Below are positions 1 to 64,000 of a stretch of DNA of 64,000 nucleotides, one piece after another. Positions within the stretch are counted from its first letter, which is position 1. Every line of letters starts with the position of its first letter. The notes below the pieces were generated by a model that worked only from the letters and a program-made list of their open reading frames with translations, was not told the DNA's origin and made no database searches. Origin of the DNA: Balanoglossus misakiensis (taxonomy: Eukaryota > Animalia > Hemichordata); contig CM082597.2 of assembly GCA_040954595.2 (NCBI GenBank), forward strand, positions 2,478,449 through 2,542,448. Reading direction: 5' to 3'. Both the position numbers and the translations under genes were made by a program.

Positions 1-1042
1 AAGTTCCCGAAATTGCAACTCGGGTTCTGTAGTTTGGGAAAGTTTAATGGTATGGACGTTGTCGCTCTTCAAGATCACGATAATATCAACTTGGATTGGG
101 CTGTTTCCTATCCACTCTTATCCATTTATTCTCAGTACATATAAACGTGCTTCCCCGCTTTATTCATATCAGACTTTAATAAAGTTATATTGATCGCCAA
201 TTGAAAGGTTGGCAACGTAACGATGTACTGATTGTGATTTCCTGGACAACCAACTGACAATTTCTGAGCCTGTACGATAAGAGACAAGATTAAAAACCAA
301 GGGAACCGCACCTGGAAGAGGTATTTCATATTTACGGCAGGATAGTCACGTTCCCAGATAACTATTCAGATAATCATTATTCTCATTTTCTTGTCAAATT
401 ATGTAACATTGTGGTAATAGCTTTTAAGTTCTTTAGACAGACTGACTGACTATCAGGGAAACTGATGTGATAAAATGTGGAATGTAAAAAGGCACTTGCT
501 TTCAGAATCTATGTTCTCTGTATTATTCAGCGGAGTGTTCTTAATTATATTTCCAGTATTTGGCAAACAGTCTGTATTGGGTGTGTGGTATTTTGTGGTT
601 TAATTAGTGAATACTCAATGTGTGGTTTACATATGACAATGTTATGCTGTCAACCAAACACAGAGTGCTGATAAAAAGGACTTAGATAGTATGGAAATAA
701 TTTATATTCCCATGCGAATGTTGCTAAACAGTATACAAAGTTAAGGCTTGATATTTATATCTCAGTTTACAAGCAATGTCTTCGATATAAAGAAATTATT
801 ACCCTCCAAGGAGTTGTGTTTATTGACATACAGGGGAATTGACATTTTTATCATACTCAAGTGAAAAACAATATATATCAAAAATGAATGAGTTGTTGTT
901 GTTTTATTACTCATGTTGGAAAGAAACACAATTATTATCATGATTCATTTATGCAGAGATAAACATCGCAAGAAGACAAGTTGTACCCGATCGATTGTCA
1001 CTATTTGTTACCCAGCTAATATGTCTTGATATTTTGTTGCGA

Positions 1043-2221
1043 TCACGTATCGACAGCCTCATCTTTTGGTATGACAACATTGGGTAGTGCATGAGACACT
1101 TGCAGGGGCTGGGAACCTTTCATAGAAGCAGTGTTAGCAGTCGTCAAGAGAGTGTTCCTTGTAGGTCGCGAAGTCTGCCCTTCGTTTCTCGTTGCGTTTG
1201 TCATCTCTGATTCATGAAAGGTAGTCGGGTATATTCGGTGTGAGCTTGTCCACAGTCGGCAGAGGAGGGCATTCTTGTAGGCTTTGCGAAAGTTATCGTT
1301 GAAGCAGCCATAGATGATCGGATTGATCCAGCTGTTCGAGAAGTTCAGACACTGGTTTACTAACGCCCAAGCCCGGATGTTGAGTGTGCTGTTAAAGATA
1401 TCCCCGTAATTGGCATATAGGTATAAAGCGTAGTATGGCAACCACATGGTGAAGAAAATGACCATGACCATTGACAGCATCTTAACAGCTCGTTTCTTCT
1501 TTCTGCCAGTACTGCTCACAGGCTGTTTGTCAAACCAAAGCTTGTAAATCATCGGGGCGTACAAGCACAGAAGAATAACAAGTGGAACGATAAATAACAT
1601 AATACAATCAGCTAAACGAAAATATTTCCACTTGGGTATGTACTGAAGTTTTATGAAGCAATACGATTGAGAAAACGTCTGGTTTCCAATGGTGATGACG
1701 TCAGTATGCCATTCGAAGATGACTGGCAAATACAGAGCGTAACACATAGCACACACCCAGGCGATCGCTATCATTATGCCGGCTTGTCCACGCGTTATTT
1801 TCGGCTTGAAAGGAGTTACTATGGCCCTGAAACGGTCCACGGCGATGGCAATTAGTGTGAACACACTTGCGCCGGTGCTGGTCAACCCCAGAAAGCCATC
1901 AATGTTGCAGATTACAGCGTTCGCCATCAAGTGCGTTGCTTCGTCCCACATGATAACGGCTGGGATGTAGTAACAGCCCACCAGAAGGTCCGACACAGCC
2001 AAGGAGACGATGAGGAGGTTTGTGGGCGACTGTCGCAACTTCGGTTCAAGAAACACCGCCATTATGACCATTACATTACCGGTGACAATCATGAATATAC
2101 ACAGTCCATATAAAGTGTATATGACTGACTTCGGCACATCGCCAATCTCATGTGAGCCACTTGGAGTTTCTCCATTCGTCTCACTGAAGTTGTGCGACAG
2201 GTTAAACACATCGGTTTCCAT
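1043..2221 (-). CDS. Class A (rhodopsin-like) GPCR, neuropeptide/RFamide-receptor-like, 392 aa, single coding exon
   Basis: Long ORF with seven hydrophobic helices and class A motifs: GN (TM1), LAVSD (TM2), C3.25, DRF-RAIVTP (TM3/ICL2), MWLP (TM6), NSWINPIIY-GCFNDNFR (TM7/H8). N-terminal N-glycosylation sequons. A splice acceptor (AG at 2239-2240) lies just upstream of the ATG. Confidence 0.93.
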   Translation of the reverse strand: METDVFNLSHNFSETNGETPSGSHEIGDVPKSVIYTLYGLCIFMIVTGNVMVIMAVFLEPKLRQSPTNLLIVSLAVSDLLVGCYYIPAVIMWDEATHLMANAVICNIDGFLGLTSTGASVFTLIAIAVDRFRAIVTPFKPKITRGQAGIMIAIAWVCAMCYALYLPVIFEWHTDVITIGNQTFSQSYCFIKLQYIPKWKYFRLADCIMLFIVPLVILLCLYAPMIYKLWFDKQPVSSTGRKKKRAVKMLSMVMVIFFTMWLPYYALYLYANYGDIFNSTLNIRAWALVNQCLNFSNSWINPIIYGCFNDNFRKAYKNALLCRLWTSSHRIYPTTFHESEMTNATRNEGQTSRPTRNTLLTTANTASMKGSQPLQVSHALPNVVIPKDEAVDT

Positions 2222-4199
2222 GGTAACTGACGCGATATCTGTTTAGAGAAAGTATGCCGACAATAAGTAAAGCATATATTGGCATGCGCATACACACATT
2301 CACACAAAAAGGCATACACCATATTTGTGTTCAGTCTGGAAGGCAAATTTTTCTCTGTAAATATAGTACATCTTGAATAAAATCACAAAACGTATCCAAC
2401 GGTGTGTCTAATTCCCTTCATTTTATGCTCAGTCATTTGCAGAACAGTAAACGCCACATGGTATAGGTTTATAGTCTCCGCTAACTTTTTAAAAAGTGAC
2501 ACGGCGCTTCAATTTATATCTAAGCTTCAATTGATATTTAAGTAAGTTTTTGATAAGCGTACTTCTTTCGGCATTCAGCGAACTATGTTCGTGCCAGTGA
2601 ATGTAACAAGGGGATAATTTCATGAAAGGCCTGACGTTGCGTTCAGAATAACCTCACAACCTCCACAAATACGTGAAGAAAAGAGAGCTTTTATCACTTC
2701 TAGAGTTTGGGGGCAAACAAAAATAACTTTAAAGCTATTAGATCTAAATTGTGACCATAAATCTATCTTGAATAAAATAAACTTATGCCAACCTGAGAGG
2801 AGTGAGTGGATTACTTTGTCTATCACAGAGTGTCTGGGTTTTAGTATGCACAGACAGGTAGGATAATTATGTAATTGAAGAAATATTGTTTTTAATGAAA
2901 TGCAATTTCATATAGAAATTGACGATATTGTTTGACTATCACCACATTGAAAAGTCTGTGGTTTTGAGTCATCGATACTGGATAAATTGATTTCCACCAA
3001 ACAAATACAGAGCAATTGCACTCCTTGCTTGAAACATTAGTCGTGAACCAAAGATTGATATAAAAGACGCCATTTCGGTAAAAGCTTGTTTCCTGCTCTA
3101 TTGACTGGCGACAAAATACCCCGGATTATGACATCAGCATGCAGCTTTTATAGTTTAAGGAGAGAGTTGACATGCTTATGTGGCCTTCACCTGCTATCGT
3201 CACTGTGGTTATGATTGAACAAATAATGTACGCCTCGTTTGTGATGCCATTAGCGTAATGAGTCATAATTGTTTGTCAAGCTCTGCGTTTACATCAACAT
3301 CAATCCGAACTATGCCTTACACACGGCACATATATTTGCTGATAGTGCAGTACATTATTTCAATAAGCACACAAAAGGGAGAAAAGAAAAATTAAATGGA
3401 GTTCATTTAATCATGTAAACTACCCAAGCCTTAGAACGCATTTGAAACTGGTATTTAAATACATGTATTTACAAATATTAATCTACGTGACAATATTAAA
3501 TTGCCATATTTGACCTTGATAAGGTTTAATTTGGTTAAGAGCAACGTTAGGAAAATTTATGATTAAAGGAAATACCATTAATGCTTTTCGTCATCCGGCT
3601 AAGTTGGGGGTAGTCAAATATCAAACCTCGCTCAAGAGAGGAACAGGCAGTTCAGCCTATCAGCACTTTGTTAACGACAAGATTCACACAGAGCGAAAAT
3701 TGCGAACTAAAATCAACATGGTTTGACAAGTCACTGTCGATTGTATCTAGGTCTTCCTGTCCCAATCAGTCACAGATGAGCAATTCGATCAGTTCACATC
3801 TCAGTTTCATATGTTGTATAAACACTGCCACCGAAGCATGCTGTTTGCTTTCAAATGCCATGGTGTAATTTAATTCGTGATATCATGCGGCAAACCATTT
3901 ATCAAATAAAACTATAAATGACAGCTGTTAAAATATGCATGGGTAACTGTCAGTATTGAGCAAGTTCATACTTCCTGTGAGAAAAATGATTGACCGCATT
4001 ATGTCAGATTCAATTCTGTACGTAATGTATCATATTATACTCAGTTGATGATCGCAAAATTCTTAAACGACTATTAAATAATCGCTGTGAAGACATAGTC
4101 ATAAATATGTTTGGTGTAAGCATTCTATAACGAGGATGAGTGTGACAGAACATCGTCGCTACCTCTACTGCTGAAGATATGATAGAACAAAGAACTTAC

Positions 4200-4335
4200 C
4201 GCGTATGTTAACTCAAACTGAACAATTCATGTACAGCAGCAAACAGCTATGTTGGAGTGACTAACTAAATGAAAGTATGCGTTTAAGTATCCTTTTATAT
4301 AGGTACTGATTACAGTTACTGCGCAAGCGCCAGTA
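4200..4335 (-). promoter_or_regulatory. Probable TATA-box core promoter and non-coding first exon of the 1043-2221 GPCR
   Basis: Minus strand reads CTATATAAAAGG at 4291-4302. About 100 nt downstream is a strong donor CG|GTAAGT (exon boundary at 4200) that can pair with the acceptor at 2239-2240. A quasi-palindromic ACTGCGCAAGCGCCAGT sits at 4318-4334. Confidence 0.55.
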
Positions 4336-7300
4336 TGTATAAAGTGTACACTCTGGTCGTGTAACATTCATATCAAACATTGTCGTATGACAAAATTAGA
4401 TGCCCTCAGCATCCAATTTTAGCAGTAAACTAGAACTGACTAATCAACGAATGACCGATTACTTGCAATGAAGTAATTCGGACAGATAGTGACGAAGGTT
4501 ACATAATACATGAGTTAACATCACTGTTCAGTGACGTCTACACTGCATTGGAGTCCTTCAGTTCTTATTTAGTGTAATTACCATAACAGCAAATTCAGTG
4601 AGAAGTGTTTGACCTCGCGCGTTCCCATTAAATTCATCAGGCTTTTAGAGCTAGTTTCATTTGATATTGATACGGTCACGTTTTCGTTTACCCATACACC
4701 TTTAAGGTGGCTAATTTACCTAGGTTGTAGTTTCAATGCAGGATCGCAGAAAATAAATAATGTACTTAAACTGCCTATCAGGCGGGACGAAATATCTCTC
4801 TCTATGTACCCTGTAAACTTTTGGTACTATTATGTCTCCCTTGGTAGTACAGGAGAGTCTAGCCCCTCTACATTAAACATCAAAATAAGTATCACGGCAT
4901 TAGCCATTATTAAAGATTTACAAATCTGCCGACATTATTTTTAAATCGCCATGCAGACGATAATTACTTTAAATCTTTATGCAGACAGGAACTTGGCTTA
5001 TTTGTCATTTAGGGCATGAGTTGTTATTATTCTGTATCAACATGATTTAAACTCAGAGGTGTAATAGACTTTTAAAATGCCCCGTCTTCTAATTAAAATG
5101 GGTACGTATGCGGCATCAATGAAAAGCAAATGTTGCCGTCCTAGCAAACATCGTCGTTTTGTCATTTTGATCAGGTTTGTCAGTTCGATCGCGAGAAACT
5201 GTGTGTAGTTGTTTATGAGAGAATGGAAAATGTATGAAGCATGCCCTGCATCTGCGGCGAGGATAATTGAAATGAAATCGTGAGGGGAGATGCAACGATG
5301 CGCCACGGGGGATAAGAAGGCGGGGGACGTTGCACAAAGAAGCCGGGATTAGAAGGAAAATGAATGTATTTGGTCAAGCATTTACCTGAAAGGAATTGAT
5401 CTGACTTTTTTTCATCATCCCATCCTGATCGGAAAAGAACAGGCATAGAAGGACAAGGTGTTCAGATACACCATAATGAAACAGCAATGTTCAATTAGTA
5501 GAGTGCTTATAGTTGAAACTAATAAATTTCTACACAATTTTGAATTTCCCTGAAGTTTCTAACAGTGTTCTCAGTATGTCAGACGGGTAGATTGAAGATA
5601 CAAAATACATGTACGGTATATGTACCGGTAGATATCTTACAGATGAAACACATGCATTAAGACCTTATTTTTATATCTCCCACAGGGTTTTATTTATTAA
5701 ACCCATTGTTAACATCCATTCACACACAGACTGCCTTCAGATATGCTAATTTCATCCCACTTATGCAAATCCATCAATCAAAATTGTTGTACTGAAAAGA
5801 ATTCTATATATCGCATGAACAGATGCATTGTCAGGGCTACCAGGATATTTTATGAAGTATTGCTATGTCACTGTAATGAGGCAATATTAAAAATGGACTG
5901 TTTGATTATACAGTGTAGTTGCACTTTTGTGATAGTCACATATCCTACCTAAGATTGGCACATTATTTTATTGACCATATGTTGCTTGATAGCTACAGGT
6001 ATCATTAATACTGTTAATAGTTTTGTTTAGAGTGACGACATGTACAGATTATTAAACAAACTTGATTGATAATTGGTTCAAGTTGTCTTTTGGCAATGTG
6101 GCCATATTGTGAAGTCGCGCAGCAACAACACAGAATACAGTCATATCACAAATATGCGAAGCGATATTTATCATATTTCTTAAATAACCCCTCAAGCATG
6201 TTGTGGATAGGTGCTACACAGGCTCAGGTCTGGCCAGCAAAACCATCTCAAATTTGAAACATACTAGGATATGTAATAGTTTATGCCAGTATTTGAGCTG
6301 AGACGTTTCAGAAACGTTTCAATGTTTCCTGTCTGAATGCATGATAATGTGCGGAATTAATAAATAAATAGGTAAGATTACAGGCCTGAATTCAGTCTTA
6401 TAGAAGTAAAACTTTTTTACAATATCCGCGTCAATGCTGACAGCTTATTCAATTGTACATCACCGTTTCTGCCACTGCATTAGATCTACGTGTTTCCATC
6501 AAGTCTACTTTTGCGGCAAATGTCTCGTTCGTGCGGATGCATAAATTGAGCTCACTGTTTCAGAACTGATACAACTGAAATGTTTATGTTGGCATTCGTG
6601 ATATGGGGGACAGCCATTGTTCTTTCTCAGCCCCATATAAGCCATCACTGCTGTAAGTGCCATCTGCTTATTATGGACAATTTTCTATTAACCAAAACAA
6701 AGCCCAATGTCAGATTGCATTCGGATGCTAATATTATCAACTTTCTGATTTTCTTCTACACGCCAACATATCACACAGACAAAACATAAAATTGCAATAT
6801 TGGCAGTTGCTTTGGAAAATTGACCCTGGATATTAAAAAAAACCTCATATTATAATTGGGTGCAAAATATGTAATTTCCTTTTTGATGAGTAGTTCTTAA
6901 TGCCATTGAAATTCCGTCTTGCATGAAGAAAAAAAGTGTTATTGGCTATTTGACAGTTTCACACGTCTTTTCAAAAGGTTTAATTAGGGGCTTGCTTATT
7001 TCATACACCGTAAATTAGCAACTTTTTCATCTACGCTGAGAAAATTTCCCTTTCAGCATATTCAGTAATCCTATTGACTCACTTACATGTGTTATTTTAA
7101 GCCAGACTGAGTCATGCTAATCCTGGTATATTTTGGAAGAAAGGCTTCTGGTGAAATTAATTTGTATGTGCGTGTGTGTGTATGTACCTGTATTAGATCA
7201 AGCATCACAGAGTTGGACGGGGGAATTTTGGCTTGTGGCAGCATGTCTGAGTATAATGGCCCACCTTGCTCCGGAATTACTGGCGGATGGACAAATAAGA

Positions 7301-10300
7301 ATGGAAAGTCAAGTTGTGTTTTAAAGTCTTTCTGGTGATGCAAAATAATGTTTCAAAGATAGGGTGTTAAACGCTTTGCTGCTCACATAAAGTAACGTGA
7401 TACACTTAGATGGAAGATGGAAGCACCACCGCCAACGTTTTAATACAAAGCCTTTCTACCGGTACTAGGACACCATCCAAACAAAATCTTGAGAGTTCAA
7501 ACCTCTTCAAGATACCCTACCTTCAGGGGACTCGCTTATCTGTAAATGTGAGCATGTGTAGCTGACATTAAGTGCATATACTCAGTCACGAAAACAGGAA
7601 ATACCGTTCTGATGAGTGATACGATCGTATCATGACCAGTGGCAGGATTTATTGTGAGGTGTCTGCAACCACAACAAGCAGATAACTATTTCAAACCCTT
7701 CAGATATTTACATATGTTTTCACAATCTCGGTTGGGGTAATTTAGATTATCTTTGACCTTGATAGAACATTGACCTCGATAGAATACCCGCAGGTTTTTC
7801 ACACCACCTGTATCGCTTTTATTTCTGTTTTGAAACCATAAACACCTACTAAAGGTTTATTCAGAGATTTCAATCTCCACGCTAACAATTCAATCAAGCG
7901 CTATCAATGCCGGTGTCATTACCTTGCAAAGCGCTCTTTTCCAAAGATATAGCGGGTTGCTTTATCTATAAAATTGATGTTCTGACTCGCACGGAAGAAG
8001 ATGATTTTGGTGACAGCCGTAATGACAATGTTATGAAGTCACATGCAGTGTTTTTATATGTTGATGGCGACTTGGCGCCGATATTGGAATGAGTTTTTCA
8101 GTCCCCTACTCAAAATAAATGAAATGTGATGTCACTTTCCATGGCATTACGGTTCCAGTAACATCGCGGCCATTAGAACTGGACCGTTTGACATTTCATG
8201 CAAATTCTCTAAAGTGCACCAAAGATAAGCCTATTGATCCATGTGTCCCTTTTAATGGTGGTGCTTGGTTTCCAATAATGAAATCGCTCTGACATGAGGA
8301 TGAAACCGACACTGGAGGAGATTGTACCCGATGGGCATAGCTTAAGTGCTGCTTAGAATATCCCCAAGGATGTTGTGTTAACAGTCGAAAGATGGAATGC
8401 ATTCTGCATGGAAGCAGAAGAGTTAAGGAAAGCCTTCCGAAGCACAGCAGTTATTACATATAATATTAAATATCCTCTCCCCCTGCCATATAACCAGCAT
8501 TTGCGAATTTCTTCATATATTTGAATTACATTTGCGAATAAATTTTCCTCTGCCCTTTAACACATGCTTACATAAAAGTGACACAGGTTTTCTTACATGT
8601 TATTGAAAATGGTCTGATTGAAGTTATAGCATTAAGTTGAATGTAATACGTTGTACATGAAATCCATCATTGCGAATGCAAATTGGGCATATTTGTAGAA
8701 CTGCATCAGTTAAATGTAATTGTGTACAGGGAACTAGCAGGTCTTCGCATGACCTATTGTACCCCCTGTGGTTGTTAACTCGTGTCCATCGCTACAGACT
8801 AATTTTATGACGGTGTAATAACATTTTTCCTCATGGGACGTACGTGCGCCAGTTGTGGAACAAGTGAGTACGCATGTGTACCTGTGCGCCGCAATTTTAT
8901 GATTCACCCAGTGACAATCGCCCCAGGCAAAGCTATCGCTAAAATAAACTAAGCCTCAAAAACTGCATCCTAAGTATTTCATAGCACGTTATTCAATTAT
9001 ATATCAGAAAAATAAATAAATAATGAAGTTTCATTCTGTACTGTTTTCATGGTTTATTTTGTGTTGTATTAGTTTAGCTTGACATGCCTGTACTATACCG
9101 TATGTTGCTTTTTTCGCATGACATACTAACGGGATCACCAACCAAATTTGATTAATAAAGCCTGATTAAAAAGTCAACTGATTCTACATGTATGATACAC
9201 AACAGTACTGTAACCTTGGATTGAACTTTTATACAATAGATAACCACAGCTGCTGCATCAACGAAATCAACAATTAAGGCCCAGTCTGGTACTGACCATA
9301 AATTAACACTTTAGTTGTGGTTTGCACTCAATCCAGATGATTTGGGTCAATCTCAAACAAAGAAAAATGAACACTATCTATAATAATCTGCTGCTTATGT
9401 TTCATGCACTTTCCACTGATGTGTTATGTTATTCAAAAAAGTAGGTGAAATGTGACATTCGTAGCCACGTACAATGTTGCTTAGGCAATACCACGGATAA
9501 ATTAAAAATTAACTGTATTGAGCATAATCCTATTATAAAATCCCTTTTTGTTATATTATTTGATTTTCACGCTATCGTAGAAGTAACTTAATTTTGAAGG
9601 TAATCCGGTCCATGGGTTTGTAAGAGCAGGTTTAATTGCTAGGCTCGTATACAAACAAAACAAATGAAATAAAGTTAACGTACACTGATACACTGAAATA
9701 CGTACGCGATGGTGTAAAAATCTGGGACATCTAATTGCACTGTATGCATTCTGATGACGTCAGTCAAAATCGCATGATATTGAAATCAATTGCACCCAGC
9801 GGTCGTTGTCACTACTATTTATCTTGGCATTTATTTTTTATCAAATGTGAAGGGAGATTTAAAGATTTAACGTCACATAACGTCATAACCATTGCTCATA
9901 TTTTGGATTAATCTAAGCTGCTGATCTTGATTACAATCAACAACATTAGTCTGTTCACAGATTTCTCTTTTGATCATTCTTTTAGGATCTTTGTTACCTT
10001 CATAATTCATAAATCATAATTAGAAATCTATTCATTATTTTTTGCCTTTTGCTGTAATATTATTCATTACCTACTTTTGCCGTATCACATATCGTATCAG
10101 ACTCTCTCTCTTTCCTCTCTAACACATACACATGCCAGCATTACACTGTTTCATAAGCGGCAGTATTTGTTTGCTGATATACACTGATCATACTTGAAAT
10201 GTGTGCGTTGCAAGAACCTGTATGTATTTTTATGTATCACATTTTTATAGGAACACAGGACGAATATACAACTCTGCATTACAATGGAGCCATATGTTAC

Positions 10301-13300
10301 AAATCTTGTTAACGATATATTTGATGGCCGCCAACATGCGTGGGTCAGTCTGCAATGAGTTTGACTGCTAGGTGATCTAGATAATATCGCAATTTGGAAT
10401 TAAAATTCCCTTAGCTACTGGAAGACACATGAACAGGTTCATGTTAAAAAATCCTCTCTAAAAATGATCTACAGCTAAACACCGACGTCTTTACTATGAC
10501 TATTCCATTCGCGATAGTATTTTTCTTAATCTTGACAGAGAATGTCACTAAATTCCATCGTTACACTAACAAACTAAATTTTGGAGACATGAAATTCAAC
10601 AAAATAATATTTGAGGTTAAGTATTAAGAGTTACCGAAGATACTCGGAATGAAAAGCACAATTATCGTGCAACTGTCACAATACCCTACATTATTGATGG
10701 CGGTTTGATATGTATACGCAATTTACATAGATGGTCACACAGTTTGAATAATCGTTTAAATAGTTGCAATCTATAAACACCTAAGACAAGCTAGTTGTTA
10801 ACTCACCCGGTTCGGTGTATTCCCTCAATAATCCACCGTTTAGACTGACACTGTCTAGATTGAATGGAAACGAAGTTTAAGAGCAACAGAGTGACAACTC
10901 ATTTGTCCTATTATATACCTCAAGGTGATTCCTTGTGGTTGCTAGGCAACCTTCATAGGCTGAATGATTTCAAATCGGTCTTGTATTTGATTGGACGCCA
11001 CTCGCGGCTGCTGTTGTTGTTGGTGCGCACCCAAAGCTAGGATTTCGCGAGAGGCATATATTTGTATGAATAGCAGGATGCCAAATGTTAATGTGATGAA
11101 AGTGAGGTGTGCACGGCTTTCTAACAAATGACTTGCTTTCATTACACATTCTAAGCGCGACAGGCGCTTCTGTTAAGCCAAAATACTGCAGACACCCCTG
11201 TTGTGATTATCCTATTTTTAGTTTAGTGTTAGATGATTAATTTGGGGAACCCCTTTGAAATTTGTTTCATTGGTTGAATACGACTCACACAAACATCCAC
11301 AACAGTGCAGTGAGATCTATGCACAGGAGGGTTTCATCAAATCGATGTCATTATTCTAAGAGAGTTCACGGACCCAATTTGGGCATTACGGGAATGCAAG
11401 AAACATGTTCAAAGACACTCATTTTTTAATCAATCAGAAACAATTTATATTCCACAATCTTAGACGCCCTTGGCATCTTTTTTGAAAATTGGAAACGACA
11501 CGGTGACAGTCCATTACTTCGTTATTTCCGTTTTAAATAAGAAGCAGTCGATAATTGGCTAACCTGCGTCATGATTGAGAAAAAAACCCGGCCTGTCAAG
11601 TTCTTTGCTAAGTAAATGCCCCAGGCGCCGCCTTTTTCAGCTGTGTAAAGTCTCACGTCAAGACCTGCCAATATCCTCAAGTGGTAGGAAATGAAGCTGG
11701 TAAGGGTCTTTTTTCTTGCAAACTCCTTGAAGAATATGTAGTTCATTTATGTCAACGTTACTTTGAACTTACATCGACAAAGGAGTACTCCAACTGAGTT
11801 TTATTCTTGGACTCGGGAGACGAACTTGAATGAAAGGATCAGTGCAGCTGTAACACTGCAATTGGCAAAAGTAATTGTCCAATGCCTGTGTTACACGTCA
11901 CACACATCTTGTGTCGATGTTTTAAATTTAGGGGAAACTTTGATTCCTTTCTTTCATGTGCTTCTCTTTCCAATGAAATAACCGGCGCAAACCATACATA
12001 GACTACTAGCAGAATGTGGGTTCCGATACATTACAAGACAATAACAGAATTATCGCGACATCTCTTTCCCTAATACTAATAGGACAAACTGACCTCCCAT
12101 CAAGTGACAACTAGAGTTTTTCGCAAATGCTGACATTTTCCACAGCGTGCAAAACCATTCAACTCTGTGATTCACCTATCAGACAGCAACAGATCCCATT
12201 AGCCTAACCCGAGATTAAATTGAGTAAAAACTTCAGCGAAGCCATCAAATCACTTCTTTGTCTTCTCTACAGATTAAAAGACATGATTGTTGACTTCTTT
12301 TGAATATACGTCACGGGAACACACTTTTTAATGATGTTAACTCCACCGACTCACGAACATGTATTATTAAATTAACCAGTAAACTTGCTTTAAGTTGTGT
12401 AATAATCTGTACGCTTTTATCCTTTAAGTGCCTACCCCAAATACATCTGTTTGCGCCTGGAACTCTTTTTAAAGCAATAAATATTGGTGGAATTTCAAGT
12501 TGTGACATGGAATTGTATTTCCCTGGAGGGAGTTCATTATACACAATTTGTTCTCACACGCAACCTTTCTTTTATTCCCAGGTAAGGAGCGATCTGAGAA
12601 GGATAACACCCACGGGAGTTCATGACTGTACGTTTCCCGGTCCTTCCGCAAAACGGCGTCGCGGAGTCTGCCTGCCAGTCCCCAGCTGACAAAATCTAAT
12701 ACGATAAAAGCAAATGCAAATTTCTCTCAGGAGTTCAATTTACACCTTCAGGCCACATGGGCTCCATCAAGGTTGGTCAACGCTTTCTGTCTATTATGCA
12801 ACACTCACTTGAACGTCGTCACCACATTGATTGCAAGAAATGACTAGTTCTGAAACTTAAAATGTGAATCAGCAGAGAGATTGACTTGTCTATCCACAGT
12901 CAGGTGGAATAAAATCTCAATTTTCCTCTGTGCCCTGTATCTTGTGAAATAAAAGAAGTCAAGTTTTTTCACAAGTTCTCTCCAACTAAACAGCATACGT
13001 TTATCTCATGGGTAAAGTCACTATTTTACAAAACAAAGTGTGGAACTGGTTTTAAAAGTCCATCATGTTTTTCTCTATAATTTGTAAACTTGTCTTGTAC
13101 TCACTACTGAGTGGTTAATGGCACCCGCTGCCTAATAAACGGCATAAAGCAATCAACTTCAGGCAGAATGCCCTGATCACGAATTACCTAAGCTAATTAA
13201 AGTAATTTACAATGACGGTAATGTAGATGGCCATCAACACATGCGATTGAGAATAGAATGGTTAATGAAACAACCACAAATAGTCCTTCAACACTTGAGT

Positions 13301-16300
13301 TTAAGTCTCCCTCAGACTGTCTTTTCTCTTATCATACTGAGACTGTTAGGGTTACCAAAAATCGCAATTATCCACAAAAATAATAAATTTACTTTGATCA
13401 ATTTATTATGCCATCATTTAACAACAAGCAAACTAAGGAGTGACTGCTCTATCACATCTCATGTTTTTCCATAAAACCTTCCAGGTGAATCCAATCAAGG
13501 ATGTACATTTACGACATAGTAAACCTACGACTTGTTTCATCAATAATCAATTGTTTGCAGCCAGATATTGCTGATAAAAATAAAGCTGTGTGCTTTGTCT
13601 CTCCATAAAACCTCCTAAATCATGATCTAAAGAAAGCAAATATAGACATGAATCAAGAAGTTGCCTTGTTATACATAAGAGTGATTTGAAACATTTCCTT
13701 TTCATACTATATATTGCTGTATCATCATATATACTACATTTGGTTGAGGAAGTATAGCTGTATTGTCGCATCGCTCTGATCGCACTTTTTTCCTAGGCTG
13801 ACTGATTGCCTATGTCAGTGAGCGATACGGAAATGAATACTAGCTTTTAGGGTCTTCCGCTCTAGTATTGCCAGAGTGTAATCTGCAGTCAACCTGGGTA
13901 TTTATCATGCATCTCCTTTGTAGGAGAGTGTTTGAGGTGATATTATTTGACGCAGTAATTGCGTGGGTGAACGCCCGCCATCGCAATATCACTTCGCGTT
14001 TGATGTGTTATACACTGTAAACAGGAAACTTTGGCTGTGATGAAAATGCCACCTGGTTCTTATCAATTACATGCATGGACCGAATTTAAGTACCGACATA
14101 GGGCGAGTCATAAAACCCCGCTGAAAGGTCAAAAACATTTAATTATAAAACTCATAACAATTTGCTAAAGCGTATGTCACGCTAACATCGAAACCTGTCA
14201 TCTTTTTCTTTGCGTTTAAAAAGTAACAAAGAACTCGACTATCAAAAACGTGAATATGTTTAGCAGCAATGTCAATGTTCATGCAATATCTTTCTAAGCT
14301 AACCATACACATCTATCCAAAATTCAAACATCTTTCATTACTTCAAAAGCAGTCCAGGCACGTAAAGAGCTGCATGATAACTTCCTAAGGGGGAAACCAT
14401 AACGGAGCGTTAACACGCTGAATTGGAACTTTAATCAATAATGACAACATTTGCTTTCATATGCAATTACAGGCAAATCCCTTTAAAGCCAGGTCTTGTA
14501 AATGACCGGTTTCTCGAAATCAATAATCTTACCACAGTGCTCTCAGAACGCATTGCTTAGCACTGTGTCTCTCTTGACTTCTGTGAGGATTTGAAACATC
14601 TACTTGCCCAGCACTCTCTTATTGGGTTTATAAAAGTTGATCACGTATTGCACCATGCATTGAGTAATTCATCCTTTTAACCACACGAGCCGTGAAACAT
14701 GCTAAAAGTACTCAGCTTTGTTAGCTAACGTGACAAATTATTTGAATCAAAATAACGTATGTGTGATGTACACTTCTTGTTGGTTTACTAGGTTGTTCCA
14801 AGCACTCCCATGCTTCTAAAGTTGTATTCTTGTACGCCTCTGTTTATGAATACAAGCAGTAGGATCAGCTAACATAGACAAACTTGCCTTTAATACCATT
14901 TCAAGTTTAAAAGCGTTTTTCTGTTTATTTCCAGTTCACATGATGTTAAGTCAACTGTTCAGTGGTTCAACAAGTTTGCATACGTATTTGGACAACATTG
15001 AATACACATGGAGCATGCACGGCATTCATAAGTTCGTGAGTCAATAAACCTTTCAAGCATCACATGAAAAAGATGACTGCAGCATGAAAAGAACCGGTTG
15101 GAGTCGGCTCAAACTGGATTAGTAAATTTACACGGACAATGTCTGACCAATATTGAAAAATTGATAAATTGCAAAATCCGAGTGATAAACACAATAAAGT
15201 TGATCGACCTACCCTGTGGCATACACCTGACACAGCCTGATACGCCTGCAACATCTGAAAGCAATATTTGGTCGAAACCTAGCAACAACAGCGTTTATCA
15301 AGCAAAAAAATATTCTGGGTATGACATAGCTTAATGAAAGTCTCATTAATCGGGGCTCATTTCTTCTGGGGTTACTCAGGCGTAAAGATTTAATATGAAT
15401 TTGCAATTTATGGATAAAATGACCTGCCGCGACCTTTTGCATACTCTTTATGCGGATAGATATTTATTATAAAGTATCAATGAACCACCACAGGTATACT
15501 AGCTCCCGTTTTAGGCATGGACAGCCAGGAATAAAGGACAATTAAAGTAAATTTACATCACAAACACGTTCGTGTTTGGTAAATTACGTTTGATGATTAT
15601 GATCGTTTATAATAGTGGAAGATTAATATTGAATCCATACTTCGCGATGTGGTATACAATCTATCCGGAGTAAATTAATTAATAAGTGGTGATAGATTAA
15701 TGATTTTTATCTAAACATATATATCTTTCATCATGACAGAATAATTACTCAAGTTTAATCGTGAATGAATTTTTAATCTGCAGAGTGAATTATGGTCTCG
15801 TAATAAATTATGATGCATTAGACTTTGACAGTGTGACATATATTTTGAAAGCTGGTATTATCAAAACGTTAACCGCCAGCGAGTTAGATGGCAACAACCT
15901 AAGTGGACGTCCGTTCTCAGTATCTATGTGGTATGAAGGCAACACTCATTGCTAAGAATGCCAATCAGGAAGATTGACAAACCCAATGCTGTAATCTTAC
16001 TTTCTGGACGTTGGTCAGTAATTGTGTTTTAATTGTATGCCATGTCAAAGCCATGATTAAGCAAACAGGACAGGCGAGAATAAGAAAAAACTCAAGGGAT
16101 TTCGAAATTACAATCTACTCACGGCAGTCCTTCGAGGTTGCCCTCTTTGTACTTGGGGAAAATACAAATTACATTTACTTGACCTTGAATTCGGAATGTA
16201 AAACTTGGTTAACCTTAATTTGTCGTTTGTCAAAAGTGGGTATCATTGAGTACGATGAAATTTGTCAAACTATACTTCTTTGGAAAGTTCACTAGAATAA

Positions 16301-19300
16301 CATGAAATGCTTGTTATATTAAGTAAATTTACTTGAAATTAAGGACAATCATTCTTTCATACATCGAATATAATTAGTTTAATTTGTCTCAATGAAGTTG
16401 AATTCGATTTCATGATTTAGTTAACAGGGAGATGAACTCTATGCTACATTTGTCAGTCAAATCATAGCATGGCAGTACAGTGAGGTGGGACTTTTCCGTC
16501 CAACAATGCAACTTTATTTATATAGCTTGACGCAAACATTGCTGTAAAGATAATACTTTATTGACAGTTAAATATTTCTCACTCAGGGCTACCACGTAAT
16601 GATTTTTATGTTATCACTTTATAGGAACGAAAAACTGCCATCTAAAATCTCATTTTAATATTATCTGGCATTGATGATATGTACGCTTTATCAGTCTTGA
16701 CAGTTCTTTTAAAAAGAGTAATTTGGGAACTGACGCCTGGAAGAACTTATTCGCTATTAACGTCATATCTTTATCACAACCTCACGAAAGGCGCTATCGC
16801 TGTGTTTTACAACAAAAAAATGATTGGATTAACGTCATGTAGGGAATTGCCGAGAGACATACAAGCAATTCATGCTTATAGTCCTAAGTGTCTGACACCT
16901 TATTGAAATCATATTAAGTTTTTCTTAAAACTGATTGCTTATAGAAGCTCTTTCTCATGTGTGTCCTATCTGTCTATTTTTTTCAGACTATGTATCTATG
17001 GCAACATAGTGTTATTTCACAGAGATAGTACAATGACGACCAGAAGGCAAGATCGGACTGACATTCAATCAAAAATATGTGCGATGGTACATAAACATAT
17101 TGATAGTTATAATGACTCAACGTGACAATTTTTCACAAAGGTTGCTTTCTGGCAATTATTATGAGGTGTGCAACACATTTCACTCGTGTAATGATCTATA
17201 CTCCCAGTTTCCATGACTCTCTTTGTTAAATATCTGGCTGCGTCAAAGAGAAGTGCTACAGATGATGGGTTGCCCATGACAACCAGAAAGCAGACACAGT
17301 GCGGAAACGTCACATCTAGCAATTCAGTATTTTGGCACTTTATACGCTGTTGTACACTGAAGTCTAGACTTTCAATTATAAACTGGTTTCAGTTATCATT
17401 GATGGAACTACAGTGTTAAAAGAAAATGTGTAGTTGTTTGACTGTGCCAAACCTACACAAACCACTTATGTAATCAAGTATCTATCAGTAGATGGTTCTG
17501 CTTTTCATAACGTCTACATAGAATGAGGGTTGAAGAATGGAGTATTCAGCAATGTATAAAATAGCTCTGCAGTCACTATGATACCTTAAAAACTTTCCAG
17601 CAGCACATTGCATTAACAGGGAAATTCAGAGGTAGCCTAATACGCGCGGTGCGTCTCTTTCAATTTAGACACTGCCAGCAATAAATCTAGATAGTTCCCC
17701 AGACACTGCAGATGTGCCAAGTGAGCTCATTAAACGCGTAAAATTCATATATTGAAATCATTTTCACGGAACTCTGATTACTGTTTGATTCCCCTGTACC
17801 CGCAGGTGATGTTTTTTATGACCAAGACGGCATTAATGTCACATTTAAATGCAGTCTGCGCAGAGATTGCCACAATTTTGTTAATTGGACTGGTCCTTAC
17901 GTGGCTCTTGAGAAGTATACGCATGAATATTATCAGGGCAAGGTTAGAATTCAGATACAGAGTCTACACAAACTGCATATAAGTTATTTGTGATGTGAAT
18001 ATGAAAGATGGAATGCAACAGTTACTGTATTAGTTTGTCCCCCCCCCCCACACACACACACGGAGTGATATGGCAAACTTAATTAAGGTATCATAAAGTG
18101 TTGTTTAATGCAATAACTAAAAAAAAAAGCTTTCATTGGGAAAAGCTCAGATCAATGTGTCAGCTGGTGAAGATATGCATGCATCTCTCAATGTCTAAAT
18201 TATGAAGATGTGGACATTTAAAACAAACCAAATAGTTTTAAATGTTGCAGTGACCAAGTTATGGGATAAAACCATGTTGTGGGTTGAAATCAAAGAATAT
18301 CAGAGGAAATGTAAGATAATATAAGGTCAACAAACTGCAGCTTATGAACTTTGGCCATTAGTTGACAGGGATGTGTTCGCAAGAGGTTACCATGGCAAGG
18401 TTGGATAAACATGTCATTGTATACATATGACATATTCATGCAAATGCAAACGCTAAACGGAAACGCGATGTATGGGATACACATTTATTGTAAAAGCGTA
18501 TTCAGCTGGTGACATAACTTTAATCTTATTAGTAATAGATGGCAAGGGATTATATTCTTCATTTCTAAACCCATCGGATCGTAAAATGTTGCATTCAACA
18601 CAGCAGTCGATTTATGACATGTCATATATTTCAAACTGATCTCAAAGACCCTGTGTTTACTCTCATGTACTACACTATACTCATGAGATTAATACACTTT
18701 CATAGGTCGTTACTATGTTCAAGCTAAGATGACCTACATGTAGTTATTACTAAGGAAATATAGGTATCAATTGAAATATTGCAAAATGCAGAATGGTTCA
18801 ACTACGGTACATTGAACTGTAACTGATACAAACACAAGATGCATCGATGCATTGCACTGTACTGTATATACGCTGCACAGAATCATGTACCCAATCACTG
18901 AAAATCCTTTGCCAGCCTTCTCATGATCCCCATTAGAATTTTATGGAGATTACACTTTTCATCTGAGAATGAAGTGCAGTCCTTCAGTTTAGAGCCCTGT
19001 TACAAATTTCACACGAAAACCTGCATGGGAAAAAACAATTACACAACCTTTCTCGTCAATCTCAATGAAAGCTAATGGTATAGGTTGGTTTGCAGCCTGA
19101 GTGTTTCACTGAATGAATTCGCAGAAATTTATCAACTCAGTTCTGAGAATGTTCTGAGAAAGGTGCTACAAGTATCGGTTCTTATCAACAGGGTGATAAT
19201 TCATATGTCAATCTGATCCATAATAAAAGCATTGCATATTATCTCAACACTACCTACAAGCTTTTCTGATATCATACAGACACAACATCTAGACATCTAT

Positions 19301-22300
19301 ATGAAACATCTACACAGGGTGTAACCTTATATGTGTTCAATCTTGTTATACTGTGTACCGCACCCTGGTGTTACTGAACTAATGAAACAGACAGTGACAA
19401 TACTTTAATTCCCCTCTTGATATTCTTAAACATACTTGCAGAATGCTTTCTATTCAATCTGAGCTTTTTCTTATCATTGTATTTCTCTAGGCAACATGTC
19501 TGAGTTCAGTTTACACTGTTCCGGGCAGGACATTTCTCTGACATCTCCACAAATTAATAACGCCTACGGACCATCATCACTAAGTATCTAGCTGCGCCAG
19601 ACAAATATGTCATCAATCTTATCAGACAGGCAAACGTTGGGAGCTTACATTATACTGTAGTTTCTTTCACCAAGGTGTTGGATGTAAACACTGAATACTA
19701 GGCAAATTGGAATGCAAAATTGCAGTGGCCGCATATTTACCTTACAAGTCAAGATCTAGCCAACAACAGATTTTCACAGGATGGCATAAAGTGCGCCACC
19801 GAATGATATTATATGCCCATTTAACCATATATGGATATTTATAAATTAAGCATGATTGTACACCTTTAATAAAACAAGAATACTCGGCCCAAACCACAAG
19901 CTTCTGTGAATACAAGAATGAGCCCAATAATAACAAGAACACTTATGCCACTGATAACAACTCTAGAACTCCACTTGTGTCAAACAAATTGCTACTACAC
20001 AGCTAGTCATTCTAAATTATGCAACCGCAACCTATTACCACACTCTGCTCTACGTGTCAGACATGACTTATGAGCCAGGTTTCAGTAAGCGAGGATGGTA
20101 ATCGGTTGGTATGCGTCGCTTTATTAACAGAGCAATATGGTGGTATTAATGGTCGAATATAGTGATGGTGCAATAAATCAAAAATTATTTTGTTGCCTTC
20201 GTCTATATTATTCTAAATATAACCTATGCCCGTGTACATGATATTTCTAGAAATGACACTTTCACATGTTCGTACGTTTTATCCTTTCGTCATTCTAACA
20301 TTGTTCAATTTAATAAAAATGTTGATGGCTTAATACTTTCATCATTTTGAAATTTCCCAAAGCCTCGCCGTTTCCAATTATGGATCTACAAACACGACTG
20401 ACCATGACAGCATGTATAGCAAGAACATTCCACTTTTCTAATAAAAAGATATTCACACTCCTCGTGAACAGGAAAATACTAATGTCCAATGCAAGCATAT
20501 TTCTGTGTATGAAATGAATGGATAAATATTATAAAAATAAACTTACTCTGAAAAAGGTCATCTAATACTGTAACCTTGTCCAATTATTTCCAGCTGCTGT
20601 CAGTCTTTTTTGCATAGTAAGATGGTAAACCCCAAACAAACTAAATTAACATAACTGAATGGATCTTCGTTAACGACAGCCTGAAATTCACTCGCGTCAT
20701 CTAGTTGAATTCAGTCAGCAGCATGAGGGGAAATGAAGTAACTGAAACACGCAGTGCGATGTGCAACATACAGGAACATAGAGTATGCTTGTAATGAATA
20801 TTCTCCAAGGCTTTTTCAAACTGCACAACGTGTGCCTGATAAGGAAATGGAAACATGGCTTGGTAATTACAATGATTTACACTGCGGCAACCAATCTGGC
20901 GTAGACATGTCCATTAGAAACGACTCTTTATGTTATCCATACCAAACAGCCACCGCCCCCGCAGGCTCGCGCCACATCGTGCACGAGCGTCATGACCTAA
21001 CAAGAAAAACTCCTTACTGTAACCTACAGGTACGGCTGGAGTTGGACTAAAATGATTAAGCCAAAATCTAAATAATGTACACGTTTTGTTTCTGCATGGT
21101 TCATGAGTATAAAGCTAGAGACAAATTTACGTTTTCATAAAACATGTTCAGAGACTTTGATATAGCATTTATATGAATTTTTCAAATCAAGTTAGTAGCT
21201 GAGGAAACATCATTATCGCAAGAGTATTGATAATGGCCATTAGAATTCCACATTCTCTCATTTAAAATCCTTAAAGGTTTGGATCTCTATCAGGTTGTAT
21301 TCGCAAGAGTAATATTGAATATACCATTAACATCACAAACTGTGAACTCGTCTTATTCGAGAAGGATGAGAATCTTAGTCGCACGAATGTTAGTGCTCGT
21401 GCTTCTTCTTAACTAAATCAATGGGGATTCAAAGACGTCAAACAGGGCATTGCATTACACGCTGAGTTTTACGTAAAACCTTTTTGATGGAATACTTCTG
21501 AGGTAATTATCCACAAGGGCTAGGAATCGAACATACTCAGAACTGACGTAATCTTTCTTTTTGAAACACCACGCTTCAAGGGGAAAAGTCACTCACCTCT
21601 GACATTTTCAGTTTGATTTAGTTACGTGCGCTGAAATATGCTCAATGATTCTAAAACTAAATTGATATCCTGCAGTTGCAGAACATGTGAAAACTATCAT
21701 AAACTTCTCCACTACAACAGTACAAGCCAAAATAGCAGAAATATAGCGTAAGTTAACATGAGCAGTATACAGTATTACAATAGTTATTTACACAAAATGT
21801 TGCCATGCATACTAAACCAATTAACAATTTCCCCTAAAAACTACGGCTATCGTCCCTTCAGGTGAAACTATTTATTAAAGGCACACTTGACCAGAAATAA
21901 ATACTTCCAAACACACAACATATTATCTCTTAGTAACGGAATTACACGGAGGGGCTCTTAGCAACAGCACATCATACTGACGCCACGCTCGTGGCAAGTT
22001 CAGCGTAATCACGTTAACAGGGCGGAATTAATCTTCTCGGTTGCCGAGAAATGAATCTGTTTGCTTGTTTTGCCTCAGGTTTGTAAGCGGTATAATTTAC
22101 AAAATACCACGATCAAATTTCAATACTGTACGCCAGTCATAAGCAGTGTTTTCTATATTAAGGGCACAAAGCGAGAGGCAATAAATCCCTTTTTATGTGT
22201 GAGGAGAAAAGTGAAACATAGAGATTCTAAGCATATCGACGTTCATAATAAGCAACTCATACACACTACGCTTCTGTTCTTCAGAGGACAAATGCCTGAT

Positions 22301-25300
22301 GTTTGTTCCATACAAATCCAGTGGGTGTTGTATGCAGTATGACTATGAGCCAAACAATTACTTCGTCGAGTGGTCTGCACTTTGTTGCAATGACCAGTAG
22401 CGGGCGCTGTTTCTTCTTCTTCTTCATAAAAGTTGACATCCCATACTACTTTCGACAATAGCGGGCGCTATAACAGAAAACTAGGAATACTATTCCAGAA
22501 TTCCAGAATCTATTCAATCAAGGATACACTGCCCTAGTTATGTAAACCAATTTCTACAACACCCCAAAACACAGATTAGTCAGATTACGTTCACAAGTGT
22601 ATACGATTGCCATAACCTGTCTAATTCCTGTCCTAGTTACATGAAACGATTTCTTCAAAAGCCCCAAAAGATTAGACAGATGACATTTGCAAGTGAATCA
22701 TATATACAATTGCCATAACCTATATAATCCCTCAAATCTATGTCTTGTTTTGTGTACAACCTACGTCGGCCTCTTTCATGTCGATAAAGATTGTAGTCAC
22801 TTCTCGCAGAAGCATGTGATTATCGCACCAACAATAACCCAAGAAAGAGATTATTCACTTTGCATTCACACGATGATAAAGCATACATAAAACACACATC
22901 TGCGAACACTAATCTGACAAAATTCTTGAATATCCATTGCTCTTGTTTGCGGCTACATGTCAGTGTCTCTCAATGATCCAAACTTGGCTACCTAAACACG
23001 TTCTTGTTCAACAATCACCGACTGTATAGGTTACCTGATATGCACGCACCAATCTATAAACCCATCTAGTAATACCATCAATGTCACTTGATAGTTGAGC
23101 AACTGTCGGCACGGAGGTGAAATCTCTTTGAGTAATACAACTCCTCCATCTTTTGGTTTTATATCCTTTCAGGCCTGATGTAACTCAGTTCCTAAGGCCG
23201 GTTTTCCAGACTATTAAATTACTAGACACCTTAAAATCAAAGACTAAGTGTGGTAATGGTGATTGTTGTTACTCTTTGGAGTGTGACAGATGAACAAGAA
23301 AGGTGAAGATAGCTATCACCGTTAAAATCTTAAGTGAACAATGCATTCTGTCGCTGACCCATAGGTTAATCCACCAGAACACTCAAAAGATTGCCTTTTT
23401 TTCAATATGTGCATGCCTGAACACGTTTCATGGGGTATATGTTTGTCCACTAAGAAGTTGCTTTGTAAGCCAATGAATGGCTTAAAGTTAAGTTATATAT
23501 TTATTTAGTTTAGTTGTCCATGGAACAGAATAAGGGAGGACATCACTACTACATATGGATTTAATCACAGGTAAACACAAATGTTTACAGTTGTTAATAG
23601 CCCATCATTGATCTCAATACTAAAGTCACAAGACTTTCATTGGAACAAATGATCTTTACAGTATATGTTATCTACAGTGTGTAAAAGATAATTCAGTCAA
23701 GCCTAATTCAGACTATACTCGATGCTCGGTCTGACCTTTCGACACTGCAATATTTAAAATGAGTAGTTTGAACCGGTGTCTGGGGAAATTGCTTGGTTTG
23801 TTGCTGCGGGAGAAATCTACTGAACAACTTAGCCTCTGGTCCACCAACGACTGATAATTGGGAGCAGCATCCTGATTTACAAGTTCCGCCGAGGGGAAAA
23901 TTTGTTGACGGAGGAAATTCTCGTTCATTGATATGACTGACCGTCAAAAGCAGCACCCTTGGGAATATATGAAGTCAAGGTAACCACAATTAACGTCAAC
24001 CCCATGATGACTTATCATATCATAATACCAAACCATTCACCCAATTAATATTTATGGAGGTAGTTTGATCGAGGAAATCACTTGCCACCAACCAGCAGAA
24101 TTTTTTTTTCTTTGACGGTGTGGAATTGTATAGATAACGCATGCGCAAAGCATAAAAGCTGCAAACCACTTGAGGATGAAAACCAATTTCAGCACAGCTG
24201 GAATCATATACCTGTGCTCACGTTGAGTGTCTCCAAAAGCCAGTTTTCAATTTCAAACCGTTATATATATTGCACTTATAATGAGATCGTTGAAAGCCTT
24301 CGTTAATCAGGTTCAGGATATTTGAAAATCACCCACAGCAAGATCAGTCTATTATTGAAATTTTAGTATGGCAGTAATAAGGTGTACTGAGGAAAGAGGT
24401 TCATAATCTGTTATAAACATGTTTTCGTCACATCATCCTCTCCTGGTTTTGAACCGTATACTTTTGTGGACGTCAACCTCGGCTATTGGTCACATTAACT
24501 AGGTTAATAACAAAAGACAACATGCGTGACATGCGCTCTGTTTTTGGCAAAAACATTTTTATCCCTCTGGAGTAAATATATGTTCCTGTTAGCAATTTCC
24601 GCCTAGCGGGTATTGAGTGACAAAACGATTGTTTTCAATGTTTTACCTATTGGCAGAAGCATATTTGTTTTTGCTGTTACTGCATTTCAACCCATTGTTA
24701 CACCAAACAGAAAAGAAACCGTAGATGACCTGGCGGCACGAATTCAAAGTTTCTTTCTTAGTTTCCTTTGAGAAACACCGCGCTATCACGTTGATTCCCT
24801 GAGCGTCTTGAACACGAGGGACTTCATTGCATCATGCTTATTTGTTGCACATAAATGTGTTCACAAAATGGAACGACAGAAAGAAAAAAAAAACGTTTGA
24901 TGTCCTGAAAGGTTTTAATCAGGTTTCCTGTGAAATCGTGCGAAAATGAAATGAAATTCTGTAATCCATTATATGTGGCATCTCTTGTGTACAGTCGGTG
25001 CAAAGCAAAAGAAAAAAATCTATTAATTTTGTACAAACACACAGATACCATAAACGTGAGGTATCTAAAATGGCCAAGGGTTCATCTCAGTAATATATTG
25101 AGGTGTTTTTTTATTTGTGCACGATGCTGATCAACAATACCATTGCTAACTGTGTTTAATGTGGTATTTTTCTCAGTAAAGAACATCAGTTTATGAAAAA
25201 TATGTATCTTGTGAGAACTTATAGCTATTCACCATCTGAACTATGTGACCTAGCTTAGCATTTATATCCCAACTTGTGAGATAACCGTGTTAACCATCTT

Positions 25301-25815
25301 CAGACTGCTCTTAGCACGTACATCATCTCATAGGGAAATGGCAGATGTTTCTTCTAGATATACGTAATCAGCTTTACTACTATGATTTCTGTTACAGAAA
25401 ATTTTATAAAGGTCTAATTCTATACAATACCAAAAAGATCATATGTATTTTAGCTTTTGGCCATCGTCAAATGTATTGACCTTTTCTGGCCTTTAATCTG
25501 GAAAGGTAATTGAAAGGTTCTTGTGAGTATCATTAAATATTAACAGTATCATTTCTTGTCACTAGGACTGTTTTCCCAACTCAAAATCTCCTCCATTTTG
25601 ACAGCCAACAAAATATTGACTGCAAATATAGAGCATATTATTTGCTAACCAGTTTACATCTTGATAACCTCCTATCATTGTAATACGATCAGTGTACGGT
25701 ACATAGCTCGTAGACGGAACCAAGATGATAACATAGGGTCATTCGGTCATGCGTCGCGTTAGACACTTTTATCCTTCGGCCATTATAACAACAACGCAGC
25801 GGGAAACAGTCTACT

Positions 25816-26208
25816 GCGGATATCATTAATTCATCTCTTGCATTCCCGACCGTTGGCGACCCTGGAATCTGCCGATTTTCGTTTCAATATCTCCGATGCT
25901 GGAAGGTGCATTTTGGAAGAACATTTCCTGTTCAAAGCATTTTGACAACGGTATCTCGTGTTGTCTTCTCATGTTTCATTTGTTTGTTAAACATGTATAC
26001 CTGAAGAAATTTGGCCTAGTCTGACATCAATGTTTCCACGGCGGAAATGATTTATTCATCTCCCGCATTCCCAACGGTTGACAACCCTGGGATTTTTGTT
26101 TCAATATTTCTGATGCTTGAAGGGCATTTCCTTTCAAAGCATTTTGACAAAGTTAGCTCAAGTTTCCTTACCTTGTTTCATTCCGTTGTTGAGCATGTAC
26201 ACCTGAAG
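25816..26208. repeat. Diverged tandem duplication of about 170-190 bp (25816-26006 and 26041-26208)
   Basis: Both copies carry the same blocks in the same order: gcgga..ttcatctc..gcattccc, gtttcaatat..gatgct.gaagg, ttcaaagcattttgacaa, catgta.acctgaag. Confidence 0.8.
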
Positions 26209-26959
26209 CATAACTCAAAATTTTCTTTTTTTGCAACTGAACTTATTTGAATGAACATTCGTACTGCTGGCTGTTGGTACAAATGTGCTGCGAGGTACAT
26301 ACAACAAAATGAGTCCTTTACTTTGACCGATTCGCAAAATGATACTGATCAAAGTGAAGAATTAATTCAGAAGTAATTTTAATAATTTGTAATTTTTTGG
26401 ATTATCTGACCTAGATGTGCCACGTCTCAATATATGACCAACTCAACTTATGTAAGTTAATTAGATACCCCCAATTCATAAAAAATCTCTTACGAACTAG
26501 GTTAACTCAACCTATATGAGCCCTGTATATTTTATTGCGTGATTATGTTGACAAGATGTCATTTCTGCTTGGACTTGCCAGATTACCAGATGCTGCCAGA
26601 GGCTGTCAACGACCATTTATCCCTTGAAGTCATTATCATGACCACAATATCGTGCAAATGACGTCCAGATCAAACTAGAGAATCCGTTTCATATTCTCTT
26701 AAAATCATATCCCATCCCTTTAATACCTTCTTTCATCTGCTATCAGCGTATTGATTGTTCTTTTTGCTGAAATGACTGGGTGACATTTACTTTGGTTGCC
26801 GTAGGCCTGTAAGGGTTGGGGAAGGATCAGCAATTGATAATAACCTATTATGACCTTCTATGACCGAACATTGAACATCTGCCGGTTTTCTTAAATATAT
26901 GTGACCTATTTATGCCTACAAGATGTGCCCCGGGTCCATTTACAAGTTCCTGTTAAGTT

Positions 26960-27118
26960 AACACACGCATGAAGCAATGAGAAGTAAAGTGCCTTGCTCA
27001 AGGGCACAACATCACGGTCATGAAGTCACCATCGTCTGATAGAAAGTCCATGACAGAATCTCGAACCCATAACCCTCTAATTGCGAGTTCAGTACCCTTC
27101 ACCACTATACAACAGTAC
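26960..27118 (-). mobile_element. tRNA-derived SINE (5' part)
   Basis: Minus strand has an A-box-like TATAGTGGT and a B-box-like GGTTCGAGATT, followed by GTTGTGCCCTTGAGCAAGGCACTTTAC, a central motif typical of invertebrate and fish tRNA-SINEs. Confidence 0.7.
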
Positions 27119-27481
27119 TTTCACATACAATTTACAAGATAGACATTGACAGACATTGATAAGATTTCCATTAGTGGATGCTCTCAACTAAAGGTTGTTC
27201 ATGTACCAAACCAATTTCATTAGCAGAGAGTTGCTTCTGATAAATTATTAACTGACTTAATATTTAGACGAAAATAAGCACTACTGCAATACACCGCCTA
27301 CGAAAGGTCGACAGTCAGAGATTCTCCAAAAAAAGTTATATAATATATGAGAAGTTTCCATAATGTTCACAAGGTATATGGTAACTAATACCCTTCCGGT
27401 AATTCCTATTCTATTGTAAGGCTGCTCCATTTGCTTCAGTGAACATGCCATGTGATAACGACCCTAAGATGAAGTGTATAC

Positions 27482-27887
27482 CAGTGTACGAAATAAAGCC
27501 TGTCCGACAGTCCGAGACTGGTTGTTTTTATGTAGGACTGGTAAAAATAAAATGTTACCAGTCCGACAGACAGTTTGAATTTAGCGTGGGAGTTAACCAG
27601 TGGTATCATGGCATCTTTTAGACTTTCCTCAGTTCATGTATTGCAAATAAAAGAAACAATGATGTAAAAGCTTGAAATTTATCAAATCAAAGTAATGTAA
27701 AGAGAAAGATGATTCCATCCCATCTTCGATTGTTCACAGATAAGGTAATAGCTTCTCAGTTGTATTTGATTTACATTTAATTGTAAGGCATAATATCAGG
27801 ACTGGTAAGTTTTTGGCAGGACTGGCAACTTTTTGAAGTTGCCAGTCCTGGTGACTGGTTGATATTTCCTATGAATTTCAAACACTG
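27482..27887. mobile_element. Non-autonomous DNA transposon (hAT-like CAGTG ends)
   Basis: Terminal inverted repeats CAGTGTACGAAAT...ATTTCAAACACTG. Repeated subterminal GGACTGG/CCAGTCC motifs. Flanked on both sides by TGTATAC. Confidence 0.65.
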
Positions 27888-30800
27888 TGTATACCTGGCG
27901 AGTCAGCTGATTACACTGTTACCCTGGGAAGGTGCGTAATCACGATTCCAACTGCCTTTGGGCGTAAACAGACCAGTCCAGTACGTTCTGTTTCGGTCTA
28001 TTGTAGGCTCGTGAGTGCTACTGGGTATAAGACACACTGCTGAGCAAATCCAAAAACACAATGTGTATTCTTCAAAATTGTCGTGAGACAGAAAAATGAA
28101 GTTCCACTTAATGTGGCAGTGTACGTATACTACACTGAAACTTAATACCCAATCAAGTTTCTGCTAGACGATTTTGTACTTAGTGTGCACACCTCACATT
28201 TTAGTAAAACCATTTTGAGTTGTTCATTTTAAATCCAGCCACATCTTAAAGTCCTACCCCAAAAATTCAGATGTTCTGCGTGTATTTATAACAAACAACA
28301 ATAAATTGAAATACACCCAGTAATTATTTTACTTTTTTACAAGGACAGAAAGCCGACCTAATTGTCCAAACCCTCCTGTGAGCTGATTCCCTTATGTCAC
28401 CATTACCGTGTTTGTTATTCGTTATATCCGGTCGTCTGTTTCAATTATCGCTACATGCAAGGAAGTTGTGACGCCGATGCTAGTTGCCTGAAAATGCGCA
28501 CAGTAACTAAGTGGCCCTTAAGAGCTTTGCAAAATTGAATTGCCCCTCAGAACATTTAGTTTTGATTCAGTTAGCCAGGCAAGTGAGCAAGTCTTTATCC
28601 TTCACATAACACTTTGTTTGAAATATACACGTAGCAACTTTTATCTTCAAGTACTGTCAGATACCATCTTCATGGTGTGTTGAATATGCTTCATGCATAT
28701 ACCGATACGTCTCTGGTTATGGCGAAGGGTATGTCATTTAACAACTATGCCTTTTGCAAATCTCTGTGTTGACTTATTAGGCAAATGATTGCTTTTTATG
28801 AAGCATAAGGCCATTCATATTCTTCACAAATATGAGGTATTCTCTGATCCTGAAGCGTTTATCCGTAAAATGAGAAAAGGTTCTATTTAAATTCACAAAA
28901 AGTGGTCTCCCCATGTCTCTAATTTAATCTCCATCACAAACGTCATTTCAAGTTGGCCGGCAACGATCTGGGCTAACATCTATACGGTTATTGTCAAAAC
29001 ATGTGACAACCCATGACTTTAATAACACGACTACATCACCAAGAAAGCAATAATGGGAACTTATTAAAAACCTGCACAAGTTTTTTTCTGTATATGGTAT
29101 TCAGATTTATTGATGAAACTAGCCACAATTCAGATTCGGCACAATTTCATGATGATCTGTTCAGGCAATTAGGCGCCATGTCGTTTTGCTGGAAAATATT
29201 CCCCCCACGGGCTGTAATTTCAAAATGTGTATGCGAAATTTACTTCCAAAGATGGCGATTTTTCTCCGAACATAATTATACCCTCCAAACTTTATACATG
29301 TATTGTGTACTAACACGGTAAAATTAGGTCGGGTTTAGTTGAAGCCATTCGCGAGAAACCTACAAGCGAGAAACCTACAGCTTTAAATACGAACGCGGCG
29401 AACTTCCAATTTAAATGTAAATTTACTCAAATACAGGTAACCTCTGTTCATTGGTTTCGCGAATGTACATGTACTGTAAGATTTGGGTCATATGGTGATA
29501 TATATTTTACAATGTGGAAGGTTTTACATCCCCTACCTAAATTAATCTTGCACTGAAAAATACTGCCCTTAAAGATTTGTAATACTGTGATTCACAATAA
29601 TTTTACAAAAAATGTATGTTCACAGATGTCTTTACTATGAATCATACCAATGGTGAGTACAGTGCTGTTGCGATGTAATTTTAAAACAAGAAATATTAAA
29701 CAGAAAGTTGGAACAGAAAGCCATGCTATGACATAGAATTAAGCTGAATGCGAAACCCCGAGACGTGACTGATGAAATACAAAATGGAATTAGCAAATGC
29801 AGTCGACAAGGTAACACAGGGCATTCAACTTCATCATCACAAGCAGCAGACCGTATGGTGCATTAAACATTTTCTGCACGACAGATTTCTGCAGAGCATT
29901 TTAGGTGCCTTGTTCGCTTTTTGTCATCTTCCTTGACTGAAAGTACTTCAATTCACAGCGTCAGCTAGTCAGCAAGGTGCTGAATAAGTGCAGTTGGTAC
30001 ATGTGTCTTTTTGGTTGTTTTAGATAAAACAGGTATTTACTATTGCACAAAAAACATCAACAGCACACTAGTCTTGTACCCCACGGGTAACTTTTCTAGA
30101 ATAACACGCAGGTGTCGTCTGCTGTATCATGATGACATCAATGCAGAGTAATAACCTGAGAAAGCAGATTATGCCTATGGGCATATGAAATATCAACGTT
30201 TTCCATTAGATGATAATGGCAAACATTACACACCATGATAGGTCAAAGGTACGTCTCCCTTCCATTTTGCGAGCATTGAAAGTCTTTCATCTCTGAATTT
30301 TATTCCATGCACTGAGTTATGAAAAACAGATGATTGAATACTAGCAAAATGTCTCATCGTTTTACTATATATTGTAATGCAGTGGTTATATAGTGGTTAT
30401 GCTCGACACTAACAGCCTTTGCTCACTTCCTAGTCAATCAGTATCCTCCTAGAAAAGGTGCTGAGATGGGATTTAATAGGCTATATGTCAATTAAGGTCA
30501 TGCGACAAGAATAAAATACATCAATGAGGGTGATGTTTTGTGTGTCAGGTACGCAGTCATAATATAAAACATGATATATATTTTTGCCATATATTATATG
30601 TTGGCACAAAACGGCAAATTTTATTCTGTGCAGTCAATGAACAAACCTTCGATTTGCAATGGAGAAATCTATAGGTAAAGGAACTTTAATTCGCTTGGGT
30701 GTGTCATATGGTTACAAAGTAGTTCGTGTGGAGAGAAATACAGCAGCAAGATTTTATGGTCGATTTCCTTCCTCATGAGCTGAATCGAAATTAAAACTAC

Positions 30801-33800
30801 ATCCAATTAATAACACTGGCAGCCGCTGAAAGTGCATTCGCACACCTTTCGTGACTATGGTTTCGTTTTCTTTCAGCGACATGATGGCTGTTAAGTGCAT
30901 CTTTGCTCGCAGTCCATATCCCCGTGTATCAAATTTCAAAACGCCTTTTCAAAGTTGATACAATGAACTTTAATGGATTGTAATTTGTACACCGATTTTG
31001 TTATTCTCAGAGGTCTTCACACAATGAGACAATCCATTAGCTAGCAACAGTACCTTTATAGATACTAATGCTGCAACTGCCAAATTGACTGATGTCAAAC
31101 AATACAAACACCTAGCTATATAATTGACATTTATATATATATTATTTGTTTCCAATTGGTTATTGATGTTAGGTCGCATTTGGGCCAGAAACTCATGTGC
31201 GTTATTTGGGACAATTATAAGACAGGCAGGGGTGAGTATAAAATCAGAGATACAAATACCTCATGTTTTTTGTGTTTGTGAAAAGACACGAAACCTACAA
31301 GACAAATGCCTGTGCTTTCCAGCTCATTTTACTCTTCGCTGTTCCACGGAGAACATATGAAAATTGATTCATCGTACACTTGACAGGAGAAATAATGGAA
31401 GGTTTTTAATGTCAAAGAACAGAAGCAGTGAAAGTCGGCCATAAATCATATTTTTCCCCAAGGAGTAATACCATGTTACATAAAACAGAACTCATTCAGC
31501 GTCACAGCAGACTCAATGAATACGCACATGGCTATATGCCAGACGAATATAGATAGAATTCAGATGGATTAGTTTGAACAATATATTTTTACAGAACCAC
31601 TGAAAGAAATGGTAAAGGGAATGACGTACGTCAGCGCATTCATTTCAGGCAAAGTTTTTACATTTCATCTGCAAACCAAAATAAATCAAACCAGCTTTCT
31701 ACAACACACACGAACGCCAGCACATACTAAAAAACACTAAAACTGCATATACGTGATGAAGAAACTCATACGTACACTTACGTGGATTGAATCAGCTAGA
31801 GATATTCATGTTTATGATACAATTTAGAGCTTTTACTGATAATACTGTTTTGTGACGGCATCAGATGTAATCAGACCCAAATGGGTTTTAGTTGGAATAA
31901 TTTATGGCGTCTTGAAGTAGCTATAGTTAGGATACTGTGGCCTTAAGCTATGTTACTTAAGAACATACGGGGATAGGCAGGGCACACGTGTTTCGACATA
32001 TGCTTCAATAAAAGCTTACTAAATAAGAAACAGGTCGCATTTTGTGTCAGGAGGACCAATTTTCTACCATCAAATTACTAAAATTCATACATTTTCTATG
32101 ATGATGTTTATGTACGTGAAACAACCATGGCCTCCAGTGTGTTTGGATCAGAAATCTGTAAGTTACTGTAGAAATGCAAAATCTCGACAAAACAAAGTGC
32201 ACACGTTAGTTCGTGCAGCCTACTACCTTCATGTATACACCTTGCTAGAACATTTACCAAACGGATATTTCCCAACCCACAGTTAGTAAGGGTAAGGATT
32301 AGATTCCGGAAAAGTGTGTGGATGGTAAGTATCCTGAGGATAACATCCAAGAACATTTCTAAAATATTACAAAAACTGCAAGGGGGGTCCAGTCTGTGGT
32401 TTTCTTGGTGTGCTACGGATATCGGTGTCTGAAAAGTCACGACAGACAAGGCTGAATGAATTAAGCACCTGGGTGTAACATTATCAGCTTACTTCATTGC
32501 GCAATTGTCCCATTACAGCCCAGCATTCCGGGGGAAATTACATTCCGTGATTACTTAGTATTACCGCGCGGAAGACCTTTGTGACACACTATCCCTGGCA
32601 CACGTTGTAACAAACGTGCCAGTTGGGTTTCTGATGTTCCATCTACAATGCAAGATTGACCTCTGATGCCCGACGTGTACCAAGCGACCGACATTTCCAA
32701 TTAATGATGGCAATTACTAACATGTGGAAAATGTACCTTCTGACCTGAAGCGCACAAGAGACTTGCAACAAATATTCTGCCGTTAGGTAAAGGCCATGAC
32801 TGGTTTGACATAGGCCATAATTTGTATGGTCTCTCTGCCTGTAGTTCGTATGACAACTGTCGGCAAGATGAATATACCGGTACATGTACCCTGGCATAAA
32901 ATTGTCATTCCAAATTAAAATGCTTAAGAGGACATCATAAACATTTTTTCGCCAATGCTTTTTCCTTGGATAAACACATTCAACAAAAAATGCCAAGAAG
33001 GTCATGGAACTGAACAAACCAGACACAATAAACGAAGTAACGTCTGTCAAGGGAACAATTATGGCAGGCGGTGTCCTTTGTTAAATGTAACAATAATCGC
33101 TGAAAACCAGAAGCAGCTTCATGGAAACATATTCTGTAATCCGTTTTTCTCCAACTACCAGTCATTATACTTTGTATGGAATCTTGAAGAGAGGAAAATG
33201 TGTTTTCAAGCTTGGCATTTTTTAGTCTAAATCTCTACGTCACGCGACATACACAGTGAAGTGATGACCTTTATTCTTACGTCGTAAAACTATTAGTGAG
33301 GGTTTGCAGAGATGATATCATATACAATATCGCACACAATAAAAGAAACCATTATGATTTATTTATCATATTACAACAAGATGATTTGTAAGATGATCAT
33401 CAAGAGCACTTGACAGAAACAAAGTACTTCGTCAGTTCTGTATTAGCAACTTTTGTCATATCTAAGACCTGTTTTGTAACATGTCCATTCCCTCCCTGCA
33501 CGTTTGACTTAATGTGCAATCGCATACACAAGTCACGTGGCAGAGGATTAATTACCAGAGACGTTACATGATCTTTACATGATTTTACAATCCGTAGGCG
33601 TAGAATGCCGCAGGTCTATAAAACATTCTAATCATTGTATCATGCCATTCGATCAATATTTAAAAACCAACAGTGATGGGAATGTGAAGTACATGTAGCA
33701 TCATAGATAAGGCTAACTCCCAGTAGATTGTGATATTTGCCAACAAAACATCAACCCTAAAATGAAAATTTGTTAGATCTGTCAGTTTTGCACACAGAAT

Positions 33801-33974
33801 GGATACGTCAATTTAAACACTTCAGTTAATACAAACACACGAGAATGCATTTTATAAAGTGAATTTTATGCATTTTAAGGTAAAATTTACTCTCCTATTT
33901 ACATCATCAAGGACAGAATTCCTGGCCAAACAGAATTTCCTCTGTGCTGGCGATGACGTATGAATACACTTCAT

Positions 33975-34044
33975 GACAAGATTTAAGCCAACGACAGTGA
34001 CAAGAATTAAGCCAACGACAGTGACAAGAATTAAGCCAACGACA
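33975..34044. repeat. 24-bp tandem repeat, about 3 copies
   Basis: Unit GACAAGAATTAAGCCAACGACAGT read directly. Confidence 0.9.
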
Positions 34045-36429
34045 TAATCTGCGTCGATATCTTTTCAACATCTCTCACACCATGCTGTAACCAATTACAC
34101 GCGCATTAAATCACATGGCAAAGGTGAATCCACTCTTTCCAACGTCTTATCACATTGATAACAAGCTTTTACTGATAGTGCCGGCCCCAATTACAGATAC
34201 CTTTTTTGAAAGAAAGCGGTGAGTCTGTCCCATTGACAGTCGGCTTGCTCTCTGCTGCTCTTGAAGGAGAACTACGCATTGTGAATTTCAAACAAAGTCA
34301 AACATCGGTCTCTGAAATGAATTTACTCATAATTTACATGGTTCCTCAACATATCAAACACTATCTTTGATTAAAATGCATCTTTAATAGTACCTTATCT
34401 TCCCTGTACCTTACAGATCTACCTGCTGACAAATCACTATTCATGTTCGAGTACCGGCAAAAAGAAAAATTTAGATGGCACATATCGCGGATGCCTCTCC
34501 TAATCAGAAATTGTACTCGCTTCTAAACCATAAGCCACTTCAACATCACGTACATTTGTCAGATCTTATTCTGTTTCCTAGTCTATCTGTGACTGGCTTG
34601 GATAAAACGATTATGGGAAACTAATCAAACATGGTACTTCACCTACTCTGGGAAAGACTGACGACCGGATCCATGATTTTTACGATGCAAATTACTTTAT
34701 CGCGAGTGATGCAATGTTTACATAAACTGGTTTCTAATATACAATGGGGAAATCACTAGTCTTATCTCCATGAAAGGAATTGCTGCATACAAATATAAAT
34801 GCAGGAAACTAATTAATTGTAATGTCTCCAGTATTGCCAGGTAGATGTTCACACACTACGTTTGTCATATAAAGCATGCAAATTCTTAGACATTTTCTGA
34901 GATCAAACAATTACAATGTATCCAATTGGTTTGTGCCGTATACGTCTTTCATGCTTAAGATGGCTATAGACATATTGATTTTGCACTTTATTCATATCAA
35001 GTTGAATTTTAATATGTAGTTCGATGCCAATTTACGTATAATGTAAACAGACCACATATTCTCCATTGGAGAGAATTAAGAAATGCAACGAAACTGCGCA
35101 TGTCTGAATGCATGATTCATCACGAAGATGTGATGTAAAAACGTGTGCAAACTACAGATTGAAATAAGACATACGCAACCAAGATCGCCCACTCTCTACT
35201 CACTATCGAGCCAGGCAACTTAACCAGGACCTGCAGTGGTGTAGACATGCTTTCTCCTGATATGTAGCAATCTATCTCCGTTGGACTTGCAACATCAAGG
35301 TAAGCCGTCGAGCTGGTGCAGTATGTTCTGTAGCACAAGCTCAATATCTTTTCACATTTTAGGCAGCGTGCATGCTGTTTTATCAGATTGCGTACATGAA
35401 AAGAGTGATTCTAACTCTCGTCAATTTCCTTGATTTATTGAGCATAAAGTAGAAAATATTACCCTTAATTTATATGCCACCATTAACTACATCAATAATG
35501 ATGGATGTGACTTTTCACTGCTAAAGCCTTATAGGCCAATCTTGGTATAGTGGCTTAATTAATCTGCAAGGCATGAGGCGTAGTAAATATTCACCATGGT
35601 GTTACTGAGATGACTTTATATGAACTTGATAAAAAGCCCTAACCATGTTAATGATGAGATCTACACTACCCTTGCGCAATTAAGAGTGCTGTGCACTCTT
35701 TGCTAACCCACAAAACATATTCAAGTGTTTTTCCTTTTTACTTTGCGTTCTTTACGGCATCTTTCATGGATCCCCTGTCTTTATAAACCTAAAGCATACT
35801 TGTTTCAAGTGATTTCATCCTTGTTTGGAAAACTGGCGAGTTCCGAGTTAAACACAGGTAACAAAGTCGACATCACATTTTTTTCTCTTAATTGCACCAT
35901 GTGCACAGATGCAGTTGATAAAATCCAGAGCATCCAGGATATTAATTAATTTAATGGAAGAAAGGTGAAAGTATCAAATCTGGGCCTGGGGACATATGTT
36001 GAAATACAGGCTTATCACTTTGATCTCTAGAAGTTGACATTTCGTGCAATCCTGTCAGATTTTAGAAAAATTAACTCAGTCACACAAATGTGTGTATTAA
36101 ATCAAGGATTAGTGGAAAAACTGCTTGGCAACGGATTCATTTTGCTGTATGCAGCTGGACCAGTTATTAAAAACAGCGAGCTTCCTGCACTCCTAAGGGA
36201 TCTAGACACGAACCGATGGAAACGTCATTCATTGCAGTTTCACAATGTGATGAATAGGTAATGTTGAATTTTTCTGAGAACATTCTGGGCGCGGGTCTAC
36301 CTGTGAATTCTGTGTCATTTTCAAACAACATCGCCTATACGGTATGTCATTTGAAGCCTTCGTCTGATCCGACAGAGTGATATTAATGGTCATAGTATGA
36401 AGCGTGACTGAATCAATTGGCTACCCTCA

Positions 36430-36441
36430 CTATATAAAAGG
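36430..36441 (+). promoter_or_regulatory. Candidate TATA box for the plus-strand GPCR
   Basis: CTATATAAAAGG, the same 12-mer as the TATA box upstream of the paralogous GPCR, 3.1 kb upstream of the ATG at 39584. No clear first exon was confirmed. Confidence 0.35.
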
Positions 36442-39400
36442 GTCGGGCGTGATTGGGGCTGATGTTAGAGATAGCTTCAATGCCACATGCTTGTAGCATT
36501 TTAGCTTAACGAACCTGGTTCGCCACAGTGATGTACGTCACACAACCAGGGCTTGGATAAAACTGTGAAGGAATAATCGAGGGAGGTATTTTAATGAGGA
36601 CACATTTTCTTGCTCGAGGGTTTACCGCAGTTGAAAACATGTTTGCCTTTTCTTCAAAAGTTTGAGGCGTGAAACAATATGTTTGCACTCTGCTAATGTT
36701 TCCCGGCACTTTTTTGGAATCCGAGACTTTTTCTTTGATGCGACACCGGCAGCGGTGTTTGTATGTTAATAGCTGCAATACAGATATACTAGTTTATACC
36801 CCACATACTCAAAAAGAAAACAACTAACTTATCCTACATCATAGTTAATTGGTTCAGGCATGAGTGATGAGTGATGACTCTGGAGGGGACAAATGCACAG
36901 ACGGGCCCCAACCCTTATGTCGCCGAACTTATTCACTTACCAATGATAATGGCTCTGTTCTATCAAGTTCAATGTTTAAGACACTTAAAAATGCTGATGA
37001 AAATTAGGACCCCACTCTGGCTAAATTGTTACTAAAAGCTCTCAACTTCATTCCACTTTGTGTTGCCTTCAACATTTCCCCAAGGTATGCTACAGATACA
37101 CCAGTGAATATACAATAACAAGGCAAGTCACGAATCTCTGTTAAAAGTCCAACTTAGGGGATGAGAATATATAAACCTCGTATTCCGATAAAAGCCTATA
37201 ACACTGTCATCTGATGTGATAGTCTCGTATATTCTGCGGAGGAAAAAGTACGGCAACTCAGTTCCCTCCAGCAGTGACTTAAGTCAACATCGATGCCATC
37301 TTTTCACTAATATTGTCACATGTTTGATGTGTATGCCCGCAATACGGTACAAATGTTCTTCAAGAATCCATTTAGCTTCAGACCGAAATCAATATGAGCC
37401 TCGAGGCGGGAAATTGCCTGCACTACTTGCAGTACTGCATCTAGAATCTGAAGTGATTTGGATCATTAACTAGGTTGTCTTTAAAATTAAAACACAGTGT
37501 TAGACCGGTGCGCATATTAACTTCGGGATATCAGCACTCAAGTCACTGACAGATGTTTCTTTATTCAGTCTTACACGGGAAATTACGGGTAAACAGTTTA
37601 GCTACTGCCATTACCCCCAGAAGCTCCACGAAAATCTCCGATTAACGACAAATTGAATTTACCAGAATAGGCAATCGCTTTGTGCCCCTGTGTGATTTGA
37701 GATCAAGTCCTACATTTCGTTCAGTCACTTGGAAAGTGATTTGTGCAGAAAATTGCTGACACGTACCACCCGGCGATCTACAATAATCAGGGTTTCTGGT
37801 GGCGATTGATCGGCACTGAACTGAGTCAGAAGGCGATCCAGGTCAGTCAGCAAAACTGCAAGGTTGCACAAGAAGAGAACATAGAAAAATCGGTTGTGTG
37901 GCCTGAATATTTACTTCAGTTCGTTTGGGAATACTTTACAACAGGGCCACCAGTCAAGCACTATTTATGCAAACTATTGATTAATGTTCATTACTTAGCC
38001 TGCTTTTTACATCTATTGAAGGGACGGAAATTACTATTTTGACAGCAATACATTAAATTGCACAAACTAAATGTATAATCAAGATACATTTTAGACTTGG
38101 GCTTGGCTACTAATGAATAAGGAAATGTCCACTCATGTTGTTGCCGTAAAGGATCAATATGCATTAACATTCATTTTACCGAAAAAAAACACTGAACTAC
38201 AATAGTCAATGAATGCACCTAAAATAGGCTTTGTTTGCCCAAATTGAAATATTACTTCAACAGATTGGTGTTTTCAGTTATATGTAGTCTCTTGTTTTGC
38301 CAATATAATGTTCATTCAATAACCTGTGCATACTTTGAGAATGGCGGCTTCTAAGTAATGGTTGGTATTGATGGCTTTTTCGCATGTGTCCTTTTAGAGT
38401 GGTTTTATACTCAGCACAAATTATGTCCAGCAGACTGTCGACATATAATTTTACTAAAGTGGCAACTAGATATGTTGTTCTGTATGATCTGGGCAGGATG
38501 AGTATGATCCACTTGATTGTTTTGGTGGTGGTTTGACTTGATTCCTGTTCACCAGATGATCTGCCTACCCACTTTGTGTTCCACAAAAACTTGTAACTGT
38601 CGTGCTATAACCTTGAACTAATTGATCTCTAAGTTGCTTCAAACGTAGACATCCTGACGCCCTCAATGCACCATCAACACAATTAAAGAATCACAGCAAG
38701 AAAGGATAGAGAGTTGGAAGAAATTAACATCCAGCTCACGATAAATGCAAGTCTTGGAGAGTGTAAGAGAACCCTGGGGAGAAATATCAAGAGGATCAGG
38801 CCAACTTAGAACAAATGTGGAGACGTGTACAACTTTAAAGCGATAGTCTGCAGAGAGTTTTCTTTTAGGCGTAAACATGAGACTAGTCTACGGTCTGAGC
38901 TCCTTATGGGATTCCACGTTTTCAATCTTCGATTAGCACCATACCAAGATGATCTCAAAGACTCTTCTTGTTGTGTCAAGAGTTGTTGCCCCACGGCAAA
39001 GAGTGGATTTCTATCTTCAGCAAACATTTACAAATGCGACTGGAGTGCCTATTAGGTGCGGTGCAATTCTCAAGTGCCCATTTAATTATTGGTTTCAACC
39101 CTCAGGGATGTGGGCAAATCCCATCAAAACATACATGCCATGCAAAGCACATTGATGTTTTCTATACTGAAATGAAATCGTGTGTGAGGTTCCTCGCTTT
39201 GTATATATATCCCACAGAATATACCTTTGTCTGCAGACATCAAAGATCTCCAATGAGTATCTACACGATACATAATTGATCGTGATTTCTGCAAAACATA
39301 CAGATAAACAGCTTTACTTGTGAGAACAGTGTAGCCTTGACAAATAAACATGTTTATTTCTTTGCTTTTCTTTTCCTCTCTTGGGAAAAGTCCTGTGCTT

Positions 39401-39583
39401 AACCATTGCAAACAGCCTTGCCCGCAAATCTTCACACTGCGATAATGGACTGGAAACTGTGGACTGTAATCTAACCTCACCACTACTTGGGGTATAAGTA
39501 TAGGCCTAATCTATAGCAGATAGAAACATTGTTTGTTCTGAATAATGTAATGTTAATGGTCTTCATTTTTCTTGCAGGTAATA

Positions 39584-40825
39584 ATGAATGAGAGCTCAAC
39601 AGAGGACACCCTCCAATATCTACATCTACCCGGACAGGGCAATGAAACCACCGACGAATGGCGCATGCCAAGTCACTGGTACGTTCCCAAGTCCATCATT
39701 TATTCCATGTACAGTCTCTGCATGGTCCTGATAGTGACGGGGAACCTGATGGTCATCATCGCTGTGCTGCTGGAACCCAAGCTTCGCCGGCTGCCAACGA
39801 ATCTCCTGATAGTTTCCCTGGCGGTGTCGGATCTTTTAGTTGGTTCATACTACATACCATCAGTAATCATGTGGGATGAGGCTTTGGAGTTGATGCTGAA
39901 TCCTGTAATCTGTAAAATCGACGGTTTCATCCAACTCACCAGCACGGGGGCCAGTGTGTTCAGTCTCATCGCCATCGCTGCTGACCGGTTCCGAGCCATA
40001 GTGACCCCTCTCAAACCGAAGATAACACGTTGTCATGCATGTATCATGGCCGCCCTTGCCTGGATATGCGCGATGTGCTATGCGTCCTACATGCCAATTA
40101 CTTGGGGATACCAGCTGTACATCGAAAACTACGGTAACCTAACTTTTGTAACTCCCTACTGTTTCCTTCTGCCGTCGACCGTGCCATTCACACTGTTCCG
40201 GACAATGGATTTCGTCGTCCTGTTCCTGGTTCCACTTTTGGTCCTTATCAGCCTTTACGCGCCAATGGTGTACAAACTATGGTTTGACAAGCAGCCAGCA
40301 AGTACGACAGGCCACAAGAAGAAAAACGCAGTAAAGACGCTATCCATGGTGGTCATATTGTTCTTCACAATGTGGTTGCCACATTACACTCTCTATCTGT
40401 ACGTTCAATACGGCGACTTCATGAGCTCTAGAGCGAACCTACGAGCTGTGGCTTTGTTCGCTATTTGCCTGAACTTCTCCAACAGCTGGGTAAACCCTAT
40501 CATTTACGCCTGCTTCAACGACAGTTTCCGCAACGCTTACAAGAACACACTGCTCTGCAGGATTTGGAGGATGACCCGACGGGTGTACCCGACGTCTGAC
40601 CCTGAATCAGACCACGGAGGTGAAATACGAGCGACCAACCTACAACAACAGATATCATCCAGAAACACTCTCCTGACAACTGTACACACAACGTCTGCAC
40701 ATAGCATTATCTCAACCGTACCTACAGCTGTAGTTCTGGCACAACCTGCTAAAGCTTTCATAGCACAGAATCAGTATTTGCTTTCCCCTCATATGTTTAT
40801 CAGTCGAAAAGATAACTTAAAGTAA
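39584..40825 (+). CDS. Class A GPCR, neuropeptide/RFamide-receptor-like, paralog of 1043-2221, about 413 aa
   Basis: Same motifs as the paralog (GN, LAVSD, DRFRAIVTP, MWLP, NSWVNPIIY). About 78% identical across TM1-TM4 by my manual count. The real start is the ATG at 39584, after an acceptor ttttcttgcag (ending 39577); the ORF track's 39572 start is a TTG. Confidence 0.93.
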   Translation: MNESSTEDTLQYLHLPGQGNETTDEWRMPSHWYVPKSIIYSMYSLCMVLIVTGNLMVIIAVLLEPKLRRLPTNLLIVSLAVSDLLVGSYYIPSVIMWDEALELMLNPVICKIDGFIQLTSTGASVFSLIAIAADRFRAIVTPLKPKITRCHACIMAALAWICAMCYASYMPITWGYQLYIENYGNLTFVTPYCFLLPSTVPFTLFRTMDFVVLFLVPLLVLISLYAPMVYKLWFDKQPASTTGHKKKNAVKTLSMVVILFFTMWLPHYTLYLYVQYGDFMSSRANLRAVALFAICLNFSNSWVNPIIYACFNDSFRNAYKNTLLCRIWRMTRRVYPTSDPESDHGGEIRATNLQQQISSRNTLLTTVHTTSAHSIISTVPTAVVLAQPAKAFIAQNQYLLSPHMFISRKDNLK

Positions 40826-42072
40826 AATCTACAATTTTTTGCCATATTCAATTATTCTATATTATCATGTACTTTTTGTATTTACAAACATATATCAATT
40901 GAGTCATTTTTTACTGATATATGAGCAGCATGTTTAGCATGTTTCCATGGAAATATATCAATTCCTTGGAAAATTCATCGCCTGAAGTTACATTTACGTT
41001 TTAAAGTGCCAAATTATACCGTGAAAACGTCCGTGTAGAAACACACATATCTCTGTTCACTATGTGAATTAGAACTTGGTAAGAACATACATTAATAGCT
41101 ATAAAATGTTTGAAAATACTTTTGACCTATCACCTTTACGCATTCTTTTGTACAGCACACTGATTTTATATTATATGTATTTTCTGAAAATGTTGTCCCT
41201 AAATGAATACGCACAATCACAAAAAGGTTTCATAAAAAATATAGCCATGCTGCATACAACTTCTTCACTACTGATGAATCAATTTATAATCTTCTTACTG
41301 AATATAGAAACGTTACAAAAACATTTACAACATATCTTCTAGGGAACGTATGTAAATTATACTTGAATACTTTTTTATTATTTTATACATCTACCTGATC
41401 GGCATAAAATTTGTAATATATACTATTTAGTATCATTTCAACAATTATGAGTAAATAATTAAAATATATAACATATTACAATTATATTACATTTTTCTGT
41501 ATTGCAGATTTATAGTATTTGTAACATTGTTTATATGGATTATTGACAAAATAAAATATTCAGATAAATACCAACATATGTTTTTGCATTTTAATTTTAA
41601 CTGGTTCTTTATTTGCCGTCGACAAACATGCAGATAATGATTGCTGATTTTTATTGCTACATTAGCAAGGCAGTAAAACCTTCAACAAAACGTTTGTAAT
41701 AACATACTGGTACTAAGGCTATCAGTTCAGAGCAAAGCATGTCCAGTCACGATCCAACTGAATGGTGGCCTTGAATTCCAAAGTAGTCTAGTCATTAATC
41801 GCCCATTGCCGTATCCAACATAATTGTCCAGTGAGCATTAAATGTTACTGAGTTTATATTGAGAACAAGAATACTTTCAAAACCATGTCTCCAATTAGGA
41901 TAGCATTTTATTGTTCCATGGGGGCACTATTTTTGACAAGAAATTCGCAAGTATTTTCAATTGGCAACTGTCACTATTCACAGGGGGAACAAAGGTGTCT
42001 ATGTCCAAACTAAAACCTATTCTCTGAAGCCTACGTAATACAAAACAACTGAAAAGTCTCAAATTATAAGTC

Positions 42073-43104
42073 CTAGCTATTGTTGCCATTCCCTTTTATA
42101 TTGAAATATGAGGCTGATATAGCAACTATGCAAGAACTCAGGATGATAAAGCTGGCACCAAGGATGTCGTAGAGGTTCAGTATATAACCAAAGAACAAAT
42201 AGTCAGCTGCATAAGCGATGACAATCTGGATATTGACAAGCAGCACGACTGTCGTAGGAGGCTCTATCTGCAGGCTACGAAAGCGACACAGAAAGTTCAG
42301 ACAGAAGGAGACGATCAAGCCGGTTAGCAGTCCGAAGGCTGCGCCAGATAACTGCCAACGCGGCGTGCCTACGGTGAAAGTCAGGACGAGGCTGATCAGC
42401 GATCCGATTGAGCTCTCGTAGAAGTTAATGACCAAAACGTTGACGCCATCGCCGATTGCTGACCCAGTGACGTAGGTGATTGAAAATCCAAACCCGCAGA
42501 TGACACTCAGCAGGTAGCCAAGCCAAGCGTAGTCGTCAGCAGCCTCGTCTGCTTTGCTGGTTGCACTGCCGAATATAGCCTCTGGCTGAGCGGTGAACAG
42601 AATACCCGCCAGGCAAAGAATCGTGCTCACAATGTGGATTTTCGTGAAGGGCTCCTTAAGAAAGATCCTTGCCAAAATCGGGGTGATGATGGGCATTGTA
42701 CCACGATAGATGGATGTGACGTTTCCAATTGGGATGTACACAAGAGCGAGAATCTGACACATGTCTGCAAGCGTGTAAATGATAGCAATCATTACCAGCA
42801 ACAAACGCTCTCTGAATGTCTCGGCCAAAATGGCCTTGGGTCCAAACAAACACAGGATAAATGGAGTCACACAAATAAAACTTCCTCCATACATTAACAG
42901 CAGCAGTTGATACGGCGACAGGTGCAGGTTTTCCAAGAAAACAGTGAAGGTGTTATTAAGGGCAGAGAAAACTCCTGCCAAGAGGGCGAGACACACACCC
43001 TTAACGGATTGGAAAATGTGGCCCTTAGTTGTATCTGCACCATTTTCGTTGTCTTCGGATTTGCCGTTGATGAGAAGATCGAGTTCCGTACCATTTCTTG
43101 CCAT
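42073..43104 (-). CDS. SLC35G-like / EamA (DMT superfamily) transporter, about 343 aa, intronless
   Basis: About 10 hydrophobic segments in two EamA-like halves. Motifs GVCLALLAG, ALVYIPIGNVTSIY..PIITPILARIFLKEPF, AQPEAIFG, RSLQIEP...QIVIAYAADYLFFG...DILGASFII. The first ATG is at 43104 (MARNG). Confidence 0.88.
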   Translation of the reverse strand: MARNGTELDLLINGKSEDNENGADTTKGHIFQSVKGVCLALLAGVFSALNNTFTVFLENLHLSPYQLLLLMYGGSFICVTPFILCLFGPKAILAETFRERLLLVMIAIIYTLADMCQILALVYIPIGNVTSIYRGTMPIITPILARIFLKEPFTKIHIVSTILCLAGILFTAQPEAIFGSATSKADEAADDYAWLGYLLSVICGFGFSITYVTGSAIGDGVNVLVINFYESSIGSLISLVLTFTVGTPRWQLSGAAFGLLTGLIVSFCLNFLCRFRSLQIEPPTTVVLLVNIQIVIAYAADYLFFGYILNLYDILGASFIILSSCIVAISASYFNIKGNGNNS

Positions 43105-44267
43105 TTTGTGATTTCTTAGTACAACACACTGATGTCTTCTATAGCTAATACAAGTTTCCTGGGTCAATCTTCAAATTATGATGCGAGTATATGCCGATAA
43201 ACTTGATTGTCGGACGAAAACCATTACACTCCTTTCAGTTGCAGATATCTCCCTATAGGCTTAGTTTTCGGTTACTGATCCTAAGGCCAATTTGACTTTC
43301 TATCTGTCGTCTCCAAATTACTTTTTGCAGAATCCGTTTCAGCAGAAGACAATCACTATCACGCCGGCATATAATCTCAGACTGCTTGCGTTGAAGACAA
43401 ACCTGTTGTGCGCTGGTCAACAAAGCAACATTGATGTCAGGTACGTTGTTAATTATGCGAGTCTGCCGTCGATAAATGATTCTGAATACGTAACAGACAT
43501 ACAGTAAATTCCTGCATTAAAGCGCCATTTCATAACCATTTCATATTTTAGCGGCGCTAAACAAAGGCAGAAAAATCTGTGACGCTTATTCATTGATACT
43601 GGACCCAGTTGATTCATATGCAAATGACTTTGGGACGTTCCAATCAGTGTTCTCGTAAGGGCGTGTCCAGACGTGTCCGCAGTGAATGAATGGCTCGACG
43701 GTTTCAAATGCATTTGTAAAGTTTTAACATTTTCTATTCAAATACAGTCAGTTCAATGTATTATCTAATCAATATTCCAGAAATAAAAAGTTGTCAACGA
43801 AGTGAATACTACGAGCAGCATTACAGTATGCTTGCTGAACTATCAACAAAATCTACTGACGTATAATGGTTTAGTGCAAGTGCGCCTTTGTCATGCTCTC
43901 ACACATGTAAGGCCATTTTTACAGAAGTTCCTGGTACCCTCAACCAGGAGAGAAGGTCGAAGGTCCTATGTTCTCACTCTACGTTTATGCAAATCACAAT
44001 GACTTGACAATTCTACACAATAGTTCATCAAGCTACATGTACCAGCAAGTCTGCATCCACGGACATACAAATTATTTTGTATTGAAATTTATGAATAAAT
44101 TGTTTGTTTTAGATACAATGTTCACAATTCTTGCATATGCTGTTTCTATATTATTTTTGGATCTAATATTCCTGCATTTCACTTTACTTACGCGACAAGT
44201 ACCTCATTTGCTTATCTTAAAAGGTACTGATAGAAATGATTAACTTTTTATCTCAGATTTCCCTCTT

Positions 44268-44297
44268 TTAATTAATTAATTAATTAATTAATTAATT
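44268..44297. repeat. (TTAA)n microsatellite
   Basis: About 7 perfect TTAA units. Confidence 0.9.
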
Positions 44298-44384
44298 GGT
44301 GGAAATGGATTGACCATAGTTTTTTTCATTAGTCTAGATCATCATGCTTATTCGGTACTATAGGCCACTGGCCTTAATGTACTA

Positions 44385-44588
44385 CTGGAAAACACTTTAT
44401 TTTCGCGAGCAATAAATTTTTGCGAAATTCGTGAGAGCCAAAATAGCGTGAAAATAAAAAGTCGTGTAATTTTTCTTGAAGATAATGCAGTGAATGAAAT
44501 AAGAGAACACGACAATTAATACACGCAAAACTGTGGTCTCTCTCGATATCGTGAAAATTTCAACTCGCGAAAATAAAGTGTTTTACAA
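44385..44588. mobile_element. MITE with TA target site (Tc1/mariner-type); same family as 52879-53086
   Basis: TIRs CTG(G)AAAACACTTTATTTTCGCGAG...CTCGCGAAAATAAAGTGTTTTACAA, flanked by TA. Colinear with the copy at 52879. Confidence 0.85.
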
Positions 44589-44853
44589 TATTTCCATATC
44601 GAAAAAAAGTTACAGTCACATTAGTCTAGTTGAAAAACAAAGTCTAGACTACAGGTTGTTTTTCATTTTCACCTTGAGTGTGAAAAGCACTCAGAGAGTT
44701 ACCTTTGTACTGTGTTGGTTGTTCCTATGGTCTTCCGTGTAGCTCCATCTATCTTCATTCTTTACGGGCGTGGTGCTTTTGACCTACCTGATTGATCCTC
44801 TTCTGAACTCCCATGGACAACTCAGTCACACGTTCAGCTTGTCATTCGCAATT

Positions 44854-45029
44854 AAGTAAAACCCCAATTATCCGAACTCCAATTATCTGAATTGTTTGGT
44901 TATCCGAACTGCTGTCAAGTCCCCCAAACAGTTCTATTGTATACAAACGTTATCCGAATAACTGAACGGTCTGCATATCCGAACAAAATCAATGTCTCCC
45001 TGTCAGTTCGGATAATTCGAGTTTTACTG
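44854..45029. mobile_element. pogo/Tigger-like MITE
   Basis: TIRs AGTAAAACCCCAATTATCCGAACT...AGTTCGGATAATTCGAGTTTTACTG followed by TA. Internal TTATCCGAA subrepeats. Confidence 0.75.
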
Positions 45030-45076
45030 TAATGTAGCAACCCATTATCATAAGCACAAATTCATGATGCTTGAGA

Positions 45077-45082
45077 TTTATT
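45077..45082 (-). promoter_or_regulatory. Candidate polyadenylation signal of the large mosaic gene
   Basis: AATAAA on the minus strand about 240 nt after the TGA at 45320-45322. Confidence 0.45.
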
Positions 45083-45319
45083 GAATTGATCGAAGTACGA
45101 GAGAAAAATATTCACAATAACAACACCACCCCACCACCAAATAATTTTGTGCGACAGCAATGGAATTTCCAATTGCATCAATCAATAATCAAGTAGACAA
45201 GACCCCATAAAACCAAGAGGATGTGGACTTATCGCATTTCCTAACTGTCTTCATGTCGTTGGTCGTTGATCCAAAACCAAGTCTTCAGAGAGATTCCAGG
45301 TTGATTGTCGTGAAGGTTC

Positions 45320-48300
45320 TCAGAAACCCAGATCTGTCATATACTTAAGTCCTGTTAAAAAAGCAAAAGATAGTATTCAAAAAACAGAACAGTGGACTGT
45401 AATATGATCTTCATCATTTGCAGTAGATACCCACAGAAGAAAAATGCTGGAAATATAATGAAAAGTTACAGCTAATTGAGCTTTAATGATAACTTCAGAG
45501 ATCGAAACATTTTCAAAGTCACAACTTGAAAGGAAAAAGGACACACCTGCTACTGCACTGAGGAAACCAGAACTGTAAATCCCAGCCTCATTCTGCAGCC
45601 AGTTTGTACGAACATCGTCATAGTTGTCCTTTTTGTCAGGCCCACCGACCAACGCTCCGTACAACGGTTCAGGGTTTGGCGCTGTAAAATGCAGAGTGGC
45701 CCAGTTGCACGGCTCGGGTAGGCTAGGACAGGAGCTATATTTCCATTTTTTAATAAGACAGGGAGAGGGAGATAGAGAAAAGAGAGGAGGGGAGATATAG
45801 AGGGGGAGAGAGAGATGAGAGAGAGGTAATAGAGTGAGATCCAATATGATGAGTGACAACTTTTCTGGTGTAAAACTCCATACAGTTTAATACTTTCATC
45901 CCATAAAGTTCCCTTGTCAGAGATCCAACATTATCATAGGAAAAAATGGGTTTGAACTGAACCATGGTGGTGAAAGGGTTAAAATAATCAAACCATAAGG
46001 CCATTATACATTTATGGTTCTGCTTACCAAGTCTTGGATACTAACGATGCAGACGTTTGTTCTCATTTAATACTTTAGAATTAACCTTACCTGCCCCTGT
46101 GATGTACTCGCTGAGGGGGATCTTTGCCAAACCCGGACACGTAGCTTCTACCACCATCGCCGAGGATATAGTGAATCTGGCTGCGTGCCCACTCGGTGTA
46201 GATCTCTGTGTTGATTCCATATTTTGCACAAACAGTAGCTAAGAAAGCTACGTTTGCTAAAGAGGAGATAATATAGATGGAATTAATTTTCGTTGCATTG
46301 GAAACTAACAAGAATACATATTATAGATGGAATTAATTTTCGTTGCATTGGAAACTAACAAGAATACATATACAGTCGAACCTGTCTATACTTGCCAGTA
46401 AAGGGACTTTCCTAAAGAGACAGAGTGGCCTTTATAGACAGGTGGCCTTTATATACAGGTCAATTAATGCACATTAATTTTGCACAGGACGTGTAACATA
46501 GTGGCCACCTGTATAAAGTGGCCACTTTATACAGGTGGCCACTAACATAGTTTTGACTGTATTTCATCTCAGAAAATCAACTCTTGGTATGCACAGTCAT
46601 ATTGAATATTGTCTGCATGATTCATATCAATCTGAGAGGCTTACACTTCTTACAATACAAGAGGCTAATTAATGGGATAATGAAAACACACCTGTATGTT
46701 TTAGAGGCTGGAACTGGTTCCTCCAGGCGAGTCCTTTAGGTGTGTAATAGGTTAAATCCCCAGGGAACCAGACATTGAAGAAACTAAAGACGGGTTCCAG
46801 GTAGGATTGGTTGTTGGTTGCCAAATACATTGTTATCTGGTATAACAAAAAGAAATTACAGACTTAACATTTATTTGTTGAGTGGGGCAAAGCAGTTATA
46901 GATTATGTATTAAAATCTTGCCAATAAATATTTAATTACAAAGCAATTCAAATCCAGACCTAAGTACATCAACACAGACGGACACATAAACATAAATAAT
47001 GTTTTCATTGCTCAACTGAGCAAAGGATGCTGAAATGGACAGGTTTGTCTCATGAACCGACCAAGATCCGTGCAGCAAGGGTAGTTCTAATGCATTCTGC
47101 CTTTACCTGCATCCCTGATGTAATTGTCGACCAGCTGAACTGAGTGTTTGTACGGTCCATACCAAAAGCGTCGTAATGATCCATAGCATCATCCAGGTAA
47201 TTCTGCTCGCCTGTAGCACGGTACATACACACTGCAGCATTCGTCAGCTCATCATAAAAAGAGGAACTCCTAAATTGTTTAAAGGGTATAGACAGTAAAA
47301 GAAACTTAAGGATATATAATTTTTTAAAAATGATTCCAGAAAAGTCTGTTTCTGCAGATGTCTAAAATGTTTGAGCATCAGAGCTTTAACAGAAATATAA
47401 TAAAATCGACCATCTCTTTTGATAAGATACTGTGTTTCTGTAATATTTTCAAGTAAGAATATCTTCTCAATATTTTTCCGAATATGAGTGGTTACAAATT
47501 CCTGGACATTCCAGGAGACTAAGAAACCCTCGCCGCAACTTGAAAGGACAGTGCAGAAACTGAACACTCACGTATAATGACCCGTGTAGACACTATCGGA
47601 CCATTTTCCGCGGTACACATTGGCAAAGTCGTACAACTCCCTTGCATGAGACAACAACAGAGCAGCATATGCTGGATCTATAAACATTGTACAGGAGAGA
47701 AGCAGATGAAGATTAAATAGAGGAAAAATAAAACTGTGTTTGACTTGTAAAATACTGAAAATAAATCACAGAATGAAACATCAACAACCAAAACTCAATT
47801 GTGTGTTGGTGACTTTGCAGCGCCTTTTTAATCAAAGGATCGCTGGATTTCTCTATATAAGTTTATTAATATTTTTTTTCCAAAGTATTCACTGAAATAA
47901 AGCTGCAATCCTTTATCTAGGAAGAGAAGGGTACGCTTGAGCGATTTGAGAGAGTCCAGTTCTTGGTACACTTCTCAGAAAAAAAAAATTTATGTTGATA
48001 ACTTACCAGTTTCTAGGAACACCATGTACGCCAACGCTAAAGATGCTGCAGCATTTCCAGCAATATCACTACCTGGATGTTCAGTATCGAGTAACAGTGC
48101 TGTACGGTTCATAGTCATCTGCTCCGGACGGCCCCAGTAACCGTGGTCTAGATCGGGATTGCCCACCTTAACAAAACACAATTGCAACAAATATGAGGCT
48201 TTAGTGAAATTTTGATCTTAATTTTGACAGAGCAAAAGCACACTAAAAACTCCGCAAAACAAACTTGTACTTGGAGATTTAAAACTTTCTTGTGCCATCT

Positions 48301-49173
48301 GATAACTCTTAGTAAACCAAATTTTTGCAAGTTGACCTATGTGATGTACCACTTCAAATACTAAAATGTCTAAAAAGCTGGTAAAACTTCTTTCGATGAT
48401 TAGCCCATTTAAATTGCTACAGATTACTTCTTTTAACTTTCCTGGGTGAAACTTTTCAGGAAGACTGATACCCTTTGGTTATGCCTCTTCTTACTTACCA
48501 TGGCATAAAATTCATTGGGCTGGGTGTGGCACTTCATAACGTAATCAAGACCCCATCTCACACAGTCGTACATGTAGTCAAGTTCCCAGGCATCTTCATA
48601 GGCATCTCTGAATTCATACAATCCCCATACTAGCTTCCACAGGTTATTGGTGAGAGTCATCGAAAATTTAACATGGTCACCAGCTGTAAAGAAGGGAACA
48701 GTTTCAATCTGGAAATTGTCATTTATGGAAATCTACCATGTCATAACTATTTCTATGTTTAAAGGGCCACAATCGTCTTATGCGCATGTGCCAAACCAGA
48801 GACTCTGGTTACAAAAATGGTATACAGATAAGACAAGTGTGCTGTCCTAACAACAGACAAGATATGGCCAAAGTCTGTGTTGGAGATCAGGAAATAAGAC
48901 AGCAAATTGGATGAAAAGGGACAAAACTAGTCTAGACAATCGTTGTCCTTTAAAAGGTAACCAATCAGATCATATCATGCAGGATGCATGTTAACTAAAA
49001 AATATATAACTCACCATCATACCACCCTCCAGTGAGGTCTTCGCCATGTAGCCCCATATCGTACAGGGCAGAGTCACCTCTCCAAGGTATTCTGTTATCA
49101 GGTGGTAGAATACCAGAACGCTGTGTTTCATAGAACAATATCATTTTATGGATGACTTCGGGATAATTGTATT
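45320..49173 (-). CDS. Glycoside hydrolase family 9 (endo-1,4-beta-glucanase/cellulase) domain, 9 exons
   Basis: YNYPEVIHKMILFYETQRSG..IPWRGDSAL..DLTGGWYD|AGDHVKF; DHGYWGRPEQM; PGSDIAGNAAASLA; YDEL; YTPKGLAW; QIHYILG..SYVSGFG..HHRGSSC; LYGALVGGPD..QNE. Catalytic DAGD and the C-terminal Glu are present. Confidence 0.95.
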
Positions 49174-52100
49174 CTGCAAGAAAAACATCAGGATATCTTA
49201 ATAAACCTGACTATGAGATCCTACAGGGCAGGATCAGTCGTATTGAAACTTACTGAACCTGTTAGCAACTTTCTTATCATGAATAGTGTCCTGGAAACTA
49301 CCATTTCCATCTGCACTGTAACATTTAGTCTGTATGCATTTTTAACAGAGGGTACTGACTTCTCATAAACTTTTCCGATTTGCATGAAAATCATTCTGTA
49401 GATATATATTCTTTCATGTCAGTTGTGAGACAAGCGATATATAATGGCATATATTTATATTAATTTAACTTGTGTGGAAGAATAAATGAAAATTGTAGTA
49501 CTTACTCTCACAGAATGTACCATACGACCCAGGCCAACAGATACACTCACAGACACCAGCACCATTATCCACCAAATCTCCCTGCCTGCACCACTTTTCT
49601 TCACTCCCCTTACAAGCTAAAGAAGAGTTTTATTAATAAGTTATCTGAAACTCACATTTCTCTTAGAAAGGGAAGTACAAAAATAGCATTGATACTTACA
49701 GAATTGGCAGACGACATATTTCTCTTCTGAACAATTCGACGATATCCAATTGTACGAATTAGCACCACTGTCAAAGAAAAAATTAAACATGGCTGTTAAG
49801 ATATTTTCACCATAGGAAAACTACAGCATAAGGAGTGCAAGAAAAGTTCCGACTCTGCATTTTCCAAAGCATTTCAGATCCGCCAACTGAAAAAGTAGCA
49901 TGGGAACACCATATTCTCTCTCTGTTTGTTAACATTCATTGATAAACAATTAATACATATAAAAATCAGGAAAATGACGATATTCTAATTTTTGAGTAGA
50001 CCACTACCTTAAACCATGACTTACTGTCTTTCTCATATAAATTGGTACTATTTCACCTATAGACACTGAAATACAGAAAGTTCCCTTTTGATTGAAGATC
50101 ATGGCTGTTTCTCTATTTTGCATATTTTATTACCTTGCTAATGTACACACTTGACCTTGCTTAGGTTCTGCCGGTGTCCACTTTGTAATGTGAGGTGCCT
50201 TGGAATGACTGTCCCTCCACACGTACATGACAAGTTCGAGGTCAATGTAGAAGTCCTCCAAGGGGTGTTCAGAGGACTGTAGGAACATTGTGAAGTTTGC
50301 GTATTTTGCTTCGTCCAGCGCACTTGGTAGGTTGCCGTTGCGTTCCTCGCAGTAACTTTTCGCGTCATAGTAGTTCATCTTGTGATCCGCCATGATATAT
50401 TTTGGGGGCAGTGCGTTGAGAAATTCTGTGGAAAAATCGAACATCATGTCACAATAAGTACGCAGAACACAACAGAAAAAAATTTGTTATGAAAATTAGT
50501 GGTGCAAGAACCACTTCACTGATGAGACCATTCATTGTTTTCAGAGCTGAAAGCTTTTCCGTATATTTTTAATGAGTGTTTGATCTCTTAAGTTCTCAGA
50601 AAATTTATGTCTATGCATACAGGGCATGAGAATATAATGATCATAACAGTGCCACTTTGAGATGTAAATAGATAGGCACTTCAATAGAACTCACCATCAC
50701 AAAATTCCCCCTTCCAGTCTTCAGCACATTCACAAGAACAAGTGTCTCCAGTTATGGTAATGTTGCCATGGATACACCAGGAATCATCATGGCAGCCTAG
50801 AAACAATCAGATATGTCAGATTATAATAAGAGACTCAGGTCACCTTTACCTGGGGGTGCCAGTGCTTTTGATTTAATTTTCGGACACATGATCTGATACA
50901 TACATATCATATATGGCTTGGCTACATTATGTCTCTAAAGTGAGAAAGAAATAAGAATGAGAATTATACTCACTGAACATGCAGATTGAAGAGGCACCAC
51001 CGTAGCAGTGATGGTCACTCCATTTGTAATTGTTCTTTCGACTAAAGGAGAATAGGAGGAGCGAAATAGATTTTGTTTATAAAACAAATCACTGAAGATA
51101 CAAGTACAAAATTGGTTTACTCTACTTCAGCTTATGCATGCTATCGAAGCATCGCAATGATGCATATTTTGAATTTTCTGACAAAAATATATATAAGTGA
51201 AGCGTCCTTATATGTACACTTTAGAGGGATTGCTACAATAAAAAATCTTGACTTTTTACCTCAACACGGCACACTCTTTATCATTATCATTCGGTTCGCT
51301 CTCCGCCCAGTCGAAAAACGTAATGGTTTCCTGGAAAAGAGTCAGCCATTCGTTGCTGTCTGAATTATTCCGACGGAACCCGAGGAAGAACTTGTCATGC
51401 GCAGGTCTTGCCTTGATCACATCGATCAGAGCCAAACGCGTTGCCTCGTTTGGTATATGGACGGGTTCCCCGTTCATATCTAAACAAACCCGAGTGGCTT
51501 CGTTCCAACTGAGATGTGATGAGTGGATGATCTTGTATTTTGCGGGTGATACCGGCTCTAAGGGAAAGATGATAAAACTTTAATTAAGTTATTACAAAAT
51601 GTCAATGTTTACAGTAAGCATAATCTGACAAGAATTGTCATGTAATATTGACATCGTAATCTTGTAAATGGTGTATAAGTTCTCAAACATTTCAAACATC
51701 TTGTTGATATTAGTTTTCGAGAAATACATAAAAGGGTTCACCTTCTTCACGCTTGGAAAGGCAACTCACGCCATCTTTACACACGCATTCATTTGCACTG
51801 CAGATCTTCATGAAAGAAATGGAGAAAAATTATTAATATGGAAGTGAAAGTTAAATAAATTCTCAACAAACTGTTTGGTAAAAACCCTAGCCAGCGAAAT
51901 TGTAAATCTTTGAAACAAAATAGAGTTTTATGTGTCGACTGCTTCAAACATTTCAAGTTCTATCCCCAATGACTTTTTACCACTCACCTTATTTTTACCA
52001 CAATGAATCTCACTCTTCTCAGGAATGGCACCATCTTCCTTCATACATCCTTTGCTTCCAGAGGCAATTTCCACGTATTCGCACCACAGTTCGCAGTCAC

Positions 52101-55100
52101 CCTGCCAACATACATTCAACATTATATCTATACAAAGTATACTATGAATATGTTACCATTAATGGTGAAGATTTTAGAGGATAGGGAATATTTTTGAAGT
52201 ATTTTATTGTGGAAAAAAATACGTGAAATTTGGCAGCTCTAGAGGCTTTAATGCAACAACTGTATGTATCCACATACCGTCAATTCCGGCTTACGCCATG
52301 GACAGCTTCTCTCGCTGTAGTACTCGGGATTGTTCTCGAAAAGGGTTTTGCAAATGACATCAGCTTGTAGCGGGTACGTCAGCATAGTCTGCCAGTCACC
52401 AGGAATCGGTGCGTTATCAAAACATGTGATGTATGGTTTGCTGTGAGCAATCAGATTAGAGAATATTACCAACAGTTTAAAGGAAGGCCTGAAGACAATT
52501 ATCAGAGTTTCGGTGTACAATTGTTTATTTTTTATTGCGGTTTTGCTACGTCAAATTTGAATCAACGTGGTTCTGATACTGGTTCCTCGTACGTCAGCAG
52601 AAATTGGTTGTATTGTCATTCTGTGTTCAGTTGTTTATTTTCATTGCCGTTTTGCTTTGTCAAATTTGAATCAACGTGGTTGTCTGATACTGGTTCCTCC
52701 TACGTCAGCAGAAAATGGTTGTATTGTCATTCACGTGAACTGGGGAGTTTCAGCTTGGAGGCCGTGAACGGTTTTAAAGCCTCCAGGCAGAACCTCGCAG
52801 TTCACACAAATCATCTTGTCCGAACCACAGCACCAGTGGCACTTAATCCAAAGACATACAATGCATGATCATAACATACTGTAAAACACTTTATTTTCGC
52901 GAGCAATAAATTTTCGCTAAATACGCGAGAGCCAAAATAGCGTGAAAATAACAAGTCGGGTAAATTTTGTTTGAAGGAAACGATGCAGTGAATGAAATAA
53001 GAGAACGCGAAAATTAATACTCGCGACACAGTGGCCTCTCTCGATATCGCGAAAATTTTAACTCGCGAAAATAAAGTGTTTTACAGTAGTAGTTGTATGT
53101 TGAAACAAAGATTATGCAGAAAGGGTGGGGGCGGTATACTTAAGCATTACAAATAATTATTGCCTAGGCTACAAGCGATATCGTATGGTGATACATGTTT
53201 CAATGCACTTGACACACACCAGCAAATACCAAGAGGAGGAAATTGTCCTAGAACGCTTACTTCACGTAATCGAGAAGATCCTTCCTGTTGCATTCAGTGA
53301 AATACACCCTGTCAGCGTTTAACATTATCCCTTTCTTTGTTTTGGAAGCAGAGTCCAGGCCATGACAGTTGGGATCCAGTTGATCATAGTACATCCCAAG
53401 CCTACAAGAACAAAGCAATTGCTTGAGGGGTTTGTTTCGTATAATGTATTTTAACCAAGCGAAAAGACATCTACAGTATACCAGTGTTAAACACATTTAT
53501 GAATACTTTACTACAAGCTATTGGTAATACTATTAATTTGTTTTAGCAGTACTGATATCATAAACAGTCTTACCTAAGTTTTAAAATGTTAAACAGCTTA
53601 AATAGAAGTTGTCAGATCAGCCTCGATAGTTTATATAATTGTGACACTTGAAATAAAACTCGCGGTACAGTACGAACTGTTTCATGTTTTTATTCAACAC
53701 TAAATTGTTTGCTATTTATCACGCAAGAAGGTGGGCAGGGAAAACTTCAAGACATGGGCTTTGTGTTTTCTGTTTTTTTTGAGGCTCAAAAAATCTTAGC
53801 ATCAGTTTTCTCTCTTCTTCAAAGTATATGAACAAAACTATGATGATTGTACTCACATCAGACCAATTTCGTGTGCAATAGTACCTCTTGCCCCCTCAAA
53901 CGAGGAGAGTTTTACCACAGAGCATGGTTCAGTATTGCATGATTGGAAGTTGCTGAGTCCGGTGTCGTCTCTTGTGTCAACAACTGATGACCTAAATTTA
54001 ATTAATAAGCATGTGAATTAATTGTTAGTGTTCAGAGTGGCCAAGGGGTGAGGCATGCACACACACATTACACCAGGACGGCTGAAACCAACTGACCTGG
54101 TTTCATTCACTTCACCCATTTATATAGCAACACACAGGTGTCCGGCCTTTACCAGGTGTAACGGTATGACCATGCAAATACACTAGCATATGCAAATGCA
54201 TACAGTGTACAATGCAAATTTTCACAGGTGTTACACAAATACAGGTCACTTCAACAATGTTCATGCAGAAAAATCCAACAGATAATATAGTAGCATATTT
54301 TACACAAATTCGCAATGTGTCATATCAAATTAGAATTTGGTAATGTATTTTTAATTTAATATATTAAATAGTTTTACATGGTTATAACTTGCACATTCCC
54401 TGCCAGTAATTATACCTACACACACACAAATACACACACTGTATACATACCCACTTAGAAGAATAGCAGCATCGTAATGGTCTGGGTTTTGATCATTATC
54501 ATCCCAGAATTTCGGTTCCCATTTGGTTTTGTACGCCATGTAAATATCACTGATGTCAGCCCACCTCTGAACTTTGTATGCATCCTGTCAATCAATTGCA
54601 AAAACCCAGGTTTCACTGATTCAACTTTTACTGAGAAAATTCACTTTATTATAAGTTTGCAAAATTTATCATTCACAAAAATACTGCTAACAAGACGATT
54701 GAAGTAGTTATAACTGCTATTACAAGACATATCTTACCTCTAAAATCGGTTCCTCAAGGATTTGTACATTGATCACGTGCAGAATAACATGAATACCATA
54801 CTGATAGAGAGACTCGTGAAGGTAAATTGCTTGCACCTGGAACCAGCATCACAGAGAAGAAAATGTTTAGTAACTGGGGTGACTTTTGGTTGACAAATGT
54901 CACTTTCAAACAATTTCACCTTTCTGAAACTCAATATGATTAGTGAGAAAAAATTATATTCTTCCAGTGCAGTGTGAATGTGGTCTTTTAGACAAATGGT
55001 ACAATCAGGACTTTTAATCAAACGGAATACAATCATCGAACAATTAGAGTAGTTTTTCTCACATTGTTGATCAATGTTACAGCAAGCATAGCAGCATCAT

Positions 55101-58100
55101 CGCCATATTCCTTGTATACATCATAATTCACTGTCAACATCAATTCCACATGTATTTCACGTCTTCTGTCTGTTTCTGGCTTCCTTCGTTTGCGCAGGCG
55201 TCGCTGTCTTCTCGCTTTGGTGAACCTCTGGTTCATTCTAGCGTGAGTATGTCTGGTCGGCCTGAGAGCTTTTGGCGGTCCTGCTTCTTGGACATCTGAT
55301 AAGAAAGGAAGATTACCAAAAGTGCTGATTTAACGTTGGGGAAAAGGAATACCGGAGCATACAGAAAATAGTCTTTTATTTGAATTAAAACTGGCATGTC
55401 AGTTTCTTCTAATATGGATTGTTTGTCTATAAACTTCTCACAAAGTTAAAGCAAATCTGTCTTAAAATGATGGTACAGAAACCAACATGTGTCAGTACTT
55501 TGTTATGATTAGTTGAGACCTCTTTGCCATAATAGAACTTGCAACGACCAAACCTCACCTTCTACACGGAATATGTCGATCAAAAGTGGATGATCTTCTT
55601 CTGGATTCTCAACCAACATGTACGTCCCCCTAAATTCCCTCGAATTACTCTCCACTGGGAGTACATTATACCGCATATCATCAAAGAATAATGATCCTCC
55701 CTAGTAAGAGAGAGAGAGATAAAATCATAAAATTATGTTTAAGTTTTGTTCAGCACATTCAAATAGTGGACTGCCTTCGCTTATTTCCATATTTCATGTG
55801 CACTGTATAAGTAGACTTTTGTTATGTCCTTTCACCCAATTTTCTCTCTTTTCCCACTTGATGATTACATTATAAAATTATCACACATACCATGCTTCCA
55901 CAAGGACTCACTGCTGCTCGGCCATGAGATTCTTTGACCTTGGCTATGCCACATCTTCTGGTGACCGGTCCCATGAAGTGGCAGTTTTTGGGCTTGATAA
56001 ACTCAGAGGTGAAATTGTCCTCGCCCTTGAAATGCACTATTTTCGCACTTGGTACGATCAGCTCTGTAGGTAAAAAGGGTGATCATGATCTTCAATTTTC
56101 GCTATTTACGGAACTGGAAAAGGTTAAACCCTATTAACTTACATTTCATATTCTCTTCATATCACTTCCTGGGCAGTAATTCATGGGCATAAAAAACACA
56201 GTTTTGCTTGGAGAAACATACCTATATTCTCCGTCAGATTGAAGTAAAAATCACAGCCAAATGCCTTCATGAGACAATCCTTCTGGATACCGGAGCCATA
56301 GGTCTCGCACTCGGGATAAACGTAGTCATACTTGTTCGCTGTGCATAAAAAAAACACATCAAAATCGGAAAATAAAACGTGTGTTACCGTACATAACTTG
56401 AGCAATACTGTTTAATATTGACTTCCAAATGTCAATGTTTGTTTTCAATTGTCTGACATTTAACAATTTACACCTCTTTTCACTTTTCATTTGCTCTCCC
56501 AGATAATATCCTACCATAACACAGAAACGTCATCTGCCTACCTTCTTTGCTTCGATAAATACCATAATAATATTTCCCAATTTCTCCAGCATTGTCGCCA
56601 CTGTCCGCACTGCTGCCTCCTGTACCACTGGATTCGCTGTCCACGCTGTCACCAACTGAAGGATCTGATTCTTCTGTGACACTCTGTTCCAGAAAGAAAA
56701 ACAGTAAAGGGACATTCCCTGTAAATTTTGGCTTTATTTCCAATATTTTTTTCTTTGTAACAAGAAGCTGCAGTGTTCAATTGTTAAATAAATATTTTTT
56801 GTGCAGACTTCATACTCACACGTATTGATCTCTTCTTTGTAGTAGCCACTGAAATAAAGGCGATAAATAAATTAAGTTGATTTGAATCAGAAAATATGAC
56901 CTTTCAGAATACAGCTGTTGCAAACTTTTTTCGTAATAAACTTTACACTGATAATGAATATACTTCAATTAACAAATAATAAAAGAATCATATATACTTC
57001 AATATGATCATGCCTACCATCGCAAAACGTTCCTGTCCAACCAGTGTTGCATGAGCATTCACATCCAATTGCGTGTTGTGTTACAACTCCGTTAACACAC
57101 CAACTAGTTTGACTTACACATTCTGTGATAAATGTTCAAAAGAAAACGATGTTTCAATCTAAAACATGTAACAATATTTTATTCAAAATGACGTGTGTAC
57201 TCGTACGTATATATCAGGCAACATTTCAGGAACACTCGTCTCTAGTCTCCTATATATCTGCATTGTAATCATTGATTACCTTGGAGAGAAATACACAGAA
57301 TGGCGTATGTTTATTTTATTAAAAATACAATTACAGTTTTCTTCTTGTGTTTAGCACACTGCACAAATATAGTCTTACCAAATTCACACAGACTCAGGCT
57401 ATTTGCAAATCTACATGGTCTTGGTTGCCATTGGTATTCACGATCAGTCCTGTAGAAGATATAAATGACACTGTGAAAGGCTAAATATAAATGTTGAGTA
57501 TTTAATGTTTCCTCGAACAGCAAAGAATAGAGACAATTTATCTGGAACATCATTTGGTACAACGGACTATAATATGCATTAGTATATACACATATCAAAG
57601 GCTATTCTATAACTACGATATACACCAAAGTTGATAAACAAATCCTTCTTACCTGACTGCTGCACAAGTATCATTAATCTCAACATCCCACAGCCAATTG
57701 AAATATTCTTGAGGTCCATAATCATTGACCCACACCATATCTTCCTTTTGCAATCCAATGTATATCCTTGCGTTAGACGGGGTTTGGGTCTGAAGGAAGC
57801 TTTCGATAGCCGCCTGTGTGCCTTTGTTTGTTGAGGGCGCCAGTCTGCCATTCAGAGCCAAACACTCTCCTGGAGCATCTGAACCTTTGACTATGTTTGG
57901 ATTGAGCCAGTACATGATGTCGCTGCGAACTGAGATCAAATAAAAAGCCATGTGTCACAACAGTTAAAAGGCTGTGACAGGCCTTATGTTCAAAAAGAAT
58001 GCAAAACCTGTCTTTCTTGAAGAATAAACAGCATAAACATAGACACATTTACTCTTGCCTGCTATTCCCTGTTGGACAATATCACCTTTTTCATTAAACC

Positions 58101-61100
58101 CTGGAAACACAAATTATCACGTATGAGACTTAGCAGCAAACAATGTTCACTCCCAACTCTGGAAAGTTGACAAACTGAGCTAATGTATATCTGACAGATT
58201 AAACGGCAACATTATAACTAAATCAAACAGGGTTTACCTTCACAGAACTCTCCTGTCCATCCAGTGTTACATGTGCAAACACACCCTTCAGTCGGATCTG
58301 TCTCGATTACTCCGTTAACACACCATGTAGCAGACGGACTGCAATCTATATATGAAAATTAATATCGTAATTTTATTCTTAAATGATTTAAAAATAATTA
58401 ACATTTTAAGACACAAGTATATATATCGGAAGAACAATTTTCCAGCTGTATGTTGCATTTCCAAAGGACTTTGAAAGAAAAAGTATCAAACTGTTTTATG
58501 AGCCTAGTGCGGCAAAGTGGCAATACTCACCAAACTCACACAGATGTTTTCTGCCAGTTGTGCCACAGTTTATCATCGACCACTCCCACTCAGCACCGGC
58601 CAAGCTAAACAGAGTTAGGATAATTCAAATATTAGTTTCCCAAATGCTTGGTACATGCATTGTGACAATATTGGCGAGAAATGAGATACCGCAATTCGCG
58701 TTACTGCGAATATTCTTTTCAAAGGAACATCACATGTTCAATTGTTTTAACTTTATTGACAACACTAGGTTTCTTTCCTGTACACGACCACAATCTACTT
58801 TCTGTTGAGATTCATATAGCATTTATTTCATACCTTATGTAGGCGCATTCTTTCCCGATGTTTGTCGAATGACCGATGTTCGAATGCCAGTTTGTGTATC
58901 CACTTTGTTGCGTATCATTACCATACATCCAGACATTATTCACCTTGTGAATACCAAACATCACGTCTGTCGCTGACGTCGTCCCAAGGTGAGAGATAAC
59001 ATTCTGTTCCGCCTGCTGACTCAGTATTCGGGCTAGTCGTCCACCATTTTCGCTGCATGCAGCTACGGAATCGGTGTAGTCGATGGCGTCGGGTGACAGG
59101 CGATAGCGCACGGTGGGTTCAGGTGCAGGCTCTGTTGGTGAGGAACACATGGCATTAAATCAAGCAAATGAAGCCAGCAATACATGGCACCTTTCATTAT
59201 CATTACATCAAGTCCATTCTGTGGAGTTTCAGAAAACATGAATTAACAGGTGGTGTTAAGCATGCAAGCAATTAATTCACTGCTTTGCAGAATACAAAAC
59301 TTCATTAGAATACATACCTAGACAAAACTGTCCCTGCCAGCCAGTGTGACATACACAAGAACATGTACCAAGTTCGCTGTCAATGACTACGTCACCATTT
59401 GTACACCAGGAAGCGCCAGCAATACAATCTATTAACAAATCATTCCAAATTTTACAATTCAAAGATTTAAAAGTGAACATTAAGTTTTTGGGCATACCCA
59501 CCCATGAAAACGATTATCTGACATTACAAAGTATTTTTATACCAATTAAAATCAGCGAATGGCCTTGTTTGAGAACGTAAAATGTTCTGTAACAGAACTG
59601 TACAAAACCTTTACTCACCAAATTCACAAACATGTGCATTTCCCCAGTATTTGGCACAGTCCTCTGTCACCCACATGTAATTATCTGTTACTCTGCAGAA
59701 AAAAAACATCATTGTAAAAAAATCAATCTTTTGGCAATTAAGTGCATGTCCACCACTAGTGCGTGAATGTTTTGCACAAAGTTTAGGGTTTTTATCTTCT
59801 CAAACATTCGCAATCCAATGGGTAATGAGAGATTACCTGATGAAAAAGTGGGACAAGGCCAATAGGATACTGGTAATACACATAAGCAGGTAATTAGACA
59901 GTGTAACAATCAAAGTCTTCCTCATAATATGATTTAGTTTTGCATTTTCATTTATTACTATTGTTTGCTGTAATTTGTCTTCTTGCATCTCTTGGTTCCT
60001 TTCAATTCCTTGGCCAACATCAAACAGTAAAACTTACTCTAATGCTGAGCAGTCATATAGAGCAAGAGGTTCACCATCTGTCCAATTAGTGTACTGAGTT
60101 GGGATGTTGTTCTGGTAATATACCCAAGCTCCATCTACCCTAATGATACCGATGATGACGTCTCCCGAAGCCGGATTGGCGCCCACTCCTTCAAGGTAGG
60201 CCTGGGCACGCGCTTGGGCGTTGGCACTGTCCACGTTCAGAAGTCTTCCTCCGTACATTTCGCAGTTTTCCTTGGCCTCATTCCAGGCGAAGATCGCCTG
60301 TGGCATCCAGAGAGCCTTGGCAGTTATTGGAACTGGAAGTGAACATTATTGAAAAGTTAAGTTGAAAAGTCTGGTATTGAAAAGTTAAGTTGAAAAGTCT
60401 GGTATTGAAAAGTTAAGTTGAAAAGTCTGGTATTGAAAAGTTAAGTTGAAAAGTCTGGTATTGAAAAGTTAAGTTGAAAAGTCTGGTGAACATTATTGAA
60501 AGTTCGGTGAACATTATTGAAAAGTTAAGTTAACATTATTGAAAAGTTCAGTAAACATTATTGAAAAGTACAGACATGTTAGTTCACATTCAGGGATATA
60601 AAAAAGAGGTCTATGTATCTTAAAGAGACATAAGCTGTAACTTTTGGCTGTAATTCCAGTATTTTTGTTCTGTGTACCAAATGAAATTTCTTGTTCTACT
60701 CCAAACAATATGCTAAAAACCTTCTACAATTCCTGAACAGAAAACCATAAATACACCTACCATCACAAAACTCGCCTGTCCACGCATAGCTACAGTCACA
60801 TCTGCATCCTGTGCTCAGCATCTGCACAGTACCATGTGCGCACCAAGAAGTAATCGTTGTGCAATCTGTATTGTGATGAGAATCATAGAAGTATATGTTC
60901 GTAACATGTACATGCCAAGTTCATCAACTCTGAACAGCCAATACGGTGAATTATACACTGGTTGACAATGTACAAAGTGGCAAAACACCCCCACATATCC
61001 ATTCATGATACTTACCAAGTTCGCAAACACTCAATCTGTTTGCCCAAGAACAAGGTACAGCTTGCCAACCATACTCGCGGTCACTTCTGTTAAAGAAAAT

Positions 61101-64000
61101 GTTGACACAGTGTTCTTGAAAATTTGTGCAACAATTTTTTTCACGTTTTTTCTGGCCCATGTGAAGTTCTCGAAAATTTATCACTCGCGAAAATTTCCCT
61201 ATTAACAGTACTACCCAATAAAAATTGTATTACCTTAGAGTGCCACATTCGTCAGTTTCAGCTACAGCGAATTCCCACTTGAAGAAATCCTGGTCACCAT
61301 CTTGGTTCACCCAGACGTCGTTCACCCTTTTCAAATCAAAGAAGAATTTCGTGTAGGCAGTGGTCTTCGTGTCAAGAAACTCGCCGATCATCTTATTGGT
61401 TCCTGGGTTTGGCGAGACGGCCAATCGACCGCCCCTGGCAAGACACCCATCGGCAGCGTCTGTCCCCGAGACTGGTGAGGGGTTCAACCAATATCGGACG
61501 TCGTTTCGAACTGGTAATGAGAAGAATCATTGGCAGAAATTTGAGTTAAACGCTCTAATTTTGAATTGTAGCAATGTCAACTTTACCTTCAACGGCACAA
61601 AGCAAACATTTACGTTCCCTAAATATCTTCTCATATGTATTTAACCATTTTCTTTTATACTGACTATTCAACTTTGTACAGGGAATCACTCACCTTCACA
61701 GAATTCTCCTGTCCATCCTTGCGAGCATGCGCATGCACAGCCATTGTCAATGTCCGCAACAACCTGGCCATTAATGCACCACAAGTCTGACGAGCAATCT
61801 GCGAAATGAAAAGTGAAACATTTGAGAAATTTTCATCGAGACGTGAAGTGGTGGTGAGCAACAAGAAGGTTCAACATATGTCATGAACAAAGTCAACAAA
61901 ATCACACATTCATTGTAGAGTGTCTCCTCATGATTTCATTATATTAACGGCAGGAATTCAAACTCACCAAATTCACAGATGTATTTTCGACTGTTTGCAG
62001 TGCAGTCTATCATGTACCATTCGACGACACCATCTAACACACTGAAAAATAAAATAATTCATCTGTCAGTTTGAGCTTGGTGTACTAATTAACACAACCA
62101 TTGAGTATCATTATTTGTTTTCATGATTGTTTCGGTCCTCTCGATTAAGTGCATGTGCTCATTTTAACAGCAGATGTTGTATTTATGCCAATTACCTGAC
62201 GTAGGTACACTCTTTTCCTTCAGGGTTGTTGGCAGCATTCTTGTTCCACAAAGTGAAACCTCCCTGTTGGTTGACATCATCTGCCATCCAGGCGCCATAG
62301 CTTTTGTAGAGACCAACCAAAATTTCACTTTCTGCGGTGGTGTTGATGAATGCCATGAGATTGTCAAACATTTCCGGAGACTGCATCCGTGCCAAGTCAC
62401 CACCGAAGTATTCGCAGGTGTCCCACGCAGTGATGTAGTCGGCTGGTGTTGATGAGAGTCGATAACGAACTGTTGCTGGCGTGTCAGGTTCTGGAAAAAG
62501 AATTTGATGGTTTGATAATAAGTAGAATAACTCCAATGACCTCGCAATAGAACGGAGATTATATTTATGCTTCAGTCACGCATAAAACTCATCGGAGAAA
62601 ATGTTTCGTACAAGTGTCATGTACTCACGTAGACAAAATGGTCCTTTCCAGCCTACTGCACAGGTACATGAGCAATACCCATTCTCCAGATCTATGGTGA
62701 CTTGTCCACCATTTCTACACCAAGGAGAACCATTCAAGCAATCTGTGTAAAATGTCACCAAAACATTTCAGACATTGCCTCAATTAAACACCAATTAATA
62801 TAATATTTAAAAGTTACACAATGCTAACCAAAGGGCAAAGGGAAACAGGCTACAATTTCTCTGTCTACTAATGCAATATATAAACTGAATATAGATACTT
62901 GCCAAATTCACAAATACTAAGCCTTCCGAGAGCTGCAGTGCATAAAAGAGGTTGGAAACCATAATCTTTGTCCTTCCTGTAATGTACAAAATAAAACAGA
63001 TCAGAATAGACATTGAGAAATGACAAGTGTGATACAAGATGAGTTTTTGATAATAAATACCAATATTTCTGTGAGAATACTTCTTTATCTATATTGTATA
63101 TACAAGATAATTTATACACACACACACAAACATACAGACAGACATATATTTTTACCTGAGAACAGCACAGTCGTCGATAGCATCCACACTAAAAGCCCAA
63201 TCAAAGTAGTCTTGTTGGCCATCACTGTTAACCCACAAATCATTTTCCTTTCTCAAGTCGAAATAAATACTATCATCTGGAACAGTCTGCGTTGAGATAA
63301 ATGCACCAATACCCTGCTGTGTACCAAAATTTGGCACAACCGCAAGCCTACCACCCATAGCAACGCATTCATCATTGGCTGTTAGCCCTGACACTGGTAG
63401 TAAGTTCACCCAATACATAAGATCAGTGTAAACTGCAATGTATAATATAAGAACACAAATATTAACAAGGATTCTCCTGGTGGTGATATCTTGCTAGTTA
63501 ATAGCGTACTTCATCGCATGATTTGACGTCAATTAGCAAAGACTACAATAGGTTTTATTCTGAAATTATTGTAAATGTTTATAGCCCTTAGGAATGGTAC
63601 TATTTTTGCATTCTGTTGTGTACTTCTAAAAGATATATAAAGAAATAAACATCTTGTTGTACCTTCACAGAATTCTCCACTCCAACCACTGTTGCAGCTA
63701 CAGAAACAACCTTCTTCAGCATGTGCAGTTATCACGCCATTGTTACACCATGTGCCACCCGAACAATCTAATCATGGAAAAGACATAAACCAAGCCTGTT
63801 AAATATCAGTGACACTGTTTAAATTGTTTTCATTTATTTAAGCTGATAACACCAGATGAACATCATAACAATATTTATTTTCTTAACCATCGTCAAGTAG
63901 GAATATTTTTTTAAACAGTTACAGGAAAGTAAAGTAGGTTTTAAACTTACCAAATTCACAGACATGCTTTCGACTGGCAATAGTACAGTCCGTCATGTAC
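45320..64000 (-). CDS. Giant multi-exon mosaic protein, 5' end outside the window: (CTL-EGF)x>=7, linker, ADAMTS-like prodomain, inactive M12B domain, disintegrin-like domain, (CTL-EGF)x2, GH9 endoglucanase
   Basis: 48 manually spliced exons, all phase-compatible, 6,889 nt in the window, no internal stop. In transcript order: 63951-64000, 63663-63767, 63156-63432, 62903-62976, 62629-62742, 62196-62490, 61968-62041, 61694-61798, 61234-61510, 61016-61086, 60761-60865, 60038-60332, 59619-59692, 59318-59428, 58834-59131, 58531-58604, 58238-58345, 57653-57929, 57379-57449, 57018-57122, 56820-56848, 56542-56683, 56222-56338, 55891-56063, 55559-55700, 55063-55295, 54738-54836, 54451-54584, 53857-53991, 53261-53401, 52278-52440, 51988-52101, 51742-51805, 51260-51557, 50974-51041, 50695-50796, 50134-50425, 49700-49767, 49506-49616, 49015-49173, 48499-48683, 48007-48166, 47572-47677, 47107-47269, 46692-46836, 46091-46256, 45547-45734, 45320-45351 (ends GLKYMTDLGF*). 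Confidence 0.82.
45887..45982. mobile_element. Short TTAA-flanked (piggyBac-like) non-autonomous element in an intron
   Basis: TTAA-TACTTTCATCCC...CCATGGTGGTGAAAGGG-TTAA, imperfect inverted ends with TTAA on both sides. Confidence 0.45.
46271..46370. repeat. 50-bp near-perfect tandem duplication
   Basis: TATAGATGGAATTAATTTTCGTTGCATTGGAAACTAACAAGAATACATA occurs twice in succession. Confidence 0.95.
46373..46559. mobile_element. pogo-like MITE (CAGT...ACTG ends, TA target site)
   Basis: TA-CAGTCGAACCTG...GTTTTGACTG-TA, with internal GTGGCCTTTATAGACAGG-type subrepeats. Confidence 0.8.
49506..51557 (-). CDS. Two C-type lectin + EGF modules directly preceding GH9
   Basis: CTL1: SWNEATRVC..FLGF..WAESEPNDNDKECAVL..KWSDHHC..SICMF, then EGF. 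CTL2: NYYDAKSYC..YIDL..WTPAEPKQGQVC..WISSNC..VVCQF, then EGF CECICWPGSYGTFCE. Confidence 0.9.
51742..56338 (-). CDS. ADAMTS/reprolysin (M12B)-type prodomain, metalloprotease-like domain and disintegrin-like domain
   Basis: Prodomain: KAFGCDFYFNLTENIELI, NCHFMGPV..RAAVSPCGSMGG. Polybasic RRQRRLRKRR. Catalytic-type: IHVELMLTVNYDV, DQNPDHYDAAILLS, TIAHEIG, Met-turn GIM. Disintegrin-like: ADVICKTLF..C..CELWC..CGKNKIC..EC. Confidence 0.88.
52521..52732. repeat. About 110-bp tandem duplication (2 copies) in an intron
   Basis: ttgtttatttt..GTCAAATTTGAATCAACGTGGTT..CTGATACTGGTTCCTC.TACGTCAGCAGAAA.TGGTTGTATTGTCATTC occurs twice. Confidence 0.9.
52879..53086. mobile_element. MITE with TA target site, intact copy
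   Basis: Perfect 25-bp TIRs CTGTAAAACACTTTATTTTCGCGAG / CTCGCGAAAATAAAGTGTTTTACAG flanked by TA. Confidence 0.9.
57018..64000 (-). CDS. Tandem array of C-type lectin + EGF modules (6 complete CTL, 1 partial CTL, 7 EGF)
   Basis: Repeating three-exon unit: a 277-298 nt CTL exon (C..GGRLA..(F/Y/V)xGL..W..W..C), a 71-74 nt exon (W..C..(I/V)CEF) and a 105-114 nt EGF exon (C..WC.NG..C.C.C..GW.G.FC). Confidence 0.92.
60347..60568. repeat. 28-bp minisatellite (5 exact copies, 60347-60486) plus degenerate copies
   Basis: Unit TATTGAAAAGTTAAGTTGAAAAGTCTGG read directly. Confidence 0.95.
61130..61210. mobile_element. Partial MITE related to the CTCGCGAAAAT...ACAG-TA family
   Basis: Ends GAAAATTTATCACTCGCGAAAATTTCCCTATTAACAG-TA, resembling the right end of the 52879 MITE. 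Confidence 0.45.

What the first reader, a model, noticed from the sequence alone, without database searches (positions are those of the whole stretch)
45320..64000. A single gene appears to fuse a lectin/EGF array, an ADAMTS-like pseudo-protease and a GH9 cellulase
Seen in sequence: 48 exons splice into one uninterrupted frame of more than 2,290 aa. At both critical junctions there is no stop, no in-frame start at the exon boundary and no signal-peptide exon. EGF (57018) joins the protease module through a 29-nt exon and a Ser/Gly linker. EGF (..GTFCE, 49506) joins GH9 (KYNYPEV, 49173) through a 332-nt phase-1 intron. Established: animal GH9 enzymes are usually a signal peptide plus catalytic domain, sometimes with a CBM, while ADAMTS proteins carry TSP1 repeats, not glycosidases. 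I do not know this CTL-EGF/M12B/GH9 architecture from the literature. Inference: a secreted (no TM or GPI tail seen), multivalent glycan-binding scaffold carrying a beta-glucanase, a cellulosome-like single-chain device for capturing and digesting algal or detrital particles, or for immune or mucus function.
Basis: partly seen in the sequence, partly recalled or inferred. Interest (0 to 1): 0.92.

Follow-up and report, generated by a model that had tools for sequence, protein, structure and literature searches.

The report
Acorn-worm dead-protease, lectin, cellulase-like fusion gene
An acorn-worm genome encodes one predicted giant protein that strings lectin-like repeats, a strongly conserved protease domain that lacks its zinc-binding residues and a cellulase-like domain with a rebuilt sugar-binding groove; it is likely secreted and likely cut into parts that bind and process a sugar polymer, and no description of it was found in the papers searched.

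Summary
In detail: 48 exons give one open 2,295-aa frame with ordinary splice sites at all three junctions, running off the window's 5' end. The host is an acorn worm near Ptychodera flava. The architecture is a family: two P. flava RefSeq 'uncharacterized' paralogs join M12B, lectin and GH9 domains, one collinear with the model across all three junctions (41% over 1,350 columns). RefSeq splits the true ortholog (68-73% identical) at the protease/lectin junction, and no RNA run was listed, so 'one gene' is about 85%. The zinc-less ADAMTS-derived module is the best-conserved large part (82-83%) and also occurs in Saccoglossus. New domain architecture built from known parts; function untested.

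The parts
63663..64000 (-). Exons 1-2: end of a C-type-lectin-like domain (cut by the window edge) and an EGF domain; the gene continues upstream
   Evidence: ortholog XP_070551727.1 extends 64 aa further and also starts inside a lectin domain
57018..63432 (-). Exons 3-20: six three-exon cassettes (CTL-a phase 1-2, CTL-b phase 2-1, EGF phase 1-1), aa 52-986; lectin classes A-B-A-C-B-A; none has an EPN/QPD motif
   Evidence: 56-75% identity per module to the ortholog
56820..56848 (-). Exon 21 (29 nt): KKR-S basic site, aa 991-994, predicted convertase site
   Evidence: ortholog has R-K-K-R-S, paralog XP_070555870.1 has K-K-K-R-S at the same place
56542..56683 (-). Exon 22: Ser/Gly/acidic linker
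   Evidence: 56% identity to the ortholog
55559..56338 (-). Exons 23-25: M12B prodomain-like region, aa 1044-1187
   Evidence: 83% identity to ortholog; Pep_M12B_propep E=2.8e-4, below cut-off, on the ortholog; folded beta-domain in the model of the ortholog
55183..55212 (-). Arg-rich stretch aa 1216-1225 with two R-x-K/R-R furin-type motifs, between prodomain and protease-like domain
   Evidence: the ortholog is basic here but has no exact R-x-K/R-R at this place
53261..55295 (-). Exons 26-30: ADAMTS-type M12B pseudo-protease; zinc motif reads HExxLxxGxxY (H1383, E1384 kept; second and third His replaced); Met-turn kept
   Evidence: 82% identity to ortholog; Reprolysin E=2.2e-7 on ortholog; best folds ADAMTS4/1/5
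51742..52440 (-). Exons 31-33: ADAMTS-type cysteine-rich ('disintegrin-like') domain, ending in a K-R pair (aa 1545-1546); no TSP1 repeat follows
   Evidence: cysteine pattern aligns with ADAMTS_CR_2 regions; fold hits span catalytic plus this domain; ortholog and one paralog have R-R-K-R here
50695..51557 (-). Exons 34-36: CTL7 with EPN (aa 1636-1638) and W-S-D, the only canonical-looking sugar site, plus EGF
   Evidence: EPN also in the equivalent domain of XP_070555870.1
49506..50425 (-). Exons 37-39: CTL8 (no sugar motif) plus EGF
   Evidence: 64% and 81% identity to ortholog
45320..49173 (-). Exons 40-48: GH9 (alpha/alpha)6 domain, aa 1862-2295; catalytic D1914, D1917, E2272 kept; minus-side cleft and the motif after the acid Glu remodelled
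   Evidence: 77% identity to ortholog; ortholog model matches earthworm GH9 at 1.1 A rmsd
45077..45082 (-). AATAAA 238 nt after the stop codon, likely polyadenylation signal

Best explanation
The 48 exons encode, in one open frame, lectin-like/EGF repeats, an ADAMTS-derived protease module that lacks two of its three zinc-binding histidines, and a GH9 domain with a rebuilt cleft; they likely form one gene for a likely secreted precursor that convertases would cut into a repeat array, a non-catalytic scaffold and a lectin-guided glycoside hydrolase predicted to act on a glycan other than plain cellulose. Steps: (1) shown: open frame, domain order, loss of the zinc ligands, kept catalytic carboxylates, replaced cleft residues, conservation in P. 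flava. (2) Inferred from relatives: single transcript and signal peptide. (3) Inferred from motifs: cleavage at the basic sites on both sides of the protease module and after its prodomain. (4) Inferred: the released CTL7-EGF-CTL8-EGF-GH9 piece works like the CBM2-GH9 enzymes of other invertebrates, with the EPN lectin domain taking the place of the CBM and tethering it to mannose/glucose/GlcNAc/fucose-type glycans of food particles, microbes or mucus. (5) Inferred: the dead protease is a protein-binding or chaperone module, kept under stronger constraint than the GH9; the motif-less lectin array is a spacer or protein-binding rod. Origin: shuffling of symmetrical phase-1 CTL-EGF cassettes joined an ADAMTS front half to a native animal GH9.
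For: One frame and normal splice sites; no room or signal exon for separate genes in 169-332 nt introns. Paralog XP_070555870.1 (four RefSeq isoforms) aligns with model aa 957-2295 in one HSP at 41%; paralog XP_070548213.1 also joins M12B, lectins and GH9. Ortholog pieces keep junction 1 (68% over aa 1-1557) and junction 3 (73% over aa 1716-2285). 0 of 6 family M12B domains have HExxHxxGxxH against 23 of 28 ADAM/ADAMTS-like controls; the six form one branch (100/100). Prodomain 83% and pseudo-catalytic 82% identity versus GH9 77% and lectin domains 56-69%. GH9: D55/D58/E424/H125/H376/R378 equivalents kept in 3 of 4 family members, while T71, E155, Y196, W218, K263, W313, G314, R317, D428 and N430 equivalents (each 91-100% conserved in 125 other GH9 domains) are changed in 4 of 4, often to the same new residue. 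Basic sites at matching places in window, ortholog and one paralog. Other animal long GH9s carry CBM2.
Against: RefSeq splits the ortholog: XP_070551727.1 stops just after the cysteine-rich domain and XP_070551007.1 starts inside CTL8; CTL7-EGF is in neither. No transcript was seen for the window's gene. In the window two of the three basic sites are not canonical furin sites (T-K-K-R, L-S-K-R), and XP_070548213.1 has no such site before its lectins. The start codon and signal peptide are outside the window. One paralog has lost the base Asp, H125 and R378 equivalents, which shows that the family tolerates a dead GH9. No activity, substrate, tissue or partner was tested; the Saccoglossus relative has no GH9 in its current model.
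Confidence: 0.45

Rival explanations
1. One gene, but both enzyme domains are non-catalytic: a secreted adhesive, matrix or recognition protein in which the GH9 barrel serves only to bind glycan and the M12B fold binds protein.
For: The Asp and Asn after the acid Glu (122 of 125 and 125 of 125 other GH9 domains) are lost with a one-residue deletion in all 4 family members; the WDDK motif (119 of 125) is absent in 4 of 4; one paralog lacks the base Asp and H125. The protease partner is certainly zinc-less. Long CTL-EGF rods suit structural or recognition roles.
Against: All three catalytic carboxylates and the His/Arg and His/aromatic clamp residues are kept in the window, the ortholog and one paralog across 58-77% identity; the barrel is predicted intact at 1.1 A from an active earthworm enzyme.
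Confidence: 0.27
2. Two or three neighbouring genes (array plus pseudo-protease; lectin plus GH9) that only look fused, as in RefSeq's split of the ortholog.
For: RefSeq models XP_070551727.1 and XP_070551007.1 are separate; an ATTAAA lies in intron 33 (51584) and an AATAAA in intron 21; the Saccoglossus model lacks GH9.
Against: Both ortholog models start at internal methionines without a signal segment and leave a whole cassette out; intron 33 is 184 nt, and its ATTAAA sits 26 nt before the acceptor; two paralogs run through the same junction.
Confidence: 0.12
3. One reading: an uncut single chain with a multivalent sugar-binding array and an ordinary cellulase, capturing and digesting algal or detrital cellulose.
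For: Open frame, intact GH9 catalytic residues and fold; molluscan GH9s are gut cellulases tied to algal feeding (PMC7560691, passages); the window's own flanking basic sites are weak.
Against: 1 of 8 lectin domains with a sugar motif; conserved basic sites; residues that bind the -4 and neighbouring glucosyl units in a characterised GH9 (PMC10149213, passages; equivalence inferred) are replaced.
Confidence: 0.16

Closest known systems
Ptychodera flava uncharacterized RefSeq proteins XP_070555869-72, XP_070548213.1, and the split ortholog XP_070551727.1 + XP_070551007.1; Saccoglossus LOC102803169
   Same: Same zinc-less M12B branch, same lectin classes, same remodelled GH9 (P. flava); all three junctions present in XP_070555870.1.
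   Different: None is described; the window's gene has the long array before the protease module, XP_070555870.1 lacks it, XP_070548213.1 has it after a second type of M12B module; the Saccoglossus model ends in the array without GH9.
Animal GH9 endoglucanases (earthworm 3WC3/8IHW, termite 1KS8; CBM2-GH9 of molluscs, echinoderms, cnidarians)
   Same: Fold (TM 0.97, rmsd 1.1-1.2 A for the ortholog model), catalytic Asp/Asp/Glu; the family lies among animal GH9s, apart from the bacterial branch (its exact sister is unresolved).
   Different: Lectin-EGF and a protease module instead of signal peptide or CBM2; near-invariant cleft residues replaced; one-residue deletion after the acid Glu.
ADAMTS proteases (ADAMTS1/4/5)
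   Same: Prodomain, basic stretch, M12B fold with Met-turn, ADAMTS-type cysteine-rich domain.
   Different: No complete zinc motif, no TSP1 or spacer; flanked by CTL-EGF cassettes and GH9.
Non-catalytic ADAMs such as ADAM22 (LGI1 receptor)
   Same: M12B fold used without zinc (structure 5Y2Z appears among fold hits; role recalled).
   Different: Membrane-bound, true disintegrin domain, no lectin or glycosidase; a separate loss of activity.
Russell's viper RVV-X type (M12B heavy chain with C-type lectin-like light chains)
   Same: Pairs an M12B/cysteine-rich module with lectin-like domains (recalled; RefSeq names the neighbour XP_070551725.1 after it).
   Different: Active venom protease, lectins from separate genes; only a superficial likeness, nothing here points to a venom role.

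Membership tests
GH9 (fold family) | Pfam Glyco_hydro_9 match and (alpha/alpha)6 barrel | tested here: met
   7 of 8 exons given hit PF00759; ortholog 414 bits; model TM 0.97 to 3WC3
GH9 (fold family) | Catalytic DAGD Asp pair and acid Glu | tested here: met
   D1914, D1917, E2272 align with TfCel9A D55, D58, E424
GH9 endoglucanase (typical cellulase) | Region I signature PS60032 (as printed in PMC6032398) | tested here: not met
   window fails; 111 of 125 other GH9 domains and the ortholog pass
GH9 endoglucanase (typical cellulase) | Region III signature PS00698 (pattern recalled): E-x-[STA]-x3-N | tested here: not met
   0 of 4 family members, 108 of 125 others (10 of 22 animal domains)
GH9 endoglucanase (typical cellulase) | Minus-subsite residues (W-D/N-x-K motif; W313, R317 equivalents) | tested here: not met
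   motif in 0 of 4 vs 119 of 125; W313 to F/F/G/N; R317 to K in 4 of 4
GH9 endoglucanase (typical cellulase) | Hydrolysis of cellulose | not testable with these tools
   needs an assay
M12B (adamalysin) fold | Reprolysin domain with prodomain and Met-turn | tested here: met
   PF01421 above cut-off on ortholog and paralogs; fold hits ADAMTS4 E=1.8e-14; Met kept
Active M12B protease | HExxHxxGxxH zinc motif | tested here: not met
   HExxLxxGxxY in window and ortholog; 0 of 6 family members complete
ADAMTS | ADAMTS-type cysteine-rich (disintegrin-like) domain after the catalytic domain | tested here: met
   cysteine pattern aligns; fold alignments of about 323 columns span both domains; Pfam ADAMTS_CR_2 itself did not hit
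ADAMTS | TSP1 repeats and spacer | tested here: not met
   no TSP1 or spacer hit in the ortholog, two paralogs or the Saccoglossus protein; a lectin exon follows directly
Ca-dependent C-type lectin (sugar binding) | EPN/QPD plus WND-like motif | tested here: inconclusive
   met by CTL7 only (EPN, W-S-D), 1 of 8 complete domains; binding not tested
Convertase-processed secreted polyprotein | Signal peptide and R-x-K/R-R sites between modules | tested here: inconclusive
   signal segment only in relatives; canonical sites after the prodomain in the window, at both flanks in the ortholog, weaker K-K-R and K-R at the flanks in the window

The most novel reading that the evidence does not exclude
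Acorn worms have evolved their own family of secreted polyproteins that deliver a new kind of animal GH9, re-engineered for a non-cellulose glycan and aimed by a C-type lectin instead of a CBM, together with a dead ADAMTS front half that serves as a conserved scaffold; the full gene may exceed 3,000 aa and carry two such dead proteases, the first lying upstream of the window.
Probability: 0.35. Interest if true: 0.85.

Novelty: new variant of a known kind. Interest (0 to 1): 0.68.

Why it matters
Animal GH9 enzymes are read as simple gut cellulases and ADAMTS domains as proteases. Here a deuterostome lineage has fused the two, silenced the protease while conserving it more than the glycosidase, and redesigned the glycosidase cleft in a way shared by paralogs on three scaffolds. 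It gives a directly testable candidate for a new animal glycosidase specificity, a new pseudo-protease family at least as old as the split of Saccoglossus and Ptychodera, and a molecular handle on how deposit-feeding acorn worms treat food particles, microbes or mucus. It also shows that current annotation splits the ortholog and hides the architecture.

Tried and rejected
No whole genome is held, so the 5' end and any upstream tandem copy could not be read. RNA: no RNA holder listed for 48000-57950; this is no evidence either way and no reads were laid. A word-based search with exon 26 alone found nothing (20 candidates), although the ortholog exists in the collection, so single-exon blanks are uninformative. 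Hidden signal-peptide exons in the junction introns: none found. A competing donor inside exon 33 (51769, phase 0) scores below the used one (5.2 vs 7.5) and the ortholog keeps the residues downstream of it: rejected. Further copies of the family elsewhere in the window: none by tblastn. GH9 fused to this pseudo-protease outside Ptychodera: 0 of the 34 non-self hits carry GH9, and 2 of the 120 listed (of 306) long GH9 hits carry Reprolysin, both P. flava; proteins of 334-1,064 aa were not searched with the GH9 query, so shorter relatives of the remodelled GH9 in other phyla are not excluded. Bacterial origin of the GH9: not supported, the 14 rows of the bacterial branch sit apart. The primary mutagenesis paper on TfCel9A was not held. 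The ESM Atlas did not answer. No complex prediction was run. Earlier scan notes: three look-ups returned nothing. Literature: ten full-text searches, of which 10, 24, 25, 50, 69 and 92 addressed the architecture; listings showed no paper on it; the library lacks most subscription journals.

Full report
Observation. I read the minus strand, placed every exon by hand and checked the model by script: 48 exons, 64000 to 45320, 47 introns of 83-820 nt, 47 AG acceptors, 46 GT donors and 1 GC donor, one frame of 2,295 aa. The order is: partial lectin, EGF, six CTL-EGF cassettes, a 29-nt exon with K-K-R-S, a Ser/Gly linker, an M12B prodomain-like region, an Arg-rich stretch, an M12B-like domain, a cysteine-rich domain, two CTL-EGF cassettes and GH9. 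Each cassette is three exons that begin and end in phase 1, the usual substrate of exon shuffling (established knowledge). The three junction introns are short, AT-rich and bounded by sites of ordinary strength and hold no plausible signal-peptide exon. The gene runs off the window, and no genome is held, so its start was not seen. No RNA run was listed.

Host and relatives. Exon 41 found XP_070551007.1 of Ptychodera flava, 73% identical over model aa 1716-2285 with the same EGF/GH9 junction. The host is therefore an acorn worm close to, but distinct from, P. flava (inference from identity). A search for long relatives (306 hits, 120 listed) gave two further P. flava proteins with Reprolysin, Lectin_C and GH9: XP_070555870.1 (1,375 aa, isoforms X1-X4) and XP_070548213.1 (2,030 aa). 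The first aligns with the model in one piece from aa 957 to the end at 41% identity, through all three junctions. A full HMMER search with its protease module (35 hits) found XP_070551727.1, 68% identical to model aa 1-1557 and on the same 50.65-Mb scaffold as XP_070551007.1, a neighbour XP_070551725.1, and Saccoglossus LOC102803169. So RefSeq splits the ortholog at the cysteine-rich/lectin junction. Both halves begin at internal methionines without a hydrophobic start and one cassette is missing between them, which looks like a broken model, but it is the main result against a single gene. I put one gene at about 0.85.

The protease module. The zinc motif reads H-E-x-x-L-x-x-G-x-x-Y in the window and the ortholog; 0 of 6 family members have the full motif, against 23 of 28 ADAM/ADAMTS-like controls. 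The six form one branch with a long stem (100/100; 29 rows), in two types, and include Saccoglossus, so the loss is old. A model of the ortholog's module (mean pLDDT 79) matches ADAMTS4, 1 and 5 best, across catalytic and cysteine-rich domains; no TSP1 follows. Between window and ortholog the prodomain is 83% and the dead catalytic domain 82% identical, more than GH9 (77%), lectin domains (56-69%) or the cysteine-rich domain (66%). It is kept for a non-catalytic job, most likely binding protein (inference; ADAM22 is the recalled precedent).

The GH9. The ortholog's model has a confident barrel that matches earthworm and termite GH9 at 1.1-1.2 A. The four family domains form one branch (100) among animal GH9s, apart from the bacterial rows (41 rows; the fork to its sister is open). 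I numbered TfCel9A from the alignment and compared 125 other GH9 domains. Kept in the window: D55, D58, E424, H125, W128, Y206, H376, R378, D415 equivalents. Changed in all four family members: P65, T71 (to W), E155, Y196 (to W), W218 (to N), K263, W313, G314, R317 (to K), Y420 (to W), D428 (deleted) and N430; D261 is changed in three of four. Passages of PMC10149213 place the equivalents of D261/D262 at the -4 subsite, W313 along the cleft and H125/Y420 as the +1 clamp (equivalence by my alignment offset); passages of PMC6032398 give the DAGD and region III roles and two signatures. The pattern is a shared redesign of the non-reducing side rather than random decay, which favours a shifted substrate or product; stick-insect GH9 paralogs that cut xylan, xyloglucan or glucomannan are a precedent (PMC4919086, passages). 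But XP_070555870.1 has lost the base Asp, H125 and R378 equivalents, so a binding-only GH9 remains a serious rival.

The lectins. Only CTL7, directly after the cysteine-rich domain, has EPN with a W-S-D partner motif; 7 of 8 complete domains lack EPN/QPD. The domains fall into classes shared with the paralogs and Saccoglossus. The class that follows a protease module occurs twice in XP_070548213.1, and that protein and the Saccoglossus one carry the C-B-A type array after a type II protease module. With XP_070551725.1 (type II, truncated) numbered next to the ortholog, this suggests that the window's gene has a second dead protease upstream (prediction, untested).

Processing. Basic sites sit at the EGF/linker border (K-K-R-S; R-K-K-R-S in the ortholog; K-K-K-R-S in XP_070555870.1), after the prodomain (two R-x-K/R-R in the window) and after the cysteine-rich domain (K-R only in the window; R-R-K-R in the ortholog and XP_070555870.1; none in XP_070548213.1). 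No membrane segment or hydrophobic tail was found in the model; three relatives begin with a hydrophobic segment. A secreted precursor that is cut into modules is the simplest reading, with moderate odds.

Mechanism and rivals. Best reading (0.45): a secreted polyprotein that releases a lectin-tethered GH9 of altered specificity, analogous to CBM2-GH9 in other invertebrates, beside a pseudo-protease scaffold and a motif-less lectin rod. Tissue, substrate and partner are untested.

Novelty. The architecture is in RefSeq only as uncharacterized models. Six full-text searches aimed at it showed no describing paper in their listings; term searches in the hemichordate genome paper PMC4729200 (main text; two supplements held as text) and in PMC13554239 (passages) found no mention of cellulase, endoglucanase or ADAMTS; PMC7560691 (passages) treats molluscan GH9 with CBMs only. 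Subscription papers, the P. flava chromosome-scale genome paper and preprint supplements were not seen. Three look-ups of earlier scan notes were empty. I rate it a new variant built from known parts: real, conserved, undescribed as far as searched, and less of a 'cellulosome' than first proposed. Interest 0.68.

Noticed in passing
window 1046-2242 (-) and 39557-40822 (+): Two intronless rhodopsin-family GPCR genes (7tm_1, E=9e-45 and 1e-39), 67% identical in DNA over 887 nt, facing away from each other across about 37 kb in which no long ORF stood out.
   Followed up: partly
window 42076-43104 (-): Intronless EamA/SLC35-type transporter gene 2.2 kb downstream of the GH9 stop (PF00892, E=6e-28).
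   Followed up: partly
window 52877-53088 and 44383-44590: Two copies (88% over 212 nt) of an element with inverted ends, MITE-like; one lies in intron 30, the longest intron of the gene.
   Followed up: no
window 62902-62743: The only GC-AG intron of the gene, after exon 4.
   Followed up: no
window 52509-52732, 60347-60573, 46268-46371: Intronic tandem repeats of 111, 28/22 and 50 nt; the 50-nt duplication lies just before the exon 46 acceptor.
   Followed up: no
window 45735-45830 and 47270-47290: Weak acceptors of GH9 exons 47 and 44 (scores -4.4 and -1.8); exon 47 has a long CT tract well upstream of its AG. Boundaries are backed by the ortholog alignment.
   Followed up: partly
P0036 (Saccoglossus XP_006822155.1): A separate GH9 with EGF_CA domains and a Thr-rich stalk and with the ordinary motif after the acid Glu, a second hemichordate EGF-GH9 arrangement; the model looks partly mis-joined.
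   Followed up: no
P0002, P0003 (Styela clava): Proteins of about 2,100 aa with three or four tandem GH9 domains.
   Followed up: no
P0009 isoforms (XP_070555869-72): Isoforms X3/X4 skip the His-rich, EGF and K-K-K-R-S segment, so the part before the protease module is optional in that paralog.
   Followed up: partly

Follow-up and report, generated by a model that had tools for sequence, protein, structure and literature searches.

Introduction

Does a metalloprotease domain in which two of the three zinc-binding histidines have been replaced still do chemistry, or has it been kept for another purpose? The question is raised by a gene of the acorn worm Balanoglossus misakiensis that lies in the window, by which we mean the whole 64,000-nucleotide stretch of DNA analysed here (contig CM082597.2, 2,478,449 to 2,542,448; positions below are counted from its first letter). 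The initial annotation had taken the domain for a metzincin retained as a structural or binding pseudo-protease, and had added, as a long shot, a metal site rewired around Tyr.

Two zinc ligands are replaced in two adjacent exons

On the minus strand, exon 29 (53991-53857, bounded by AG and GT, phase 2) is spliced to exon 30 (53401-53261), which joins AHEIGLM to LGMYYD and gives the motif HEIGLMLGMYYD; at the junction itself, exon 29 ends in ...GGT CTG AT and exon 30 begins with G CTT GGG ATG TAC TAT GAT, yielding AHEIGLMLGMYYD. The codons for His1 (CAC, 53873-71) and for the general-base Glu (GAA, 53870-68) are kept, the His2 position is occupied by Leu (CTG, 53861-59), and exon 30 contributes Tyr at the His3 position (TAT, 53388-86) followed by the retained motif Asp (53385-83) and the Met of the Met-turn GIM (53325-23), all on the minus strand. 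Since the Leu codon lies entirely within exon 29, off the junction, it is unaffected by the choice of acceptor. The motif state is a direct reading of the DNA: where an active M12B protease has HExxH with two histidines, the window and its ortholog P0001 (introduced below) have HEIGL, and the third-ligand His of xxGxxH is Tyr in the window, P0001 and the paralog P0002. His3 is present in all 76 non-family rows of our alignment. The proposed changes of His2 to Leu and of His3 to Tyr are thus borne out by the splice, by the codons and by P0001, which reads through the same junction, and the translation of exons 29 and 30 together with the alignment confirms that Glu, Gly, Asp and the Met-turn are kept. 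Most ADAMTS cysteines are also present, in agreement with the earlier remark that several had survived.

A different exon supplying the missing histidines was sought within the window, and none restores the motif. A six-frame scan returned just two HxxGxxH matches, both on the plus strand and distant (35353 and 60207), and among the alternative donor and acceptor pairs examined down to 52200 six place a His at a single one of these positions; no pair restores both, and no pair yields metzincin-like sequence. The initial annotation had also seen no cysteine switch near the end of the prodomain. This absence stands, the last 96 aa of the window prodomain containing no Cys; its value as evidence of inactivity does not, and we rejected it as a sign of a dead enzyme, because among the 56 other homologs whose prodomain is of sufficient length only 29 have a CG pair in its last ~100 residues (20 of the 76 rows, with short N-termini, were omitted).

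Orthologs and paralogs in Ptychodera flava

A search with exon 29 matched one protein, P. flava XP_070551727.1 (P0001), which is collinear with window exons 1-33, shows 69% identity across 1548 aligned residues and has exactly the motif of the window; the state of the motif in the ortholog, which the initial annotation had singled out for scrutiny, therefore matches that of the window. A HMMER search with the catalytic and disintegrin-like part of P0001 gave 79 matches, the top three all from P. flava: P0001 itself, P0002 (XP_070555870.1, 41% identical) and P0003 (XP_070551725.1, 32%). Among 17 other matches that were looked up, the named ones are ADAMTS-like or M12B proteins. The word-indexed searches, each of which found one P. 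flava protein and one of which missed P0002, are of low sensitivity and do not delimit the range of the family beyond P. flava, and a search of 50% clusters can hide close family members; a metagenome pattern scan with exon 29 produced 500 pattern matches, of which none was confirmed. The P. flava family set comprises XP_070551727.1, XP_070551007.1, XP_070555869-72.1 and XP_070551725.1, that is, pieces of the ortholog and paralogs. These relatives are uncharacterised automatic models, and the ortholog is split and without a signal peptide.

At the four catalytic positions, 75 of the 79 aligned rows read H-E-H-H and one reads H-Q-H-H. P0001 reads H-E-L-Y, P0002 reads H-T-L-Y (motif HTLGLMLGMYYD, with Leu and Tyr kept and Glu changed to Thr) and P0003 reads R-Q-H-N (motif RQLGHVVGMDND, with a different set of ligands lost and Gln at the Glu position), such that each of the four positions is missing in at least one family member; the Met-turn GIM is found in the window, P0001, P0002 and P0003 alike. 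Outside the family, an ADAMTS-like Logan protein of 1158 aa (P0024) reads HQIGH, with Glu changed to Gln, and is itself a candidate pseudo-protease. In a quick tree of the window and 78 of the 79 hits (after a length filter), the window, P0001, P0002 and P0003 fall into a single group (SH-aLRT 97) with long branches, that of P0003 among them. The Leu/Tyr pair likely predates a duplication in the family, as it is common to the grouped window, P0001 and P0002 sequences and survives the loss of Glu in P0002. The accession of P0003 adjoins that of P0001 and their contigs are equally long, so the two are probably tandem neighbours; within positions 1-45000 of the window, no P0003-like copy was seen and tblastn gave no match to a second copy of the gene.

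Gene model and domain architecture

The hand-built model spans 45320-64000 on the minus strand and comprises 48 exons with an open frame of 2295 aa that ends with TGA at 45322-45320; it is collinear with P0001 and with a further P. flava protein, P0101. The protein is at least 2295 aa long, its 5' end and signal peptide region lying beyond the window. Exons were placed by splice-site scores and reading frame, and the model is a predicted one. Its 47 introns (83-820 nt) comprise 46 of the GT-AG type and a single GC-AG intron, which follows exon 4 (62903-62743, minus strand) and whose GC donor (GCAAGT) is required for the frame. The Pfam scan covered 37 window exons. The prodomain and M12B exons match no Pfam family singly, and their labels come from the scan of P0001 and from alignment.

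From its N-terminal side, the modelled protein begins with an array (exons 1-20, 57018-64000, minus strand, as are all features of the gene) of six complete C-type lectin domains preceded by the end of another. An EGF-like domain comes behind each of them, so that seven EGF-like domains alternate with the lectins, and the array is 66% identical to P0001. A linker with a basic convertase-type KKR site and a Ser/Gly/Asp-rich stretch (exons 21-22, 56542-56848) leads to an ADAMTS/reprolysin-type prodomain with a polybasic end (exons 23-26, 55159-56338), assigned by homology to P0001 and alignment; the Pep_M12B_propep profile reaches E 2.8e-4 on P0001, below the Pfam cut-off. The reprolysin-type M12B domain itself, the putative pseudo-protease (exons 26-31, 52407-55158), is assigned from the Reprolysin profile on P0001 (E 2.2e-7), a match to ADAMTS5 (E 1.2e-8) and the predicted model. 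It is followed by an ADAMTS-type disintegrin-like/cysteine-rich domain and a dibasic KR (exons 31-33, 51742-52406), by two C-type lectin and EGF units recognised by Pfam and homolog alignment (exons 34-39, 49506-51557), and by a GH9 (cellulase-family) domain (exons 40-48, 45320-49173), with seven of the eight scanned GH9 exons matching Glyco_hydro_9. The protein ends with GH9 and a stop, and no membrane anchor is seen in the modelled part. The core of an ADAMTS, namely a prodomain, an M12B domain and an ADAMTS-type disintegrin-like domain, is therefore present; no family match to a thrombospondin repeat or spacer, and none to Disintegrin, the true disintegrin domain, was found in the 37 window exons, P0001 or P0002.

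Of the two lectins behind the protease module, the first contains EPN, a motif of Ca-dependent mannose/glucose binding, in the window and in P0002. A basic site precedes the prodomain in all three long proteins (KKR in the window, RKKR in P0001, KKKR in P0002), and after the disintegrin-like domain P0001 and P0002 have RRKR whereas the window has only KR, not RxxR.

Several features of the surrounding DNA were recorded along the way. A MITE-like element of ~210 nt with terminal inverted repeats of 27-37 nt occurs in two copies that are 91% identical (52877-53088 and 44383-44590), the former inside the intron after exon 30. Introns also contain tandem duplications at 52529-52732 and 46260-46359 (units of about 110 nt and 50 nt) and, by eye, a short-unit array at about 60340-60520. 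Elsewhere in the window, two similar intronless ORFs (1043-2242, minus strand, 399 aa; 39557-40825, plus strand, 422 aa) look by eye like rhodopsin-class peptide GPCRs, and an intronless ORF of 365 aa (42073-43170, minus strand) has, also by eye, the look of a multi-pass transporter, presumably of the EamA/SLC35 type.

One gene or two

Whether the pseudo-protease and the GH9 domain belong to the same gene depends on the exon 33-34 join, the least certain point of the hand-built model. P0002, represented by four RefSeq isoforms, runs in one chain from a hydrophobic N-terminus and an optional EGF through the prodomain, pseudo-M12B and disintegrin-like domains and two lectin/EGF units to GH9. As this paralog has the same core order in a single chain, the domain order of the window gene is independently supported. 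P0101 aligns with window exons 37-48 at 74% identity and begins with a Met that falls within the second lectin, and P0001 diverges behind the disintegrin-like domain into a tail with its own stop. Window exons 34-36 are covered by neither, and the contigs of the two proteins are equally long. The division into P0001 and P0101 is probably a split annotation, with a real short form as the less likely alternative. From the model we consider it quite probable that the window contains one gene that includes GH9. If there were instead two adjacent genes, or a short isoform as the main product, the lectin-EGF-pseudoprotease part would end after exon 33 and a separate lectin-GH9 part would follow it, the fusion existing only in the paralog. 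RefSeq indeed keeps P0001 and P0101 separate, with a stop in the former, and the donor of exon 33 reaches only a modest score of 2.8. However, exons 33 and 34 are just 184 nt apart with matching phase and a strong acceptor, P0101 has no hydrophobic N-terminus and begins within a lectin domain, and P0002 unites the same domains in four isoforms, which together render the division rather unlikely.

The GH9 domain

In GH9 enzymes, the Asp-x-x-Asp pair and the Glu have catalytic roles. Aligned to solved enzymes, the GH9 domains of the window and P0101 retain DAGD, HGYWGRPE, HHRGSSCP and the catalytic Glu; the best solved matches of the orthologous GH9 are 3wc3, 8ihw, 4zg8 and 1ks8 (E 2e-130 to 4e-117), and the P0101 model in the Atlas reaches a TM of 0.94 against GH9 clusters. 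Directly after the Glu there is a one-residue deletion (45548-45733, minus strand; NEAGIY against NEVAxDY in the solved enzymes) that is common to the window, P0101 and P0002, and cleft positions are changed relative to the solved animal cellulases in all three copies. P0002 has DAGN instead of DAGD, and its HxxWGRPE lacks the His; since this second Asp and this His are lost, its GH9 is possibly dead, and P0002 may be dead in both enzyme domains. For the window, we incline slightly towards an active GH9 domain.

Alternatively, the whole protein could have no enzymatic activity and work in adhesion, mucus structure or immune recognition, its GH9 domain being a glucan-binding module. Such a role would suit the long lectin/EGF arrays, the altered GH9 cleft of all three copies and the apparent degeneration of P0002 in both enzyme domains. 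It is nonetheless decidedly unlikely, given that the window and P0101 keep the whole set from DAGD to Glu and that the P0101 model falls so close to GH9 clusters.

A conserved cleft in a predicted ADAMTS-type fold

Exon 29, which carries the predicted cleft strands and the active-site helix, is 96% identical to P0001. Between the window and P0001, a run of 51 fully identical residues extends over these strands and the helix (the next longest run is 23), in a protease domain that is 83% identical as a whole, compared with 66% for the lectin array. In a permutation test, 51 of 100000 replicates reach a run of this length, a figure that assumes sites to be independent, and some clustering is natural for residues of the core. 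Between paralogs, identity in the motif is restricted to the nine residues GLMLGMYYD, which suggests a structural core with a paralog-specific surface in this pseudo-protease family.

An AlphaFold model of the catalytic and disintegrin-like pair of P0001, built from the 79-row alignment, has a pLDDT of 82.6 and a pTM of 0.81, and its best structural matches are ADAMTS4, 1 and 5. VIA-align superposes it on ADAMTS5 (6yjm) with Z 24.8 and rmsd 2.4 Å over 205 residues, on ADAMTS1 (2v4b) with Z 24.7 and rmsd 4.8 Å over 267, and on ADAM22 with Z 21.8 and rmsd 2.6 Å over 200. The superposition that the initial annotation had called for thus predicts that the domain of the ortholog keeps the reprolysin fold. 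The loops near the cleft lack a pair of cysteines and acidic residues that ADAMTS proteins have there. No His or Cys near the motif that might serve as an alternative ligand is both common to the family and missing from active homologs.

The predicted fold, the Met-turn, most of the cysteines and substitutions common to an ortholog and a paralog all support the pseudo-protease reading, and we regard it as very probable that this protease-type domain is not a protease. By its sequence, the ADAMTS-type fold is likely zinc-free and non-catalytic.

Residual chemistry would equally explain why His1 and Glu are kept in the invariant stretch of the window and P0001. It is conceivable that the acorn-worm cleft has been re-tooled and not merely plugged, with a His-Glu-Tyr-Asp pocket that binds or acts on a glycan or glycopeptide as an accessory module of the cellulase, an idea that we consider unlikely. 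Lower still we place a chemically active site in the stricter sense, in which His1, Glu, Tyr and Asp of the window and P0001 would bind a metal in an unusual way or make up a catalytic pocket that needs none. The Met-turn is intact and both orthologs keep His1 and Glu within their only long invariant run (51 aa), as such a site would require. On the other side, just one His remains and Leu is unable to ligate, the sister paralog P0002 has Leu and Tyr without the Glu, the family offers no additional His or Cys near the motif that active homologs lack, and the loop cysteines and acidic residues that lie near the cleft of ADAMTS have been lost as well. The identical Leu/Tyr pair is moreover listed for the pseudo-proteases ADAM2, 18 and 32, and for this reason, and with P0002 keeping the pair without Glu, the suggestion of Tyr as a rewired ligand is weakened and an active site of this kind appears very improbable. 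An assembly error or decaying pseudogene is scarcely credible, for although two motif codons are off consensus, the same residues occur in the ortholog and a paralog from another assembly, the motif of the former being identical, and the frame is open across 48 exons; for the motif itself these relatives refute an assembly error.

Proposed mode of action

Returning to the pseudo-protease, we favour, on balance, an acorn-worm polyprotein that unites lectins, a pseudo-protease and a cellulase, is probably secreted and contains a dead ADAMTS-type module. In this proposal, Leu and Tyr would fill the empty zinc site while the helix, the Gly turn and the Met-turn still fold, as in ADAM2, 18 and 32, and the prodomain would be retained as a folding chaperone. 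Furin-type convertases might cut the basic sites on either side of the prodomain, with a further cut behind the disintegrin-like domain in the P. flava copies, and so release co-secreted pieces. The dead domain may then serve for binding or as a scaffold, its old cleft, the most conserved stretch between orthologs, being the part probably used. The lectin units would bind sugars and GH9 would cut beta-glucan in the food or mucus of a deposit feeder, presumably in the gut or in mucus.

If the gene model holds, this would be an independent case of a Leu/Tyr plug of the metzincin zinc site that informs the origins of pseudoenzymes. It would also be a new animal cellulase architecture, in which C-type lectins replace the cellulose-binding modules of other GH9 proteins, and a lead on how deposit-feeding hemichordates handle plant and algal polysaccharides. 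Dead M12B domains are known from membrane ADAMs. The present family is apparently undescribed: we found no paper on a reprolysin-lectin-GH9 protein, and supplements of genome papers might list such genes.

Comparison with known systems

The catalytic and disintegrin-like unit shares with ADAMTS1, 4 and 5 its fold, prodomain, polybasic maturation site and Met-turn, and the positions Glu7, Asp105 and Asp215, which we take to have a structural calcium role, are conserved. Compared with these enzymes, the window domain has lost His2 and His3, and the WSxCS motif reads FTECN; in place of thrombospondin repeats and a spacer, the window protein has lectin/EGF arrays and GH9. With the animal GH9 endoglucanases (3wc3, 8ihw, 4zg8 and 1ks8) it has DAGD and the catalytic Glu in common, and it differs from them in the one-residue deletion after the Glu and in the changed cleft residues. 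The nearest Atlas GH9 clusters are bare GH9 or combine it with CBM2, CBM3, CBM10, CBM49, fn3 or dockerin, and Lectin_C or Reprolysin with GH9 does not occur among the Atlas matches listed. A paper on sea-cucumber digestion (PMC11470021) names P. flava as a comparison genome.

The closest likeness in the zinc motif is to the membrane ADAMs. Table 2 of a review of pseudometallopeptidases (PMC11266112) gives ADAM2 (QLLSLSMGITYD), ADAM18 (QLLGLNVGLTYD) and ADAM32 (QMLALSLGISYD) as pseudopeptidases that keep the Met-turn and in which Leu takes the place of His2 and Tyr that of His3; the pseudopeptidases of that table include none of the ADAMTS type. According to the same review, pseudo-ADAMs typically retain the Met-turn, and ADAM22 uses the surface of its dead domain, not the pseudo-active site, to bind LGI1 (PMC11266112). 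A degenerate zinc motif with a kept Met-turn is thus shared by the window domain and ADAM2, 18 and 32, as well as by ADAM11, 22 and 23 and unc-71. However, ADAM2, 18 and 32 belong to the membrane ADAMs, contain a true disintegrin domain and lack His1 and Glu. The window domain retains both residues and is of the ADAMTS type; the modelled part of its protein shows no membrane anchor and connects it to lectins and a glycoside hydrolase. The resemblance probably arose by convergence. By analogy, a dead M12B domain is nothing new in kind, and Leu with Tyr seems to be a plug that recurs, not a novel metal site. As judged from its predicted domain content, the window protein is pseudo-ADAM-like in its working, yet it stands outside both the ADAM and the ADAMTS families.
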